Positions 1-52,838 of a stretch of 52,838 nt of DNA are shown piece after piece (position 1 is the stretch's first letter; each line of letters starts with the position of its first letter). The notes under the pieces were generated by a model. It saw nothing but the letters and a program-made list of their open reading frames with translations. It ran no database searches and had not been told where the DNA came from. The stretch comes from a virus. Its lineage: Duplodnaviria; Caudoviricetes. The DNA is taken from positions 1 through 52,838 of IMG/VR virus record IMGVR_UViG_3300009149_000044. The stretch is one strand, 5' to 3'. Made by a program: the position numbers and the translations under genes.

Positions 1-448
1 CGCTGCTCGTGCTGCGGATGTAAACAGCATGACCGTCTGGATTCTCAACGTTTACCAGTTTGAGATAAATCGTAGGCCGATCACCGGAGCTCTCAGCTAT
101 CAGCTTTCCACCAACCTGCGTGAGATTTACATCCAGCACCGCAGCATAAACCACATACGGCCCACCGAAGTGATCGACGTCGCCGGTCTGTGCTGCGACC
201 CCATCGTAATACCACAGATGATATGATCCGACGCCTGGAAATGAACCGTCGCTCGTGTCAATGGCAATTTTATACGTGCCGGCCGTCTCTTCAGTAACCG
301 ACACGTAGTCCAATGCTGCCAACGCACCGAGAGCCACACCATCACGATACAATGTGGTGTACGTTGCAACATTTGCACCCTCGACACGCACATTATCCGC
401 ATCCCGCAACTGAATTAGCTCGTGGATTGTGTCTCCGAGTAGGTACAT
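1..448 (-). CDS. 5' part of a probable virion structural protein, running off the left window edge (MYLLGDTIHELIQLRDADNVRVEGANV...HAVYIRSTSS)
   Basis: Not in the ORF track; hand-translated. AAGGAG RBS, ATG at 448, open to position 1. May continue into the ORF at the right edge. Confidence 0.7.
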   Translation of the reverse strand, partial: MYLLGDTIHELIQLRDADNVRVEGANVATYTTLYRDGVALGALAALDYVSVTEETAGTYKIAIDTSDGSFPGVGSYHLWYYDGVAAQTGDVDHFGGPYVVYAAVLDVNLTQVGGKLIAESSGDRPTIYLKLVNVENPDGHAVYIRSTSS

Positions 449-451
449 GCA

Positions 452-649
452 CTACTCCTTCGCTATAGGATTCGCCGCCTTAGCAGCAAAGAAGTCGGCC
501 ACATCGGTTTCCACGTTCTCGCCCATAGCCTTGCATCTTGCATCCAGCTTCGCCAGTTCACGCTTCTTCTCATCCATTTGTCCCCTCAATGCTTTCCTCT
601 CGTTGAGAATTGCAAGCGAGGTTTCCAATTCAGTCAGGTCTATAGCCAT
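452..649 (-). CDS. hypothetical coiled-coil protein
   Basis: GGAG RBS; co-directional and tightly packed in the late operon. Confidence 0.6.
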   Translation of the reverse strand: MAIDLTELETSLAILNERKALRGQMDEKKRELAKLDARCKAMGENVETDVADFFAAKAANPIAKE

Positions 650-676
650 TTGTTAGGCTCCTCTGAGGCTTAGCCT

Positions 677-1360
677 CTATCTATCAAGTTCCAGTTCAAC
701 CAGCATTGCCATTGTCCGATAGTTGCTTGCAGTGCCGTCGCTAAATGCTGCTCCGTGCCAATTTATCCGACAATGCAGGGCAAGGTTTTCGATAGCATAG
801 TCGTCGTTGTGGTCAAACGTTGACTCGGCCCAACCTTGCGAAGTACCAAAGTCAGCAGGTTCCAGCACTACAGCGTTCGCTATCACAACAACCGTAGCTC
901 CATCCTTAGACCTCGTAACAAGTTCGCATGAAGGTGCTCCATCAGTAAGCACCATTCCAAGGTTGCCAGCCATCACCACTCGCCTAATCCATACACGCCC
1001 TAGCATCGTCAGCCCGATTTGTGCAGCAGCAGTTGAACTCACCAAGGCATTTTCATACGTGTCGCAGTTTCCTCGTATCTCGTACGTAAGCCCACCCTGT
1101 GTACCACCTGCCCACGGAGCATCAAGCTCAATGTGAGTATTATCTGTCCACGACGCCACTCCATAATCAACGGCGTTTATCTTGATAATCGACTCACTGC
1201 CAACCCACGTAGGAAACGTCCCTCCCGAAAGCGTTACGGTTGCATCACTATTTGCAACAGCTACAGTGCCGGTCGAATACTTCGTCTGTGGTCTCACCAA
1301 CCGAAACTCAGGTGCCCACACTCGTGGCTTTAATTTAATGTGATGGCTGGGTAGCAACAT
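677..1360 (-). CDS. putative beta-rich virion structural protein
   Basis: Segment YSTGTVAVANSDATVTLSGGTF...ELDAPWAG resembles small beta domains of tail/fibre proteins; late-operon position. Confidence 0.5.
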   Translation of the reverse strand: MLLPSHHIKLKPRVWAPEFRLVRPQTKYSTGTVAVANSDATVTLSGGTFPTWVGSESIIKINAVDYGVASWTDNTHIELDAPWAGGTQGGLTYEIRGNCDTYENALVSSTAAAQIGLTMLGRVWIRRVVMAGNLGMVLTDGAPSCELVTRSKDGATVVVIANAVVLEPADFGTSQGWAESTFDHNDDYAIENLALHCRINWHGAAFSDGTASNYRTMAMLVELELDR

Positions 1361-1375
1361 CGGTTAATCTCTACC

Positions 1376-1933
1376 TCAAACAGAAATCTTGGTGCCTTGA
1401 CGCTCGACCATCGCATTCAAACCAAGGACACCGCTCTCAACACCGGCCTTCTCCGCTTCGCGCTTGACGTCAGCGATCAGAACGCTATTGGCGTCGCCGC
1501 GGGTGACGTTCGCGTGAATGGCCTTTGTCAGGACCGCGGCAATAGCGGTCCGCTTGCGGGCGATGATGAGGCCTGGCAACAGACCGAGGAGGGTGAGCAG
1601 GATCTTCTCACCTACATTGACTGCCGCCTGACCTGCTGTGCGTTCCGCTGCAAGAACTGCCTTCAATTCACTCACCGCCGCCTCACCAATATAAACACCA
1701 GCAGAACCATCCGGCTTCAAACCAGGCAAGATAATGGTTTTCGTCTCACCGTCTGCTGTGGTAATGCGCAGCTGGTGGGTGCCGCGGTCGACAACGATTT
1801 CTTGAACCCCGGTGAGGTCAGTGCCTCGCAGCTCCTCGACGAACTGAGCCGTCTCAGTCCCTTCAAAGAGGCCTGAACACCCCAGGCAGCAGAACATCAG
1901 CAACACCGAAATGAAAATTACGCTCTTTCTCAT
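1376..1933 (-). CDS. lipoprotein with internal transmembrane segment (possible spanin-like lysis protein)
   Basis: Signal peptide MRKSVIFISVLLMFCCLGC with lipobox-like LGC; hydrophobic ILLTLLGLLPGLII at about aa 112-125. Confidence 0.5.
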   Translation of the reverse strand: MRKSVIFISVLLMFCCLGCSGLFEGTETAQFVEELRGTDLTGVQEIVVDRGTHQLRITTADGETKTIILPGLKPDGSAGVYIGEAAVSELKAVLAAERTAGQAAVNVGEKILLTLLGLLPGLIIARKRTAIAAVLTKAIHANVTRGDANSVLIADVKREAEKAGVESGVLGLNAMVERQGTKISV

Positions 1934-1944
1934 CGACTTTTCTC

Positions 1945-2217
1945 CTAAGGACGGATTATCTGTTCGATCTTCGCTAAGCGATCCAATATCGCTTTCTGCG
2001 TCCCTACAATATCGCGCTGGTTCAGCTCAAGAGCTTTCAGCACGTCCTGCATATCTGCCCTCAACTGGGCGACCCCATCCTGCGCGCCTTTGGCGACCTC
2101 GAGTGCCAGACATGCGGTCGAGTTTACTGCGCTGAAAGTGTAAACGGCGCTCCCAAACACGATAAGCGCTGTCAGCAGAAACGTCAGCCATCTCGGGTTC
2201 AAGGGGTCGTCCTCCAC
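1945..2217 (-). CDS. small membrane protein with coiled coil (holin/spanin candidate)
   Basis: One N-terminal TM (WLTFLLTALIVFGSAVYTF) followed by a heptad-like helix. Confidence 0.45.
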   Translation of the reverse strand: MEDDPLNPRWLTFLLTALIVFGSAVYTFSAVNSTACLALEVAKGAQDGVAQLRADMQDVLKALELNQRDIVGTQKAILDRLAKIEQIIRP

Positions 2218-2918
2218 TCGGTATTCCTCACAGACTGGACAAGGATCTCAGGGCGCCAGCCCAAAGACACCAGAGCTTTGCACGCTGAGTCTCTGCGCTC
2301 GCGGTGATCTGGCCTGTTCTGGTTGCCATTGTCGGTCTTGACAGCCTTGAAATCCGTGTGGTTGATATCGACAATCCAAGACGGCGCTGCCGTGGCGAGT
2401 TGCACGGAGGCGTTCAGAACAATATCGTCTTCTTCGCGGGTCTTCTGGTCGAGGGTTAGCGAGAAAGCGTGATGTAGCAGCGGCTGTCGGACCGCATGGA
2501 GCAGCCCTTTGACCATCCCTACAGGTCGCTCTTCGTGGAAATAATCCTGCGGGTCATCCCAATAAGGTCCGGACAGGGTGTGGTTGATTAATCTGCCGAT
2601 AGCGCCGACAACGGAGAGTGGATGCCTTATCAGCCCACCAAGCAGCTTGGCGCAGACGCCAGGGTGGAGGAAATGGATATCGTCATCCACGAAAACGACA
2701 GCATCCACAGACAGTAAGAGCGCGGCGGCGTGTCGGGCCTGACAGCCGTAATTGGTATCCGCCCAGATGTTCTTCACGCCGACAATGGATTCGCTGCAGG
2801 GTGCGTTATGCCAAACTACCACCTCAGCTGGTGCGGGCTCCTGCTGGAGCACACGAGCGACCGTCTGATGTAGCAGTAACGGTCTCTTGTAGCCTAAGAT
2901 GACAACAGCATATCGCAT
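2199..2918 (-). CDS. GT-A fold glycosyltransferase (GT2/GT64-like)
   Basis: VVILGYKRP, EVVVWHN, VVFVDDD (DxD) and EEDDIVLN motifs. Confidence 0.8.
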   Translation of the reverse strand: MRYAVVILGYKRPLLLHQTVARVLQQEPAPAEVVVWHNAPCSESIVGVKNIWADTNYGCQARHAAALLLSVDAVVFVDDDIHFLHPGVCAKLLGGLIRHPLSVVGAIGRLINHTLSGPYWDDPQDYFHEERPVGMVKGLLHAVRQPLLHHAFSLTLDQKTREEDDIVLNASVQLATAAPSWIVDINHTDFKAVKTDNGNQNRPDHRERRDSACKALVSLGWRPEILVQSVRNTEWRTTP

Positions 2919-3631
2919 AAGACCTCGGTCCTCTCCACCGAAACTTGCTCGCTGAGGTGGACATCCTCTCGGCGATCTTTCATCAGGCCGTTCTGGAGCA
3001 TGAATTCCAGCATCAAGACGGCCTGACGATGGTATTGCGTGACAATACGACCATTGTCTTCTGTGGTGATGTCGCCTAGGTGTCTGACCCGAGGGTGCAT
3101 GAGGAAACCAGTTGAGAAACCTGAGCAGTGCGCTCGGATCGAGTAGTCAGCATCAACACCGCGGATCATCTTCTCGTCGTGGTAGCCGATACGTTGCCAG
3201 ACGTGCCGTTTGATGAAAACTGCCATCCCTACGACATAAGGAACGCCTGCGATCTCGTAAGGACGCATCTCACGGTCGGTATGCCAACCGGCTGCCAGAT
3301 CCAGACCGGATTCATAACAGTGCATCACCATATCGTTCACGACCAGCACGTCGTCTTGGAGCTCCAGAACTGCTGTCGCCTGGAGCTCCTCGAAGGCAAC
3401 CTTCATCACCGCATTATAAGCGGGTGCGATCGGAAGCATCACCCCGGTTTCGAGGATGATTGCGGGGCAGCCGGCCTGAGCTGCGAGCGCGCGTAGCTGT
3501 CGAGTAATCGTCTCTCCACCTCCGTTATTCAGCCAAACACGAGTGCATCCACCTCTTAGTGCAAGGTGATTGCTGACCACGGCCTCAAGAGGCCTCTTCC
3601 TGGGTGAAAAGACGGTCGTTACGACTTCCAT
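2894..3631 (-). CDS. GT2-family glycosyltransferase
   Basis: LQDD (DxD-like), AVFIKRHVWQRIGYHDE, DADYSIRA and VRHLG motifs; ATG overlaps the capsid stop (TGATG). Confidence 0.8.
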   Translation of the reverse strand: MEVVTTVFSPRKRPLEAVVSNHLALRGGCTRVWLNNGGGETITRQLRALAAQAGCPAIILETGVMLPIAPAYNAVMKVAFEELQATAVLELQDDVLVVNDMVMHCYESGLDLAAGWHTDREMRPYEIAGVPYVVGMAVFIKRHVWQRIGYHDEKMIRGVDADYSIRAHCSGFSTGFLMHPRVRHLGDITTEDNGRIVTQYHRQAVLMLEFMLQNGLMKDRREDVHLSEQVSVERTEVLCDMLLSS

Positions 3632-4641
3632 CAGCTACCGGATGCGCTATAGAGACCCTTGATCAGAGCCTTCGGCCTTGTGCATACGCAGAGAGGGTTC
3701 TGCTGCGTGTGGAGCGTGACACCACGATCCAGACTCATCATCTCCTTCTTCGCGTAGATCGGCAGGCCGACCGTGTTGACGGTCTCCATAAAGTCCGCCG
3801 GCGCGAAGTAGGTCAGATACATATTCGGAACGCCGACCGGGAAGAACCGAGCCTGCGCGGCGGGGAAGAAGTCGACCCCGCTGACGGTGCCAGGATACTC
3901 TTCGAAGACGATGCCGGCGAACTCGAATCCCTTCCGGGGATCGTTCCGGAGGAACTGGCCCTCCTGGAAGCGATCGTATGCTTCCTTGACGCTGGTGTGG
4001 CCTATGAAGGCGTCAAACCAGGTCTTGCCGACGAAGGCGTGGATGTGATCGTAGGGTGCAGCACCCAGGGCGGTTTCGACTGCACGTTTCACCGCCAGGC
4101 ACTTGAGGCGGCAGTCCGTGGTGGAATCACCGAGATCGAAGTCGACCTCCTGCTCCGACACCCCGAATTCGGTGAAGAGGTTGAAGAGGAGCGTGACGCC
4201 ATCTGCGTCGTAGATCTTCCCCTGAAGCGCACCGATGCGGTGATACTCGAGGGTGACCTCATGGCTCTGCCTCATAACCTCAAGGCGGTCATTGACAACC
4301 TGACTGACGCTCTGGAGCTGATTCTCCGTGCCGAAAGCGCGGATGTTCTGCACCTGCTCAGCCAGAATGGCATCTTCCAGCGGGATGTGGGGGATGGCGA
4401 ATGATCTCACCGTCCTCTTTTCACCCTGCCCGACATTCGACGGCCCCCCGCGGTGCTTGGTCGAGAGGAGCGCCAGCTTATCGGCGTTCTCTTCGATGAG
4501 CACGGTGAGGGTGGTAACGCCGCGGGTCCCGAAGAGCCCCATCGACCCGATCCTGCTCGGCTTGAACGGGAGCTTGTTGATCGCATCCGTCAGGCTCTGC
4601 AGACTGAAGATATCGCTGTCGAAAACATTGTTGACGGCCAT
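3631..4641 (-). CDS. major capsid protein (lambda gpE-like family)
   Basis: FSLQSLTDAINKLP, TLEYHRIGALQG, FAPADFMETVNTVGLP and QQNPLCVCTRP motifs; follows the decoration gene. Confidence 0.93.
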   Translation of the reverse strand: MAVNNVFDSDIFSLQSLTDAINKLPFKPSRIGSMGLFGTRGVTTLTVLIEENADKLALLSTKHRGGPSNVGQGEKRTVRSFAIPHIPLEDAILAEQVQNIRAFGTENQLQSVSQVVNDRLEVMRQSHEVTLEYHRIGALQGKIYDADGVTLLFNLFTEFGVSEQEVDFDLGDSTTDCRLKCLAVKRAVETALGAAPYDHIHAFVGKTWFDAFIGHTSVKEAYDRFQEGQFLRNDPRKGFEFAGIVFEEYPGTVSGVDFFPAAQARFFPVGVPNMYLTYFAPADFMETVNTVGLPIYAKKEMMSLDRGVTLHTQQNPLCVCTRPKALIKGLYSASGS

Positions 4642-4695
4642 CTTGCTATGACTCCTATCGAATGAACCAGTTGAAACCGGTAGAAATGCTCCTTA

Positions 4696-5061
4696 TCAGA
4701 GCGTGGTGTAGGTCGGGCCCGTGCGGACCAGGATACCCAACGCCTTCAGCGCTGCGATCGCGGCAGTCTTCCCTGCAGCGTCCAGGGCACCCCAGTCGAT
4801 CGCGTCGTAAGCGACAATACCGTGCCGGACCATCCCGACTGCGATGCCATCAGCACCGGACGGCGCTGCGGCTTCGAGGGCGACAGCGGCTGCGCTGGCA
4901 CCTGTGGTGCAGACTACGTAATTACTCCCACTTGCTTCCAAGAGGGCTCCGACTACAATAGTCTGACCGTCTGTGATCGTGAGGTTCTCGCGGCTGAACC
5001 TCAGATCGCCTTCCATCTTGACGAGATCATTGAGATCTGTCAGCTGAGTCGAGCTGCTCAT
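4696..5061 (-). CDS. head decoration protein (gpD-like)
   Basis: FSRENLTI, AAVALE, ALKALGILVR; lies between protease and capsid. Confidence 0.85.
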   Translation of the reverse strand: MSSSTQLTDLNDLVKMEGDLRFSRENLTITDGQTIVVGALLEASGSNYVVCTTGASAAAVALEAAAPSGADGIAVGMVRHGIVAYDAIDWGALDAAGKTAAIAALKALGILVRTGPTYTTL

Positions 5062-5120
5062 TTGTCTGAATCTCCTGACTGCTTGAAATGGCTACCGGTT
5101 TACCTTGGTTCTGTTGACGT

Positions 5121-6164
5121 TCAGTGCTTGGCTGCGGCTGCTCTGCGTTCGGCGTCGGCGACCAGCGGGCTTACAGCCGGTGCGCCGGGGTGGTTGAGGC
5201 TGAGCGTCTGCGGTCCGCTGACGGGCTGCAGGTCGACCGCTTTGTTCTCCCTGAGGATCTCCACCAGCTTGTCAAACGAGTTGTCGCCCCGCGAAAGGGC
5301 CAGGTGGAGCGCTTTACTGTCCGCTCCGATCAGGTAGTCCTGGAGCTTATCGCGGACCGCCGGGGTGATATTGCCGGCTTCAACCAGCGTGTTCAGCTTC
5401 AGCGTCCGGTTCTCGGCTGCCATGCTGAGCAGGACCGGGTCGACCTCTTTGATGCCGCCCTTCTCCTTCAGCTGCGCTTCCAGCACCGCGACCTTGTCCT
5501 GAAGCTCCTTGACCTGCTTGCCATGATCCTCACCGAGCTTCGTTACGTGACTGAGGATGACCTCCTCCGCCTTGTCCTCAGCGGGGGCCTCTTCGATGCC
5601 GAGAGCCTTCGCGATCTTCGTCCAATCCATCTTTTTATTCTCCTTGAGCGACGCTGCAATGGCCTTGAATTCGCCAAGGCCGGGGATTACTGGGTCGGTG
5701 CAAAGCGCCACATGCGTGATGGGGCGCTTGTAGGTGTTGCCGTGGCCGTCAATCAGCACCGGCGGCACGTAGATGCTGACGTCAGACCTGCCTGCCAGGG
5801 CTATTCCGTCTTCGCCCACCAGGTCAATCACGCCCACGAGCGTATCGCCGTCGACAAAGACGTCCTCCAGCCAGCCGCGGTTGTCTTCTGGTGAGATCGA
5901 TTCAGGGTTCTTGGTGTGGGTGTGGGGAACAGGGACGCGGATACCGTTGGCCTTCATCTGACTGAAGGTCTGCGCCCAGTGGTGAAGTGAATCGCTGTTG
6001 ACAGCGAATGACATCCCGTCGCTGGCTTTGACGAAAGAGCCGACCTTGATGAGGTCTTTGCGGAACCGCTGATGCTGCACCCCATCGGTGTCATTCGGTG
6101 CCGCCAGCGCCAGCGCAGGTGCGCCTGGGTAGATGTAAAGGACTTCCGTGATCGGGTGTGCCAT
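5121..6164 (-). CDS. Mu gpI-like prohead protease/scaffold
   Basis: ITHVALCTDPVIPGL protease motif and coiled-coil scaffold C-terminus. Start moved to ATG 6164 (GGAG RBS; the upstream start lies inside the promoter). Confidence 0.8.
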   Translation of the reverse strand: MAHPITEVLYIYPGAPALALAAPNDTDGVQHQRFRKDLIKVGSFVKASDGMSFAVNSDSLHHWAQTFSQMKANGIRVPVPHTHTKNPESISPEDNRGWLEDVFVDGDTLVGVIDLVGEDGIALAGRSDVSIYVPPVLIDGHGNTYKRPITHVALCTDPVIPGLGEFKAIAASLKENKKMDWTKIAKALGIEEAPAEDKAEEVILSHVTKLGEDHGKQVKELQDKVAVLEAQLKEKGGIKEVDPVLLSMAAENRTLKLNTLVEAGNITPAVRDKLQDYLIGADSKALHLALSRGDNSFDKLVEILRENKAVDLQPVSGPQTLSLNHPGAPAVSPLVADAERRAAAAKH

Positions 6165-6199
6165 CGCTTGGTTCTCCAGGGTTATGACCTTACGGGGAT

Positions 6200-6228
6200 A
6201 GTATAAGACCATAACCCGGAGAAGTCAA
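6200..6228 (-). promoter_or_regulatory. sigma70-type promoter for the capsid/tail operon
   Basis: TTGACT-TCTCCGGGTTATGGTCT(17)-TATACT; near-identical to the promoter at 13189-13217. Confidence 0.8.
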
Positions 6229-6236
6229 GCAGAAAT

Positions 6237-6575
6237 CTATTCGACGTCTTCGTCTTCTGTATCTGCCGCTTGCTCGAGCATCTGCTGTTGGATTTCAGAA
6301 GCCAGCTTCTGCGCTTCCGCCTCGGCTTGCTGCTGCTTGCGGAGCCGTTCGGTGTCCTCTACGTATTGGAGACCATGGTCTCCTGGGTAGGGGTAGGGGT
6401 CGCGGTGGAGGTCGTTGCCTATGTAGATCTGCAAGGGGATTCCGTCAGGGAATGCCTCGCACTTTGTTGGGTCAGACCTGAACTGCCGTAAGCAAGTCAT
6501 GCATGGTGAAAGCTGCTTCGCAGTCAGCGTGGGTAGCGGATCGTTCAGCGCGGTGATCTTCTCTTTGGTGGCCAT
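6237..6575 (-). CDS. small Cys/His protein directly downstream of MuF (candidate immunity/partner protein)
   Basis: CMTC...CEAFPDGIP...[10 protein letters not shown]; ATG at 6575 follows an AAGGAAG RBS. Confidence 0.6.
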
Positions 6576-6594
6576 ATAGGGCTTCCTTTCTTCG

Positions 6595-9500
6595 TTAATC
6601 TGTATCGTCCAGGATTTCGACCTGGATGACTTTCCGCTCAATCCCTGCTTTGTAACGGTCTTTCACGTTATTGTATGTTTCCAGCACCCTGACCTTCGTG
6701 CCGTGCGGCAGGAGGTATTCGTTTTCGCTTTCGTTCATACCGGCGATAAGGCGTTGGCCTTTCTTCACTTTGAACTCGATCGCACAGACGCCCCTATCAA
6801 AGTCTATCAAAGGAATCTCTGCTGTAGAACCGAAGCCTTGGAATTGATAGACACCGCCCTTCTCCCAACCTGGCGGGATTACCCTTTGGAAGCGAACCAA
6901 GATCTTGTCTTCTTCCAAGCGTGCGGATCTGCTCATTGCACGGTCAACTCTTTTAAGCGCCTCCAGCTGACTACCCGATACAGAAACACCGTTGCGGGTG
7001 AAGTCCGCCAGCTTCAACTCTTTAACAGTCCGCGTTCTGCCTTCTGCAGCGGCAAGCTTGCGCAGCTTATCGTTCATTTCCATGTAACCACTACAGGTGT
7101 AATGTTTAACAGCCCGCTTCCCAGTTTCAGGCAAGCTGTGCCACCTTGCCTCATACGTTCGATAATGGTGCCTGGCTTTATCTCTAGCAGCTTCCCAAGC
7201 TGCAAAGCTCGCGGGTGTGGGGCTGCTACTCTTTTTGAACTTTAGCACTGCATCATCAAACTCGGGAAGCAGCGTCTTGCCAGCCACCACCTCTGCAGCA
7301 GCACGCCGGGACGTTACACTGGACGCGGAGCTAACAGTCTGGGCAAGCTTCACCTTAAGCGCTTCGCGCTGGGCCAAGATGTCGTTATAGCGCGCGCTCA
7401 AGGTCGCTTTCAGCTTCATCCGCGAGCCTGCAGTCATCCCAGACTTATCGATAATCCCGTTGACAACCCCCAAACCACCCTGGGCCTTTACACGAGCCTC
7501 GAAGTCGTCGATCAACGTGACCAGCTTCTTATCATTGATGCCAGCGAAGACCTTAGCAGCGGTCTTATTCATACTGGCGCTTCTGAGTGTCTGGAGCTCA
7601 CCGACAGTATTGCCGAACAAGTTCCCTTTCACGGCCCCTTGGGCTCGGTAGAGGAGCGCGCCACCGCTATCAAGACGGATGATCTTACCTGCTGCGTTGA
7701 TACCGATATTGTCGTAGTCAAGACCGACGACATCCCAGTTCGCCATCCAGGCATCAAACACAAAGCCCTCTTCGGCTTTCTTGTAAGCAGCCGCGGTTAC
7801 GTTGGAGAACTGCGCCTTCTTGTTGAACAGCGCCAACCTGCCATCCACAACACCAAGGCGAGATTCAATGGGCAGGCCGATCTGACTGCCGCCCAACTTC
7901 CGATACAACTCATTCGCCAGCCACTCATTCTGCAGCCGCTCGTCGGAAAGGCCGATCTTCATCACGAACTGGACGCCCGTCTGCGGGCCAGAAGTGATAG
8001 TGACCATCTTCGCACCGGTCGTGCCACCGATATGCGCGTCCTCCACACGGAAGGTCACACCGTCCAACCTCTCAAGGTCGGGCACCACCTCGGGTGCAAT
8101 CTCCTTTGCTGGCGCCGCTGCAGGTGTCGCTGCTTTGGCACCTGGCTGCGTGGTAACCTCGATATGCCACTTGCCGTCGATCTTCTGTCCCTTCAGCTTG
8201 CCAGCTTTCATCTGGTCGTAGGCTTTATCATATTTGATGCCCATCTTCGCTGCTGCGTCTTTGATCGGCAGCCATTCGACCACCGGCTTCGGTTTGTCAA
8301 AGGCGATATGCCACTTGCCGCCCACCTTCACGCCTTTGAGCTTGCCGGTCTTCATCATATCGTAGGCTTTATCATATTTCAGACCGAGCTTGCTGGCGGC
8401 GGTGGAGATAGCCAGCGTATCATGCAGACCTGGGTCATACGCAACAGTAGCGGGCACCAGGTCTGATATGGCAGGTGGTGTCGGCGCAGACGATGCTGGC
8501 GCTGCGGGCGGTGTTGGTTTCGCTTGTGGGGGTGGTGCGGCTATCACAAGCGGGCTGGGCGTAGGGGTCTTGGTCACCGTCAAGTCGACCACCTGCCACT
8601 CCTTGCCGTCAATCATCTCAGTGCTTATCTTGGTGACCTGCATCTGTGCTTCGCGCGGCAGGACAAAAACACCTGGATTGGCTGTCTTGGCGAGCGCACC
8701 GAGGTGCGCGCCATTCATCCCTTCTGGAACTTTGATCCGCCACAGAACAGCATTGGGAGACTTGTGGGTCGTGAGATAAGCTTCGTAGGTAGTCGCGGAG
8801 AAGTGGGCGCTTTGAGACACCAGCTGCCCGACTTGCAGGTTGGTAAAGGCTTTATCGCCAAACTGCCGTGCGTAGAGCAGTCTGGTCTTTTCCAGGGTGT
8901 TCTGTGCGGCCTTGTCTAGTGCCTGCAGGGCGGGGGCCGCGTTTGACCCATTGTAGTAATTCGCCAGCTGCTTGAGCTCTTCAGCTGACCAATGGTCAGC
9001 CCAGGTGTGGCCGAGCATGTCGTCTGTAGCGAGCTGTTGAGGTGTGGTCACTATGAAGGGGACATCTGCTTCGCTGACGACCTGCTGGAACACGCGGCCT
9101 GGATTGTAGTCGAAGCCTGGGTCAGGCAACGGCAGCGCCATCAAATCGGGGGGCTCGTAGCCTTCTGGCTCATGGTCCAGTGCAATGACATCGCAGCGGC
9201 AAGCCCACCCGTTCGGCGGCCAATAGTTTTCGAGGGTCGGCGAATCCCGCTTCATCAGCAGACCATCAAGAGCGGCGTGGTTCGGTCTGACGCGGTCATC
9301 GCCTACTGTGACGTATTTATAACCCCAGATCAAGTCCTTGAATGCTTCGTGCTGGTCTGCTTGCCAGATGCCTGCGCTGTAGGCCAGCTGAACTTGAGTG
9401 CGAGTGATTGCCTCCAGCTGGAATGAGTTCACCGGCGTGATGCCAGACGCCTCGAATGCCTGGCCCAACCGCTTGACACCGTCCTGGACGTGCATCCCTT

Positions 9501-9960
9501 GCGCGACGATGTCATCGACTGCCTTGCGCAGGTCAGCTTCGACGCCTGCTCCCATCTTATGCCATACCAGAACAGACTTGGCGTGCATCTCTCCAGCCAG
9601 CTCCTGGAGGCGTTCTGTCGGAATGGCGGCTATCCGCTGGTGGGTCTTCAGGGCTGTGTCGAATGGTGCCATCTGTTTTGGCGATGACGCCAGCTGCAAC
9701 GTAGCTTGAGCCATCCGTTCGCCATATGCCACGACGAAGGCGGCGAGCGCGGCTTGCGTCACGTGGTTGCGGCCTTGGCCCAGTATTGATATGGCATCCT
9801 GGATGAACGTCGCGCTGCCCCGCTTAAACCCAGCTATCGCAGCACGCTGGCAGCGCCAGCCCACCTTACGGACTGCTTCCAGCGCCTTCCGTTCGTAGCG
9901 GGCCACTTTGCGCTGCCTGAGCTCAACCTGCGTCCGCTCTAGATCAGTGACTTTTGACAT
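6595..9960 (-). CDS. MuF / SPP1 gp7-like minor head protein with C-terminal effector domains (degenerate ART, two HTH, kinase-like, ADP-ribosyltransferase)
   Basis: MuF motif [13 protein letters not shown]...[10 protein letters not shown] directly after the portal; ART motifs [25 protein letters not shown]. Confidence 0.85.
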
Positions 9961-11321
9961 CAGCTACCCGTAAGCTTCTTGAGAATGTTGCGGCTCATCT
10001 CGGCGACCTTGCCGGGCTCCATACCCGGCTCCGGCTTTTCGTGCTCCAGCGCTTCGTATTCCTGCTGCGGCACCTCCAGCTTGTCTTTCAAGGACACCGT
10101 ATCGATCGTCCCATACTCCTCAAGGAACCCGCTGGGATTCTCGAGCAGCTTCTGGTAGATCTGGCGGAGGTAGGCCAGCGACCGATCTTCAAGCGGCGCC
10201 GCCTGCAGCCATACCTGGCTCCTCATCTTCAAGCCGAAGTTCAGCTCCAGGATCTGATCGACGCAGTGCCAGTTGATGTGGCGGGTGATGTGGCGGTCGA
10301 TCAGCTCCATATTCGTAAGCGCCAGGTTGGCGTGGACGCCCGCCTCCGCCTTGGTGCCAAATTCGCCCTCCAGGACCGCACGCTCCGGTAGCAAAAGCGC
10401 ACGAATCTTCTGGACATCGAGATATCGCAACCGGTCGATGAAGGTGGGTTGGCGTCCACCTCGATCTTCCAATATCTCGATCTTCCACTGGAGGGCTTCT
10501 TGATTCATCTGGTCCACGAACTCCGCTACCGTCTGCGGAACAGATATCGAGCCGCTGGACTCGAGCGTCTGCAGGACAGCCTTGGCAATCTCTGCGTTGC
10601 TCGTCTCAGCGCTGTTGTAGAGGCTGGTGCCAACCGGGTAGTAGACCACGAAGTGTGAGCCGGCGATCTTCTTATCATATCTCGCTGCGCCTGCATTCGC
10701 CTCGACCCATTCGTTGTAGGATACTCGAGCGTGCTCAAGGAGGCTCTGGCCGTGCCATTGCGTCCCTTCGACCCTGAATGGCACCAAGAGCACCTTATTG
10801 AGGGGCAGGTAGACCTCTGTCCCGTCCGTGCTGGTCTGCTTGAAACCAACGAACTCGCCTGTCGTGGCCAGCACCTGGATCTCTGTCAGGTCGTGGAGCA
10901 GCGGTTTCAGCTTGCTCAGCACAATACGAAGCTGCCCGCTCTCGTCGAACTTCAGCTTGAAGATCTTCTCGTAGCCTTGCCAGCCGAAGTCAATCCCACC
11001 GAAGAGCGCCGTTTCCATGATCATCTCGCGCAGCGGCACAAAGATCTCGTCGATGAGCGCCACTGCATCCTCTGGCGCGTCCTCGGCAGCCTCCACAGAC
11101 CAGGCACCAGCCATAATCGGCGCTGCTGTCAAGGCGCGGCCGAGTGCTATGGTGGGGTCTTGGCGGATGGTTCGATATGTCGCGTAGGACTTCGGCAGCG
11201 GATCGATCAGCGTGCCGCTGGTGCAGTAGGACGTCACCTGGGGCTTCGTCAGCTCCTGCGTGTCAATAGGCGGGCCAGCGATGGCCTTGTTGGGGTCTAT
11301 GCGGAGTCTTTCAGGGCTCAT
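9960..11321 (-). CDS. portal protein (Mu gp29/DUF935-like)
   Basis: Between terminase and MuF; FGWQGYEKIF, GQSLLE and QILELNFG motifs. Confidence 0.85.
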   Translation of the reverse strand: MSPERLRIDPNKAIAGPPIDTQELTKPQVTSYCTSGTLIDPLPKSYATYRTIRQDPTIALGRALTAAPIMAGAWSVEAAEDAPEDAVALIDEIFVPLREMIMETALFGGIDFGWQGYEKIFKLKFDESGQLRIVLSKLKPLLHDLTEIQVLATTGEFVGFKQTSTDGTEVYLPLNKVLLVPFRVEGTQWHGQSLLEHARVSYNEWVEANAGAARYDKKIAGSHFVVYYPVGTSLYNSAETSNAEIAKAVLQTLESSGSISVPQTVAEFVDQMNQEALQWKIEILEDRGGRQPTFIDRLRYLDVQKIRALLLPERAVLEGEFGTKAEAGVHANLALTNMELIDRHITRHINWHCVDQILELNFGLKMRSQVWLQAAPLEDRSLAYLRQIYQKLLENPSGFLEEYGTIDTVSLKDKLEVPQQEYEALEHEKPEPGMEPGKVAEMSRNILKKLTGS

Positions 11322-12661
11322 GTCGTGGTCACCTCTAACCGACTGGTAGCAATTCTGACGCGGATGGGATAGAGCAGTGAGATGATGTAGCCGAGCGCGT
11401 CAGTAATATGGCCAACATCACCTGAGTCATCTGGATCGCGTGATCCAGGCTTGTAGCCTCGCATCTGTAGGTCGTCCTTCAGGTGCTTACACCGTGGGTC
11501 GATGAATAAGCGGCAGTCGCCTGCGGCGTTTCTGAACATAGCGTTGCACGCCGCGAAACGGTCCTGCACGGCAGGGTTCTTCTCAGGGTAATGAATGGAC
11601 CGCCCCAGCCGTTTGAACCGTTCATCGTTAGCGATAATCAGGTAGTCGGTTTCTACAGCCGATGTCTTACGTGCGCGGCCTGTAGCATCACCGTAGAACT
11701 CAAAGCCGGCCTGGTGATCTTGATACCTCTGGTATAGAACGTCCAATGCCGCCATTGTATTGGTGTTCCGCATCCATAGCTCGTCAAACACCTCGAATCG
11801 ATCGAGCCAGCGGTGTCCTATGACCCACGCCATGGGGTCAACGTTGAAGTCGGAGCCGACCACGATTGCTTTGTCTGGTCTGTAAGTGACCGGCCTGACG
11901 TTATATTCTTCTGTGTAGGCAAAGAAGATCTGGCCCCCTGCCGTCTCGAACTTCGCCTCGAATTGCTCCCTGAAGTCCTTTATATCCATGTGCTGCTTAG
12001 CATGATCGAGGGCAGCTTGGGGCACAATACCTTCGCTAGGCCAGGTGAAGCCTGCAGCGTTCTCCAGCTCCCCTGCTGCAGCACGTTGGAAGAACTCTCG
12101 GTATTCAGCGACACCGATACCATGGCGCTTCGGCACACCGATCCTCCAACACCACGCATCCCGCCAAGAGAGGGCTGGCAGCACGTTGCGATCGAACGTG
12201 CCTGGCTTAATGTCACATGATTCATCTATGACGCAACCATCCCACTGAACCCCTTCTACGCGGGCGGGCTTATCCAAGCCGACGACCCACAGCTCAGAAC
12301 CGAACACGGTTCTGATGACCAACTCAGAGTGGCTCGGACTGCCGGCGATCCAGTTTTCAGGGATGAGACGAAGTAGATGATCCCAGGCAATGCGTTTCGC
12401 CTGCTCGTAGGTGGGTGCACCGTAGAAATATCTGGGGTCTTCCCAAGCCTTCTGGACCGGCAGGAACCTGACAAGGCGGCGCTTTGCCAACTCGGTCTTA
12501 CCGGATCCGCGTCCAGCCGGCACTGCTACGAACCTCTTCTTGCACGTCCATAGCTGAGACTGGATAGGATGGAACCGCAACGGGGTCCAGGCTGAGGTTG
12601 GACCGATCTGCTCAGGCGGTGCTTCTTGCTGCAATAACTCGGTCATCTGTCGGCTGACCAC
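11318..12661 (-). CDS. terL: terminase large subunit
   Basis: Walker A AGRGSGKT, Walker B CVIDE, nuclease GSDFNVDP and HITDALGY; true start may be ATG 12646. Confidence 0.93.
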   Translation of the reverse strand: MVSRQMTELLQQEAPPEQIGPTSAWTPLRFHPIQSQLWTCKKRFVAVPAGRGSGKTELAKRRLVRFLPVQKAWEDPRYFYGAPTYEQAKRIAWDHLLRLIPENWIAGSPSHSELVIRTVFGSELWVVGLDKPARVEGVQWDGCVIDESCDIKPGTFDRNVLPALSWRDAWCWRIGVPKRHGIGVAEYREFFQRAAAGELENAAGFTWPSEGIVPQAALDHAKQHMDIKDFREQFEAKFETAGGQIFFAYTEEYNVRPVTYRPDKAIVVGSDFNVDPMAWVIGHRWLDRFEVFDELWMRNTNTMAALDVLYQRYQDHQAGFEFYGDATGRARKTSAVETDYLIIANDERFKRLGRSIHYPEKNPAVQDRFAACNAMFRNAAGDCRLFIDPRCKHLKDDLQMRGYKPGSRDPDDSGDVGHITDALGYIISLLYPIRVRIATSRLEVTTT

Positions 12662-12767
12662 TCCGGTTATGGCAGTATGGACATTCGAGATCGATCGGCT
12701 CCCCTAAACAGATCGCCAACCATTTGAACCCGCATATCCAACACCGCGCCACAACCAAAATCACCAT
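12612..12767 (-). CDS. 51-aa zinc-ribbon protein
   Basis: Hand-translated: MVILVVARCWICGFKWLAICLGEPIDLECPYCHNRSG...; two CxxC pairs; ATG overlaps the terS stop. Confidence 0.6.
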   Translation of the reverse strand: MVILVVARCWICGFKWLAICLGEPIDLECPYCHNRSGQPTDDRVIAARSTA

Positions 12768-13135
12768 TAGTTGTCTTCCAGATCGAGGTCAGCGAAGTCA
12801 AGAGGGGTCAGCCGCCGCCTGTGGCGGATGGCAGCAGGGGGGCGTCCGAGCGTCACCGCGTCCATCATCAGGACGATCTGATCGGGCGTAGACGCTACCT
12901 GCTGGTTCACGTTCAGATCGATGGTCGTGTTCTTTGGCAGCAGCGGCATTACGATCTGCGTGAAGAACCTGAGCGCATCTACCTTGATCGCCTCTTCGAA
13001 CTTGTCCCGCAACCGCTTTCGGTTGTTGGCATCACTCAAGACCTCATCCAGCACGAAGAGGGCTCTGGTCCGGCCATTGACGGAGCCCCTCGGTCTGCCA
13101 GCTGGATTACCGCTTTCACCTTTTTCCCACGCCAT
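12767..13135 (-). CDS. terS: terminase small subunit (DUF5681-like N-terminus)
   Basis: WEKGESGNPAGRPRGS motif; upstream of terL; start at ATG 13135, downstream of the promoter. Confidence 0.7.
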   Translation of the reverse strand: MAWEKGESGNPAGRPRGSVNGRTRALFVLDEVLSDANNRKRLRDKFEEAIKVDALRFFTQIVMPLLPKNTTIDLNVNQQVASTPDQIVLMMDAVTLGRPPAAIRHRRRLTPLDFADLDLEDN

Positions 13136-13188
13136 CTTTTCATCTCCCGTGAATTCTGCTCTCATCTGCTTCGGACCTTTACATGGTA

Positions 13189-13217
13189 AGTATAAGGTCA
13201 TCACCCGGAGAAGTCAA
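13189..13217 (-). promoter_or_regulatory. sigma70-type promoter for the packaging operon
   Basis: TTGACT-TCTCCGGGTGATGACCT(17)-TATACT. Confidence 0.8.
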
Positions 13218-13249
13218 GCAGAATTCTATATGTCGGTCTGCTCAAGAGG

Positions 13250-13858
13250 TTACGTGCTCTCACCATCCCTGCATAGATACCACGCATTCATCCACTGCAC
13301 CTTGGCGAATCCTGGGTGCCACGGATCAATGTATTCAGACCAGTGGGCACCTAGGATTGAATCGGTGATCTCAAACCTGCTTACGCCTACTGGGTAACCG
13401 CCGGGGGTCAGGTTCTCGTAGAAGCACGTCATCTCCATGACCCGTAAGCCCAAGTCCTTTTCGCGTATCATATCTGCTTCTGCAGCCGTGGGCGGGTTGA
13501 GACCGAATCTCTTCCAGATCTCCGCCATCCACATCGCTTGCCACGCTCTGTAGTCGATGGTTATCACTCGGCTGACCTGCAGTCTGAAGTAATCCTTCAT
13601 CGGTGATATGATATCACCTGTGTAGACCTCATGCGCGTCGTGGAGCAAACCATGCACCCGCAGATGAGGTGGCAAGGCTGCCGCTACATAAACGCTATGC
13701 TGGGCTACGCTATAGAACGCACCTGAGTGGCCGTTATACCGAGCCTTGTTCGCCAGCCCGTTTGCTATATCCTCCAGCTTGATTTCCTCCGCTCTGGGGA
13801 TGAGCAGGTGAACCTTCGGGCACTTCTGCGTCTGCAACCAAGGTTGCTCTGATTTCAT
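13250..13858 (-). CDS. HD-domain phosphohydrolase (YfbR-like 5'-deoxynucleotidase)
   Basis: RYNGH, YSVAQHS and LLHDAHEVYTGDI motifs. Confidence 0.85.
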   Translation of the reverse strand: MKSEQPWLQTQKCPKVHLLIPRAEEIKLEDIANGLANKARYNGHSGAFYSVAQHSVYVAAALPPHLRVHGLLHDAHEVYTGDIISPMKDYFRLQVSRVITIDYRAWQAMWMAEIWKRFGLNPPTAAEADMIREKDLGLRVMEMTCFYENLTPGGYPVGVSRFEITDSILGAHWSEYIDPWHPGFAKVQWMNAWYLCRDGEST

Positions 13859-14223
13859 CTCTGGAATCCTTTCTGATGCAGTGCTTGCACCTTTCGTCCG
13901 AGTGTGGTCTCAAGCGATGGTTTCACTTTCGCTTCGTAGAATACCTGCCCCTTTTCGGTCAGCTTGTAGATCATCATATTCCGCTGGCCTTGGTCGGCGC
14001 TGACGACCTCTGCCTCCTTGATCAGACCCATATTGTCCAAGAACGCCAAGTCGTCGTAAGCCTGCGGCACGAACTCACCGAACCTACCCTGCTCAACCAG
14101 GTGACCTTTCTTACGCATCTTCAGCACGGCAGCCAGCAGCTTCATCAGCCGAGTGCGGCCGTGGACCTTATTGTCAGGTGCTCTGGCGAGCAGCAGGATG
14201 ATCTCATCATGCACGTGCTCCAT
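13855..14223 (-). CDS. winged-helix protein (YwgA/SocA-like)
   Basis: GRTRLMKL, YDDLAFLDNMGLI and YKLTEKG pattern. Confidence 0.55.
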   Translation of the reverse strand: MEHVHDEIILLLARAPDNKVHGRTRLMKLLAAVLKMRKKGHLVEQGRFGEFVPQAYDDLAFLDNMGLIKEAEVVSADQGQRNMMIYKLTEKGQVFYEAKVKPSLETTLGRKVQALHQKGFQR

Positions 14224-14225
14224 TG

Positions 14226-14594
14226 CTACTCCTCAAACAGGTTGAGCACCTCTGGCTCCAAGCCCGCCTCTGTCCTGAAGCACTTCATCACTTCGATCGC
14301 CTCATCTCGCGTTACTGGTCGCCTCTTGATCAGTTCGTCCGTCCCTTTCCGCCACGCTTCGTAAGCCCGATCACTGCAGCAGATGAGAAGATTCAGCGCA
14401 CCGAACCGCAAGCAGATATGCTCACTACCAACATAGCCCTCCTCGGTAGGCTGAATATCAGCTGCGCTGCGCAGCAGGTCTGCCAAACCCGGCTGGTCCA
14501 TCAAACACTTGTCGTCTGCCCGTATCACCAGATCATAATCTGACTGAGCATGCGGGACCCCATACACCCTCGAACCTGTAAGAAATGCGTTCAT
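14226..14594 (-). CDS. minimal nucleotidyltransferase (Pol-beta superfamily)
   Basis: LTGSRVYG...SDYDLVI (GS...DxD). Confidence 0.75.
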   Translation of the reverse strand: MNAFLTGSRVYGVPHAQSDYDLVIRADDKCLMDQPGLADLLRSAADIQPTEEGYVGSEHICLRFGALNLLICCSDRAYEAWRKGTDELIKRRPVTRDEAIEVMKCFRTEAGLEPEVLNLFEE

Positions 14595-14603
14595 CTTTGC
14601 TCC

Positions 14604-14966
14604 TTAGTCTTTGCTCCGCTGATCGCGCAGTGCTTTCCATTCGTTATACGTCTTGTCCCACGCCGCAGACGCTTCTTTCTCTTTGGCAGCTCTCGCTGCC
14701 CTGCTAGCAGCCCGCTCTGGTTCACCAGCCTCCCATTCTTTTGCACGGGCAGCCCGCCAAGCCTCGGCCTTAGCTGCCCACTCTGCCCTTATGCGGTCAG
14801 GTGCCACCTCTTCTGCTTTGTCATCCCACCACGCCTCTATCTGCGCGGACTGCCAAGCCCGTGCTCGGTTAGCCCACCACAGGTCAGCTGCATACCACAG
14901 CCCCACCAGCAGCAGTAGAACGACCAACACAATACCCACCGCACGCCGGTAAGCACGCATATTCAC
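14604..14966 (-). CDS. hypothetical membrane protein
   Basis: N-terminal TM (VGIVLVVLLLLVGLW) and an Ala/Trp-rich helix; start uncertain. Confidence 0.5.
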   Translation of the reverse strand: MNMRAYRRAVGIVLVVLLLLVGLWYAADLWWANRARAWQSAQIEAWWDDKAEEVAPDRIRAEWAAKAEAWRAARAKEWEAGEPERAASRAARAAKEKEASAAWDKTYNEWKALRDQRSKD

Positions 14967-14976
14967 CTGCCTTTCT

Positions 14977-15429
14977 TTAGTCCCTGCCGGTCTTCTCTTT
15001 GAAGCGGCGCAGCAGGTTACCTTGGACCGCTGCACGGCTCCTGATCATACGAGTGAGCCGCTGGCGCTCACGACAGTTTTCGCACCACTTATCTGGCCAG
15101 CTTCGAATGAGGAAATACTCAAAGCACGCGGCGCCGCCGTTCAGATAGCGATGCGTGCAGTAGAGTCCCTTCCGCAAATTCTTGAGTCTGCGAACATCGA
15201 GCATCGCGTGGGCGTGGAGAAATGCGACCTCCGCGGCTGTAACGGGATCGTCTGCAGTTACGCAGACACCGGTATAATGTCTGGCTACCAGCAGCACGTC
15301 TTCAACAGCCTCAGGGCGAACTATACGCAGCTTGGCGGCCAGCTGCTCGGTGATTGCCAGCAAAAACTCATGTGACAACCTCCAGCCTTGCTCGGCCTCT
15401 TCAGGTGTCGCTAACGGTATCCTTTTCAC
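14977..15429 (-). CDS. hypothetical protein (Cys/His C-terminus)
   Basis: Co-directional packed ORF. Confidence 0.45.
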   Translation of the reverse strand: MKRIPLATPEEAEQGWRLSHEFLLAITEQLAAKLRIVRPEAVEDVLLVARHYTGVCVTADDPVTAAEVAFLHAHAMLDVRRLKNLRKGLYCTHRYLNGGAACFEYFLIRSWPDKWCENCRERQRLTRMIRSRAAVQGNLLRRFKEKTGRD

Positions 15430-15643
15430 TCATGTTCTCCTTTCCCGAGCCTCCACAATCCGGGCATATTCGAGGCGGAAACATTATCACACCGAGAGCA
15501 CTCTGCAAGGGGATCTTCATTGCCTCGGAGCCTGGTATCTCATCTTTTCCGTGGCCCCATATCTTGCCACATCCATCGCATCGAACGCATTTCTGTTCAG
15601 GCATCACTCTTGCCTCCTGCTCTGATTCATTCCCACGGCTCAT
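15401..15643 (-). CDS. small zinc-finger protein
   Basis: CVRCDGCG and CPDCGGSG (DnaJ-like Cys repeats). Confidence 0.55.
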   Translation of the reverse strand: MSRGNESEQEARVMPEQKCVRCDGCGKIWGHGKDEIPGSEAMKIPLQSALGVIMFPPRICPDCGGSGKENMSEKDTVSDT

Positions 15644-15869
15644 AGTGCCTCCACCCTTTAGTCGGAAACTGTGCTAATGTCGGGTCAACGATTTGACCGG
15701 CTGGCGTTACCAGCCACCAGTGGGGGTGTCCGACCCAACACATATCATAATAATGACCACGAACTCGTTTCAATTCAGGAAATATCTTTACCATCTGCTC
15801 GGTAAGCTCGGCAGATGGGGCAAAGCCATCCTTCTCCACGTGTTCGTGTATCCATTCGGTGTAGGTCAC
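15627..15869 (-). CDS. hypothetical protein (small transglutaminase-like HWW...IVDPT motif)
   Basis: VRGHY...HWWL...IVDPTLAQF. Confidence 0.5.
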   Translation of the reverse strand: MTYTEWIHEHVEKDGFAPSAELTEQMVKIFPELKRVRGHYYDMCWVGHPHWWLVTPAGQIVDPTLAQFPTKGWRHYEPWE

Positions 15870-16069
15870 GATTCACCGCCTTTCTCCGACTGCCCAGTTA
15901 TCGGGCCTCCCGGCAGCACCACTGGCTTATGCCATTCCCACGGGCCACCACGCCCATAAGCTACCGCAACACGCTCGCCCACCTCAGTCTGGACGATCTT
16001 CGCATACCGCCCGTTCTGATAACCAAGCGACTCGACGACTTTGTAGCGCTTACCGTCGATCGTTATCAT
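15866..16069 (-). CDS. hypothetical protein
   Basis: 4-nt start/stop overlaps with both neighbours. Confidence 0.5.
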   Translation of the reverse strand: MITIDGKRYKVVESLGYQNGRYAKIVQTEVGERVAVAYGRGGPWEWHKPVVLPGGPITGQSEKGGES

Positions 16070-16377
16070 CTCATCAGCACCTGCACGTCGTCTGGCACCG
16101 TCAACACGAGCAGCGGGCTGTAGGGCACGTGGCTCATCATCATCTCAATGGGCCAGTTGGGGACTGCAGCGTCTTCGTTGAGTTGCTGGATGCCAATACA
16201 CCACAGACCCTCATCCTCGACCTTACCATACAGGCCGACCACCAGCAGTCCGGCGCCATCCGCTATCACCTCATAGACACCGGGTTTTTGATAGCAGCCG
16301 ATCTCCTCCTCGAACCCGTAGTCACTCTCGACCTCGAACAGGTCATCACTCAGACCGTAGAACTTCAGCTTCTTCAC
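16066..16377 (-). CDS. hypothetical protein
   Basis: AAGGAG RBS, GTG start; FYGLSDDLFEVE motif typical of small phage proteins. Confidence 0.55.
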   Translation of the reverse strand: MKKLKFYGLSDDLFEVESDYGFEEEIGCYQKPGVYEVIADGAGLLVVGLYGKVEDEGLWCIGIQQLNEDAAVPNWPIEMMMSHVPYSPLLVLTVPDDVQVLMR

Positions 16378-16484
16378 CGACCTTCTCCTTTCTTGCTATA
16401 ACACTCGAGCAGCCAGCTCACCAGCCCGAGCAGCAGAAATGCCCACCACCCTACAAAGCACATAAACGCTATTGCTGAGATCAT
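16374..16484 (-). CDS. 36-aa membrane peptide
   Basis: Hand-translated MISAIAFMCFVGWWAFLLLGLVSWLLECYSKKGEGR; overlaps both neighbours by 4 nt. Confidence 0.5.
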   Translation of the reverse strand: MISAIAFMCFVGWWAFLLLGLVSWLLECYSKKGEGR

Positions 16485-17359
16485 TCTGACTCCAGTTGCT
16501 CAACCACCTCGGCGAGCTTGTTCTTGCCGTCGATTTCGATCTCAACGGCCGCATCCCATTGATCAGCATCAAGGTATTCGTCGACGTATTTTCGGATCAG
16601 ATCCGCCAGCGTTCTTGGATCAAGCGCATCCAGTTCCCAGCTGCTGGAGCCATACTCCGCGATATACCCACGTGCCCTGGCGTCTGTGAGCTTTGCTGGG
16701 TTCGGCGGTGGGTTATATTCCTCCACTTGATCCATTGTCAGCGCAATACGAATGACGTCCAAGCGCCCCGGATACGAGAACAGCCGGAGTCGCTCCTCAA
16801 TGTCGCGTGTCATATCGACGCCGGACGGATCGTGGTCACCGAGGTGGAGGATGATTGTGCGCTGGTTCCGGCTCTTGATCCTCTGCGCCGCCCGCCACAT
16901 CTCGCTGTCGCTGGTGTAACCCCGGCAAGAGAAGTGCGGCAGATACCACTTGTCGCAGACGCCTTCGATCACACCGATCAGCGCGTCCTTTTCAATCCAG
17001 ACCTCCATCCGGTAGGGCTGCATAGCCCAGCGATCAATTCTGAATTGCTGCGCGCATGCGTTTACGATTGACGCTGGGCTGTCCCAGTGCGGGGCATCCC
17101 TGAGGAACCGCGTCCGGTCTTCGATAGTATACCAGTCAACAAGACCGGCACGGCGCGCCTTGCTGATTACCTGGCCGAGCATATTGTAGCTCCGCTCGTT
17201 GTTTGGCAGGTAGTCACGCGCGACGAACTGGTAGTAGAGCTGGCGCAAGGTGAGCGAAAACCCCGCCTCGGCGTATTCAGAGATGATCTGGTTGGCGACT
17301 TCAACAGTCTCGAGAGCAGCAGCCCTCGGGTTCCAGTCTTCGTAGCAGATACACGGCAT
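16481..17359 (-). CDS. Topo VI-A/Spo11-like wHTH-TOPRIM protein
   Basis: LTLRQLYYQFV (candidate catalytic Tyr), EVWIEKD, GDHDPSG and WELDAL motifs. Confidence 0.75.
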   Translation of the reverse strand: MPCICYEDWNPRAAALETVEVANQIISEYAEAGFSLTLRQLYYQFVARDYLPNNERSYNMLGQVISKARRAGLVDWYTIEDRTRFLRDAPHWDSPASIVNACAQQFRIDRWAMQPYRMEVWIEKDALIGVIEGVCDKWYLPHFSCRGYTSDSEMWRAAQRIKSRNQRTIILHLGDHDPSGVDMTRDIEERLRLFSYPGRLDVIRIALTMDQVEEYNPPPNPAKLTDARARGYIAEYGSSSWELDALDPRTLADLIRKYVDEYLDADQWDAAVEIEIDGKNKLAEVVEQLESE

Positions 17360-17393
17360 TTGACTGCTCCTACAGTAAGCCTCCGTTGCACGA

Positions 17394-17404
17394 AACTATA
17401 TCAC
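17394..17404 (-). promoter_or_regulatory. GTGATATAGTT motif (extended -10-like or phage-specific promoter)
   Basis: Exact copies also at 25563-25573, 33303-33313 and 41826-41836; each lies just upstream of a gene start. Confidence 0.6.
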
Positions 17405-17420
17405 GCACCTTGATCACCTC

Positions 17421-18050
17421 TCACGCACCATACATCCCGGGGAAGTCGGTGTTATCCAGGTCCATCACGGCATTATCCAACACCTCCAGCAGATCGTCTG
17501 CCAGCGTGATTGCTCGCGCTTCTGCCGGGGCAGCGGAGGCTTTGACCTGTGCAAGGTATTCATTTGCAGCAAGCTCGCACGCGACCAGACCAGCCATCAC
17601 GTCATCGATCCGGTCGCGCCGGCTGGTATAATCAAGGATGGTCGGCGGGTTGTAAACCGGCAGCTCGCAAAGCAGTTCAGGTATTTCGTCAGGCTGCTGG
17701 TCCACTACACCCGCGAGCGTATAGATGGTCTCCTGCAGCCGCATACCCGTGTCATCATCGCGCAGCGCGTCAGGGAGCGCCTCCAGCCATTCCTCCAACT
17801 CACCCTGAACCTCTTCGATCTCTGCGAAGGCATATTCAACCACCTCCGCGAACGAGTGCGTGAAACGCGCACGCTCCGCCACCTGATAAACCTCCAGCTC
17901 AGGCAAGGGCTGGATGATGCGGAACTTGCGCTTCTCGCGCTTCTGCCGAGGCTGGCAGTCCAGATAGTCAGCCAGCACGATGAACACCCGCGGCCCGTAG
18001 ACCTTCTTCAACTTCATACCAGTAACGATCTCGCCAACGTTCGCAAACAT
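17421..18050 (-). CDS. hypothetical acidic protein
   Basis: AAGGAG RBS, ATG 18050 overlapping the upstream stop; ends FPGMYG. Confidence 0.55.
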   Translation of the reverse strand: MFANVGEIVTGMKLKKVYGPRVFIVLADYLDCQPRQKREKRKFRIIQPLPELEVYQVAERARFTHSFAEVVEYAFAEIEEVQGELEEWLEALPDALRDDDTGMRLQETIYTLAGVVDQQPDEIPELLCELPVYNPPTILDYTSRRDRIDDVMAGLVACELAANEYLAQVKASAAPAEARAITLADDLLEVLDNAVMDLDNTDFPGMYGA

Positions 18051-18337
18051 CAGATCTTCTCCTTCGTATAAACCAAAATCGGTGCCATCCGGCCTGCGAG
18101 ACTGCGATTGTGCGACGTTGCACTGATCGCACCCGGGCCAGATATGTGAACCGAAACCTTGTAGGTATGCGGGACCAGCAGCGGAATAATCTGGTCCCGG
18201 TAGCGTTCCCAATACCGACGCGCTGCGTCAGCGCGGCTGCTGGCGAGCAGCACGACCGCAAACCGCGCGTTATCGCCAGGGCTTGCAGCCGGCTGCCCGA
18301 GGTATAAACGGTCAATGTAGCACCGATACCTATGCAC
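18050..18337 (-). CDS. hypothetical protein
   Basis: AAGGAG RBS before GTG 18337; stop couples to the next ATG. Confidence 0.45.
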   Translation of the reverse strand: MHRYRCYIDRLYLGQPAASPGDNARFAVVLLASSRADAARRYWERYRDQIIPLLVPHTYKVSVHISGPGAISATSHNRSLAGRMAPILVYTKEKI

Positions 18338-18809
18338 CAGCGTTCTCCTTGACGTCGCCACCAAGGCAGGTCAGCTCCTTGCCGTCAGCATTGATGACCC
18401 GGTCACCGCTGCGGTAAGCCGGTTCGGTCGCCACCAGCATTGACTTCTCGTTGCGCGCCTCAACGTCAGGCCGGCAAGGGCCGCTGACGAACTTATCGTC
18501 GGTGTAGCCCTCCATATCGATCGCGTAGAAGGAGCAGATCTCCGCGTCAGCAGCGACCAGATCTTTATAGAAGGCCTCGATCCACTCCCACCTGACTGCC
18601 TCCGCCCCGCCGATCTCGAATTGAAGGTAGCAGTAGCAGCCGCCCTTCTTCAGCTGAAACACCTTCTCCGTGCCATCCATCGCCAACCAGAACCCCCAGC
18701 TCGGAAAGCTCATCTTGCCGAACTGCTCAAGGACGCGCCGCCCTGCCTCGGTCCTGCCTAGATCGAACGGAACGAACCCCTGCACTCTCAAGTCTTTTAG
18801 ATTCGCCAT
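18330..18809 (-). CDS. hypothetical protein
   Basis: AAAGGAG RBS. Confidence 0.55.
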   Translation of the reverse strand: MANLKDLRVQGFVPFDLGRTEAGRRVLEQFGKMSFPSWGFWLAMDGTEKVFQLKKGGCYCYLQFEIGGAEAVRWEWIEAFYKDLVAADAEICSFYAIDMEGYTDDKFVSGPCRPDVEARNEKSMLVATEPAYRSGDRVINADGKELTCLGGDVKENAGA

Positions 18810-18836
18810 CTTGTCTCCTTTACTGTAAGGACGCCT

Positions 18837-19022
18837 TCAGTCAGTGTCTTTGACGCGGACAGTGTCGTCTATGATACCCCCGATGAAATTCAAAGTTCGT
18901 TGGTGTTGTGCGAAGTTGAACGGGCGGCGATTGAACCTTTGCGTCAGGATTCTGCGACACTTGGCGCAGTGGCCGTCGGTCCCATCAGCCCACTCCTGCT
19001 TGCAACGGGTGCACATTTCCAT
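18837..19022 (-). CDS. small Cys-rich protein, first gene after the early promoter
   Basis: CTRC...CAKC; AAAGGAG RBS inside the repeated cassette. Confidence 0.55.
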   Translation of the reverse strand: MEMCTRCKQEWADGTDGHCAKCRRILTQRFNRRPFNFAQHQRTLNFIGGIIDDTVRVKDTD

Positions 19023-19155
19023 CTTTCGGTCTCCTTTCTGTTCGGTGCAGGTAGGACCTTCCTACCCGACTATTACAATTATACGATACTTATCACCAAA
19101 AGTCAAGTAAAAACTGCGAAATTCGTGGAAATAAATTGTAAAAGATTGTAACGGC
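19020..19155 (-). repeat. ~135-bp direct repeat copy 1: AT-rich upstream region + consensus promoter + leader hairpin + RBS + ATG
   Basis: Matches 36764-36898 with about 6 differences; TTGACT(19106-19101)-N17-TATAAT(19083-19078); hairpin GTAGG-AAGGT-CCTAC. Confidence 0.92.
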
Positions 19156-19156
19156 C

Positions 19157-19480
19157 CTAATCTGCTTGCGCATCGGCAGGATCTTCATCAGAGACGATGT
19201 TATGAAAATATAGCATTCCATTGCCCGACCTCTGTTTGCACTCTGGACAGATACGATTCCACGGCCCTTCGGACATAAACATCTGGCCGCAGCCACCCAG
19301 ACACCGACGCTTCTTTCGCTGCTTGCTCTTGGCCTTACGGCTCCAAGTTCGCTTGTCCTTTGCCTTGTATCTGCGGTCGCGCTCCAGCCAGCATTCACGA
19401 TTGTCATCTTGATGGCAGTAAGAGAAGCCCTTGCGAAGTCCCGGCCTCCCACAGTTCTTACAACGACGCTCCATTGTCAT
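19157..19480 (-). CDS. basic Cys-rich (zinc-binding) hypothetical protein
   Basis: CKNC and CLGGCGQMFMSEGPWNRICPEC. Confidence 0.6.
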   Translation of the reverse strand: MTMERRCKNCGRPGLRKGFSYCHQDDNRECWLERDRRYKAKDKRTWSRKAKSKQRKKRRCLGGCGQMFMSEGPWNRICPECKQRSGNGMLYFHNIVSDEDPADAQAD

Positions 19481-19497
19481 CTCTCAGAAAAGGGGGA

Positions 19498-19560
19498 GCG
19501 CCCAGGTGGGTCGGGGCAGAACCCTGCAGTCAGAAAGGATAAAGAACTGCCCTGGGCGCT
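19498..19560 (-). other. GC-rich stem-loop between the sbcC-like gene and the zinc-finger gene (possible terminator/leader)
   Basis: AGCGCCCAGG...CCTGGGCGCT arms, followed on the minus strand by CCCCCTTTT. Confidence 0.4.
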
Positions 19561-19566
19561 TGGGGA

Positions 19567-21402
19567 TCAAACTATATGCGAACCTGACTGGTCTTTAACG
19601 ACTGTCACCGTCCGATCGAAGTCATGCGCCAGTGAACGATGGTCAACCAACCAGACCTCACGCTTCTCTGTATCAGCACGTGAACGGAGTAGTTCAAGGA
19701 GGTCTCGGATACCCTCCTCAGACATATGACTGGTTGGCTCGTCCCATATCTCCTGTGAGCAGTCGACACCGCAACGGCTCAGTATCAAGCTGGAGAGGCC
19801 TATCTGACCGGCAAGCCGGAGCCGCTGGCTCTCACCACCTGACCAGGCTTCCCAAGGGACATTGCCCTCCACGTGCGGCGCATCTATCAGCATCGTGAAG
19901 CCGCGGGTGACACCGCCGCTGGTGTTTTCACGTTCAACGTCGAATGTGACGGTCCAGTCCGGCAGCCCAAGCTGAATCAGCGAGTTGTTGACACGGACCT
20001 CGAGTTCTGCCAGCGCCGCCTCGATGAGATAGAGTCTGACCTGCTTGAACTCCGAAGCCCAGAAGGTCGAGGCTTTGTGCTCGTGCTCCACACCCGCATG
20101 GTTCGCTCTGGCATCAACCAGCGCAATGTCTGCACGGCGGATACGATCGTTGAGCGCCGCGATCTGCTCTTTGTGGGGGTCGACTTGCGCTTTCATCTCC
20201 TCCAGGTTGCTTGTCAAGACAGCGGCCTCACGTTGCGACCCGACCTGCTTGGCGTGGACCTGGTTGACCTGCTCCTCCAGGTTATTGTAGCTCTTGCTCA
20301 GCAGCCTGACACGCTCAGCCAAGTCTGCCAACTCACCTGCAATCTCCTTCCGCTGCCGGGTCAGCTTAGCATACTCGCCTTCAGTAGCAGCCGTTATCTG
20401 CCTCTGGATATCTGCTTGGGCCGTCTCGATCCTCTGCCTTTCAGCGGTCAGATGTGCCTTGGTGATTGCCTGCTTGCAGATAGGACACCTGTCCGACAGC
20501 TTCAGCAGCCGTGCCAGGTCAGTTTCGTATGCTTTGATGGTGCCCCGAAGCGTCATAATCGACGAGTTGACCTGCAGCAGCTGGGCCTCGATCTCATCCT
20601 GGGTCTTCTCGAGAGTATCCATCTGCGCCTCGACAGCGGTAAACTGAGCTCCGACTTTGCTCTTCTCCTCTTCGAGCAGCTGGCGCTCGCGAGAATAATG
20701 GCGCTCAGCATTGTTCGCAACCTCCAGTTTCTTCTCAGCTTCCGCGACCCGTGTCGCTAGCGTCTGCTGGAACGCTTTGCTGGCTGCTGCTATCTGAGCC
20801 AGCAGCGCGGCGTTCTCAGCCTTTGATGCTTCCAGCCCAGCTATCGCATTGGATATTTCGTCAACCTCCTTACGCGCCAGCTCTGAAAGCCGCTTCGCCT
20901 TCTCGCTGTATTTCATCCAAACACCCAGGTCAAGGATGTCAGTGAACAGCGCTTGCTTAGCGGCTGGGGCGGTATCAAGGAAGAATTCATTGAACTGCCC
21001 GAAGAGGACTGCGTTCAGGAAGCAGACGAAGTTCAGCCCGATGAACTCCTCCAGCTGATCCTGCGCAGTCTCAGCACCGTCCAGCGTGAGGCTATTGGGC
21101 TTCCACGTCCGGACTACCGTATGGTCAGCACCGTGGTGGCTGAGGAGCAGCGTCACCTGACATACATCTGAAGACGTCCATGACCCTACCGCTGTTGCCC
21201 GCAAACCGCGAGCGGTCTTTCCATAGAGCACCCAAACAAGTGCATCCCATATGGAGCTCTTACCTGCTCCGTTCGCACCCAGGGCGGTTTCGACCGCGTT
21301 GCGACCAGTTACGAAGTTGAACCCCAACTTTTGGCTGAACCAGAATGTCGCTGGGCTGTTGAACGACTTGAAGCCCTGAATTGTCAGCTGCTTGAAATTC
21401 AC
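19567..21402 (-). CDS. SbcC/Rad50/T4 gp46-like ATPase
   Basis: GFKSF, GANGAGKSS, CPIC zinc hook, WSGGE signature, IWDEP. Confidence 0.9.
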   Translation of the reverse strand: MNFKQLTIQGFKSFNSPATFWFSQKLGFNFVTGRNAVETALGANGAGKSSIWDALVWVLYGKTARGLRATAVGSWTSSDVCQVTLLLSHHGADHTVVRTWKPNSLTLDGAETAQDQLEEFIGLNFVCFLNAVLFGQFNEFFLDTAPAAKQALFTDILDLGVWMKYSEKAKRLSELARKEVDEISNAIAGLEASKAENAALLAQIAAASKAFQQTLATRVAEAEKKLEVANNAERHYSRERQLLEEEKSKVGAQFTAVEAQMDTLEKTQDEIEAQLLQVNSSIMTLRGTIKAYETDLARLLKLSDRCPICKQAITKAHLTAERQRIETAQADIQRQITAATEGEYAKLTRQRKEIAGELADLAERVRLLSKSYNNLEEQVNQVHAKQVGSQREAAVLTSNLEEMKAQVDPHKEQIAALNDRIRRADIALVDARANHAGVEHEHKASTFWASEFKQVRLYLIEAALAELEVRVNNSLIQLGLPDWTVTFDVERENTSGGVTRGFTMLIDAPHVEGNVPWEAWSGGESQRLRLAGQIGLSSLILSRCGVDCSQEIWDEPTSHMSEEGIRDLLELLRSRADTEKREVWLVDHRSLAHDFDRTVTVVKDQSGSHIV

Positions 21403-21406
21403 CTGG

Positions 21407-22423
21407 TCAGCTCCTTTCTGTCTTCACAAGGGCAAGGCCGACCTCTTTCAGCTCATCCCCGAGCGAGAAGGCCTTGCAGTAATCGGTGAGTATCTCGGTT
21501 CTCGTCCGTGAGGTGCTTGCTGTCGGAACCTCACCCAGCTTGAGACGACGGCGCAGTTTCTTCTCCACCACAGACACACCGCAGACAACGACACCAGACG
21601 CGTCCAGCACTTTGCGGGCAGCTGCGCGGTGCTCATCCCAGTGAATGAACTCGGCCCGCGGCAGCGCCAGTTCGACACGGACTTGATCTCCTTCGTGGAG
21701 TGCCGCCTTCTGCAGCTGGTCAATACTGCTGACCTTCAGCATGCGCTTGGCGAGCGACGGGACGGGCACCACCTCGACTGTTGACTTGTGCGGGCCAGTG
21801 AAGGTCTCAACCACAATGGAATGCTCGTGCGGTGTTTCAGTGAAGATGGTCGGGTAAGGTGAGCCGACATACCGGACCTTGCCGACCTCCTGGGGAACGT
21901 GCAAGTGACCCGACCAGACCTGACGCATCCCCGCCACGACCTTTGGGTCAATCCCCTCCATCTCATGCCCGTTCTCCGCGACACCGCCCTGGAATGAAGC
22001 GTGCGTCAGCAGTGTCGTATGCTTGAGATCAAACTCCGCCACCTGCTCATGCATCTGCTTGCCGTGAGGCCATACCACGAAGTGCTCGTGCTCATAATTG
22101 ATATGCCGAAACTCGGTATAGAACGAGATCGTATCGCTGAGAGACAAGAACTTGAAGAAGGGGTTGTCTGGGTCAGCGTAATCGTGATTCCCTTTCACGA
22201 TGAACACTGGGGCGGAAGCTGCCAGCTCAGTCAGCGCCCTTACTACCCGGGAGACGAAGGCGCCGGCGTGGCGGTCGTGCTCTTCGGTCAGGTCGCCCAG
22301 AATCCAGATCTCGTCGACCCGCCGCTTCTTCGCTTCCTTGGCTATCCACTGGACTGCCTGAAAGCGGTATTGATCCAGCGGCTTCGATGTCAGATGCAGG
22401 TCCGCTGTGTATAATAGTTTCAT
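21407..22423 (-). CDS. SbcD/Mre11/T4 gp47-like nuclease
   Basis: ADLH, GDL, GNHD, SGHLH and YVGSP metallophosphoesterase motifs. Confidence 0.9.
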   Translation of the reverse strand: MKLLYTADLHLTSKPLDQYRFQAVQWIAKEAKKRRVDEIWILGDLTEEHDRHAGAFVSRVVRALTELAASAPVFIVKGNHDYADPDNPFFKFLSLSDTISFYTEFRHINYEHEHFVVWPHGKQMHEQVAEFDLKHTTLLTHASFQGGVAENGHEMEGIDPKVVAGMRQVWSGHLHVPQEVGKVRYVGSPYPTIFTETPHEHSIVVETFTGPHKSTVEVVPVPSLAKRMLKVSSIDQLQKAALHEGDQVRVELALPRAEFIHWDEHRAAARKVLDASGVVVCGVSVVEKKLRRRLKLGEVPTASTSRTRTEILTDYCKAFSLGDELKEVGLALVKTERS

Positions 22424-22922
22424 ATGGTCTCCTTTCTAACGCCTCTTCCAAATCAAATATATGCAGCTTCCGGTCTGGCGCCACCAACCTTGATGAGACA
22501 AACGGTGCAAACAGGGTGGTGCCAACATCGTCCAGCATCAACAGAACCGGCCATCTGTTCTGCTTGGCGATCAGCCACGGCAGCTTGCCTTCTGCGGCAG
22601 CGTCTTGACGCAGCTTATTCCAGATAGGGCCCAAGGTGCCCACACGCTTCTCGCCCCAGAGCAAGTGGCGCATGCCTAGATCCCTGTAGGCCTTACACTC
22701 GATCATGAAGGTATCTGTAAGCCAGAAGCCCTCAGGCCGGATAGAAGAGAGATCACCGCTCTGGGCGTGACGGTCACCGGTGCCGCCTTTCAGCGTAGCC
22801 CGACCGCCTGACATCGCGCTGCGCCAGAAAACATCGTCACGCTCCCCTTTGGTTACCCAAGCCGAGAGCCGCCGGCATGCCCAGCGCTCGAACTCACCGC
22901 CCTTCTCATTGCCCTTCACCAT
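22227..22922 (-). CDS. PD-(D/E)xK Holliday junction resolvase-like nuclease
   Basis: KGGEFER...SGG...GDL...IECK; the low-complexity C-terminal tail overlaps the sbcD-like gene. Confidence 0.7.
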   Translation of the reverse strand: MVKGNEKGGEFERWACRRLSAWVTKGERDDVFWRSAMSGGRATLKGGTGDRHAQSGDLSSIRPEGFWLTDTFMIECKAYRDLGMRHLLWGEKRVGTLGPIWNKLRQDAAAEGKLPWLIAKQNRWPVLLMLDDVGTTLFAPFVSSRLVAPDRKLHIFDLEEALERRPYETIIHSGPASDIEAAGSIPLSGSPVDSQGSEEAAGRRDLDSGRPDRRARPPRRRLRLPGSKGAD

Positions 22923-23919
22923 ACTTGAGCCTTTTTGGGAGGAAGCTGTCCTCGATCTCATACCAGGCCTTCACTACAGCCTCCGCGAGTAGCGTGCGGA
23001 CCTGATCGAACTCATGCGCCTCGATCAAGCCGAGGCCTTTCTTGAACGTCTTGTAGTCGAGGTCTGTCACCTCTTCGAGCCGCTTGACATCCTGCAGCCA
23101 GTCGGTGCACGCCGCGACGTCGTCGATGCCGTAGCCGAAGATAATAGGGAACTCGCAGTCCCTGTAGGGGAGGCCGACTTTGTTCTTATCGCAGCGTGCC
23201 CTGACGTTTATCCCGATCTTACGTTCAATGCCGCTGCGCTGGCGTGTGATATAACCCAGGTGGGCCAGCCATAACACCTGGGAGGCGTAGAAGTCGAGCG
23301 CCTTACCGCCTGATCGTGTAACGCTACGGCCGAACGTAACGCCGATGTTCTCACGCACCTGGGAAATGATCATCACGCAGAAGCGCTTCTGGCTGCACCG
23401 CTTGTTCAGCCGCCTGAACAGCTGGCTCATCTTCTTCGCCTTTTCAGCACCGTAAGTGCCCTCATCGATTCCCCGCTTCAGCTCTGCACGATCAGACAAG
23501 GCATCCAGCGAATCCTGAATGTAGAGCCCCGGAGTGTCGTCAGGGTGCTCATCGGTCCTCTTTGTCAGGTCCTCAAACAGGTCCTCGACTGTGAAGCACT
23601 CAACAAACTCGACACGATCAAGCGGGAGGCCTAACGCACGCGCGTAGTCTTTGTCGAATGCAGCTTCAGCCTCGCAATACCAGATCTTCCCGGTGGGATA
23701 CTGCTTGGCAAAGTTGGCGCAGGCCTCGATCGCAAGGAGGGTCTTCCCCGTGCTCTTGTCGCCGACGATGTTGGCGATACGGCCCAGAGGCCACCCACCT
23801 CCCAGGACGCAGTCTAGCGTTGCGCATCCTGATGAGATGCACTCGATTTTAGTGGGGGCGGAGAAATAGGCCCCGCCCCCGTCGTCTACCTCGGATGCGA
23901 TCTTCTTACGTTGCATCAC
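22906..23919 (-). CDS. recA: RecA/UvsX recombinase
   Basis: LDCVLGGGWPLGRI, GDKSTGKT, SGGKALDFYAS, KNKVG. Confidence 0.92.
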   Translation of the reverse strand: MMQRKKIASEVDDGGGAYFSAPTKIECISSGCATLDCVLGGGWPLGRIANIVGDKSTGKTLLAIEACANFAKQYPTGKIWYCEAEAAFDKDYARALGLPLDRVEFVECFTVEDLFEDLTKRTDEHPDDTPGLYIQDSLDALSDRAELKRGIDEGTYGAEKAKKMSQLFRRLNKRCSQKRFCVMIISQVRENIGVTFGRSVTRSGGKALDFYASQVLWLAHLGYITRQRSGIERKIGINVRARCDKNKVGLPYRDCEFPIIFGYGIDDVAACTDWLQDVKRLEEVTDLDYKTFKKGLGLIEAHEFDQVRTLLAEAVVKAWYEIEDSFLPKRLKYGEGQ

Positions 23920-24860
23920 TCACCCATGCGCTCTTTGAGCCGCTGCCGGATCCGATCTGCGATACTGCCGCTCGCCGCCTTAGGGGCGGGCGCGTCGTCA
24001 TCGTCGTCGTCTGGGACCTCCTTGGTCTTCTCCTTCTCGTCGCCCGTGAGCCTACGCCGAGCGTTCTTGCGCTCCATCTTCTCCTTCGGTTTCTCCTCTT
24101 CCTTCGGCTTCTCGTCCGCATCGAAAGGCGGCTCGTCGTCTGCGGCAGCCGGCGCTGGCTTCTTTTCATCGTCAGCACCGTTGAAGACCTCCGAAATCCG
24201 CTCATAAGAGAAGAACTGGAACGTGGTGGGGATCGGGTTCTCCAGAATAAAGTCGAGCCACTCGTCCACCGTGTCGGGATCGTCCGCCAGGGTGGTCGAC
24301 TTCCGAGCAACCTGGATGCCGACGTATTTGGTTTTGATGCCGGCGCCGTCGCGGCTGAACTCGATGTCATACCCATCGACTGGATCATCCACGTTCAGGA
24401 TCTCACCGCTCCGCTTGTCAAGAGAGAGCTTGGAGATATCCCTGTCGATTGTCCACGGGGCTGCGTAGAGGATGGGGCCGTCGCTCTCGTTGTCTCTGTC
24501 AATGATCCAGTAGACAACTCGCTTGGTCGGAGCCAGGTCGCTGGCATAGTCAGCGTCACCGGCTTTCTCGGCGCGGCGGCGCTCTTCGCAGACCGGGCAG
24601 GGTTCGTTCTTCATCTTTGATGCGCACAGATACGAGCCCTTGCCGTCGCTCCCGATCCCATAGTGGACGTAGATGTCGAACCCGAAATGCTCCGGGTCGT
24701 CCCATGTCGGCGGCAGGATCCGGAGGCGCCGGTCGCCGGTCTTCGGGGTCCAGGACGTAAACTGATCGTGGAAGATGGGATCAAACAGACCAGCGCTCTG
24801 TTCGGCCCTCTTCTTCACGGAGTCTTTCGTCCGGCCTTTATACACGAATTTCTTCGCCAT
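23916..24860 (-). CDS. T4 gp32-like single-stranded DNA-binding protein
   Basis: LRILPP, His/Cys zinc motif (YLC...CPVC), acidic C-terminal tail, position next to recA. Confidence 0.75.
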   Translation of the reverse strand: MAKKFVYKGRTKDSVKKRAEQSAGLFDPIFHDQFTSWTPKTGDRRLRILPPTWDDPEHFGFDIYVHYGIGSDGKGSYLCASKMKNEPCPVCEERRRAEKAGDADYASDLAPTKRVVYWIIDRDNESDGPILYAAPWTIDRDISKLSLDKRSGEILNVDDPVDGYDIEFSRDGAGIKTKYVGIQVARKSTTLADDPDTVDEWLDFILENPIPTTFQFFSYERISEVFNGADDEKKPAPAAADDEPPFDADEKPKEEEKPKEKMERKNARRRLTGDEKEKTKEVPDDDDDDAPAPKAASGSIADRIRQRLKERMGE

Positions 24861-24996
24861 CAGGTGTTTCCTTTCTTCGCTTCAGCAGCGCCTTCAGAGA
24901 GTAGATCTTGGCGTCGAAGAACGCCTTCGACGCGGCATAGGTAAAACAGTAGACCACCACGGGTCCAACGACTATCGCAAGCACGATTGTCAGCAT
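24838..24996 (-). CDS. 52-aa membrane protein
   Basis: Hand-translated MLTIVLAIVVGPVVVYCFTYAASKAFF...; GAGG RBS. Confidence 0.45.
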   Translation of the reverse strand: MLTIVLAIVVGPVVVYCFTYAASKAFFDAKIYSLKALLKRRKETPDGEEIRV

Positions 24997-24999
24997 TCC

Positions 25000-25521
25000 T
25001 CACTCCTTCTGGTTTGCGGCGTTACGGATCTTCTTCCGCAACACCGTGTTCTGCCTCTCCTCCATTGACTTGGCGTCGCCCGCCAAAGCTCGCTGGCGCT
25101 CGCTGGCGTTTACAGCGTCAGTGGCGCCGTAATACCCTGCGACATAGAGGGCCGCGAGATCCTTTAGCACGTAGGAGCGCTGCATGGTTGCGTCTTTGGC
25201 GGCGCCCCAAACCTCGGCGTTGTTCTTGGCTGTCAGGTAAGCCTCCACGGCAGCCGTATGGCGCTCGTGCAAGAGCACCTTGGATGCGACCAGCGACTCC
25301 GTGACTTTCCCACCCGCCTCCTCCAGGTGGTGCCTGACGATAAGGCCGAGGTCAGCATCAGTCTTGTCCAGGTCTTGTTTGGCAGCGTCTCGTATAGAGA
25401 TCGCCATAGCGTGCTGGTGCCCGACCTGATAGAAGAACATCGGCTGATTGATCAGCGCTTCGTCCAGTGCATCGGGGTCGATCTTCAGGAGGGCTTCTGC
25501 CTCTGTCAATGTCATCTGCAT
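25000..25521 (-). CDS. UvsY-like recombination mediator
   Basis: LKIDPDALDEALINQP N-terminus, helical; upstream of SSB/RecA. Confidence 0.6.
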   Translation of the reverse strand: MQMTLTEAEALLKIDPDALDEALINQPMFFYQVGHQHAMAISIRDAAKQDLDKTDADLGLIVRHHLEEAGGKVTESLVASKVLLHERHTAAVEAYLTAKNNAEVWGAAKDATMQRSYVLKDLAALYVAGYYGATDAVNASERQRALAGDAKSMEERQNTVLRKKIRNAANQKE

Positions 25522-25562
25522 CGTCTTCTCTCCGGTGATAAATGGTAACCTACGGCACGAAT

Positions 25563-25573
25563 AACTATATCAC
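25563..25573 (-). promoter_or_regulatory. GTGATATAGTT motif upstream of the recombination genes
   Basis: Exact copy of the recurrent motif. Confidence 0.6.
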
Positions 25574-26499
25574 TCCGTTTCGTAGATCAGCTCACCGAGC
25601 GCCAAGAAGATCGGCGCTAGACCTTCTGACGTGTAGCAAGGCTTCGAGAACGCGCTCAGCACGCTGAGAGCTTTCACTGCGGCCTTATCGTCGTTCGCAC
25701 CCAGGAGGATACTGTTGAAGTAGGCAACCACCATAAGCCTGATCGACTCAGCGTTCGTCTCTTTGAACGGCGCCATAAGCTTCATCGCTTTCGACCACGT
25801 CAGACCACCGCGCGCCAGTGCACGGGCCAGCTCGATTATATCAGCCCCGCCTTCCTCTACTACCCGCAGCAGCGCTGCTGCTTCCTGGGTCGTCTTGCAC
25901 CCGCAGCATTTCGATAGGTTAGTCAAGGCCGTCCGCGGGCTGCCGTTGCTCTGCCTTGCGATCAGGTAAAGAACATCGTCGCTCGCCCCCAGCGTATCAA
26001 CATCATTCACTGCCTTGAGGAGGTCGTGTATCAGGTCGACCTTGACCGGCCTGAGGTCGTAGCACGCGCACCTCGATTTAATAGTGGCGGGGATCTTCCC
26101 GGGGTCGGTCGTGCAGAATATCCAGTAGGAGCCCTTGGGAGGTTCCTCGACCGCTTTGAGCAGCGACTGCCACGCAGCTTTGCTGAGGGCGTGTGCCTCA
26201 TCCACGATCAAGACGCGGCTATGCCCGCCCAGAGGTGAGAACTGAAGCATCTCAGTGATCGCCCGCATAGCATCGACACCGGTATGCGTCGCTGCGTCAA
26301 TCTCGGTAGGGTTGATGCAGTTGACGGCATCAGCGATTACCCGAGCGATCGTGGTCTTGCCGACACCGGCAGGGCCTGAGAAGATGAAAGCGCGTGACGT
26401 CTGCTTCTTCAGAACGCCGCGGATGGAGGCGACAACAGCATCGTGGCCTATGATCTCGTCAAACGTCGCTGGGCGGAACTTGGAGTGGAGGTCGGTCAT
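25570..26499 (-). CDS. dnaX: clamp loader ATPase (DnaX gamma/tau-like)
   Basis: KFRPATFDEIIGH, GPAGVGKTT, IVDEAH, LLKAVEEPP, TIKSRC. Confidence 0.9.
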   Translation of the reverse strand: MTDLHSKFRPATFDEIIGHDAVVASIRGVLKKQTSRAFIFSGPAGVGKTTIARVIADAVNCINPTEIDAATHTGVDAMRAITEMLQFSPLGGHSRVLIVDEAHALSKAAWQSLLKAVEEPPKGSYWIFCTTDPGKIPATIKSRCACYDLRPVKVDLIHDLLKAVNDVDTLGASDDVLYLIARQSNGSPRTALTNLSKCCGCKTTQEAAALLRVVEEGGADIIELARALARGGLTWSKAMKLMAPFKETNAESIRLMVVAYFNSILLGANDDKAAVKALSVLSAFSKPCYTSEGLAPIFLALGELIYETE

Positions 26500-26518
26500 G
26501 AGTTATCCTTTCATTTAC

Positions 26519-29056
26519 CTATATCTCGTCAGAGAAGAATTCGCCCACCTTGTCCATCTCATACCAGTTGCGTCCGAGCTCTACCTCTACGGAAAGCGGC
26601 ACCGTTACCCAAGAATAGGAGGGGCGCAACATCTCGATCACTATCTCCTCAACTGCGGTGTCAACCAGCTGATCAGGCACGTAGAACCCCATCTCGTCGT
26701 GGACGCTGAGGACGGGCTGCAAGTATATCTTGCCTTCGTTGCACGCCTTCTCTGACAAACGAGCGGTCCCATCATTCAGCACGTCTGAAGCCGTCCCTTG
26801 GATGGGGGTATTGTAGATCATAGTGTCGTCAAGAGGTGCGTGCCTCCGGCGTCCGCTCAGGCACGTGACGTAGCCCTTTTGGGCGTAGCTAACGAGCGTC
26901 GCGTTCTGCCATTTCTTCACGCCCGAGTATTCATCCCAGAACTCCTCATAGAGCGGCTGTAGTTTACGGACCGGAACCTCATGTCGGGCTTGGCTCGATA
27001 GCGCTGCGGCAACCGATTCGAGCACCGATCCATAGAAGATCGGGAAGGTCCAGGCGTTCTTCATCATCGTGCGCATCTTGCGGATGTCTTTGTCGAACGC
27101 TTTGTAGATAAACGGGAAGAGCTTGGCTACCTCCTCGGTCCAATACATGTGGATGTCGAAGCGCTCCCGGAGCGCCTTGAGGAGCGCCGGGTCCTGGCTA
27201 ACCTCCACCATCATCCGATACTCGATCTGGCCATAGTCCGCGCACACAAGAACGTGACCAGGCGGTGCGCAGATCATCCCACGAATCTCTCGATGCTCGC
27301 GCTTAGGGAAGTTCTGAACGTTCGGCTTATCGCTGCTCAAGCGTCCAGTCACCGTAAAGCACTGATTATAGGATGTATGAAGGCGACCGTCAGGGAAAAG
27401 GACTTTGCCGCCTTCCCGGAGCGGAGCTACGTAGGTCGAACGAAGCTTCCCTACAGATCGGTATTTCAGTATCTTCTCGCAGACCTCCCCACCGATCTCC
27501 TTGAGAACCGCCTTGTTCCCGGTGTAGCCTCCCAACTTCTTCCTGCCTGCGTCACAGTGCATCACGTCACGCAGCAACACCACAACCGAGTCGTCAGTGA
27601 CTTTGAAAGGACCGAATTGCTTCTCGTAAGCCTGAACCTCAGGCTGCTCCTTCAGTGCCGCCTTGATCTCCTTCGTCTGCTCGCCCAAGCTCTTGTAAAA
27701 GAACTCGACCCTCTCTTGGTCGACGTAGAGGCCGCGCTGCTGGGCCAAGACGAGCGCAGGCACGCGGCGTAGGTGCTCCTGGTAAACGCCAACCAAGTCG
27801 TTGCGCTCCAAGCGCTCGCGCAGACGCTGGGCCAGCTTGTATTCATACTTGACGTCGAGCGCGTTATACGAGAGGACCTGCGCGAGCCGTGTGCTCGCCA
27901 GCTTCGTCCTGTCCACATCACTGATAGCTTTGAGATGAAAGCCGAAATTCTCCAAGCAGCAGAAATCCAAGCTCATCCCACCCTTGCGCTCGTCTAGGAT
28001 GTAGGCCATCAGCATCGTGTCTGCCCACTGCCCTTTTCGAAGCAGATCATTCCCGAGATAGTGGGCAGTCCACTCGCTCTCGAATGCGAGGTTATGAGCG
28101 ATCTTGACACCTTCATAGTGAGATAAGAACTGACGGACGAGATGATGCACCTCCATCCGCTCTGCATCCGACCAAACCGACTCCGGATGATCTAGCGGAA
28201 AGGCCACTATCCGCTTATCGGTCCCGAATGCCAGCGTCAACAGTAATGAATCGCTGGCGTAGGGTTTGAGGTTACGTGTCTCGAAGTCAAAAGCGACTTC
28301 GGGCTCCTCCATCATCTCGTCAAGGAACGCTTTGACTTGTGAGATATCGTTATCTACGCAGACGACCCCGGTGTGCGCGTCGGCTGGGTCAACGACTTCC
28401 GGTGTTTCATCTGCTAAATCTGGGGAGAAGACGCGGCCAAGGTCGCGGGCGAAGACCTGCTCCAGTTTATTGTCTCTGCTGTGCAGGAGCGCGGCCGGAT
28501 GCATAACCGGGAAGAACCAGCAGACGTGGCCTGCGATGTTGACAGGGACCTTACGGCCACGCCAGACCGTAATGCTGTTCTCGTCCAGTAGCCAGTTAAG
28601 CGGGAAGTTCCCGGCCCCAACAATCGCAACAGGTTGGGTCTCAGCGATATCTGTCATCACCGACACACGGCAAGCCTCTATCTCTTCGCGCTTTGGGTCT
28701 CGGTTGTTTGGCGGGCGGCAGCGGATGCAGTTATTCCAGCGCACCTCTGCCTCCCAGCCTTCAGGGATGTATTTACGCAGCTTCCGACCCGACTCTCCGA
28801 CGAACTGCCGCCCCTTAGCATCTTCTGTTTTCCCTGGTGCCTCACCCAGGATATACACAAGCGGGTCGTGGCTGCCGGACGGCGGCATCTGAGGCGAATT
28901 CACGTCTGCGTCTTTCAGTGGGCAGGCATCGCATTCGTGGTCCCAATAGTAAGCGTAAGGGAACGCTTCTGGCGCCTTCGCCCCCGCCTGCTTGCGGCTG
29001 CTCCCGGAGCGCTGCCGGTTGACTTTCTTCTCCGTGCGCGTCTCGAAGAATCCCAT
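26519..29056 (-). CDS. polA: family A DNA polymerase with N-terminal family-4 uracil-DNA glycosylase domain and 3'-5' exonuclease
   Basis: UDG: CDACPL, GEAPG, CRPPNNRDP, HPAALL; exonuclease: FDFET, YNALD; polymerase: TGRLSS, ADYGQIEYR, VHDE. Confidence 0.92.
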   Translation of the reverse strand: MGFFETRTEKKVNRQRSGSSRKQAGAKAPEAFPYAYYWDHECDACPLKDADVNSPQMPPSGSHDPLVYILGEAPGKTEDAKGRQFVGESGRKLRKYIPEGWEAEVRWNNCIRCRPPNNRDPKREEIEACRVSVMTDIAETQPVAIVGAGNFPLNWLLDENSITVWRGRKVPVNIAGHVCWFFPVMHPAALLHSRDNKLEQVFARDLGRVFSPDLADETPEVVDPADAHTGVVCVDNDISQVKAFLDEMMEEPEVAFDFETRNLKPYASDSLLLTLAFGTDKRIVAFPLDHPESVWSDAERMEVHHLVRQFLSHYEGVKIAHNLAFESEWTAHYLGNDLLRKGQWADTMLMAYILDERKGGMSLDFCCLENFGFHLKAISDVDRTKLASTRLAQVLSYNALDVKYEYKLAQRLRERLERNDLVGVYQEHLRRVPALVLAQQRGLYVDQERVEFFYKSLGEQTKEIKAALKEQPEVQAYEKQFGPFKVTDDSVVVLLRDVMHCDAGRKKLGGYTGNKAVLKEIGGEVCEKILKYRSVGKLRSTYVAPLREGGKVLFPDGRLHTSYNQCFTVTGRLSSDKPNVQNFPKREHREIRGMICAPPGHVLVCADYGQIEYRMMVEVSQDPALLKALRERFDIHMYWTEEVAKLFPFIYKAFDKDIRKMRTMMKNAWTFPIFYGSVLESVAAALSSQARHEVPVRKLQPLYEEFWDEYSGVKKWQNATLVSYAQKGYVTCLSGRRRHAPLDDTMIYNTPIQGTASDVLNDGTARLSEKACNEGKIYLQPVLSVHDEMGFYVPDQLVDTAVEEIVIEMLRPSYSWVTVPLSVEVELGRNWYEMDKVGEFFSDEI

Positions 29057-29057
29057 T

Positions 29058-30113
29058 TTACTCTCCCGGGATAACCGTTGAAATCAGGTGCCTGAACGTT
29101 CCGTCTTCACTCTCGAGAATAAGCGCGGGCTTAGTCACTTTCATCTTTGTCACGAAAGGCAGCGCCCGCAAGATCAGCCGCGGCTCCACTTCCACCACCA
29201 CCTTCTCTTCTTGCGTGAAAGGAATGGAGTCCTCGACCTCACCTACAGCGCCTTTGGTAAAGAGGTGCAGCCGCCCGTCACCTTTAATAGACAAAGTGGA
29301 CGCGGTTTCGTTGCTGGCGGTGAAGACAACCCGTGCACGGTCCAGCGCCTTCGTCAGTCTGTTCTGTGAAACAACCTGGAGATCGTCACAATCGTGCGCC
29401 AGCAGGACTGTAGCAAACATCTCCGGATTAGCGCCTGCGATCGTCCTAGCGAACAGCCTCAAACCATCTGCAAACACCACCTGCATCGACTCGTCTGACA
29501 GCAGGACGCGCTCACAGCTTGAAACTATACCGCTAAGCACCGCACAGAAGGACGCTTGCAGAATCACCGCGACACCATCCAGCCCTTCTGGGATCTTCTG
29601 GTCAAGGACGACGGTTGCGACTGAGACATTATCGCTGGAGTAGAGCACCAAGCAGTCCTTACGGAGCTCCCACGTAACCCCGAAACGTGCCGTGGCGGAC
29701 GGGTCCACACCAACTGAGGTCAGCGCTTGTTTCAGCGCGAGGGGAAGCTGCTTGGTGACTGGGAGCGGAATGTAGTCATCTTCTCCCGGCATCGTGAACG
29801 TGAACTCAGCGAGAGGCCTCAACGGCAATCGCAGTTTGGCGCGGCCCAGCTTGAATACGACCTCAGTATTGCTGGTCTGCTCCACGTGGACGTCGCGAGC
29901 ATTCGACGCCCGCAGAAAGCGTAGCAGCGCCGTCCCGCGGACACCGCCCTGGATATCCAGATCGCAGGGTGCTTGCATACCGATCTGGTCGTTATACGCC
30001 AAGACGGTCTTTCCATCAAACCTGAAGTCAGCGAAAGCTGGGATGAACTCGGGATTCCCCAGAGCGGGGTCAAACGTCGCCAGAAGGTCGAGCATCTCCT
30101 TGCGTAGCATCAA
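29058..30113 (-). CDS. dnaN: sliding clamp (DnaN beta-like)
   Basis: 351 aa with a three-domain clamp-like pattern; adjacent to polymerase and clamp loader. Confidence 0.7.
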   Translation of the reverse strand: MMLRKEMLDLLATFDPALGNPEFIPAFADFRFDGKTVLAYNDQIGMQAPCDLDIQGGVRGTALLRFLRASNARDVHVEQTSNTEVVFKLGRAKLRLPLRPLAEFTFTMPGEDDYIPLPVTKQLPLALKQALTSVGVDPSATARFGVTWELRKDCLVLYSSDNVSVATVVLDQKIPEGLDGVAVILQASFCAVLSGIVSSCERVLLSDESMQVVFADGLRLFARTIAGANPEMFATVLLAHDCDDLQVVSQNRLTKALDRARVVFTASNETASTLSIKGDGRLHLFTKGAVGEVEDSIPFTQEEKVVVEVEPRLILRALPFVTKMKVTKPALILESEDGTFRHLISTVIPGE

Positions 30114-30288
30114 TTGATCCTTTCGGTTGGTAATCGCGCAGTTGGCCCTCGGTCACGAATTTCTCAAGGCTCAGATCGTGACCGTCGTTGATGAGCGCGT
30201 GGTAGGAAAGCAGCCGGTTCCGCACGCCCTCGATGTTCAGTGCTTCACTATGCTGCGGGGTGGTATTGACTGCGAAGAAGATCTTCAT
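30070..30288 (-). CDS. small protein resembling the N-terminal beta1-beta2 segment of phage DpdA/TGT-like barrels
   Basis: MKIFFA...NRLLSY; ATGA overlap with the dpdA stop. Confidence 0.5.
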   Translation of the reverse strand: MKIFFAVNTTPQHSEALNIEGVRNRLLSYHALINDGHDLSLEKFVTEGQLRDYQPKGSIDATQGDARPSGDV

Positions 30289-31112
30289 GTGAAGAAGCCC
30301 CCGTTCTTGGCGACACGGAACGGCCGCGGCTTATACGTCTTCTCGACGTGGAGGAAGAACCGACAGGCCAGCCGCTGTCGCTCATAAGGTGAGGTTCGTA
30401 GAACATCGAGGCTGAACCCCTCATGCTCGAAGTAGCGGAGAATATACTCTTGCTGCTGTGCACCGATCAGGTCGATATGCCGAGATCGCTTCAGCTCAGT
30501 CAACGGCGGGCGGTCACTGACTGCCACGCACTCCGGTGACCGCGTGAAATCATATCCATCCTTGCCCCAGGCCGGGACCAGCGCGTAACCATACCCGCCA
30601 TATCTGACCCACGACATCGAATCAACCGAATACCACGGGTATCGAAACAGCAGCGATACTGTCGTCACTCCGAACCCGTGCGTCTTGATGCAAGGGTAAC
30701 CGTCATTCTCTTTGCACAGGAACGTGAAAACGTCGTCCAGCCAAACTGCACGCTGGGCTGGCGTCTTGTCGTTTGCTGGTGAGATCCCGATGTAGTCGTG
30801 GCCGGTAGCAATCATCTTCTCCAGCCAAGACAGCCGCTCCCCTTGGTGGTAAACGGGCATCGGCTTGAGGCCTCTTGCCTCCATATGCAGCAGGTTTTTC
30901 CAACCTTCCGCTGCCGCCAACTCGACCTGATCAGGCGAAGGCTTCTGGAAGGGCTTACCTGGGATCACGTCCAGGTTCACGTAGGCGAAGAGGAGGTGCT
31001 CACGGGCTTTGACATATTCGCAGTAAGCGTCTATGTCGATCTGGCCTCCCCGGTTCCACGCGGAGAACGCACCGCTGTCGAGGATGAGGTCAACTTTGCG
31101 CTGCATTGTCAA
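30285..31112 (-). CDS. dpdA: DpdA-like 7-deazaguanine DNA transglycosylase (TGT fold)
   Basis: LILDSGAFS, NLDVIP, MPVYH, THGFG and YSVDSMSW motifs; embedded in the que gene cluster. Confidence 0.8.
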   Translation of the reverse strand: MTMQRKVDLILDSGAFSAWNRGGQIDIDAYCEYVKAREHLLFAYVNLDVIPGKPFQKPSPDQVELAAAEGWKNLLHMEARGLKPMPVYHQGERLSWLEKMIATGHDYIGISPANDKTPAQRAVWLDDVFTFLCKENDGYPCIKTHGFGVTTVSLLFRYPWYSVDSMSWVRYGGYGYALVPAWGKDGYDFTRSPECVAVSDRPPLTELKRSRHIDLIGAQQQEYILRYFEHEGFSLDVLRTSPYERQRLACRFFLHVEKTYKPRPFRVAKNGGFFT

Positions 31113-31554
31113 AGCCTTCCTCAGTGCAGTAGAACGCCTGCGGTGTGATCGAAATACCGCCCCTGGGGAAGAACTCGCCCCGCACCTCCATCATCTGCGG
31201 ATCCAGAAGCGCAACAAGGTCGCTCAAGATCCGATGAATGCAGGCTTCGTGGAACTCACCGTGGTTCCGGAAGCCCATCAGGTAGAGCTTCAGCGACTTG
31301 CTCTCGACACACCAGTTATGTGGGAGGTAGTCAATGAAGATCTTGGCGAAGTCGGGCTGGCCCGTTACCGGGCACAAACTCGTGAACTCAGGCGCTTCAA
31401 TATGGATGACCATATTGCTCGTAGGGACACCATGTCCTTCTGTAGACTTATGCGGGTTCTTGAAGCGCTCGAGAACCTGACTGTCAGGGCGGTCGAATTG
31501 ATACAGCTTACGGTTGGAGGCGCTCTGCCCGAGTGCCTTGAGGTCATTTTCCAT
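31090..31554 (-). CDS. queF: preQ0 reductase (unimodular QueF)
   Basis: EFTSLCPVTGQPDFA, QueF motif ESKSLKLYL, FHE, RGGI. Confidence 0.92.
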   Translation of the reverse strand: MENDLKALGQSASNRKLYQFDRPDSQVLERFKNPHKSTEGHGVPTSNMVIHIEAPEFTSLCPVTGQPDFAKIFIDYLPHNWCVESKSLKLYLMGFRNHGEFHEACIHRILSDLVALLDPQMMEVRGEFFPRGGISITPQAFYCTEEGFDNAAQS

Positions 31555-31564
31555 CGGGGCTCCT

Positions 31565-32464
31565 TCAGCGGGTCAGTGAGAGAAACTCCTCTCGGGTGCG
31601 GGGATCATCACGCATGTCGCCCAACAGGGCTGACGTCGTGGTGGACGTTCCGGCAGTCCGGACACCGCGGCTCTCCATACAAAGATGCCGGCACTTCAGC
31701 ACAACACCGACGCCGACTGGAGTGAGCTCCTCGAAAAGCGTCGTGGCTATCTGCGTTGTCAGGCGCTCCTGAACTTGGAGGCGCCGTGCGAATACGTCGA
31801 CAAGGCGGCTCAGCTTGGACAAGCCAACGATCCTCCCTTGTGGGATATACCCAATATGGGCCACGCCGAAGAAAGGCGCACAATGGTGCTCACAATGGCT
31901 CCAAACGGGTATATCACGCTGGACTATCATCTGGTCGTAGCCCTCACCGCCGTCCTCGAAGACCTTGAAGATTTCCCGCGGGTCTTGGCTGTAACCGCTG
32001 GTCCAGAATTGCCACGCCTTCAAGAAGCGCGCTGGTGTCTCGAGCAAACCTTCCCGCCGGGGGTCTTCCCCAACGAACTCCAGCAGCCGAACAGGGATGT
32101 CTTCTGCTGAGCCATCACGGTCTGAGCGCTCCCAAGGGAAGCTCACCCAGGGATCACCCGGTTGCTTCTCAACCAGCGCGTAGAACGGGCGCTCGGTGTT
32201 GAAGGATGTATCCAGCCAGAAATCGCGAGTCCGGCCGGAATCGATGATGTCGTCGATGATAAAGCTGGCGGTGGCGGCGTCATCGACTACACGACACCCT
32301 GGGCCCAGGTGGTGGGCCACAGCATACGCTGCAGGAATCCCACCCCTGGGCACCCCGAACAGATTGCAGCTGGTGAACGGCATTATCTGATCAGCCCGGA
32401 TGCGCTGTGCAACGCTCTGCGCCAGCTGGTCAACATCAGCCAACGTCAGGTGACGCATCGTCAT
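31565..32464 (-). CDS. folE: phosphoribosyltransferase-GTP cyclohydrolase I fusion
   Basis: N-terminus GVPRGG, IIDDIIDSGRT, WVSFPWE (Gpt-like PRTase); C-terminus REGLLETPAR, CEHH, GLSKLSR, RRLQVQERLT, HLCMESRG. Confidence 0.92.
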   Translation of the reverse strand: MTMRHLTLADVDQLAQSVAQRIRADQIMPFTSCNLFGVPRGGIPAAYAVAHHLGPGCRVVDDAATASFIIDDIIDSGRTRDFWLDTSFNTERPFYALVEKQPGDPWVSFPWERSDRDGSAEDIPVRLLEFVGEDPRREGLLETPARFLKAWQFWTSGYSQDPREIFKVFEDGGEGYDQMIVQRDIPVWSHCEHHCAPFFGVAHIGYIPQGRIVGLSKLSRLVDVFARRLQVQERLTTQIATTLFEELTPVGVGVVLKCRHLCMESRGVRTAGTSTTTSALLGDMRDDPRTREEFLSLTR

Positions 32465-33228
32465 CAGTTACCTCCCTCTTCGCCAGCTGCGGCTGCGGCT
32501 TCAGCTTCGACCGGCTTCCGGGCCAGATCGTTCACGCGGGTGATCAACGGATCCTTGACGCCAGCTTCACTGAAGCCCCGCGCACGGATCAGGCATGCGT
32601 GGCACTGGCCGCATGGCGGGAAGACACCTTGGTAGCAGGTGTGGGAAAATGCGAGACCCGCCATACAGCCAGGCAGGTCCTGTGCCACCCGCACCGTCTG
32701 CGCTTTGGTGAGTTTGAGCAGTGGCGCTACGATGTCGATCGCCTCAACAGTGTCACCAAGACCGAGGTTAAGCGCCTTCTGCATCTGGCGCAGGAACATA
32801 TCGCGGCAGTCCGGATAACCACCGAAGTCGGCCTGGCTAACACCGATCACCACATAGTGGTAACCACGGGACGCTGCGCGGTTCGCTGCGATTGACAAGA
32901 ACAGCGCGTTCCTGCCGAGCACGAATGTTGGTTCCGGTTCGCGCTCCTTCGGGAGGTGATGATAGTTCTCGTAAACGGGAACCGCCTCGGCGCTATTTAC
33001 CAGTGGACTGGTGCCTTCGAATACATTACCCAGCTGAATGACCTCACGCTCGACACCGACTGCCTCTGCGATCTGCTGTCCGCAAGCCAGTTCGATCGCG
33101 TGTCGCTGCCCGTAGTCAAATGACAGCGCCAGGATCTTCTCTTTGGGGAAGCGCTCCAGCGCCCAGTAGAGGCACGTGGTCGAATCCTGACCACCCGAAA
33201 AGATTACGACTGCTCCATCTTCATCCAT
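32464..33228 (-). CDS. queC: 7-cyano-7-deazaguanine synthase
   Basis: FSGGQDSTT, FDYGQRH, YPDCR, TCY...CGQCHAC..R. Confidence 0.95.
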   Translation of the reverse strand: MDEDGAVVIFSGGQDSTTCLYWALERFPKEKILALSFDYGQRHAIELACGQQIAEAVGVEREVIQLGNVFEGTSPLVNSAEAVPVYENYHHLPKEREPEPTFVLGRNALFLSIAANRAASRGYHYVVIGVSQADFGGYPDCRDMFLRQMQKALNLGLGDTVEAIDIVAPLLKLTKAQTVRVAQDLPGCMAGLAFSHTCYQGVFPPCGQCHACLIRARGFSEAGVKDPLITRVNDLARKPVEAEAAAAAGEEGGN

Positions 33229-33265
33229 TCCAGATCTCCTTGGTTGCAACAGACTGAAAAGCATA

Positions 33266-33313
33266 AGGGTCAGGGGCACGTCCTTTTGCCTCCCGACCCT
33301 TAAACTATATCAC
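33266..33313 (-). promoter_or_regulatory. GTGATATAGTT motif followed immediately by a leader hairpin upstream of queC
   Basis: Minus strand: GTGATATAGTTT-AAGGGTCGGGAGGCA-AAAGGACG-TGCCCCTGACCCTT. Confidence 0.55.
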
Positions 33314-33327
33314 GGCACTCATCGACC

Positions 33328-33849
33328 TCAGCCTTTGAGGCGCTTGATGACCTCCAGGGTTGTTCTCGTGTCGTAGAACATTGTCTCGAACGTGCTGGTG
33401 GCCAGGCTGAAACCCTCACCGAGCAGCGTATCGAAGACCTTCTGCTTGTCCCAGTCTTCGTGCAGCACCATCAGCTCCTTGAGGCGGACGGTGGAACCTT
33501 TCTTTTTCTTCGGCGCCGTCTTGGCAGTCTTCTTCGGTTCGACCTTGGGCTCGTCGGGGACTGTTGCAGCCTCCGCGGGTGCCTCCGGCTCGACATCCGG
33601 TTCCGCCGCTGCGGCTTTGGTTTTCGGCTTGCCGGCCTTCGGGAAGTCGAGAATATCGACCTTATCCTCCAGCGCCTGGACCGCATCATTGCTCCACTGC
33701 TGCGCAGCTTCGCTCAGTGCCGCCCACTCCTCTTCAGGCAGCTCGTTCACCGCTCTGAGAACCTTCGCCAAGAAGACTTGCTTCTTCTCGCCGACCTTCT
33801 TCTTCACACCCGTCTTCGCCAGGATTTCTTCAGCTACCGTCGCCATCAT
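33328..33849 (-). CDS. hypothetical Lys/Glu/Ala-rich protein within the que cluster
   Basis: GAGGAG RBS; start/stop overlap with queD. Confidence 0.6.
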   Translation of the reverse strand: MMATVAEEILAKTGVKKKVGEKKQVFLAKVLRAVNELPEEEWAALSEAAQQWSNDAVQALEDKVDILDFPKAGKPKTKAAAAEPDVEPEAPAEAATVPDEPKVEPKKTAKTAPKKKKGSTVRLKELMVLHEDWDKQKVFDTLLGEGFSLATSTFETMFYDTRTTLEVIKRLKG

Positions 33850-34274
33850 TCATCTCCTCTTTTCTCAGCGAAGCTCGTCGGGGTCTCCCAGACCCTCACA
33901 CTAGCGAGCTTCATACCATCGAACGTGCAGCCGTCCTGCATACGTGCAAGAAGCTGCGAAAAGAACAATTCGGCCATCGCCTCAGCGGTTGGATTCGTGT
34001 CCATCTGGATCACCCGCTGTCCCGCTGCAACAAGGAGGGGCACAAGCGGGTCGCGCCTATAAAGGACTGTAACGTGATCCCACATCTCCACCTCATCTCG
34101 CAGCGCTGCTTTCAGGTCACCAAAATCGACGAGCATCGCCTCCGGTCCCCACGGAACTTTGCCGCTGACTGTCGCTTCGATCTTGTAGCGGTGGCCGTGC
34201 AGGAATTGACACTTCCCTGGGTAATCCAACAACCTGTGCGCTGCGTCAAATTCGATCATCGTCGTGACGTTCAT
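33846..34274 (-). CDS. queD: 6-carboxytetrahydropterin synthase
   Basis: FDAAHRL..YPGKCQFLHGH, VDFGDLK, NPTAE, VWET. Confidence 0.93.
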   Translation of the reverse strand: MNVTTMIEFDAAHRLLDYPGKCQFLHGHRYKIEATVSGKVPWGPEAMLVDFGDLKAALRDEVEMWDHVTVLYRRDPLVPLLVAAGQRVIQMDTNPTAEAMAELFFSQLLARMQDGCTFDGMKLASVRVWETPTSFAEKRGDE

Positions 34275-34816
34275 CTTCTCTCCCCGTGCACCCAATTGAG
34301 AACCTTCCCGACCATATCCACCTCTGCTGGGTCTACACCGACCAGACGGCAAAGGCGTTCATTGTTGGTCTCACGTGTGCCGTTCGCGTGCCTAAAGTGC
34401 GGCTGGGGCTTCGTCGCTTCCAGCCCTGCGTTGATCCCGAGCGCCTCCAGCAGCGCTGTGATCTCTGTCGGCGCCGAGTCCAGGAGCAGTCGGGTCTCCA
34501 ACTCATCTATATCGTCGGTGAGTTCGATCTGCTGTTCGACCTCGGTGTGCACCTCTGCGCGCCGGGTCCGCTGGTTCGCCAGCTCGTAGAAATGATTCCG
34601 CAGACACGTCTTGAACAACGACATGAAATGCTTTGGTTCAACGACAGTCGAATACCGGTCCGTGCACTTCAGGAAGTAGAAATAGGCGTCTTGGAGCAGA
34701 TCATCGAACTCGTGCTCCAGCCCCAGCTTCCAGACGTTGCGGCTGATGTAGTTGACTGCCCAACCTTCGATCTCGCCCTTGAACTGTGGTCTGAATTTCA
34801 GCTTAGCGCGATTCAT
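34271..34816 (-). CDS. sigma-70 region-2-like transcription factor
   Basis: EFDDLLQDAYFYFLKCTDRY...HFMSLFKTCLRNHFYEL resembles sigma region 2. Confidence 0.6.
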   Translation of the reverse strand: MNRAKLKFRPQFKGEIEGWAVNYISRNVWKLGLEHEFDDLLQDAYFYFLKCTDRYSTVVEPKHFMSLFKTCLRNHFYELANQRTRRAEVHTEVEQQIELTDDIDELETRLLLDSAPTEITALLEALGINAGLEATKPQPHFRHANGTRETNNERLCRLVGVDPAEVDMVGKVLNWVHGERR

Positions 34817-34837
34817 TCCTAAACCTCAGTGTGATGA

Positions 34838-34859
34838 AGGGGCGGGATGGCCCGCCCCT
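34838..34859 (-). terminator. GC hairpin after the DUF932 gene (possible terminator; weak U-tract)
   Basis: AGGGGCGGG-ATGG-CCCGCCCCT. Confidence 0.45.
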
Positions 34860-34872
34860 ATTTCCCTCAGAG

Positions 34873-35853
34873 TTACACCAGCTCCAACGCCTTCGTCAGC
34901 GCCCTACGCTTCAGCGTGGCGCCGTCACCGAACCAGGCCTTGTCCAACCTGATGTCGTTGCTGCGAGCGCGGGCAGCGTGATCTTGGTAGAAGGTGACCG
35001 ACTGCACCAGACCATAAGCGGTGCCCTTCGCGGCGGTCGAGGCGGCACCGGGAGCATTGGCCCGGATCTCCATCATCCGCTGCACCTGCCGGCCCTGCGC
35101 CTTCTCGCTGGTACCTTCAGCCTCCACCTTGCGGGCAGGATAGAACAGCTCCTTGAAGTAGTTCTCCGCCAGCGTGTCGTCCACCTCCCTCTTCGCCAGC
35201 TGCTCAAGAGCGGTGCAGAACTCCCGCCACTCCAGGTCGAGCCCCAGCTGCGCCTTGACCGCCTCTTCGTCGAATGTGGTCGTGTGGTAGACCTTGATCG
35301 CGTCGCGGGTATTGCCTAGGGCGGCGTGGAGGGTATTGCTGCAGACCACCCGGACGCTCGTCTGGATGGCGCAGGTCGGCAAGGTCACATCGTAAGAGGT
35401 CGCCAGCAGGAGGTAGCGGTTGATGACCTCCTGCTTTGTCATCTTGAACGCCTCCTTGTTCTTCGCCAGCGCCCAGATCTTGGCACCGCCGCGGAGCGCG
35501 CCTGCGGTCTCAATCTCGAAGTCGTGAAACTTACCGACCAGGTCCCGGAAGAACTCCAACACGGCACCCGGCTGAACAGCCTTGTAGCGATTGCTGACCA
35601 CCGCCAGCGGCGCCTGCGTATCGCTGCGGAACAGAACATCCCGACCATCGAAGGTCTTCAGTTGAGAGGCCTTCTTGCCCGGCACCGCGAAGGTGACGGG
35701 CGCCTTCACCGCCTCCCATTCGAGGCCGGCTGCGACCTTCCACTCGTCGATGGTCGCGTCCACGGGCAGCTGGAAGCCGAGACCGTGCCAAGGGACCTCA
35801 CCCGAATACGCTACGTTCGCCCGACGATTGCTGAGATCGATTTCTGCTGGCAT
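34873..35853 (-). CDS. DUF932 (TIGR03299-like) phage/plasmid protein
   Basis: PWHGLG, AGLEW, YKAVQP, ETAGALRGG, VRVVCSNTL. Confidence 0.88.
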   Translation of the reverse strand: MPAEIDLSNRRANVAYSGEVPWHGLGFQLPVDATIDEWKVAAGLEWEAVKAPVTFAVPGKKASQLKTFDGRDVLFRSDTQAPLAVVSNRYKAVQPGAVLEFFRDLVGKFHDFEIETAGALRGGAKIWALAKNKEAFKMTKQEVINRYLLLATSYDVTLPTCAIQTSVRVVCSNTLHAALGNTRDAIKVYHTTTFDEEAVKAQLGLDLEWREFCTALEQLAKREVDDTLAENYFKELFYPARKVEAEGTSEKAQGRQVQRMMEIRANAPGAASTAAKGTAYGLVQSVTFYQDHAARARSNDIRLDKAWFGDGATLKRRALTKALELV

Positions 35854-35884
35854 AATTGACTCCTTTCTGAGTCTGGATGTTGGT

Positions 35885-35944
35885 AGTAGGCGCGACTGGG
35901 CCTACCGACTGTAGTATTATACAATACTTATCGTCAAAAGTCAA
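35885..35944 (-). promoter_or_regulatory. third, diverged copy of the early promoter with leader hairpin
   Basis: TTGACT-TTTGACGATAAGTATTG(17)-TATAAT followed by GTAGGC...GCCTAC. Confidence 0.85.
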
Positions 35945-35961
35945 GCACTATTTTCGAAACG

Positions 35962-36204
35962 CTACCTATCAATCATCCGTGCAGCGACCAGAACCTCCGC
36001 CCAGTCTGTCTCGGCACCATCAGCGAGCACCGCCGCCTGCCTGCACTGGGTGATGCGCGTAAGCGAGCTTTCAGCGGCAAGCACCGAACTGCGCAGGACA
36101 GTGCCGTCCGCTTCCTCTACTTGCAGCCTGAGGAACCCGTCCATCGCCCGAACCTCAACTTTCCGGCCTGTCGCGCTTCGCAAGATTACAGTATCCATCT
36201 TCAT
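35962..36204 (-). CDS. hypothetical protein
   Basis: AAAGGA RBS before ATG 36204. Confidence 0.45.
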   Translation of the reverse strand: MKMDTVILRSATGRKVEVRAMDGFLRLQVEEADGTVLRSSVLAAESSLTRITQCRQAAVLADGAETDWAEVLVAARMIDR

Positions 36205-36262
36205 CAGACTTTGTCCTTTCTGGCCCGGGCAGGTCCTCCCCACCCGGGCCGTGTTGTGGGTT

Positions 36263-36502
36263 TCACTCGACGTCGAAGTATTCCATTACGACCCGCAGGA
36301 GCCGGTCGTAATCGCCGTCGGTTGCCTTCGTCCGGAACTCCACCCAACGCTCGTCCGTCCACCCCGCCTCCTTTGCTGCGCGCTTGCAAGCGCCCAGGAT
36401 GTAGAAGGCGTTCCCGACATTGCCAATCAGTTTGACTGCCGGCCTCAGCGGGCGCTGCTTCATCTCCATCGCCTGGATCTTTTCACGTTCTTCAGCATTC
36501 AT
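36263..36502 (-). CDS. conserved-looking small phage protein
   Basis: VKLIGNVGNAFYILG...AGW...GDYD.LL; GGAG RBS. Confidence 0.65.
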   Translation of the reverse strand: MNAEEREKIQAMEMKQRPLRPAVKLIGNVGNAFYILGACKRAAKEAGWTDERWVEFRTKATDGDYDRLLRVVMEYFDVE

Positions 36503-36547
36503 CTTCGGTCTCCTCCGGCGTTTAGTGCGGGCGCCCGTGAGGGTGTA

Positions 36548-36766
36548 TTACTTCTTCGCCGCGTCCGCCACCAGGTATCGCAGAATGCGGCCGCCCTTGT
36601 CCACGCTCTCAATGATGCTTTGCAGCGACCGCGATTCGCTGTCCGTGATCCCCAGTCGACTATCCACAAACGCCAAATCCTCCTTGAGCGCGTAGAGGTC
36701 GTCAAGCAGTTCGTCAAGCATTCGTGTTTTGTCCGCCTCGGTCATCATTCCTTCAATGCGTTTCAT
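36548..36766 (-). CDS. hypothetical protein, first gene after the early promoter
   Basis: RBS and ATG supplied by repeat copy 2. Confidence 0.6.
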   Translation of the reverse strand: MKRIEGMMTEADKTRMLDELLDDLYALKEDLAFVDSRLGITDSESRSLQSIIESVDKGGRILRYLVADAAKK

Positions 36767-36898
36767 CTTCGGTCTCCTTTCTGTTCGGTGCCGGTAGGAC
36801 CTTCCTACCCGACTGTTAGTATTATACGATACTTATCACCAAAAGTCAAGTAAAAACTTCGAAATTCGTGGAAATAAATTGTAAAAGATTGTAACGGC
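36764..36898 (-). repeat. ~135-bp direct repeat copy 2 (promoter cassette)
   Basis: TTGACT(36849-36844)-N17-TATAAT(36826-36821); matches 19020-19155. Confidence 0.92.
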
Positions 36899-37038
36899 AG
36901 GAAACCGAGAAGCACCAATCCGGCGATTGAGTGGCGTTTACGGCGGTGAGCTGGCGATCCAGCCCGCCACGGAATATGCAAATATCGACCCCACGACCAG
37001 GTAAAATAATATCGCCCCGATGACTTTCGCAGCAGTTT

Positions 37039-37254
37039 TCACAGGTCTTCTGGCAGCCTCCGGCGTATGATCTTGGATGAACCTGGGTTGCGCACGCCCA
37101 TCACCCGCTGGGTCTGCGCGGCTGTCATCGTGGCCAGCCGAGCCCAGTGGTTACGGCAGACGGGCTTGCCGAGATAAAACAGTTCGATGTCAGTGCTCTT
37201 GCACCCCGGATAACCGCACGTGGGTTGGTCAGACATAATTCGGTCTCCTTTCAC
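37039..37254 (-). CDS. small Cys/His protein
   Basis: CGYPGC...CRNH; AAAGGAG RBS suggests the start is the internal ATG (MSDQP). Confidence 0.5.
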   Translation of the reverse strand: MKGDRIMSDQPTCGYPGCKSTDIELFYLGKPVCRNHWARLATMTAAQTQRVMGVRNPGSSKIIRRRLPEDL

Positions 37255-37258
37255 TTAG

Positions 37259-38206
37259 CTATATCGCCAGTGCTGAGACCTGCTCAGGCGTCATCTCGCC
37301 CGGATCATGCGTGCCGGTAGGAAGGAACATAATTTCGGTGTTGTGGAAGCAGGCCGTCTGCGTCTGCAGCTCCATCGCTGCACTCATCGCATCGTCGTCA
37401 AGGAGGAACCTGACCTTCTCGTAATGCCTGCATAACCCCCACAGCATACCGAGTTGGTGCTTGGTGGCAGTCCGGCCGAACATGCAGGTCGCACGTGACC
37501 CCAGCTTCTTGAGGTGGAAATCAACCTTCAGCGCATCAAACGGGCCTTCGCAGACGTATAGGTAACGCCCACCCGAGTAGAGGTCATTTACATTATATAA
37601 GACCTGCTTGACACCTTTGTCTGGGTGGCTCAGGTATTTGATCGACGCTGACTTAGAAATAGCCCTCCCTGTCCACCCGAGCAAACCACACACCTCCCCA
37701 TAGCGTATCGGTATCACGACCCGCCCGCTCCAGCGACCTGATCGGGCAAACCTGAGATCGTATTGCTCAACAAGCTGATCGACTTCCTCGAACCCACGCT
37801 CACGCAGATACAGCCAATAGCAGCGGCCACACTTGCGGTCGATCGACTGGAGGCTCGGATCCATATGGATATAGGTCGGTTCCCAGTTGGGTGCCTTGGC
37901 ATCCTGGAGCAGCTCCTGGAGCAGCGTATCGAACCCGTCTGGCAGGTCTGCGCCCTTGACAATCGCCAGCGCTTCCGCCTCTGAACACCTGCGCAAGGCT
38001 TTCACCAAATAGATGACGTCGTTACCCCGATGACGGCCATTACGCCAGCAGCCCCACTGACCCGTCCGCAGATTCACACCCATATGGAAGCTGGGATCGT
38101 CCCTACAGAATGGACAGCGGATATTCACGTGATCGACCGCTACATTGGGCCCGGTCTCGATGTATTCAATCATCTCTGTCTTGAGGAACCTGACGACGTC
38201 AAACAC
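37259..38206 (-). CDS. DNA primase (zinc finger + TOPRIM)
   Basis: CPFC..D..FH...CW, YLRERG, VCEGPFDAL, LDDDA. Confidence 0.85.
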   Translation of the reverse strand: MFDVVRFLKTEMIEYIETGPNVAVDHVNIRCPFCRDDPSFHMGVNLRTGQWGCWRNGRHRGNDVIYLVKALRRCSEAEALAIVKGADLPDGFDTLLQELLQDAKAPNWEPTYIHMDPSLQSIDRKCGRCYWLYLRERGFEEVDQLVEQYDLRFARSGRWSGRVVIPIRYGEVCGLLGWTGRAISKSASIKYLSHPDKGVKQVLYNVNDLYSGGRYLYVCEGPFDALKVDFHLKKLGSRATCMFGRTATKHQLGMLWGLCRHYEKVRFLLDDDAMSAAMELQTQTACFHNTEIMFLPTGTHDPGEMTPEQVSALAI

Positions 38207-39743
38207 TCACCTCTCCTTTCACCAGCTCATCAAACAGCTCCTTGCCTTCTTTCAAATAACGTAGCAGTTTGGCGTCTATGGTGTTGTCCACGACCAGGTC
38301 ATAGTAGAACACCGTCCGGTCCTGCCCTATCCTGTGCACCCGTTTCTCAGCCTGCTGCCGGTTGATCAAGCTGACAGGTGACTCGTAGAAGATCACGTAA
38401 CGAGCGCACTGCAGGTTGAGCGACTTCGCCCCTACCTGATCATTCACCACCAAGACTCGGCAGCCTTTGGTGTCGGTGAACTTCCGCACAGCCTTGCCAG
38501 GATCAGCCGTGCCGCCGTAGAGCTGCGAACAACCTATATGATTCTTCGTGAGCGTCTCTGCGATCTTATGACTCGAATGCGTGAACGTATGGAACACCAC
38601 CACCTTCTCGTCGGGCCCGATCTCTCTGAGCAGCTCCAAGAGGGCTTCGATCTTCATGTTTGGCTCCAGGTCCGCAATCACCCTCTCATCATCGTCTGCC
38701 AGCGTGAGGAATCCGCTGCTGAGCTGGCGCATCCGAATAAAGGCATTCTTCATCTCCTGGAAATTCGTCGCAGCCCTCAGGTCTGCGATCATCTTGGCAT
38801 AGTGGGCTTTCATCTCTGACGTGAAGGGAATCGATACCTGCGTGTAAACCTGCTCGGGGAGGTCGTGGCATTCGCTGGTGGCATAGTATAGGCTTCTGTG
38901 TGCCATGAAGCGTGCCATCCGATCTTCAGCACCGTGCTGTAGCTTGTATTCGTAGCCTCCCCAATAGTTCACCGTCTCGTTGAAGAACGCCTGACGAAAG
39001 ACACCAAGCGTCTTCCCGAACGTCTCACCACCATCAGCTGCGCAGAACTGAGCCCAGAGGTCCTGGGGATCCCTGCCCATCGGTGTCCCAGTCAGCCCGT
39101 AACGATAAGGGACATCCTTAAAGTGTTTGGCGAGCTTAAACGGCAGCCCACGGTGATTCTTCAGCTCAGTCGATTCATCCCACACAACCATATCGTAGCG
39201 AGACGAGAGGTGCGCTGCCGTCTTGGCGTTCACCTGCATCTTGTTGACCTGCTTCTTCGGGTGCAGCACCTTATCGCAGCATAAATGCATCCAGCCCGCG
39301 TAGGTGATCACGTTTACGTCGCCGGTGCCGTCCTCGATCATCTGCCGCCGTGCCTCGGTATCCCCGTAGAGAGAAACCAAGTTGACATCAGGCCTGTGGA
39401 TTGCTCCCTGCTGCTCCCATGACATCAGGTTCACAGTATTAGGCACCAACACAAGCATTCGGCGTGCAGCGCCACGCTGCTGGCGATAGCGGAACAGATC
39501 CAACACCAGCTTGCTCTTCCCTAAACCCATATCCAGGAAGAACAGAAACTGGGGTTCTATCAAGCCTACAAGAAAGCACGCCAGCTGGTGCTTGAAGGGC
39601 GGAGTGATGAACTCAGGTTCCGCCTCGAGAGCTGCGTCCATTACGTCCATCAGCTGATCGTCGTCCAGCTCCTTGATCGACCGGTAGTCCTCTAGGCTTT
39701 TCTCGCGGGCCAGAAATTCGCGGACTGCACTCTTCGAGATCAT
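38199..39743 (-). CDS. SNF2-family helicase
   Basis: DMGLGKS, VWDES, LTGTP, QAEKRVHRIGQ. Confidence 0.9.
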   Translation of the reverse strand: MISKSAVREFLAREKSLEDYRSIKELDDDQLMDVMDAALEAEPEFITPPFKHQLACFLVGLIEPQFLFFLDMGLGKSKLVLDLFRYRQQRGAARRMLVLVPNTVNLMSWEQQGAIHRPDVNLVSLYGDTEARRQMIEDGTGDVNVITYAGWMHLCCDKVLHPKKQVNKMQVNAKTAAHLSSRYDMVVWDESTELKNHRGLPFKLAKHFKDVPYRYGLTGTPMGRDPQDLWAQFCAADGGETFGKTLGVFRQAFFNETVNYWGGYEYKLQHGAEDRMARFMAHRSLYYATSECHDLPEQVYTQVSIPFTSEMKAHYAKMIADLRAATNFQEMKNAFIRMRQLSSGFLTLADDDERVIADLEPNMKIEALLELLREIGPDEKVVVFHTFTHSSHKIAETLTKNHIGCSQLYGGTADPGKAVRKFTDTKGCRVLVVNDQVGAKSLNLQCARYVIFYESPVSLINRQQAEKRVHRIGQDRTVFYYDLVVDNTIDAKLLRYLKEGKELFDELVKGEVSV

Positions 39744-41158
39744 TCGTCGTCTCCATCGCCGTGCGCCTGCTCAGTCGAGAGCGTCTTCCAATACTTTGGC
39801 ATCATCCGGACGGAGTCCAGACAGAACTGCCCAACCCCATAGTTCTGCGAAAGCAGGACGGTAAAGTGGTCTCGATCATTGCGTCCTTTCGCCACGAACA
39901 ACCGGGCTAGACCCAACTCGCGCTCCTGCTGGGTCTGATTGAATGTCAAGAGGACGTCGGCCGTCATCCCTTTCGAGAAATCTTCGCTGGTGTGCTCGGC
40001 GGTAATCACCTTCGTGCCGAATCCAGCGCGGTTGCTCTGGGTAACGGCTGCTATACCTATATTGCGCTTCACACCGAGACCACGAAGTCCCTTGAAGATC
40101 GCCGACGTCGCGCCGCGGATGTTATTCGGATCAACAGTCATCAGGTCGGGATAGTCCACCAGCAGCAGGTCGGGTATGAAGCCTTTTGACATCTCTAGCG
40201 TATCGAGGTAGCCCTCAATCTGGCGTAACGTCAGATCTCCCGTTGGGAACTCCTTGATCACCAGCTTGCCTTTGACCTTGCTGAGCTTCTCTGTCAGCAC
40301 GGCGCGGATGTCGGTGTCGTGGAAGCTGGGCCGGTCAGGCATCTCGACTGACTCCATCGAAACGAAGCGCCCCAGTTCGTCCTCCTCAAAAGCCTGCCTT
40401 ACGAAGTCTTCCTTGCGCTTGGACACCGAAAACAGCGATTGAGTATAACGTTGCGCCAGTATCTGCTCGCTCACCTCTAAGGTGATGTGAACAACCTTCT
40501 GGTGTGTCAAGAGAGCCCATTTCGCCAGGTTGATCAACCACCAGGTCTTGCCAGAACCCATCAAGCCCATAAACAGGTGGAGCTCTTTACGCGCCGGTCC
40601 GAGGTCGCGATCGTCTAACTGACGCACGCCCGTCATAAACACCTCTCGGCTGTCTGGATCCAGGAAGCGCAGCATCCGTTTGACATCTGACAGCTCTAGA
40701 CCCGGGTCGAAGATGTCAAAGTTCGATTTCATGGCTTCCTGCAGGACGCGCTCGGCTTCATCGAGGTCCTCTGTGGCGGGCTCCTTGAGTAGGTCTACTG
40801 CACGAATGATAGCCGATCTCAGCCGCTGCTGCCGTATAAACTCCGTGGCTCGCGACAGAATGTATTCGCCATTTATCTCGCCGCGAATCGCCTCCATGGA
40901 TTCGTAAATCCTGAGGTAGATCTCCGCGGCGTCGCTGCGCTTCTGCTGCAACGTCTCGAGGATATCGAGCGTATGCTCGCCAGGCGCGTGGCCGAACCTC
41001 TGCCTGAACGCTACAGCCTCCGTGGCAAAGTCTCGGTAGAACGCATCGTAGCAGTTCGTAGGGACAAGATTGAAAATCACCTGGCCGGTTTCGCTGTCGA
41101 AGCAAAGGAGGGCCAATAGCGCCTCTTGAATGGCTGAGGTCAGTCGCTGTTCGTTCAT
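39740..41158 (-). CDS. replicative DnaB/gp41-like helicase
   Basis: GLMGSGKT, ITLE, LVDYPDL, TQSNRAG, KGRN. Confidence 0.88.
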   Translation of the reverse strand: MNEQRLTSAIQEALLALLCFDSETGQVIFNLVPTNCYDAFYRDFATEAVAFRQRFGHAPGEHTLDILETLQQKRSDAAEIYLRIYESMEAIRGEINGEYILSRATEFIRQQRLRSAIIRAVDLLKEPATEDLDEAERVLQEAMKSNFDIFDPGLELSDVKRMLRFLDPDSREVFMTGVRQLDDRDLGPARKELHLFMGLMGSGKTWWLINLAKWALLTHQKVVHITLEVSEQILAQRYTQSLFSVSKRKEDFVRQAFEEDELGRFVSMESVEMPDRPSFHDTDIRAVLTEKLSKVKGKLVIKEFPTGDLTLRQIEGYLDTLEMSKGFIPDLLLVDYPDLMTVDPNNIRGATSAIFKGLRGLGVKRNIGIAAVTQSNRAGFGTKVITAEHTSEDFSKGMTADVLLTFNQTQQERELGLARLFVAKGRNDRDHFTVLLSQNYGVGQFCLDSVRMMPKYWKTLSTEQAHGDGDDE

Positions 41159-41580
41159 AGTTGCCCTTTGATGATGACATTCAGTAGCCCGCTCTCGCGA
41201 TAGCCCGGAAAAGCCAGATCGATGACTTGTGATGTGCGTGTCAAGGACGTCGCCAGCGCACGCGGCGAGACTGGAACACCGCGCTCCACCATATCGGTAA
41301 TCAGCAGATCGCCTACCCGCAGATAGAGCTTATAGCGCTCTGCTCGGCGCTGCACCTGAAAATACTGGTTGATAAACGCATCCAGGTGCTCTGCGCCAGC
41401 CTTGAAGGTTGAAAACCACGACTGCTTCTTGAGCAGCGAATATGGCGGGGACGTAATACCCCGGCGCTTGAGGGCTTCTTCCATCCAGCGGTAGACCACA
41501 ACGAGATCGTCAGGCTTGCGGTAGTCCTCAAGCCGGTGGTCTACAAGCTCACGCAGTTTTAACAGATCGGCGCGTGACAT
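41155..41580 (-). CDS. hypothetical protein upstream of the helicase
   Basis: ATGA overlap with the helicase; start uncertain (41580 or 41616). Confidence 0.55.
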   Translation of the reverse strand: MSRADLLKLRELVDHRLEDYRKPDDLVVVYRWMEEALKRRGITSPPYSLLKKQSWFSTFKAGAEHLDAFINQYFQVQRRAERYKLYLRVGDLLITDMVERGVPVSPRALATSLTRTSQVIDLAFPGYRESGLLNVIIKGQL

Positions 41581-41590
41581 CCGCGTCAGA

Positions 41591-41803
41591 TCAGGATAGG
41601 TAAAGTCGCTTCCCATGCTGTTTAGCCCAGATAGCAATCTTCGCTCGGTCATATCGGATCGTATCGCGGCCCTCGCCCTTGATGAGAACATAAGGGAGCC
41701 GCTCATGCTTACGCCAGAGCGCGATGGTTTGCTTGGAGCGCCTGAACATACGGGCTACGTCGCCCTCATTCAGAAGCTCGATAGTCGTAAATTGCTGGTC
41801 CAT
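41591..41803 (-). CDS. excisionase/MerR-like HTH DNA-binding protein
   Basis: LLNEGDVARMFRRSKQTIALWRK...LPY...IRY...W; GGAGG RBS. Confidence 0.8.
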   Translation of the reverse strand: MDQQFTTIELLNEGDVARMFRRSKQTIALWRKHERLPYVLIKGEGRDTIRYDRAKIAIWAKQHGKRLYLS

Positions 41804-41822
41804 ACATAAACCTCCAGTTTCA

Positions 41823-41919
41823 CATAACTATATCACGCGGCCTACCATTACAGTATAACACAAACAAGGCCGGCAGTCAAGCATAATTTTCAACCTCTTA
41901 GCGACATGATATAGTTATG
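41823..41919. promoter_or_regulatory. divergent control region: leftward sigma70 promoter bracketed by a 13-bp inverted repeat of the GATATAGTT motif
   Basis: CATAACTATATCA (41823-41835) / TGATATAGTTATG (41907-41919); TTGACT(41880-41875)-N17-TATACT(41857-41852) on the minus strand. Confidence 0.75.
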
Positions 41920-41924
41920 CAAAC

Positions 41925-42260
41925 CAGTCTCAAGAAACCTTTCGCGCTCCTACAACGCATATGACGCACGAAGACGAAAGCGCGAAGGACAGGGGATGCG
42001 GTGTTTACCGAGTGCACCGTGAGACCCACCAGGCAAGGCACCTGGAGCGCGACCTACAATACCAATCCGGGCTACGTCCTACCCTGACGACCCGGTCCCC
42101 GATCAGTGCTTCAGTTCGAGCCTGGTAGCTGACCGATAGATTATCTGCTGTTGGTGTTCAACAGCGCTATCGGCTCAGTTCAATGCCACGATCGAGGCTA
42201 TTAGGTTAAGAAGACCTGGTTAGCCCAGATCGGGGATAATGGGACTCGGTATTGAGTCAA
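41925..42260 (+). ncRNA. candidate large structured RNA (leader of queE or independent ncRNA), family unknown
   Basis: No ORF of 60 aa or more; at least nine nested helices identified by eye, several with G-U pairs valid only on the + strand; promoter-like motif immediately upstream. Confidence 0.6.
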
Positions 42261-42271
42261 GGAGAAGACCA

Positions 42272-42916
42272 GTGGCTTTAGACGTAGAAGACGGCGCAGA
42301 TCAGCTATTCAGCGTGAACGAGATCTTCGTTTCGATCCAAGGGGAAGGCCCTAGTGCCGGTATGCCGGCAATCTTCATCAGACTGGCAGGCTGCAACCTG
42401 AACTGCCCGTTCTGCGACACCAAACATGATGTCAGGATGACCCTGACAACCCAGGAGATCGTCAAAGCAGTCAAGTGCTTCAAGAACCAGCCTCAGCTGT
42501 TGGTCATTACGGGAGGTGAGCCTTTCCTGCAGCCGATCAACCTGCTGGTGGATGCGCTGGTCGACAACTACCAGATCGAGATCGAAACGAACGGCACCAA
42601 TTTCGGCTTGTGGGGACGCGAGTGGAATCGGGAGGCGCGCATCAATGTTTCGCCCAAAACTGAGACGCTCGCCCCACCGATCTACCATCTGGCGACCGCC
42701 TTCAAGTATATCATCTGCACCAGGACCAAACTGAGCATGGATGGCCTTCCGCATGGCTTGGCGCGGCCGCCTGCGGGGCTGCCGATTTTCCTGCAGCCGA
42801 TGGACGAGAAAGATCCAGTCAAGAACCAAGCGAACGGTGCTCTCTGCGCAACGCTCTGCATCCAGCACGGGTATTACTTGTCATTACAGTTGCACAAGAT
42901 AGTGAATATCAAGTAG
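42272..42916 (+). CDS. queE: 7-carboxy-7-deazaguanine synthase (radical SAM)
   Basis: EIFVSIQGEG, FIRLAGCNLNCPFCDT, ITGGEP, IETNGT, VSPK, SLQLHK; AAGGAG RBS favours GTG 42272. Confidence 0.95.
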   Translation: MALDVEDGADQLFSVNEIFVSIQGEGPSAGMPAIFIRLAGCNLNCPFCDTKHDVRMTLTTQEIVKAVKCFKNQPQLLVITGGEPFLQPINLLVDALVDNYQIEIETNGTNFGLWGREWNREARINVSPKTETLAPPIYHLATAFKYIICTRTKLSMDGLPHGLARPPAGLPIFLQPMDEKDPVKNQANGALCATLCIQHGYYLSLQLHKIVNIK

Positions 42917-42985
42917 CTGGCTGAGAGCGCCAAGCAGCTGGCAGCGCTGCAACGCTAAGCGGGCGGGTAATGTATCCATACCAGC

Positions 42986-43588
42986 TTACTCCGCCGCCTT
43001 GTCACGCACAAACATCATGGCGTTGTCGACGACCCAGACGCAGCCTCGCGCACGGCAGTCTGCTTGGAACTTCGACGTAGCACCAGCGAGCAGCCGAAAG
43101 CCCCGACTCTCAAAGCGGGATATCCAGTAGTCTTTTGGCTGCTCGTTGACATGCCCAATACCGGTGTTGGGCACCAGCGCAGCTGGCGGGGCGGCAGTGA
43201 AGAAGACCAGCCCGTGCGCGTAGCAATGCGCGCAACAGAAGCGAACCAGATCATCAGCGTAGATGCTAGGGAGGTGCTCGGCAACCTCGATGCACGAGAC
43301 CAGATCTGCAGCGTCAAAGCTGACCAACGTCTTATTGCCTTTGAGCACCTGGAACAGGTCCGCCTTGAGCACCGACATCCCCTCAGGGATACGCGCAAAC
43401 GCAGACCTGCTGCCTTCAATACCGAGGGTGGGAATCCCTTTGTCATGAAACCAAGAGGTCAGGTAGCATGCTCCACAGCCGACGTCGATGACACTCTCGA
43501 ATCGGAAGTGCTCGAAGAGCCATTGGGCGAAATACCCGTAAATGACTCGATACTTCTCGCGGTTGGCGTAGAAGGTATCGTCATACAT
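42986..43588 (-). CDS. class I SAM-dependent methyltransferase
   Basis: VIDVGCG, SCIEVAEHL, GHVNEQP..YW; type usually seen in glycan-biosynthesis clusters; start probably ATG 43588. Confidence 0.85.
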   Translation of the reverse strand: MYDDTFYANREKYRVIYGYFAQWLFEHFRFESVIDVGCGACYLTSWFHDKGIPTLGIEGSRSAFARIPEGMSVLKADLFQVLKGNKTLVSFDAADLVSCIEVAEHLPSIYADDLVRFCCAHCYAHGLVFFTAAPPAALVPNTGIGHVNEQPKDYWISRFESRGFRLLAGATSKFQADCRARGCVWVVDNAMMFVRDKAAE

Positions 43589-43589
43589 C

Positions 43590-45632
43590 TTACTTAGCGC
43601 GCTCGATTCGGGTGATTGCATACGGGACCTCTTTCAGCCAGATTTCAGCGTAATAACCGGAGTCTTCTATATCTTGCTCGAGATAACCGAGTTCGATCTT
43701 CTGGATGTAAGTCTCGGGGTGATCCATTGCCAGTTGGCGCCAGTTGGTCGTGTCAATTTCGGGGTTCTGTGTCTCAGGATCTGCGTTGATGGTGGGGCAG
43801 TCGGTTTGGCACCGAAAACGCTTGCCGTGGTAGCGCACGATGTCTTCGGTTACGTATTGGTGGGTCGGATTCCAGACCGTGTAATAACCAATCCGCCACC
43901 AAAGCTCTGGTGCTTGGGGTGGAGGCATTCCGATCTGTGGTATATGGCTGACAATACAGCGATACGCGACTGGATATCCAGGGATCTCTTCATAGCAAAC
44001 AATGTCACCATCCCACCAATCACCTGAATCCCAACCGAAATAGACTTGGTGGGTATGCCACGGATTGTCGGTATCGTGTTGCTTCTGCCAATACAAGGCT
44101 CCCGAAGCTCCTCCCGGTTTCGTGTCCGGATCTGCTGCGAGTGAATCCTGGAGTGCGCGGTAGCTACTGCCATTCGCATCAACAATCAGATCACCAGTAT
44201 GGTATTGATAAACTTGTGTGTCGTCATGGTGATACTTACCTCCTGGTGGTAAGTAAACATACCATGTCCAGTGCTCAGGATCACCTTGCGGGCTGACTTC
44301 TGCCTCGCCCGCTCCGTATGCTTTGATACAGCGCCAGCGATAAGACTGATAAGGAAACTCCACCACATCGTCTACAGCATAGCCACTATAAAAACTCCAC
44401 GCAGGTGTATTCCAACGATTAAACCCGAGAAGGAGCTTTTCAGAGGCAACATTCGGCTCACCGGGTATATGGCCGCTTTGATATGGCTCGTTAGTAGCTT
44501 CAATATCGATGAAAAACCCGTGGGTATATCCGCTTACAGTAGGTTGTTCGGCATCCTTTGTATACGCGACTATATAGTATGGAACGGAACCGCCTGTGGT
44601 TCCCCACACATAGACACCACGCTGGCTTAATACGATACGCTGTGCTGATTCTCCATGCTGCCCCATAGCCCCATATTCTGCTAAATCGCTTGTGTCAAAC
44701 TTGTGGGTACGGCCGTAGGGCATCGCGACATTATACGTCCCTGTGATGAAGACAAAGGCTGTATCGTGATCAACGATAGCGTCGTTGATTGTAAAATAAA
44801 AGAGAAGATCACTCTCATGGAGCTGGTTTCCCTCATCATTGTAAGACCTGAGGCGTGCATAATCCATCCAACCTTCGTTGCCGACTGCCGAATACCCGAC
44901 GATAGCGTTGGTGCTGAAGCAGACTACAACCTCTCCCACGGCGGGTTCATGATTGGCGGGCTGACCGAGATCTCGGGCCCAATGGAATGAACCATCGGTG
45001 TGATACTTTACCAGAGTGTGCCGCGCAACAGCACCTCGCGAAACAGCATACCGATAATTCACATAGAGTTGCATACCAGCCCAGATGGGGTTCACGAACT
45101 CAATAGCCAGCTCACCTGAGTAGTAATCGATCGTGGCAGATGCTACTTGAGCACCTACAAGCGCTCCCAACCCGTCGTCTCTGGCCAGCTCGGTGGTGCC
45201 TGTAACCACAACAGAACCCGCCTGCACCGGTGTGGTTAGCGCTGCAGTGAATATAGAGGTCTCGCCATCAGCAGTCGCAAACAAAGAGGTCTTTGGGAGA
45301 TATTCTACCGGATCCTCCCCCAGCAGGACGTAGACCTGCCCAGCTGAATCTGTCGCAGCGTCGATGACGGTATTGTTGAAATACAGCGCCGCAGCGACAC
45401 CTCCGTTTACACGGCGTGTGACCACACGGTCTGCTCTGATATCCAAGAATGACGGTAGTGCTGGATTATCTTGAAAGCCGTATCCCCGCTTCACGCGCAA
45501 TCTGGGTGCTGAGCGCAAATGCGGGAGGCGTCGATACGCATCATCCTGCTCATCTGAGTAGCAGATAATGTCACTGCCCTGGGCTGTGATGAAATCAGGT
45601 GCTGCAATCTCAAAAGGTCGGAGCATTGTCAT
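43590..45632 (-). CDS. tail/receptor-binding protein with four carbohydrate-binding (CBM5/12-like) repeats
   Basis: Repeated W..Y..(G)D.V.(Y)...(Y)RC...P...W units; last gene of the tail block. Confidence 0.65.
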   Translation of the reverse strand: MTMLRPFEIAAPDFITAQGSDIICYSDEQDDAYRRLPHLRSAPRLRVKRGYGFQDNPALPSFLDIRADRVVTRRVNGGVAAALYFNNTVIDAATDSAGQVYVLLGEDPVEYLPKTSLFATADGETSIFTAALTTPVQAGSVVVTGTTELARDDGLGALVGAQVASATIDYYSGELAIEFVNPIWAGMQLYVNYRYAVSRGAVARHTLVKYHTDGSFHWARDLGQPANHEPAVGEVVVCFSTNAIVGYSAVGNEGWMDYARLRSYNDEGNQLHESDLLFYFTINDAIVDHDTAFVFITGTYNVAMPYGRTHKFDTSDLAEYGAMGQHGESAQRIVLSQRGVYVWGTTGGSVPYYIVAYTKDAEQPTVSGYTHGFFIDIEATNEPYQSGHIPGEPNVASEKLLLGFNRWNTPAWSFYSGYAVDDVVEFPYQSYRWRCIKAYGAGEAEVSPQGDPEHWTWYVYLPPGGKYHHDDTQVYQYHTGDLIVDANGSSYRALQDSLAADPDTKPGGASGALYWQKQHDTDNPWHTHQVYFGWDSGDWWDGDIVCYEEIPGYPVAYRCIVSHIPQIGMPPPQAPELWWRIGYYTVWNPTHQYVTEDIVRYHGKRFRCQTDCPTINADPETQNPEIDTTNWRQLAMDHPETYIQKIELGYLEQDIEDSGYYAEIWLKEVPYAITRIERAK

Positions 45633-46033
45633 CGGTCAGTCTCAAAAGGTGCTAGCGCCAGGAGGCGGCTGTCAATTTCTGCAACCAGGATTCGGTCGCC
45701 TGGATCAAGAGCTGGGGCCAGTTTATACCACCGCGGCTCTTCGACACCCCAAATAGCGTGATCACTGGCCTTCAAGGTAAACTCGGCTCCACCGTCGATC
45801 GGACGGCAGGTCAGATAATCATCATTGTCTTCAGCTGAAACCTCGGGCTCAGCCAAAACCACAGCCATGTAAATACTGGGTTGTGGCTGCGCCACACGAC
45901 CCAGAACACCGAGAGAGGTTTGGAAAAACGGGTTTCCACTGCTCTGTAGCATCTTGACGCGAGCGCGGATAATGTTTTCATCTTCAGCGCGTATCGGGTC
46001 ACCTGGTTTTACGGGGTCAAGCATATCAAACAC
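45629..46033 (-). CDS. putative tail tip protein
   Basis: PVKPGDPIRAEDEN N-terminus; position. Confidence 0.5.
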   Translation of the reverse strand: MFDMLDPVKPGDPIRAEDENIIRARVKMLQSSGNPFFQTSLGVLGRVAQPQPSIYMAVVLAEPEVSAEDNDDYLTCRPIDGGAEFTLKASDHAIWGVEEPRWYKLAPALDPGDRILVAEIDSRLLALAPFETDR

Positions 46034-46805
46034 CTGGTATCAGCGCGTTGAGGTTTTCGCTGCGATACTGCTCATATTTCTCCTCGGTCTCAGTTGAGTA
46101 GATGAACTGATATTCTTGGGCCTCGGGCCTCCAGTAAGCATTCCACCCAAGCGCATCTTCGCCTTGCCAATTCGGCTTGTAGATGAAATGCAGCTCAATC
46201 TCAAACTGGAGCTCTTCGTCCGTGTTGATGGTCCTGCGGATGACAGGGGGCATGTAGAGCAGCGTCTGCGCTGGGAACACAAGACCGGTAAGGCCTTGTG
46301 TGCGGGGGCTAACTGCGGTTGTGTTGACCGCCCCCATATACCGCAGCATTTCGTCAGTGACCCGATCCTGCTCAAACAGCGTCACGATATACTCACAGCC
46401 GGGCATCAGCAGCCCCGGAGCCTGCTCTTTCGTCAGCGCGTCACCGTCAACACTCCCCCAGCGGAAGTTCTTCGGATCCAGTGTGATGAACTCCAGCGTG
46501 GGCTGTAGCAACTCAGTGAGTAAATCGGTCCCGATCTGCTCTTTCTTGTCGAACTCGTATTCGGCAGTCACGACCGCCTTTTCGTAAGAGGCGTCTGAAC
46601 CCGAGCCCTCAAGCCGCGCGGCGTAGGGCACGATGCTGAGCCGCTTCGCCCGTGCTGAGATGAAAGTCGGGTAGGTGGTATTGAGCAGCGCATCCCGCAC
46701 TGCTATGCGGTCAGACCAATTGCAGATAAAGCGCCGGGTGGCTTTGAAGCCCTCCTTGCTCTTCTCCTCCTCGGGCGACCCTTGCATTTCATAGTAATCA
46801 GCCAT
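46026..46805 (-). CDS. putative distal tail protein
   Basis: Immediately after the tape measure gene. Confidence 0.55.
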   Translation of the reverse strand: MADYYEMQGSPEEEKSKEGFKATRRFICNWSDRIAVRDALLNTTYPTFISARAKRLSIVPYAARLEGSGSDASYEKAVVTAEYEFDKKEQIGTDLLTELLQPTLEFITLDPKNFRWGSVDGDALTKEQAPGLLMPGCEYIVTLFEQDRVTDEMLRYMGAVNTTAVSPRTQGLTGLVFPAQTLLYMPPVIRRTINTDEELQFEIELHFIYKPNWQGEDALGWNAYWRPEAQEYQFIYSTETEEKYEQYRSENLNALIPGV

Positions 46806-46812
46806 TTATACC

Positions 46813-48798
46813 TCAAGAGAATGCTGCGACGCCAACTCTGGTCTTGATGGCGTCGAGTGTCTTGTCCATTTTGGAGAGAACCTTGTTGGTCTCACCGGTT
46901 TCGTGTAGCTGCTTCTTGGCGACCTGCACACCCTCTTCTGCCACCTCGGTGTTCTCCTCCGTCGCCTTCACCTGAGGATCCATCTTGGCTGTAGAAATCC
47001 TCTTCCACATCTCAGCCAAACCAACGATCTCCGCCTGCAGCCCTTTATCTGCATCCATTCCCGGCATCTTAGGGAGCTCGGGGACTTTCAGTTCGATTTC
47101 TCCACCAACTTTATCCAGCTTGAACGCGTCTGACAGATCTGACATCAGCGTTCTGATCGACGCCATGCGCTCCAGATATTTCTTGTTGATCTTATTGCCA
47201 AGGGTATCTGTGAGCTGCCCGATTTCAAGCGCGAGTTGCTTCTCCAAATCAGTCATCTCACGCGCAGCGATCTCAGGTAGTTGCGCCACTGTCCACGTGA
47301 AGCCCTCCAAGAGACCGGTCCACATGAACGAACCTTTCTCACCGAACGAGACGACATAATCCCATGCTGCAGTAACGAAATTCTTCAGGTTCTCCCATAA
47401 GTTCTTCATGAAGATCCCGAAGGCCATCGTCAGGTCCATGAAGAGATCTTTCCAGTTCTGCTTGAACCAGGTCCAGATTGCTGGAATCTTGACAGTGAAG
47501 GTGTGCTTGAAGTCCTCAAACATAGAAACGACAGCGAACTGCATGAATTTCCAGATCACCAGCGCCGTGTCTTTCCAATTGCGAATAGCAACCTCCACCG
47601 CTGTGAATGCATAAATACCATTTCGCAGAATCTCGTTCGCCATCTTCGTGAATCCAGTAGACACACGCTCGATGGTGGTTATACCTTCACCTTGTATATA
47701 TGCAAGGGCTGTGGCAATACCTGCAATTGCCGCGATCGCAAGCAGTGTAGGGCTCAGCAGCCCGGCAATAGCTATCTTCAGGGTCCAGACTGCAACAGTC
47801 ACACCGAAGATCACCGCTTTGACTGCAACGAACGCACCTACCATCACAGCGGTGATCTGTAACGTGCTTTTCAACAAGATCAAGTGGCTCTGCATCCACG
47901 CGCGGATAGAACTGATAACTGCGCTGATTGCATTACGCACTCGATCGAGCATTGGCACCAGAATCGACGCGGCGCCGCGAACAGCCGCGTGAACAACAGG
48001 ACCGATGCTTGAGAGTGTCTTCGTAACGGCACGGACCTTATCTCCTACAGCGAACTCTTTGTTTATTGTCAGACCGACATCTTTCATCATGCGGGTCATG
48101 GAGTCTTTGAGGTTGGTCATCGCCCCGGTTACCGTCTTGCTCTGGGCCTCCATGGCACCACCGAAACGCTCGGTCATACCGTGCAGAATAGCGCTGACAC
48201 CTTGAGCAGCACTGATCTGCTTTGACTCCGCCTTTTTCATCGCTGTAGGCAGATCGGTGCCGATTGCGTCCGCGAGCATCTGCCACGCTGGAATGCCTGC
48301 TTCCGCGAGCTGCCGCATCTCCTCTGCGCTGACAGCACCTTTCGCTTGCATCTGACCCAGAGCACGGATCAACCGCGTCAACACGTCTTGCCCACCACCT
48401 AAAGCTGATGTTGCATCACCCATAGCTGTGAGGGTTGACAGCACGTCATCGGCAGCAAAGCCCATCGCGAGCATCATCTTGGTCGACTGCAGGATTGTCT
48501 GAATATCAAATGGTGTTCTGACAGCGAAGTCTTCGAGATCTCTGAGCATTCTCTTTGCTGCTTTGGCGCTACCCAATAACGTGCGGAAGGCGATCTCCGT
48601 TTGCTCAAATTGAGCGCCCAGTTTCATCGCGGAGGCAATACCGATACCACCAACCAAGGCGGAGATAGGCGCAAATAACCGCGTAGCCATTCTCGCGAAC
48701 GTCTTCATCCTGCTGGTCGTTTCGCCCAGCGTGTTCCGGAGGTGGCTGGCGTTCCCTTTGAGGAGGACGGCTGCTGTTGCTATATTACCGAATGACAT
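46813..48798 (-). CDS. tail tape measure protein
   Basis: FEQTEIAFRTLLGS, FAVRTPF, ALGQMQAKG...EEMRQLAEAGIP tape-measure domain; hydrophobic central helices. Confidence 0.93.
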   Translation of the reverse strand: MSFGNIATAAVLLKGNASHLRNTLGETTSRMKTFARMATRLFAPISALVGGIGIASAMKLGAQFEQTEIAFRTLLGSAKAAKRMLRDLEDFAVRTPFDIQTILQSTKMMLAMGFAADDVLSTLTAMGDATSALGGGQDVLTRLIRALGQMQAKGAVSAEEMRQLAEAGIPAWQMLADAIGTDLPTAMKKAESKQISAAQGVSAILHGMTERFGGAMEAQSKTVTGAMTNLKDSMTRMMKDVGLTINKEFAVGDKVRAVTKTLSSIGPVVHAAVRGAASILVPMLDRVRNAISAVISSIRAWMQSHLILLKSTLQITAVMVGAFVAVKAVIFGVTVAVWTLKIAIAGLLSPTLLAIAAIAGIATALAYIQGEGITTIERVSTGFTKMANEILRNGIYAFTAVEVAIRNWKDTALVIWKFMQFAVVSMFEDFKHTFTVKIPAIWTWFKQNWKDLFMDLTMAFGIFMKNLWENLKNFVTAAWDYVVSFGEKGSFMWTGLLEGFTWTVAQLPEIAAREMTDLEKQLALEIGQLTDTLGNKINKKYLERMASIRTLMSDLSDAFKLDKVGGEIELKVPELPKMPGMDADKGLQAEIVGLAEMWKRISTAKMDPQVKATEENTEVAEEGVQVAKKQLHETGETNKVLSKMDKTLDAIKTRVGVAAFS

Positions 48799-49030
48799 CT
48801 TGTCCTCTGCTGCGTGAGTATTGCATTGCCTCTTCCAAGGTGGCGAATTTCATCGTCTGCGCTTGCTCTTCGTTTTCAGGCATTAACGCCATCAGCTGCG
48901 TCGGCGTCATCTCTCCTATCTCAGTCGGCGTCAGGCCGCGGTAATACAACATTACATCGCGGATGACACTTCCCCAGTCGATGTCTCTGGTTGTTCGTGC
49001 CCCGCTTGTGGCGGGGCTGTCAAGTTTGGG
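48785..49030 (-). CDS. -1 frameshift extension of the tail assembly chaperone (gpGT-like)
   Basis: Slippery C-CCA-AAC at 49030-49024; the -1 frame reads LDSPATSG...DWGSVIRDVMLYYRGLTPTEIGEMTPTQL...VIR*. Confidence 0.85.
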   Translation of the reverse strand, partial: PKLDSPATSGARTTRDIDWGSVIRDVMLYYRGLTPTEIGEMTPTQLMALMPENEEQAQTMKFATLEEAMQYSRSRGQDVIR

Positions 49031-49446
49031 ACTTTGACCTCACCGATCGCCTGGGCGTTTAGCTTATTGAACGCAAGGAGCACCTGGGGGATCTCTTCGA
49101 TCATGAGGCTCTGCTGCAGACTCACGAAATCCAGTTTAGGGTGGTTGGGATGCAGCCCCAACCAGATAAGCATCGAAATGCCCTCAAAGGAGGCCATAAT
49201 CTGCTCAGTCTCATCTGAGATGAGCGTAATGGTTGCGGCCTCCTTTGCCGCCGCCGCGATGACCTTCCCGTGCTCATGCTGTGGGATGAGCTTTAGATGG
49301 TCGATGACACCACGCATAACGCGGCTCTGACACCACCTCTCAAATTCAGCCCACGAGTGCATATTCAGTGGCGAGAGCCGAAGCGTCTCACCATGGATCA
49401 CCACCTCTTCAGGTGTTGCCAACATCTCAGACAGTTGCTTTGCCAC
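48952..49446 (-). CDS. tail assembly chaperone (gpG-like)
   Basis: Between tail tube and tape measure; carries the slippery site. Confidence 0.8.
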   Translation of the reverse strand: MAKQLSEMLATPEEVVIHGETLRLSPLNMHSWAEFERWCQSRVMRGVIDHLKLIPQHEHGKVIAAAAKEAATITLISDETEQIMASFEGISMLIWLGLHPNHPKLDFVSLQQSLMIEEIPQVLLAFNKLNAQAIGEVKVPNLTAPPQAGHEQPETSTGEVSSAM

Positions 49447-49458
49447 CGTTAAATCTCC

Positions 49459-50292
49459 TTAACCTGCCCACCAGGACGTCAAGTCAGGCGTGACAATCTC
49501 GCCTGAGAGCAAGGACGCGCCTTCATATGCGAAGCCAGTGAACCCGGCGTTATACGTGAAGCCGATCAGTGCGCCGGTCTCCCGATTGACCTCGATGTCG
49601 GACATTTCGTGGAACATCATCCAACTCAGCAGCCAGAACTCGGTGTCGTTGATGTAGAGACGCAACGCCCGGATGCTGTTGGGAGGGAATATCCAAGCCT
49701 CACCAAGGGCGCTTTCGTAGACAGCGATCGAGAGTGTAACGTCCCAGTTGCCCGCCATACGCTTCGTCTCACCAGCAGTGCTGCTCGAGACGTAGGACTG
49801 ATTGTCAGATGTCATTGTCAGCGTAACCGTCCGGACGTCAGGGATGTCATTAAACTGCGGGCTGGTAGCCGGTGCGGCATACTCAATCTTACAGCCGACA
49901 GACGACTCCGGTTCCGGATCAGTGAAGTCGGATGCAGACACAAACTGCCTCTCCAACGCGCCATTGGCGCTGAAGGTCGTCGTCGTGACTATCGGGCCGC
50001 CGCCCTCGATATCCCAGCGTATCTCGACTTGATCTACAATCGCAGGGCCGACTACACCCCAAGCGCCGGTTGCCTTCCCTGTGAACGTAAAGGACTCACC
50101 GGGCTTGAGAACGGGCTGCCCCCCAAATGTCTCGAACGAACCTGACCAATCCTTATTACCCGCCAGCCGCAATGCATTGCCTGCGGTGTTGGAGGCAATG
50201 ACTTTCTGGACGTCAGCAGAAAGGCTGATCCTCCAGTTGCGCACGGTATGCACGCCGTCTATACAACCATAAATCCCGCTAGTTACACTCAT
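49459..50292 (-). CDS. tail tube protein with internal domain duplication
   Basis: Position; two similar halves (VRNWRISLSAD...SNTAG...RLAGNKDWSGS / VRTVTLTMTSD...SSTAG...RMAGNWDVTLS). Confidence 0.7.
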   Translation of the reverse strand: MSVTSGIYGCIDGVHTVRNWRISLSADVQKVIASNTAGNALRLAGNKDWSGSFETFGGQPVLKPGESFTFTGKATGAWGVVGPAIVDQVEIRWDIEGGGPIVTTTTFSANGALERQFVSASDFTDPEPESSVGCKIEYAAPATSPQFNDIPDVRTVTLTMTSDNQSYVSSSTAGETKRMAGNWDVTLSIAVYESALGEAWIFPPNSIRALRLYINDTEFWLLSWMMFHEMSDIEVNRETGALIGFTYNAGFTGFAYEGASLLSGEIVTPDLTSWWAG

Positions 50293-50294
50293 CT

Positions 50295-50795
50295 CTATTC
50301 TCCTTGCAGATCAGCCGTGCTGAACCACATCTCGATTTCGCAAACCACCAATGTAGTCCAACCCTTAATGCCACGCATCAACTCGGTATCGGTAATGCCT
50401 TCTTGAACCTCAATCAGTTTACACGTCTTGACGAATTTCTTTCCAGCCCAGACCAGCTCAAGGAGGGTGCTGAGGCTTTTACTGAACGCCCGGTAGATCT
50501 CCCACTGGACTGGATATGTCACCTCAGTCACCCGCTGGTCACCAGAGGCCACTTGAATCGAAAAGCGCTTAGTGATCGAACTGCCGTTAGAGGTCCGTAG
50601 CAGATGGCACGCGCCACCCGCGGGTATAATACGAACCTCAGGCACGTCCTGGGATGCGACCTGGGTCTTGTTCGGGTCAGGATTGGTACCTGACAGCTTG
50701 ATCCTGTTGCCTACAGGAACCAGATCAGTGAAACCCGCATGGTTCTCAAGGACGGCCCAGACAGCGTCATATACGGTGGATAGAGGATCGCTCAT
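50295..50795 (-). CDS. tail terminator-like protein
   Basis: Size and position upstream of the tail tube. Confidence 0.55.
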   Translation of the reverse strand: MSDPLSTVYDAVWAVLENHAGFTDLVPVGNRIKLSGTNPDPNKTQVASQDVPEVRIIPAGGACHLLRTSNGSSITKRFSIQVASGDQRVTEVTYPVQWEIYRAFSKSLSTLLELVWAGKKFVKTCKLIEVQEGITDTELMRGIKGWTTLVVCEIEMWFSTADLQGE

Positions 50796-51367
50796 CCGCG
50801 CGCCTCCTTCCCGACTGCTTCAAGCATCAGAGCGGCCATTTTCATAACCAGCGGCGGCGGGGGTGCGACGATGATCTTGCGTTGAGGGAGCTTCGGGCTC
50901 CCAGCCTGGTGAAAAGAAGCGATGTCAGCGATCGTCGCACCCCCATTCGGGTGGAGATGTGGGCCGCCGATACCTACTACGACACCGTAAGGAACATCTT
51001 CCTGGAGCTGGCCCGGATAACCGAGATCAGGGCTCAGCGTCTTGTAGAGCGTGTTGGTATCTCTGAGGATAGAAACTTGGCCTCCGCCAGAAGCCACCGC
51101 GGCCTGGTAAGCCTTCTTCCCACGCTTGAATTTTCCACCTTTTCCGTGGCGTCGCGCAAGGATAGTAAGAGGGCTCAGCGGAGGCCAATCTCCGCCGCCT
51201 TTACTGTAGACATCATATCTCTCTTTAGCGAACGCACGATACAACCGAGCCCATTGCAGGAACGCGTTCCCAATGTGGCCGGTGTGCGCCTGTAACCCCT
51301 TCTCAATCTGCTTTGAGAGGTGGATCAGCGCCGAGAGATCAATGTTTACAGTAACCGCGACTTCCAT
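50792..51367 (-). CDS. tail completion / virion morphogenesis protein (Mu gpG-like)
   Basis: WPPLSPLT, ILRDTNTL, ASFHQAG...LPQR; start at ATG 51367. Confidence 0.8.
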   Translation of the reverse strand: MEVAVTVNIDLSALIHLSKQIEKGLQAHTGHIGNAFLQWARLYRAFAKERYDVYSKGGGDWPPLSPLTILARRHGKGGKFKRGKKAYQAAVASGGGQVSILRDTNTLYKTLSPDLGYPGQLQEDVPYGVVVGIGGPHLHPNGGATIADIASFHQAGSPKLPQRKIIVAPPPPLVMKMAALMLEAVGKEARG

Positions 51368-51372
51368 CTGGT

Positions 51373-51846
51373 TTACTCTGTTCCGAGCAGAAGCAGCTGA
51401 TACGTGGTTGTGGACGCAGCCGCGCAGATTTTGAGGCTCTTGCTGCCTGCTGCGACAGGGATACCGTCTGCGTCGTCGACACCGAATATAAGCCAGGCAC
51501 CTGGCGGCAGTTTGATGACGTCGCTGGCATCGTTCAGTATGCCCAGCCACGCAGTGGCTGCGGCACCGCCGACCAGCAGGTTGTTGGTGTCGCCTGTGTT
51601 GACGATGATCGCCGCGTGCACCTGTGTGAGCACCGTCGCATCACCGAACTCATCATTGAAGCTCTGCAGGTCAATTGTCTCACCCGTGGTATCGAGCGAT
51701 CCAGCTTTCTCCAGGATCTTATCGTAACGCGTGCCGGTCAAGGCGAATCCTTTGTTCACCGTGGCGGTCATCGAAAGGGTGCCGATCTCCGCAGCTTTCG
51801 TCTGCGTCCCTGTGATCTTCGCTTGAACTGATCCGCTAGCAGCCAT
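51373..51846 (-). CDS. putative virion structural protein
   Basis: Beta-rich; lies in the head-tail block; AAGGAG RBS. Confidence 0.55.
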   Translation of the reverse strand: MAASGSVQAKITGTQTKAAEIGTLSMTATVNKGFALTGTRYDKILEKAGSLDTTGETIDLQSFNDEFGDATVLTQVHAAIIVNTGDTNNLLVGGAAATAWLGILNDASDVIKLPPGAWLIFGVDDADGIPVAAGSKSLKICAAASTTTYQLLLLGTE

Positions 51847-51857
51847 CTGATCTCTCC

Positions 51858-52328
51858 TTAATCTTTTTCAACGATCTTAGGGTAGGTAATGCAAGTCGAT
51901 ACCGCATCAAGGCGGCGCTTGGATGCTTGGATCTCTGCAATCACCAGTAAAACCTGATCTTTATTCCATTTCAGGCGGTGAACAGCGCCGCCAGTTTCAG
52001 GGTTGTAATCAGCGATGCCGCGGCTCTCATACAGCCAAACACCGGCCATCTGCGCGCAGATGTTCGTGATCGTTACCGGTATCTCAGCGTTCGTATTCTG
52101 GATAGGGATAGTGTAACGACCGCCACGCAGCTTATCGTTAATCTCCGATGTGGCCCATTCTCGGGCTCTGTCAATCCGGTTGCTGATTTTGGTGGCGTCA
52201 GCGTCGGCGTCCAGATCTGCCCATTGCTTCACGTTCTCGACTCCGAAGACATCCTCGATGTCATCCCGCGTGCAGTAGTAGGTGAAATCACCCGCCGCCT
52301 CATCCATATAGAACGTGCTGCCGGCCAT
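51858..52328 (-). CDS. head-tail adaptor (Mu gp36/DUF1320-like)
   Basis: YCTRDDIEDVFG...ATSEINDKLRGGRYTIPI...IC...LYESR. Confidence 0.75.
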   Translation of the reverse strand: MAGSTFYMDEAAGDFTYYCTRDDIEDVFGVENVKQWADLDADADATKISNRIDRAREWATSEINDKLRGGRYTIPIQNTNAEIPVTITNICAQMAGVWLYESRGIADYNPETGGAVHRLKWNKDQVLLVIAEIQASKRRLDAVSTCITYPKIVEKD

Positions 52329-52838
52329 TAATCTGCCTCCACCGTAAACGCCTGCCCTTGGATCGACACGCGGTTCCTCTTGTAAGCCCAGAGGTAATAG
52401 GTAATTCCAGCCTCGAGGAGGAACTCGACTATGCCACTCTCGTTTGTAGTTTTGACACCCCTTACGGGCACTGCGTTCGCGTCTGCTATCCAGACACGGA
52501 CACCGTCGACCGGAAAACCGGAATCTGGGTCAGCAATAGTGACCTTATAATTCACCGTGCCTGTCCCGCACATTATGAGCACCAGTGCGTCTATGACATC
52601 CGCGAGCGCGGAAACATCAGCTGCCGTGGACACGACGTCGCCGACGTCCAAGTTATCCAGATATCCTGCACGCAACGCGGTGAGTCTGTCGAGCAGCGTA
52701 TCCACCTCCCCCGCATCGATGTCCTTGCCTGTCCCGCCACCCTCTAGCCTCATCCCGTTATAGTTTGTTCCGCCTGCAGTTGCATGAATACCAGTTCCAC
52801 CAGCTCCGCCGACCGCCGACAGACCAGCTCCCACGCCA
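52328..52838 (-). CDS. 3' part of a Gly-rich virion protein, open at the right window edge
   Basis: Frame open to the window end; C-terminal beta-sandwich-like segment (VDGVRVWI...TTNESGIVEFLL). Confidence 0.65.
   Translation of the reverse strand, partial: GVGAGLSAVGGAGGTGIHATAGGTNYNGMRLEGGGTGKDIDAGEVDTLLDRLTALRAGYLDNLDVGDVVSTAADVSALADVIDALVLIMCGTGTVNYKVTIADPDSGFPVDGVRVWIADANAVPVRGVKTTNESGIVEFLLEAGITYYLWAYKRNRVSIQGQAFTVEAD

Follow-up and report, generated by a model that had tools for sequence, protein, structure and literature searches.

The locus analysed here raises the question of what a phage head protein would do with two ADP-ribosyltransferase (ART) folds, a pair of HTH repeats and a kinase fold attached behind its MuF core. 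Phage proteins that are injected together with the DNA are at work while all phage genes are still silent, and they therefore decide the first minutes between host defence and phage; T4 Alt is the classic single example. The window, that is the whole stretch of 52,838 nucleotides that was analysed, is the IMG/VR record IMGVR_UViG_3300009149_000044, a fragment rated 53% complete. Our results favour, with a probability of about 0.6, the reading of the protein as an effector with several enzyme domains that is carried inside the capsid of a tailed phage, probably a virulent one. The gene and its setting are composed of the following features.

6595..9960, minus strand: the whole MuF gene, 1121 aa plus stop, with a start codon that overlaps the end of the portal ORF
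9532..9960, minus strand: N-terminal region, aa 1-143, part of the same head-protein module as the MuF core
9184..9531, minus strand: MuF / SPP1 gp7 core, aa 144-259 (Pfam Phage_Mu_F, E 4.1e-16, 60.2 bits against a cut-off of 29.6)
9960..11321, minus strand: portal gene, directly upstream of the MuF gene (Pfam Portal_Mu, E 1.4e-11)
5121..6212, minus strand: Mu-like protease/scaffold gene, next in the head module (phrog_328, E 6.1e-6; Pfam Mu-like_Pro, E 2.1e-4, below the cut-off)

The MuF gene is one uninterrupted frame of 1121 aa with zero internal stops, and it shares a single base with the portal ORF. Its surroundings are a Mu-type head module in which the portal gene immediately precedes it; TerL lies upstream, and the genes for the protease, for a decoration protein and for the major capsid protein follow. 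Both curated cut-offs for the MuF core (PF04233 and TIGR01641) were exceeded, the second with an E-value of 2.2e-15 and 57 bits against 39.65. A further search placed the core at the same site, and phrog_220, "minor head protein and DNA pilot", matched aa 98-410 (E 1.5e-26). The minor head proteins SPP1 gp7 and Mu gpF likewise have a MuF domain and a gene directly after the portal gene, but SPP1 gp7 is described without a toxin domain (PMC5576092), whereas about 830 residues of predicted enzymatic and DNA-binding cargo follow the MuF core of the present protein. The window had no DNA similarity to 50,697 phage records; tblastn with the MuF protein matched 221 records, zero of which covered 80% of it; a word-index search with the whole protein gave five partial matches and no close homologue; and a search for related loci in IMG/VR with the MuF part returned no relative. 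The cargo, in order from the MuF core to the C-terminus, is as follows.

8569..8991, minus strand: ART-like domain 1 (ART1), aa ~324-464 (Pfam ADPrib_exo_Tox, Vip2 alignment, hhalign)
8434..8568, minus strand: Pro/Ala/Thr-rich linker, aa about 465-509, read off the translation
8299..8418, minus strand: HTH_17 / excisionase-type repeat 1, aa 515-554 (Pfam HTH_17; TIGR01764)
8170..8289, minus strand: HTH_17-type repeat 2, aa 558-597 (second Pfam stretch; Rv2175c_wHTH; phrog_2907)
7351..8067, minus strand: atypical kinase-fold domain, aa 632-870 (AF2, VIA, Foldseek, conservation in 161 copies)
6622..7155, minus strand: ART domain 2 (ART2), VIP2/Alt type, aa ~936-1113 (R1023, S1045 in GST, E1079-N-E1081)

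The first-pass annotation, made from the letters alone, had named each of these parts, and its domain coordinates proved accurate to a few tens of bases. Its proposal had been staked in advance, in part, on the middle domain, described as HipA/PI3-4-kinase-like at about 7560-8040, having a kinase fold. In the AF2 model (pLDDT 84.7, pTM 0.83) this domain adopts an atypical kinase fold, and the model matches kinases. The best VIA matches included CtkA (3akj, Z 13.5), CotH (5jda, 12.1), PI4KII-alpha (4pla, 11.7), MavQ (7m7a, 10.2) and HipA (4pu3, 10.1), and HipT (7ab3, 9.5) and 5k98 (9.4) matched as well. CtkA, CotH, PI4KII-alpha, MavQ and HipA aligned over 181-208 residues with 8-16% identity. 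Among the matches listed (50 from VIA; those listed of the 54 from Foldseek at E<=1e-3), all were kinases or kinase-like enzymes. The top folds mixed protein kinases (CtkA, CotH, HipA, Rio) with lipid kinases (PI4KII-alpha, MavQ), and the substrate may accordingly be a protein, a lipid or a small molecule. The likeness is one of fold. Assignment to the HipA family (PF07804, PF20613) was rejected, since the fold is shared but no profile matched at E<=10, and assignment to the PI3/PI4 kinases (PF00454) was rejected as well, with no Pfam match and only the fold likeness to PI4KII-alpha (Z 11.7). Indeed no kinase family of Pfam at E<=10, including HipA_C, HipA_2 and PI3_PI4_kinase, matched the domain; in 5 of 28 relatives and in one further protein (P0101), HipA_C/HipA_2 appeared below threshold over it.

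The predicted site residues of the kinase domain are K668, E679, D743, D750, N751 and D764. In the 161 family copies, K668 was conserved in 158, E679 in 160, D743 in 155, N751 in 158 and D764 in 155, and the site therefore looks catalytically intact, so that the domain would be expected to be active. The catalytic loop has the spacing NWD-x6-DN, and the kinase motifs quoted in the first-pass annotation were all found, at aa 645-767. A family-specific RAQG..KG segment adds an extra R772...K778...E788, with K778 and E788 present in all 161 copies, before a helical tail. The family, which is unnamed and very large, comprises 4234 cluster representatives at E<=1e-3. The first profile built for it (A1) also recovered ARTs, because some of its rows included ART domains; with the kinase-only profile (A3), the sole match among PDB sequences was a topoisomerase that scored by chance (E 0.06), and no relative of solved structure was found.

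At the C-terminus, a VIP2-like ART with R, GST and ENE had been proposed at about 6600-7130, and the alignments bear this out. ADPrib_exo_Tox (PF03496) matched aa 854-1121 with an E-value of 9.4e-6 and 25.5 bits, about 2 bits above the cut-off of 23.4, and PHROG 802 "Alt-like" matched weakly (E 6.3e-5). In the ART2 alignment (A2) the R/S/E/E set was invariant, and R1023, S1045, E1079 and E1081 fell in columns conserved in 129, 123, 119 and 127 of 130 ART domains. The A2 family profile retrieved VIP2 (1qs2) from the PDB at E 1.3e-20 and matched VIP2, iota Ia, CdtA, Vis and C3 at E 1e-20 to 1e-8. By these residues the ART2 site looks catalytically intact and may well be active, and the enzyme is probably arginine-specific. 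An AF2 model of ART2 from a 5-sequence alignment had a pLDDT of 44.4, too low for use, and the identity of ART2 therefore rests on sequence alone. In single-sequence searches, phmmer with ART2 alone gave no match in the PDB, and the word-index search returned only the protein itself among proteins of similar length and none for the stand-alone query.

The first ART is a different case. ADPrib_exo_Tox matched aa 371-464 (E 1.4e-11, 44.5 bits against a cut-off of 23.4) over profile positions 103-195 of 196 only, and the motifs HFSATT (aa 386-391), LWRIKVPEG (406-414) and VFVLPR (431-436) lie at 8653-8805 of the window. An ART-like domain lacking ExE had been suspected at about 8570-8980. When the domain was aligned with Vip2, P429-G-V431 stood opposite the E-K-E of Vip2, and hhalign and hmmalign concurred. 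Arg and Ser were present in the R and S columns, while both catalytic Glu residues were replaced (P429, V431), and ART1 was the sole domain with a non-Glu residue at the second Glu column among the 130 aligned. With a PF03496 score of 44.5 bits but its ExE gone, the domain is, judged from these alignments, an ART-fold relative and not a competent transferase. The Pro/Ala linker that follows is as previously described, and the two excisionase-type HTH repeats were recovered by Pfam HTH_17 in two stretches (E 3.5e-8, 34 bits against a cut-off of 27). TIGR01764 "excise" matched aa 515-554 (29.5 bits against 28.8), and the second repeat was matched by Rv2175c_wHTH at aa 558-595 and by the excisionase family phrog_2907 at aa 563-597. 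The two repeats are identical at 26 of 37 positions (70%) and are predicted to bind DNA. This HTH pair was not seen in 34 relatives.

Is this combination a new kind of protein? The domain orders were counted in the 150 best matches of the kinase family. An ART was present in 100 of these, usually right after the kinase, and MuF was fused in 63. The order MuF-kinase-ART occurred in 38, MuF-ART-kinase-ART in four proteins including the present one, MuF-kinase only in 12, and a kinase without ART or MuF in 31. A total of 102 kinase-then-ART neighbour pairs were found, with a median gap of 113 aa and with about half of the pairs less than 85 aa apart, and one protein (P0002) contains the pair five times over (KAKAKAKAKA). 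A Pfam cross-check of 28 relatives found MuF with ART in 14 and some ART in 21, and the BFVD matches were large proteins of phages that bear the name portal protein or ADP-ribosyltransferase. The first-pass annotation knew of no characterised protein with the five-domain combination. In this it holds, as none was characterised in the literature searched, and our literature searches found no paper on the MuF-kinase-ART cassette or on the kinase family; the layout as such, however, is not unique, since MuF-kinase-ART is common among uncultured phage relatives and MuF-ART-kinase-ART was found in three other proteins. The commonness of MuF-kinase-ART among the relatives means that the protein does not found a kind of its own but is a variant within the known group of MuF-effector ("polyvalent") head proteins. 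What appears from the alignments to be special to it is the HTH pair and the only dead ART among 130 copies.

Published descriptions place the protein among several known systems. MuF and Alt/VIP2 ART fusions have been proposed to be packaged in the head and injected (PMC5512222, PMC9503650, PMC5576092, PMC7302621), and the head-module position of the MuF gene is consistent with this. The MuF-VIP2 fusions of the Microbacterium phages Percival, Goodman and Johann share the MuF N-terminus and a C-terminal VIP2/Alt ART with R-S-ExE (PMC7302621), and the EFV toxin of E. faecalis (cited in PMC5576092) and the MuF-fused Alt/VIP2 ARTs of PMC9503650 likewise combine MuF with a C-terminal VIP2/Alt-type ART. 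The available text of these papers mentions no kinase between MuF and ART, and in that of PMC5576092 the word "kinase" occurs zero times; to the layout described there, the present protein adds a kinase, a pair of HTH repeats and a dead ART. Polyvalent proteins (Iyer et al. 2017, PMC5512222) have, as here, several effector domains, a virion-gene context and a predicted injection, and ARTs and kinases are among the domains listed for them; at least two effector-type domains stand behind MuF in our protein (kinase fold, ART2, ART1 and HTH). The kinase family described in that paper has lost the whole C-terminal subdomain, carries a conserved His...Asp pair with an insert and a Glu before strand 2, and comes mainly from (pro)phages of Verrucomicrobia-Chlamydia and Bacteroidetes (PMC5512222). 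Compared with it by description only, the kinase here keeps a helical C-terminal part and has no conserved His.

Two other comparisons concern single domains. The binary-toxin enzymes (VIP2, iota Ia, CdtA, C2I) contain one dead and one live ART fold per polypeptide, as does the present protein; the family profile of ART2 matches these enzymes best, and ART1 aligns with the C-domain of Vip2. In binary toxins the ART folds lie next to each other, and docking to the pore component is the task of the dead fold. Here, in contrast, the HTH repeats and the kinase separate the ARTs by about 470 residues, in a phage head protein. The protein kinase of phage T7 is expressed, not packaged. This kinase serves early host take-over by phosphorylation, and T4 Alt is a head-packaged, injected ART of early host take-over (PMC5512222). 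ART2 resembles Alt through PHROG 802, but this match is weak and Alt is not a MuF fusion, and here a kinase and an ART are combined on one predicted virion protein.

On these grounds the effector reading can be put as a sequence of steps. The MuF module (aa ~1-290) would bring the protein into the procapsid beside the portal, as for SPP1 gp7 and Mu gpF, with its cargo on Pro/Ala-rich linkers: the dead ART, the HTH_17 pair, a presumably active atypical kinase and a presumably active VIP2/Alt ART. The dead ART1 may be an adaptor or an NAD-binding remnant. On infection, by analogy, the protein would exit the head along with the DNA, and the HTH pair may tether the cargo to DNA, be it the nucleoid or the end of the genome that is packaged or leads the way in. 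Host proteins of transcription, translation or defence would then be modified by the kinase and ART before phage gene expression, and, as kinase-ART is a conserved two-domain cassette, the two enzymes probably share a target or a pathway. The earlier idea of an injected, DNA-tethered kinase and ART effector is thus supported in part, by the domains, the intact kinase and ART2 sites and the head-module position, while packaging, ejection, tethering and timing come from analogy only. Likewise, we infer the enzymatic activity, DNA binding and targets of the MuF protein. The targets of the cassette, once known, would explain a common phage tool of take-over or anti-defence; two new enzymes for the modification of proteins might also come of such work, and the dead first ART and the DNA-binding pair of the present protein are natural variants that would help to dissect the cassette.

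The alternative that fares best, though we consider it doubtful, keeps delivery by the head and makes the kinase fold, instead of an independent protein kinase, a working partner of the ART, which it would prime, regulate or aim so that the two produce one compound modification and not two separate ones. Its phosphorylation, or another nucleotide modification, may fall on a group derived from NAD/ADP-ribose or on the same cluster of residues. The strict kinase-then-ART order with short spacing in the 102 pairs, the fivefold repetition in P0002, the ART in two thirds (100/150) of the relatives and the invariant segment R772...K778...E788 all speak for such a partnership. NUDIX domains or genes also recur near kinase-ART (P0003, P0050, P0154, P0155 and the ST4 and Dolphis loci), which hints at NAD/ADP-ribose chemistry. 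Kinase folds that perform other chemistry are known from SidJ and SelO, and these are precedents for it. HopAG1 may be an ART-kinase-Nudix analogue. Against the partnership, the Lys/Glu/Asp/Asn/Asp set is what a plain phosphotransferase requires, the contact between kinase and ART domains is purely conjectural, and the relatives with a kinase alone (31/150) or with MuF-kinase (12/150) mean that the kinase can stand alone.

A bolder extension of the effector reading, which we regard as improbable, is an escort that accompanies the genome into the cell: tethered by the HTH pair to the end that enters first, the kinase and ART would act as one coupled unit and disable DNA-bound host proteins in cis as these meet the entering DNA, the dead ART would be a decoy or docking site, and the pair would represent an unrecognised two-enzyme machine of thousands of phages. 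Restriction or other DNA-targeting defence enzymes, RNA polymerase and nucleoid proteins would be the targets in such a scheme.

Whether the protein could instead be a MuF polymorphic toxin (Jamet et al. 2017) depends largely on the small ORF after the gene and on the lifestyle of the phage.

6240..6575, minus strand: small downstream ORF, 112 aa from an internal ATG, a candidate immunity-like partner or head morphogenesis protein

The toxin would serve lysogeny decisions or bacterial competition, with the small ORF as its immunity protein. The layout of such toxins, a MuF N-terminus with a C-terminal toxin-type domain, is found here, and an ORF without known family lies directly after the gene. 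Mu-type head modules, however, carry a morphogenesis gene at this position. The mechanical ORF (6237-6641) opens at a TTG inside the MuF gene; from its internal ATG, the small ORF had no Pfam, PHROG or phage tblastn match, belonged in the Atlas to unnamed viral clusters only, and did not resemble the genes that follow the kinase-ART protein of ST4, which also argues against an immunity role. ARTs make up 14% of 191 published MuF toxins, and such toxins were reported almost only in temperate phages (PMC5576092), but the PHROG scan of 54 ORFs found no integrase and no repressor. The window also encodes replication genes of its own (DNA polymerase, helicases, primase), together with a set of DNA-modification genes such as lytic phages typically have. 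The source phage is thus probably virulent, which a record rated 53% complete does not prove, and the toxin reading appears quite unlikely.

Just as poorly placed is the suggestion that the cargo acts only late in the producing cell, where it would modify proteins of the phage or the host, or is clipped by the head protease and discarded, so that nothing enzymatic is injected: late expression of the head operon (in a scan of 5000-13500 that was at chance level overall, one promoter-like element preceded the terminase genes and its next copy came after the small ORF), the adjoining Mu-like protease gene and Pro/Ala linkers that could be cleavage-prone would agree with it, but the recurrent MuF fusion (63/150) and the portal-named fusion in BFVD are hard to explain without residence in the head, and T4 Alt provides a precedent for an injected ART (PMC5512222).

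The MuF gene is a single uninterrupted frame of 1121 codons in the translation of the window, and its ATG shares one base with the end of the upstream portal ORF. The head genes are arranged around it as follows.

11318-12661, large terminase, upstream of the portal gene
9960-11321, Mu-type portal (Pfam Portal_Mu, E 1.4e-11), directly upstream of the MuF gene
6595-9960 (-), MuF gene
6240-6575 (-), small ORF of 112 aa, directly downstream of the MuF gene
5121-6212, Mu-like protease/scaffold, downstream
4696-5061, head decoration protein, downstream
3631-4641, major capsid protein, downstream

The MuF core of the product was located at aa 144-259 by Pfam Phage_Mu_F (E 4.1e-16, 60.2 bits vs the cut-off of 29.6) and was also matched by TIGR01641 (E 2.2e-15) and, as a region, by PHROG 220, "minor head protein and DNA pilot" (E 1.5e-26).

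The protein is of interest for its middle domain, which represents a large kinase family that is unnamed, unstudied and linked to ARTs. Residues 621-853 had no Pfam match at thresholds as loose as E≤10, the region had no NCBIfam match, and a kinase-only profile had no sequence match among solved structures. When 1.84 billion cluster representatives were searched exhaustively with phmmer, 4234 relatives emerged at E≤1e-3, of which 2564 reached E≤1e-10 and 43 reached E≤1e-30; many sit within proteins of 1000-7000 residues, and some proteins contain 2-5 copies. The AlphaFold2 model of the domain, built on an alignment of 13 shorter relatives, was confident, with a pLDDT of 84.7 and a pTM of 0.83. 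Structural alignment of the model with all 48,161 PDB representatives gave H. pylori CtkA as the top match (Z 13.5, rmsd 3.5 over 188 residues), followed by CotH (12.1), PI4KII-alpha (11.7), MavQ (10.2), Rio1 (10.1) and HipA (10.1); the best 50 matches listed were all kinases or kinase-like enzymes, and Foldseek gave 54 matches at E≤1e-3, all kinases among the matches listed. The kinase fold proposed in the first-pass annotation was thus borne out. The residues expected of a phosphotransferase were nearly invariant in 161 aligned copies of the domain and all were retained in this protein: the strand-3 Lys K668 (158/161), the helix-C Glu E679 (160/161), the catalytic-loop Asp D743 (155/161) and Asn N751 (158/161), and the metal-binding Asp D764 (155/161). 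They are accompanied by a family-specific segment, R772-A-Q-G..K778-G...E788, in which K778 and E788 were each present in 161/161 copies, and by a helical tail that extends to about aa 870, likewise a feature of the family. The domain is not a HipA or PI3/4-kinase family member in the Pfam sense, neither family having matched this protein; sub-threshold HipA_C or HipA_2 matches were seen over the domain in 5 of 28 relatives and in one further relative, P0101. A protein-language-model atlas placed the domain among unnamed bacterial and viral clusters, the nearest named ones being HipA_2 and PI3_PI4_kinase (score 0.92).

The C-terminal ART domain (ART2) was matched by Pfam when aa 854-1121 were searched alone (E 9.4e-6, 25.5 bits vs 23.4) and by PHROG 802, "Alt-like RNA polymerase ADP-ribosyltransferase" (E 6.3e-5). 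Residues R1023, S1045, E1079 and E1081 were invariant in an alignment with four relatives. A profile from this small alignment, which is dominated by the four relatives, matched VIP2 in the PDB (E 1.3e-20) as well as Vis, CdtA, iota Ia, C2I, Certhrax and C3, and in these matches the R, STS and ExE motifs lined up. The ExE motif usually accompanies arginine specificity. The structure model of ART2 had a pLDDT of 44.4, so the ART fold is inferred here from sequence. Alignment of 130 ART domains from the protein and its 149 best relatives gave R in 129, S in 123 and the two Glu in 119 and 127 at the catalytic columns; of the remaining three domains at the second Glu, two had a gap and one, the first ART domain of this protein (ART1), had Val. 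ART1 was recognized by the second half only of Pfam ADPrib_exo_Tox (aa 371-464, E 1.4e-11). In its alignment with Vip2, the toxin E-K-E lay opposite P429-G-V431, and hhalign against relatives gave the same register. The R and S columns of ART1 still hold Arg and Ser; with ExE lost, the domain is an ART-fold relative unable to act as a normal transferase. ART1 is followed by a Pro/Ala/Thr-rich linker (aa 465-509) and by two stretches of Pfam HTH_17 (E 3.5e-8; TIGR01764 "excise", 29.5 bits vs 28.8), which are identical at 26 of 37 positions. No HTH_17 was found in 34 relatives by Pfam scan, and phmmer found no counterpart of the HTH region among 154 relatives; the dead ART1 and the HTH pair are also of interest. 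The MuF core, degenerate first ART, Pro/Ala linker, paired excisionase-type HTH and intact VIP2-like C-terminal ART of the first-pass annotation were all recovered.

Small ART and MuF HMMs made from Pfam-defined segments were run on the best 150 of the 4234 representatives, this protein included. ART was found in 100, MuF in 63 and both in 50; the architectures were MuF-kinase-ART (38), kinase alone (31), kinase-ART (26), kinase-kinase-ART (12), MuF-kinase (12), MuF-kinase-kinase-ART (7) and MuF-ART-kinase-ART (4). The last comprised this protein and the relatives P0023, P0050 and P0101, and with the 38 MuF-kinase-ART proteins it shows that the novelty implied at first for the domain combination was overstated. 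Pfam on 28 of the relatives was consistent with the census (MuF and ART in 14, some ART in 21). In the 3416-aa relative P0002 the kinase-ART unit is repeated five times in tandem. The best structural matches in BFVD were large phage proteins labelled portal protein or ADP ribosyltransferase. In Aeromonas phage ST4 (L001 2138-6948) and Pseudomonas phage Dolphis (L002 2039-7051), the domain occurs in proteins of 1177 and 1222 aa annotated "ADP-ribosyltransferase", with a C-terminal ART; the gene lies outside the head module and is followed by a hypothetical gene of about 165 aa and then a NUDIX/nucleotide phosphatase gene. Another relative, P0003 (3130 aa), carries several copies of the kinase-like domain with NUDIX, tyrosine-phosphatase and SH2 domains. 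The MuF part most similar to that of this protein (E 1e-46) belongs to P0049 (2116 aa), which has a weak, sub-threshold intein-splicing match (E 5e-4) just C-terminal to the MuF core.

The protein falls within an established group, the MuF-effector or polyvalent head proteins. Published accounts describe MuF proteins as components of the phage head and report MuF-effector fusions, including Alt/VIP2-type ARTs, with injection alongside DNA proposed (PMC5512222, PMC9503650, PMC5576092, PMC7302621). The polyvalent-protein kinase family, as described there, has lost the C-terminal subdomain, has a conserved His/Asp pair and is found chiefly in (pro)phages of Verrucomicrobia-Chlamydia and Bacteroidetes (PMC5512222); compared by description only, it shows no obvious fit to the middle domain. 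The word "kinase" is absent from the main text of PMC5576092, and full-text searches of openly available papers, covering their main texts, found no account of this kinase-ART cassette.

The injected effector envisaged by the first-pass annotation is a reasonable, unproven interpretation. The MuF module would bring the protein into the procapsid next to the portal, and the cargo, on flexible linkers, would exit the head with the DNA, plausibly kept on it by the HTH pair; the kinase and the ExE-type ART would then modify host proteins ahead of phage transcription. In binary toxin enzymes with two ART folds the dead ART acts as an adaptor, and ART1 may be such an adaptor or a remnant. We put the probability of this head-packaged cargo, DNA-coupled delivery and host modification, for which delivery, activity and targets are all inferred, at about 0.6. 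Its main rival or refinement, that the kinase and ART share one target or pathway, is suggested by the tight kinase-then-ART order: 102 such neighbour pairs occurred among the best 150 representatives, the two domains being a median of 113 residues apart.

The window is an entire IMG/VR virus record (52,838 bases), which is classed as linear and given a completeness of 53%; a PHROG scan of 54 ORFs found no integrase or repressor. Nearly all genes lie on a single strand; they include DNA polymerase A, a clamp, a clamp loader, two helicases and a primase for replication, besides recombination, 7-deazaguanine pathway and tail genes. None of 50,697 phage records matches the polymerase at more than 34% identity, so this is a new phage, and it appears virulent. 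The 7-deazaguanine (queuosine-type) set is full (30285-34352 (-) and 42239-42916 (+)), with TGT/DpdA-like, GTP cyclohydrolase, QueC-like, QueD-like and QueE-like genes, the last among the very few plus-strand genes, and suggests that the phage DNA is modified. The product of the small ORF at 6240-6575 (-), a possible partner of the cargo that might act as an inhibitor of the ART, has a Cys-rich N-terminal half, a Gln/Glu/Ala-rich, possibly helical middle and an acidic tail; it falls in no named family, and its atlas neighbours are unnamed viral clusters. A 21-base core occurs in two exact copies (6214-6234 (-) and 13203-13223 (-)), each within a roughly 40-base promoter-like element (TTGACT, 17 bases, TATACT), one upstream of a small-terminase-like ORF and the other between the small ORF and the protease gene. 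The core had matches in 0 of 100 shuffles, and the copies may be markers of two late transcription units, the first of which would include the MuF gene. Two ORFs directly downstream of the major capsid gene (2199-3631 (-)) resemble glycosyltransferases weakly, with matches below threshold (E about 1e-4 to 2e-4), and the location would be unusual for genes of this kind.

What the first reader, a model, noticed from the sequence alone, without database searches (positions are those of the whole stretch)
41925..42290. Unassigned ~330-nt highly structured RNA in front of queE, with switch-like alternative pairings
Seen: the largest ORF-free gap in a tightly packed genome, folding into two domains. 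Domain 1: GTCTCA 41927/TGAGAC 42020 enclosing TTCGCGCT 41941/AGCGCGAA 41979 and GCGGTGT 41998/GCACCGT 42014; then CCAGG 42029/CCTGG 42041. Domain 2: CAATACC 42057/GGTATTG 42248 enclosing CCGGG 42067/CCCGG 42091 and TCCCCGATC 42096/GATCGGGGA 42228, which encloses a long arm (AGCTGACCGATAG 42127/CTATCGGCTCAGTT 42167 capped by GCTGTTG/CAACAGC) and GGCTA..AGGT 42196/ACCT..TAGCC. G-U pairs favour the + strand. Mutually exclusive pairings exist near the RBS: a local hairpin GACTC 42243/GAGTC 42254, and CTACGTC 42072 with GACGTAG 42281 inside the queE start. It lacks tRNA, tmRNA and RNase P hallmarks. Inference: a new riboswitch-like leader gating the isolated queE step of DNA modification, or an independent phage ncRNA (decoy, guide or scaffold). 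Together with the deazaguanine genes, this is my best candidate for an undescribed system.
Basis: partly seen in the sequence, partly recalled or inferred. Interest (0 to 1): 0.85.

Follow-up and report, generated by a model that had tools for sequence, protein, structure and literature searches.

The report
Conserved folded element upstream of queE
The non-coding stretch before this phage's queE gene holds one copy of a small, undescribed folded RNA-like motif that recurs in a few other mobile elements linked to Planctomycetota, so it is real and conserved but is not a queE-specific switch.

Summary
Only its 3' part ("domain 2") holds up. Positions 42064-42243 are one copy of a 130-180-nt element also found in five other distinct sequences. 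These are a Kolteria novifilia prophage-like region, a Planctomycetaceae MAG, a second viral contig, a metagenomic phage early region and a 1.5-kb rolling-circle replicon.

All copies share a hairpin (CNA-CGUC-CUACCCU-GACG-A inside a 5-bp basal stem) and the strand UAAWGGG. Five have an 8-9-bp helix joining the two around an unalignable 72-123-nt insert. The basal stem and this helix covary: 7 of 12 countable pairs change on both sides, and no shuffle of 500 reached this.

Nothing in Rfam matches any copy. "Domain 1" (41927-42052) folds no better than shuffles and has no relatives.

Only this copy lies near queE or any other deazaguanine gene, so a queE or preQ riboswitch is not supported. My best reading (about 0.4) is a co-transcribed pseudoknot-type leader module that binds a shared host factor or ligand and sets translation of the next gene. 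A ribozyme, a single-stranded-DNA signal and a trans-acting RNA remain open. Transcription is not shown.

The parts
41591..41803 (-). HTH_17 (excisionase/AlpA-like) gene, first gene of the leftward early/replication operon
   Evidence: Pfam HTH_17 E 2.6e-5, below the curated cut-off (24.8 vs 27 bits). PHROG 66 'excisionase and transcriptional regulator' E 7.2e-6.
41852..41880 (-). sigma-70-like promoter for the HTH_17 operon (TTGACT-17-TATACT, TG before the -10)
   Evidence: Consensus scan: 10 of 12 matches. 4 sites were found in 41550-43100 against 0.8 +/- 1.1 in shuffles. It is a pattern match only.
41887..41915 (+). sigma-70-like promoter for the rightward transcript (TTTTCA-17-TATAGT, TG before the -10); the inferred start is near 41922
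   Evidence: Consensus scan: 9 of 12 matches. The start site is inferred, not shown.
41823..41919 (.). perfect 13-bp inverted repeat, arms 41823-41835 and 41907-41919; candidate operator pair
   Evidence: the repeat finder pair I2, 100% complementary. The right arm covers the -10 of the + promoter-like site.
41927..42052 (+).
   Evidence: The stems are present, but z is -1.02 and 29 of 200 shuffles fold as well. No related sequence was found in any search.
42064..42243 (+). conserved module, from AAUC to UAAUGGG (180 nt)
   Evidence: Family of six distinct sequences. Model R1 scores the window's hairpin part at 65.8 bits.
42067..42095 (+). core hairpin. Basal stem CCGGG/CCCGG (42067-71/42091-95), internal loop CUA/A, upper stem CGUC/GACG (42075-78/42086-89), loop CUACCCU (42079-85)
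   Evidence: The 25-nt core is identical in 5 other loci. The basal stem has changes on both sides in 4 of 5 pairs; the upper stem is invariant.
42096..42104 (+). 5' strand of helix P2 (UCCCCGAUC)
   Evidence: It pairs with 42228-42236. An 8-9-bp helix sits at the same anchored place in 5 of 5 full members, each with a different sequence.
   Evidence: Inserts of 72-123 nt cannot be aligned between members. The stems exist here but are specific to this copy.
42228..42236 (+). 3' strand of helix P2 (GAUCGGGGA)
42237..42243 (+). conserved strand J3, UAAUGGG (UAAWGGG in the family)
   Evidence: Present in 6 of 6 sequences directly, or one base, after P2. It was not part of the patterns that found L011, L012, L013, L014 or L019.
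42243..42258 (+). 3' hairpin GACUC-GGUAUU-GAGUC. Its loop GGUAUUG can instead pair with CAAUACC at 42057
   Evidence: A hairpin of unrelated sequence follows J3 in 4 of 6 members; I read this by eye from the flanks printed.
42259..42264 (+). Shine-Dalgarno AAGGAG, 7 nt before the GTG start
   Evidence: read from the sequence
42272..42916 (+). queE (7-carboxy-7-deazaguanine synthase-like radical SAM protein, 214 aa), the only rightward gene here
   Evidence: Pfam Radical_SAM E 9.8e-11. Relatives are named QueE by their sources. The best relative outside the window's own protein is 50% identical.

Best explanation
Positions 42064-42243 are one copy of an undescribed structured module carried by mobile elements that are linked to Planctomycetota.

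Shown. (1) The module has an invariant hairpin core, CNA-CGUC-CUACCCU-GACG-A, inside a covarying 5-bp basal stem. (2) A covarying 8-9-bp helix (P2) closes a variable 72-123-nt domain. (3) The conserved strand UAAWGGG follows, and P2 brings it next to the base of the hairpin.

Inferred. (1) In this phage the module is transcribed from the promoter-like site at 41887-41915 as the 3' half of a roughly 350-nt queE leader. (2) The G-run of UAAWGGG pairs with the CCC of the hairpin loop, giving a compact H-type pseudoknot core. (3) That core binds a component common to these hosts, either a host factor or a small ligand. (4) Binding decides between the core fold and copy-specific alternative pairings that cover the translation start of the next gene. 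Here the alternatives are CUACGUC 42072 with GACGUAG 42281 inside queE, and CAAUACC 42057 with GGUAUUG 42248. In the Kolteria copy a CUGCCUCC in the insert pairs with the GGAGGCAG ribosome-binding site.

The module is a portable leader element, not a sensor dedicated to queE or deazaguanine synthesis.
For: Family. A 21-mer of the hairpin occurs in 2 of 185,579 species genomes, both Planctomycetota. The 25-mer occurs in 3 metagenome contigs, 2 of which carry the same sequence. A 17-mer finds one true viral relative, L019.

Structure. P2 and UAAWGGG were not in the search patterns, yet both are present in L011, L012, L013 and L019. An anchored helix of 8-9 bp is found in 5 of 5 full members. Against 20,000 random anchor pairs, P is 0.0019-0.0056 per sequence. 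All 40 cells of the 8 shared P2 positions are Watson-Crick, and every position has at least two pair types (sequences).

Formal count on A2. 12 pairs were counted: 97.1% of cells pair and 7 pairs change on both sides, a value no shuffle of 500 reached. Slid partners pair in 20-48% of cells. Unconstrained folds recover P2 in the window (5 of 9 bp), L011 and L013, but not in L012.

Place. UAAWGGG ends 28, 28 and 16 nt before the start codon of a co-directional gene in the window, L012 and L013. In L012's minimum-energy fold the insert pairs with the ribosome-binding site in place of P2. A promoter-like site lies about 140 nt upstream here.

Other. No protein is shared within 5 kb of the copies, which points to a host factor, a ligand or a self-contained activity. 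No Rfam family matches any copy.
Against: Transcription is not shown for any copy.

In L019 the element lies at the end of a co-directional unit and faces a convergent gene. The degenerate L027 copy has the same arrangement. A leader role therefore cannot hold everywhere.

L014 is a 1.5-kb rolling-circle replicon in which a DNA-level role is at least as natural.

The + and - strands do not differ consistently in folding energy. The z-scores of the other members are weak: -1.1, -1.3, +0.2, -2.8 and -2.05 on the + strand.

There are only six distinct sequences, and all were found through the hairpin motif itself. Its invariance is therefore partly by construction. The proposed loop-J3 pairing and the upper stem never vary, so neither can be tested.

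The alternative pairings differ from copy to copy and could be chance.
Confidence: 0.4

Rival explanations
1. Single-stranded-DNA signal. The folded + strand serves as a priming or lagging-strand origin, in the manner of the sso/ssi signals of rolling-circle plasmids and small phages, or as a folded recombination site. Host replication or recombination enzymes would recognise it.
For: One member, L014, is a 1530-nt circular replicon with a REP_ORF2-G2P rolling-circle initiator. The element fills most of its short non-coding region. Conservation of short motifs inside a variable, covarying fold across unrelated replicons is what recognition by a host enzyme would produce. In the window the element sits beside the replication module: a DnaB-like helicase and an SNF2 helicase. 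Folding energies do not favour one strand consistently. That sso/ssi signals have this design is recalled, not tested.
Against: Most copies are in tailed-phage or prophage settings that have no known need for such a signal. In 3 loci the element ends 16-28 nt before a start codon. The orientation agrees with at least one flanking gene in 6 of 7 loci, which a transcript explains more simply. No rolling-circle initiator lies near the other copies.
Confidence: 0.15
2. Trans-acting non-coding RNA. It would be cut out of the flanking transcript and act as a decoy, anti-defence RNA or regulator that binds a conserved host protein or RNA.
For: Gene context is not uniform. No partner protein is encoded nearby. 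There is one copy per genome. The element is carried by unrelated mobile elements. Copies at the end of transcription units (L019, L027) fit a 3'-derived RNA.
Against: No shared promoter-like sequence is seen in the 50 nt upstream of the copies; I read this by eye. No intrinsic terminator follows the window's copy. No target is known. No RNA data exist.
Confidence: 0.15
3. Self-cleaving ribozyme of a new class, or an RNA processing site, that cuts the polycistronic or leader transcript near the sharp 5' boundary at AAUC.
For: The design is a block of invariant nucleotides with covarying stems and a large optional peripheral domain. The element lies in phage and prophage intergenic regions without a constant neighbouring gene. 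Conservation starts abruptly at AAUC in all copies. In one unrelated sequencing-run contig the match begins exactly there. That known ribozyme classes look and live like this is recalled.
Against: No match to any ribozyme model in Rfam at E<=10. My attempts to map hammerhead and HDV-like cores by eye failed: there is no room for stem I, and most copies have no C in the joining strand. New ribozyme classes are rare.
Confidence: 0.12
4. One reading: a riboswitch that senses a deazaguanine intermediate (preQ0, preQ1, CDG, CPH4) or SAM/GTP and gates queE.
For: The window's copy ends 28 nt before queE. The phage has a full FolE-QueD-QueE-QueC-QueF-DpdA set, with queE alone on the other strand under its own promoter-like site. 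A hairpin followed by an A-rich strand and then a short pairing run is the layout of class I preQ1 riboswitches; this is recalled.
Against: No preQ1 or other riboswitch model matches. No other family member is next to a queuosine or deazaguanine gene: the neighbours are DUF3102, unknown phage proteins and a rolling-circle Rep. L019's record has no QueC or TGT.
Confidence: 0.07
5. No function at the nucleic-acid level: a chance fold, or a small protein gene (55-aa ORF 41961-42128, or 47-aa ORF 41898-42041 on the - strand).
For: Domain 1 folds no better than shuffles. ORFs happen to cross the motif in several loci.
Against: The 25-nt core is identical in unrelated contexts. ORFs crossing it use different frames...RPTLTT... 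in the window, L012 and L019, and ...ATSYPDDP... in L011 and L014. Similarity stops at the motif. The helices covary. Neither small ORF has a Pfam match.
Confidence: 0.03

Closest known systems
Class I preQ1 riboswitch (Rfam PreQ1; H-type pseudoknot before que genes)
   Same: A small hairpin whose loop could pair with a short run that follows an A-rich strand. It lies directly before a queuosine-pathway gene in this one phage, close to the ribosome-binding site. The architecture is recalled.
   Different: No covariance-model match. The core sequence is different. A 72-123-nt domain is inserted between the hairpin and the tail. The other five members are not near que genes.
Single-strand origins / initiation signals of rolling-circle plasmids and small phages (ssoA-type, G4-type ssi)
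   Same: A folded element of about 150-200 nt with an orientation. It has a few conserved short motifs in an otherwise variable, paired structure, and unrelated replicons of one host range share it. One member is on a rolling-circle replicon. The features of sso/ssi are recalled.
   Different: The recalled sso motifs were not looked for. Most copies are in tailed phages or prophages and abut start codons. No activity was tested.
Phage leader RNAs that act on host machinery in cis (HK022 put RNAs; lambdoid nut sites)
   Same: Structured RNA downstream of an early promoter and upstream of an operon, next to a small HTH regulator gene (window, L012). It would be conserved because it contacts a host component rather than a phage protein. 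This is recalled.
   Different: There is no sequence or fold likeness. The window's transcript holds a single gene before convergent genes. L019 and L027 have no downstream operon.
Small self-cleaving ribozymes common in phage DNA (hammerhead, HDV-like, twister, pistol, hatchet)
   Same: An invariant core with covarying stems and a peripheral domain of free length. It is intergenic, in prophages and phages, with no constant neighbour.
   Different: No Rfam model matches any copy. The core motifs could not be mapped. Cleavage is untested.

Membership tests
Any described RNA family (Rfam 15, 4227 models) | Covariance-model score at or above the family's gathering score, or at least a weak match overlapping the element | tested here: not met
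   Window at gathering score: 0 matches. 41750-42350 at E<=10: 0. L011 and L012 at E<=1: 0. L013, L014 and L019 at E<=5: 9 weak matches, none overlapping the element.
preQ1 riboswitches (classes I-III) | Match to the family models | tested here: not met
preQ1 riboswitches (classes I-III) | Recurrent placement before queuosine/preQ synthesis or transport genes | tested here: not met
   1 of 6 distinct sequences is near a que gene. L019's record has no QueC or TGT.
preQ1 riboswitches (classes I-III) | Binding of preQ1 or preQ0 | not testable with these tools
   Needs in-line probing or ITC.
tRNA / tmRNA / tRNA-like | Cloverleaf or tmRNA detected by ARAGORN | tested here: not met
   0 genes in the window. 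The T-loop-like CAG-UUCGAGC-CUG at 42114-42126 lies in the variable insert and is not shared by other members.
Self-cleaving ribozymes (hammerhead, HDV-like, twister, twister-sister, pistol, hatchet) | Match to the family models / conserved catalytic core | tested here: not met
   Mapping by eye from recalled consensus also failed.
Self-cleaving ribozymes (new class) | Site-specific self-cleavage of the transcript | not testable with these tools
   Needs in vitro transcription.
sso/ssi single-strand origins | Carried on replicons with a single-stranded intermediate, co-oriented with replication | tested here: inconclusive
   1 of 6 sequences (L014) is on a rolling-circle replicon and co-oriented with rep. 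The others are tailed-phage or prophage contexts.
sso/ssi single-strand origins | Supports priming on single-stranded DNA | not testable with these tools
   Needs replication assays.
Attachment-site core (attP/attB) | The core is repeated at both ends of an integrated element or present in empty host sites | tested here: not met
   The 25-mer with up to 3 mismatches occurs once in G001 and once in G002. It was found in 2 of 401 and 1 of 251 sampled Planctomycetota genomes.
CRISPR-repeat mimic (solitary repeat) | Near-identity to repeats arrayed in host genomes | tested here: not met
   No genome among the 401 and 251 sampled has more than one match.
The family defined here (AAUC-hairpin / UAAWGGG element) | Hairpin CNA-CGUC-CUACCCU-GACG-A within a 5-bp basal stem preceded by AAU | tested here: met
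   Window 42064-42095; 65.8 bits with model R1.
The family defined here (AAUC-hairpin / UAAWGGG element) | Helix of 8-9 bp starting right after the hairpin and ending 0-1 nt before UAAWGGG | tested here: met
   Window 42096-42104 / 42228-42236, then UAAUGGG at 42237-42243.

The most novel reading that the evidence does not exclude
The element is a new functional RNA class that diverse mobile elements of Planctomycetota use to tap one host input. It would be either a new self-cleaving ribozyme, or a riboswitch or protein-binding pseudoknot for a ligand or factor not yet linked to RNA control. It would be portable between a tailed phage, prophages and a 1.5-kb rolling-circle replicon.
Probability: 0.2. 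Interest if true: 0.85.

Novelty: new variant of a known kind. Interest (0 to 1): 0.6.

Why it matters
Almost nothing is known about regulatory RNAs of Planctomycetota or of their viruses. This element has covariation support and matches no described family. Otherwise unrelated mobile elements share it, which suggests that they all exploit the same host component. One copy sits in a cultured strain, Kolteria novifilia Pan216, so transcription, cleavage, ligand binding and reporter tests are practical.

For this phage, the result removes the idea of a dedicated switch on the queE step of DNA deazaguanine modification. It leaves a generic leader module plus a promoter/operator pair as the likely controls.

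Tried and rejected
**Searches for relatives that found nothing**
- GenBank phages, 501-nt query.
- GenBank phages and PLSDB plasmids, 41-nt core at E<=1.
- IMG/VR with the exact 25-mer.
- QueE in IMG/VR: only relatives of 35-46% identity.
- The helicase in IMG/VR: none.

**Hits judged to be chance**
- L010: an 18-mer inside a 1262-aa ORF.
- L018/G196: 3 mismatches, in a region that reads as coding (I did not check its ORFs); the reversed control pattern also gave 2 hits.
- L020: sequence that translates as coding, with the outer stem unpaired.
- L021: found with a pattern I mis-specified by one N.
- L022-L024: the stems do not pair.
- L029 and L030: 25-26 bits, coding-like, with no J3 and no anchored helix.
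- L005: 20.8 bits.
- L027, a second site in Kolteria (28 bits, 6-bp helix, GGAAUAGGAGG in place of J3), is kept only as a possible degenerate copy.

**Sequencing runs**
- No RNA holder was listed. The runs laid were DNA contigs only, so nothing can be said on expression.

**Alignments**
- MAFFT alignment A1 misplaced the 3' part.
- A2 aligns only the ends. P2 was therefore analysed in a script, and only 3 of its pairs could be counted formally.

**Ideas considered and dropped**
- Hammerhead, HDV-like, twister, K-turn and tetraloop-receptor likenesses: compared by eye from recalled consensus; none fits.
- Attachment-site core, dif-like site and CRISPR-repeat mimic: dropped on copy number.
- A promoter formed by TGACGA and GATAAT: the spacing exceeds 100 nt and the -10-like hexamer is not conserved.
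- A closing helix P1 like the window's CAAUACC/GGUAUUG: seen also in L011's fold, but I could not find it in L012, L013 or L019.
- A partner protein encoded nearby: none.
- Host assignment from helicase relatives: they carry no informative names.

**Tools and papers**
- Papers: the 13-nt core string occurs in 0 papers of the held library.
- A word search gave 4 papers. Of these I read one passage of PMC10690425. It concerns gp32-associated motifs.
- Its supplementary tables, which list over ten thousand candidate viral RNA motifs, were not seen and might include this one.
Full report
**The observation**

All ten pairs of strings are at the stated coordinates.

- The gap is real. 41810-42238 (429 nt) is the longest stretch of the window not covered by any ORF of 60 aa or more; the next is 185 nt.
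- All six frames are interrupted. The longest stop-to-stop frames are 72 aa (+) and 51 aa (-).
- The + strand of 41925-42290 folds at -139.1 kcal/mol, z -3.96, with 0 of 100 shuffles as good. The - strand gives z -1.66, with 7 of 100 as good.

Two controls temper this. Among 700 windows of the same length across the contig (both strands), 14 have a more negative GC-corrected energy. When the parts are folded apart, "domain 1" (41922-42060) has z -1.02, and 29 of 200 shuffles fold as well. The 206-nt "domain 2" has z -4.17 on + and -3.57 on -.

Rfam gives nothing at gathering score in the window, nor at E<=10 in 41750-42350. ARAGORN finds no tRNA or tmRNA.

**Setting**

The window is an IMG/VR virus record estimated 53% complete, and nearly all its genes lie on the - strand.

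- To the left of the gap starts a leftward operon: an HTH_17 (excisionase/AlpA-like) gene at 41591-41803, a 183-aa ORF, a DnaB-like helicase and an SNF2 helicase.
- To the right lies queE. Its start is best placed at GTG 42272, 7 nt after AAGGAG. It has a radical SAM domain and is followed by convergent tail-module genes.
- Further left are the other deazaguanine genes, all on the - strand: DpdA/TGT-like, QueF-like, FolE, QueC and QueD.
- A consensus scan finds back-to-back promoter-like sites: TTGACT-17-TATACT leftward (41880-41852) and TTTTCA-17-TATAGT rightward (41887-41915). That is 4 sites against 0.8 +/- 1.1 in shuffles.
- A perfect 13-bp inverted repeat (41823-41835 / 41907-41919) covers the rightward -10.

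A rightward transcript would thus begin near 41922 and carry about 350 nt before queE. This is inferred, because no RNA run holds the sequence.

**Finding relatives**

The phage is poorly sampled.

- QueE has no relative above 50% identity among 5.8 billion proteins, apart from the window's own protein.
- The helicase tops out near 53%.
- Neither GenBank phages nor IMG/VR hold a close relative.

The lead came from laying DNA contigs of four runs on 41000-43300. The same phage occurs almost unchanged in three soil runs. In addition, two unrelated short contigs match only 42064-42106 (43 nt, 2 differences) and 42070-42107 (38 nt, 4 differences), with unlike flanks.

I used that island as a pattern.

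- A 21-mer occurs in 2 of 185,579 species genomes. Both are Planctomycetota: the Kolteria novifilia Pan216 chromosome (L012) and a Planctomycetaceae MAG (L011).
- The 25-mer occurs in 3 metagenome contigs. L013 and L015 carry the same sequence; L014 is distinct.
- A 17-mer finds a divergent copy in viral contig L019.

There is one copy in the window and one in each of the two genomes. In samples of Planctomycetota genomes the element is rare.

- Pattern with up to 3 mismatches: 2 of 401 genomes. One of these lies in a region that reads as coding and I take it as chance; the reversed control pattern also hit twice.
- Pattern in the family of the MAG: 1 of 251.
- Hairpin covariance model in the class sample: 4 of 151. 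The two new ones lack the rest of the element.
- These samples overlap.

**Anatomy and covariation**

In the window, L011, L012, L013 and L019 the order is the same.

1. AAU.
2. A 5-bp basal stem.
3. An internal loop CNA / A.
4. The stem CGUC/GACG with the loop CUACCCU.
5. With no spacer, the 5' strand of a helix I call P2.
6. An insert of 123, 72, 106, 115 or 104 nt that cannot be aligned.
7. The 3' strand of P2.
8. After 0-1 nt, UAAUGGG (UAAAGGG in L019).

From AAUC to the end of that strand the element measures 130-180 nt. In window coordinates:

| Part | Coordinates |
|---|---|
| Basal stem | 42067-71 / 42091-95 |
| Upper stem | 42075-78 / 42086-89 |
| Loop | 42079-85 |
| P2 | 42096-42104 / 42228-42236 |
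| UAAUGGG | 42237-42243 |
| 3' hairpin | 42243-42258 |

P2 has a different sequence in every member:

| Member | 5' strand / 3' strand |
|---|---|
| Window | (U)CCCCGAUC / GAUCGGGG(A) |
| L011 | CCCCGGCAC / GUGCCGGGG |
| L012 | GGGGUGAC / GUCACCCC |
| L013 | CCCCGAAG / CUUCGGGG |
| L019 | GCCUCCAC / GUGGAGGC |

All 40 cells of the eight shared positions are Watson-Crick, and every position shows at least two pair types. P2 and UAAWGGG were not part of the patterns that found these loci, so they are independent confirmations.

Against 20,000 random anchor pairs at the same spacing in each locus, a helix this long has P 0.0019-0.0056 per sequence.

The basal stem is CCGGG/CCCGG in four members, CGCUG/CAGCG in L019 and UAGGG/CCCGA (one mismatch) in L014.

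On alignment A2 the tool counts 12 pairs (5 basal, 4 upper, and the 3 of P2 that MAFFT aligned).

- 97.1% of cells pair, against 81.4% in shuffles.
- 7 pairs change on both sides, a value no shuffle of 500 reached.
- Slid partners pair in only 20-48% of cells (for the hairpin alone).

The upper stem and loop never vary, so they say nothing. Because every member was found through that motif, its invariance is partly by construction.

Unconstrained folding recovers P2 in the window (5 of 9 bp), L011 and L013, but not in L012.

L014 is a variant. It has the same 25-nt hairpin, enclosed by CUGCGGCGG/CCGCCGUAG, with AUAAAGGGG 81 nt downstream.

A second, degenerate site in Kolteria (L027) scores 28 bits. 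It has a 6-bp helix at the right place and GGAAUAGGAGG in place of UAAWGGG.

No Rfam family matches any copy.

**What the contexts say**

The copies sit in very different elements.

- The window and L019 are viral contigs, the window with tail genes and L019 with genes that look structural.
- L012 is a prophage-like region: HTH_17, then the element, then DUF3102, then an S49 protease.
- L013/L015 look like a phage early region.
- L011 is a remnant between transposase fragments.
- L014 is a 1530-nt circular contig (123-nt terminal repeat) with a REP_ORF2-G2P rolling-circle initiator.
- L027 follows a truncated tyrosine integrase and an IS3 transposase.

An all-against-all BLASTP covered 375 frames of 60 aa or more within 5 kb of the element in seven loci. 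It gives three cross-locus hits, all of them translations of the element itself. No partner protein therefore travels with it.

No other copy is near a queuosine or deazaguanine gene. L019's 29.4-kb record has neither QueC nor TGT.

ORFs that cross the motif read it in different frames...RPTLTT... in the window, L012 and L019, and ...ATSYPDDP... in L011 and L014. Selection is therefore on the nucleic acid.

UAAWGGG ends 28, 28 and 16 nt before the start of a co-directional gene in the window, L012 and L013. In L019 and L027 a convergent gene follows.

**How it most likely works**

Shown: a conserved, covarying fold whose two conserved blocks are brought together by P2.

Inferred: I take it to be part of a transcript. 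Three observations point that way.

- It is co-oriented with at least one neighbouring gene in 6 of 7 loci.
- It abuts start codons in three loci.
- A promoter-like site lies upstream here.

The G-run of UAAWGGG can pair with the loop CCC (4 bp with CCCU where W is A). This would make an H-type pseudoknot with UAA alongside the stem. L027 keeps ACCCU and an AGG, but not the 5' half of the loop, which fits this pairing better than one with CCUA. This is weak evidence.

A core of this kind is a typical binding site for a small ligand or a protein. Because no phage protein is shared, the partner should be common to the hosts.

Each copy has its own possible competitor for the start region:

- In the window, CUACGUC 42072 with GACGUAG 42281 (bases +10 to +16 of queE), and CAAUACC 42057 with GGUAUUG 42248.
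- In L012, CUGCCUCC in the insert pairs with GGAGGCAG at the ribosome-binding site in the minimum-energy fold.
- In L013, a CUACCCA copy of the loop lies 3 nt before the AUG.

I therefore commit to a portable leader module that sets translation of the next gene, with confidence of about 0.4. I am about 0.9 confident that the conserved structured element itself is real.

The + and - strands do not differ consistently in stability, so RNA versus single-stranded DNA is open.

**Comparison and novelty**

The element works most like pseudoknot-type leader RNAs. It is a member of none of the families tested.

- It fails the model match for every Rfam family.
- It fails the gene-association test for preQ1 riboswitches.
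- Its copy number rules out an attachment core or a repeat mimic.

In the held library, the core string occurs in no paper. A word search gave four papers. I read one passage of the 2023 survey of viral RNA motifs, PMC10690425, which concerns other motifs. Its supplementary lists were not available and may contain this element.

I rate the element a new family of a known general kind.

**Limits**

- There are six distinct sequences plus two partial contig matches.
- All were ascertained through the hairpin.
- There are no expression data.
- Domain 1 and the arms inside the insert are specific to this phage and unsupported.

Noticed in passing
window 41823-41835 and 41907-41919: Perfect 13-bp inverted repeat CATAACTATATCA / TGATATAGTTATG. 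The right arm covers the -10 of the rightward promoter-like site, and the left arm lies in the leader of the HTH_17 gene. It is a likely operator pair for the divergent promoters.
   Followed up: partly
window 30285-34352 and 42272-42916: Complete preQ1-type 7-deazaguanine set: DpdA/TGT-like 30285-31112, QueF-like 31090-31554, FolE 31565-32464, QueC 32464-33279, QueD/PTPS 33846-34352. Only QueE lies apart and on the other strand.
   Followed up: partly
window 26519-29056 (-): Family A DNA polymerase with a 3'-5' exonuclease domain and an N-terminal uracil-DNA-glycosylase-superfamily domain in one 845-aa ORF.
   Followed up: no
L014 (whole contig, 1653 nt with a 123-nt terminal repeat): A circular replicon of about 1530 nt with a REP_ORF2-G2P rolling-circle initiator and a 179-aa ORF. 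It carries the 25-nt hairpin and AUAAAGGGG in its short non-coding region. A separate hairpin of about 13 bp lies further towards rep and could be the nick site; I read this by eye.
   Followed up: partly
L027 1501-1680 (G001, about 640 kb from the L012 copy): Possible degenerate second copy of the element in Kolteria novifilia. It lies directly after a truncated tyrosine-integrase fragment and an IS3 transposase, and faces a convergent ORF and an RHS-repeat gene.
   Followed up: partly
window 41147-41181: A 35-nt island at the junction of the 183-aa ORF and the helicase start matches one unrelated contig in each of three soil runs, with 5 differences and the same foreign flanks. It may be another short conserved element.
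   Followed up: no
window as a whole; L011, L012: The only two species genomes that hold the hairpin 21-mer are Planctomycetota, so the host of this phage is probably a planctomycete. Near-identical copies of the phage occur at low depth in three soil runs of three other studies, with one difference, C>T at 42189.
   Followed up: partly
window 36854-37258: Second largest ORF-free stretch (405 nt at a 75-aa threshold). It lies after the only other long rightward ORF (36050-36853, no Pfam match) and before a convergent gene.
   Followed up: no
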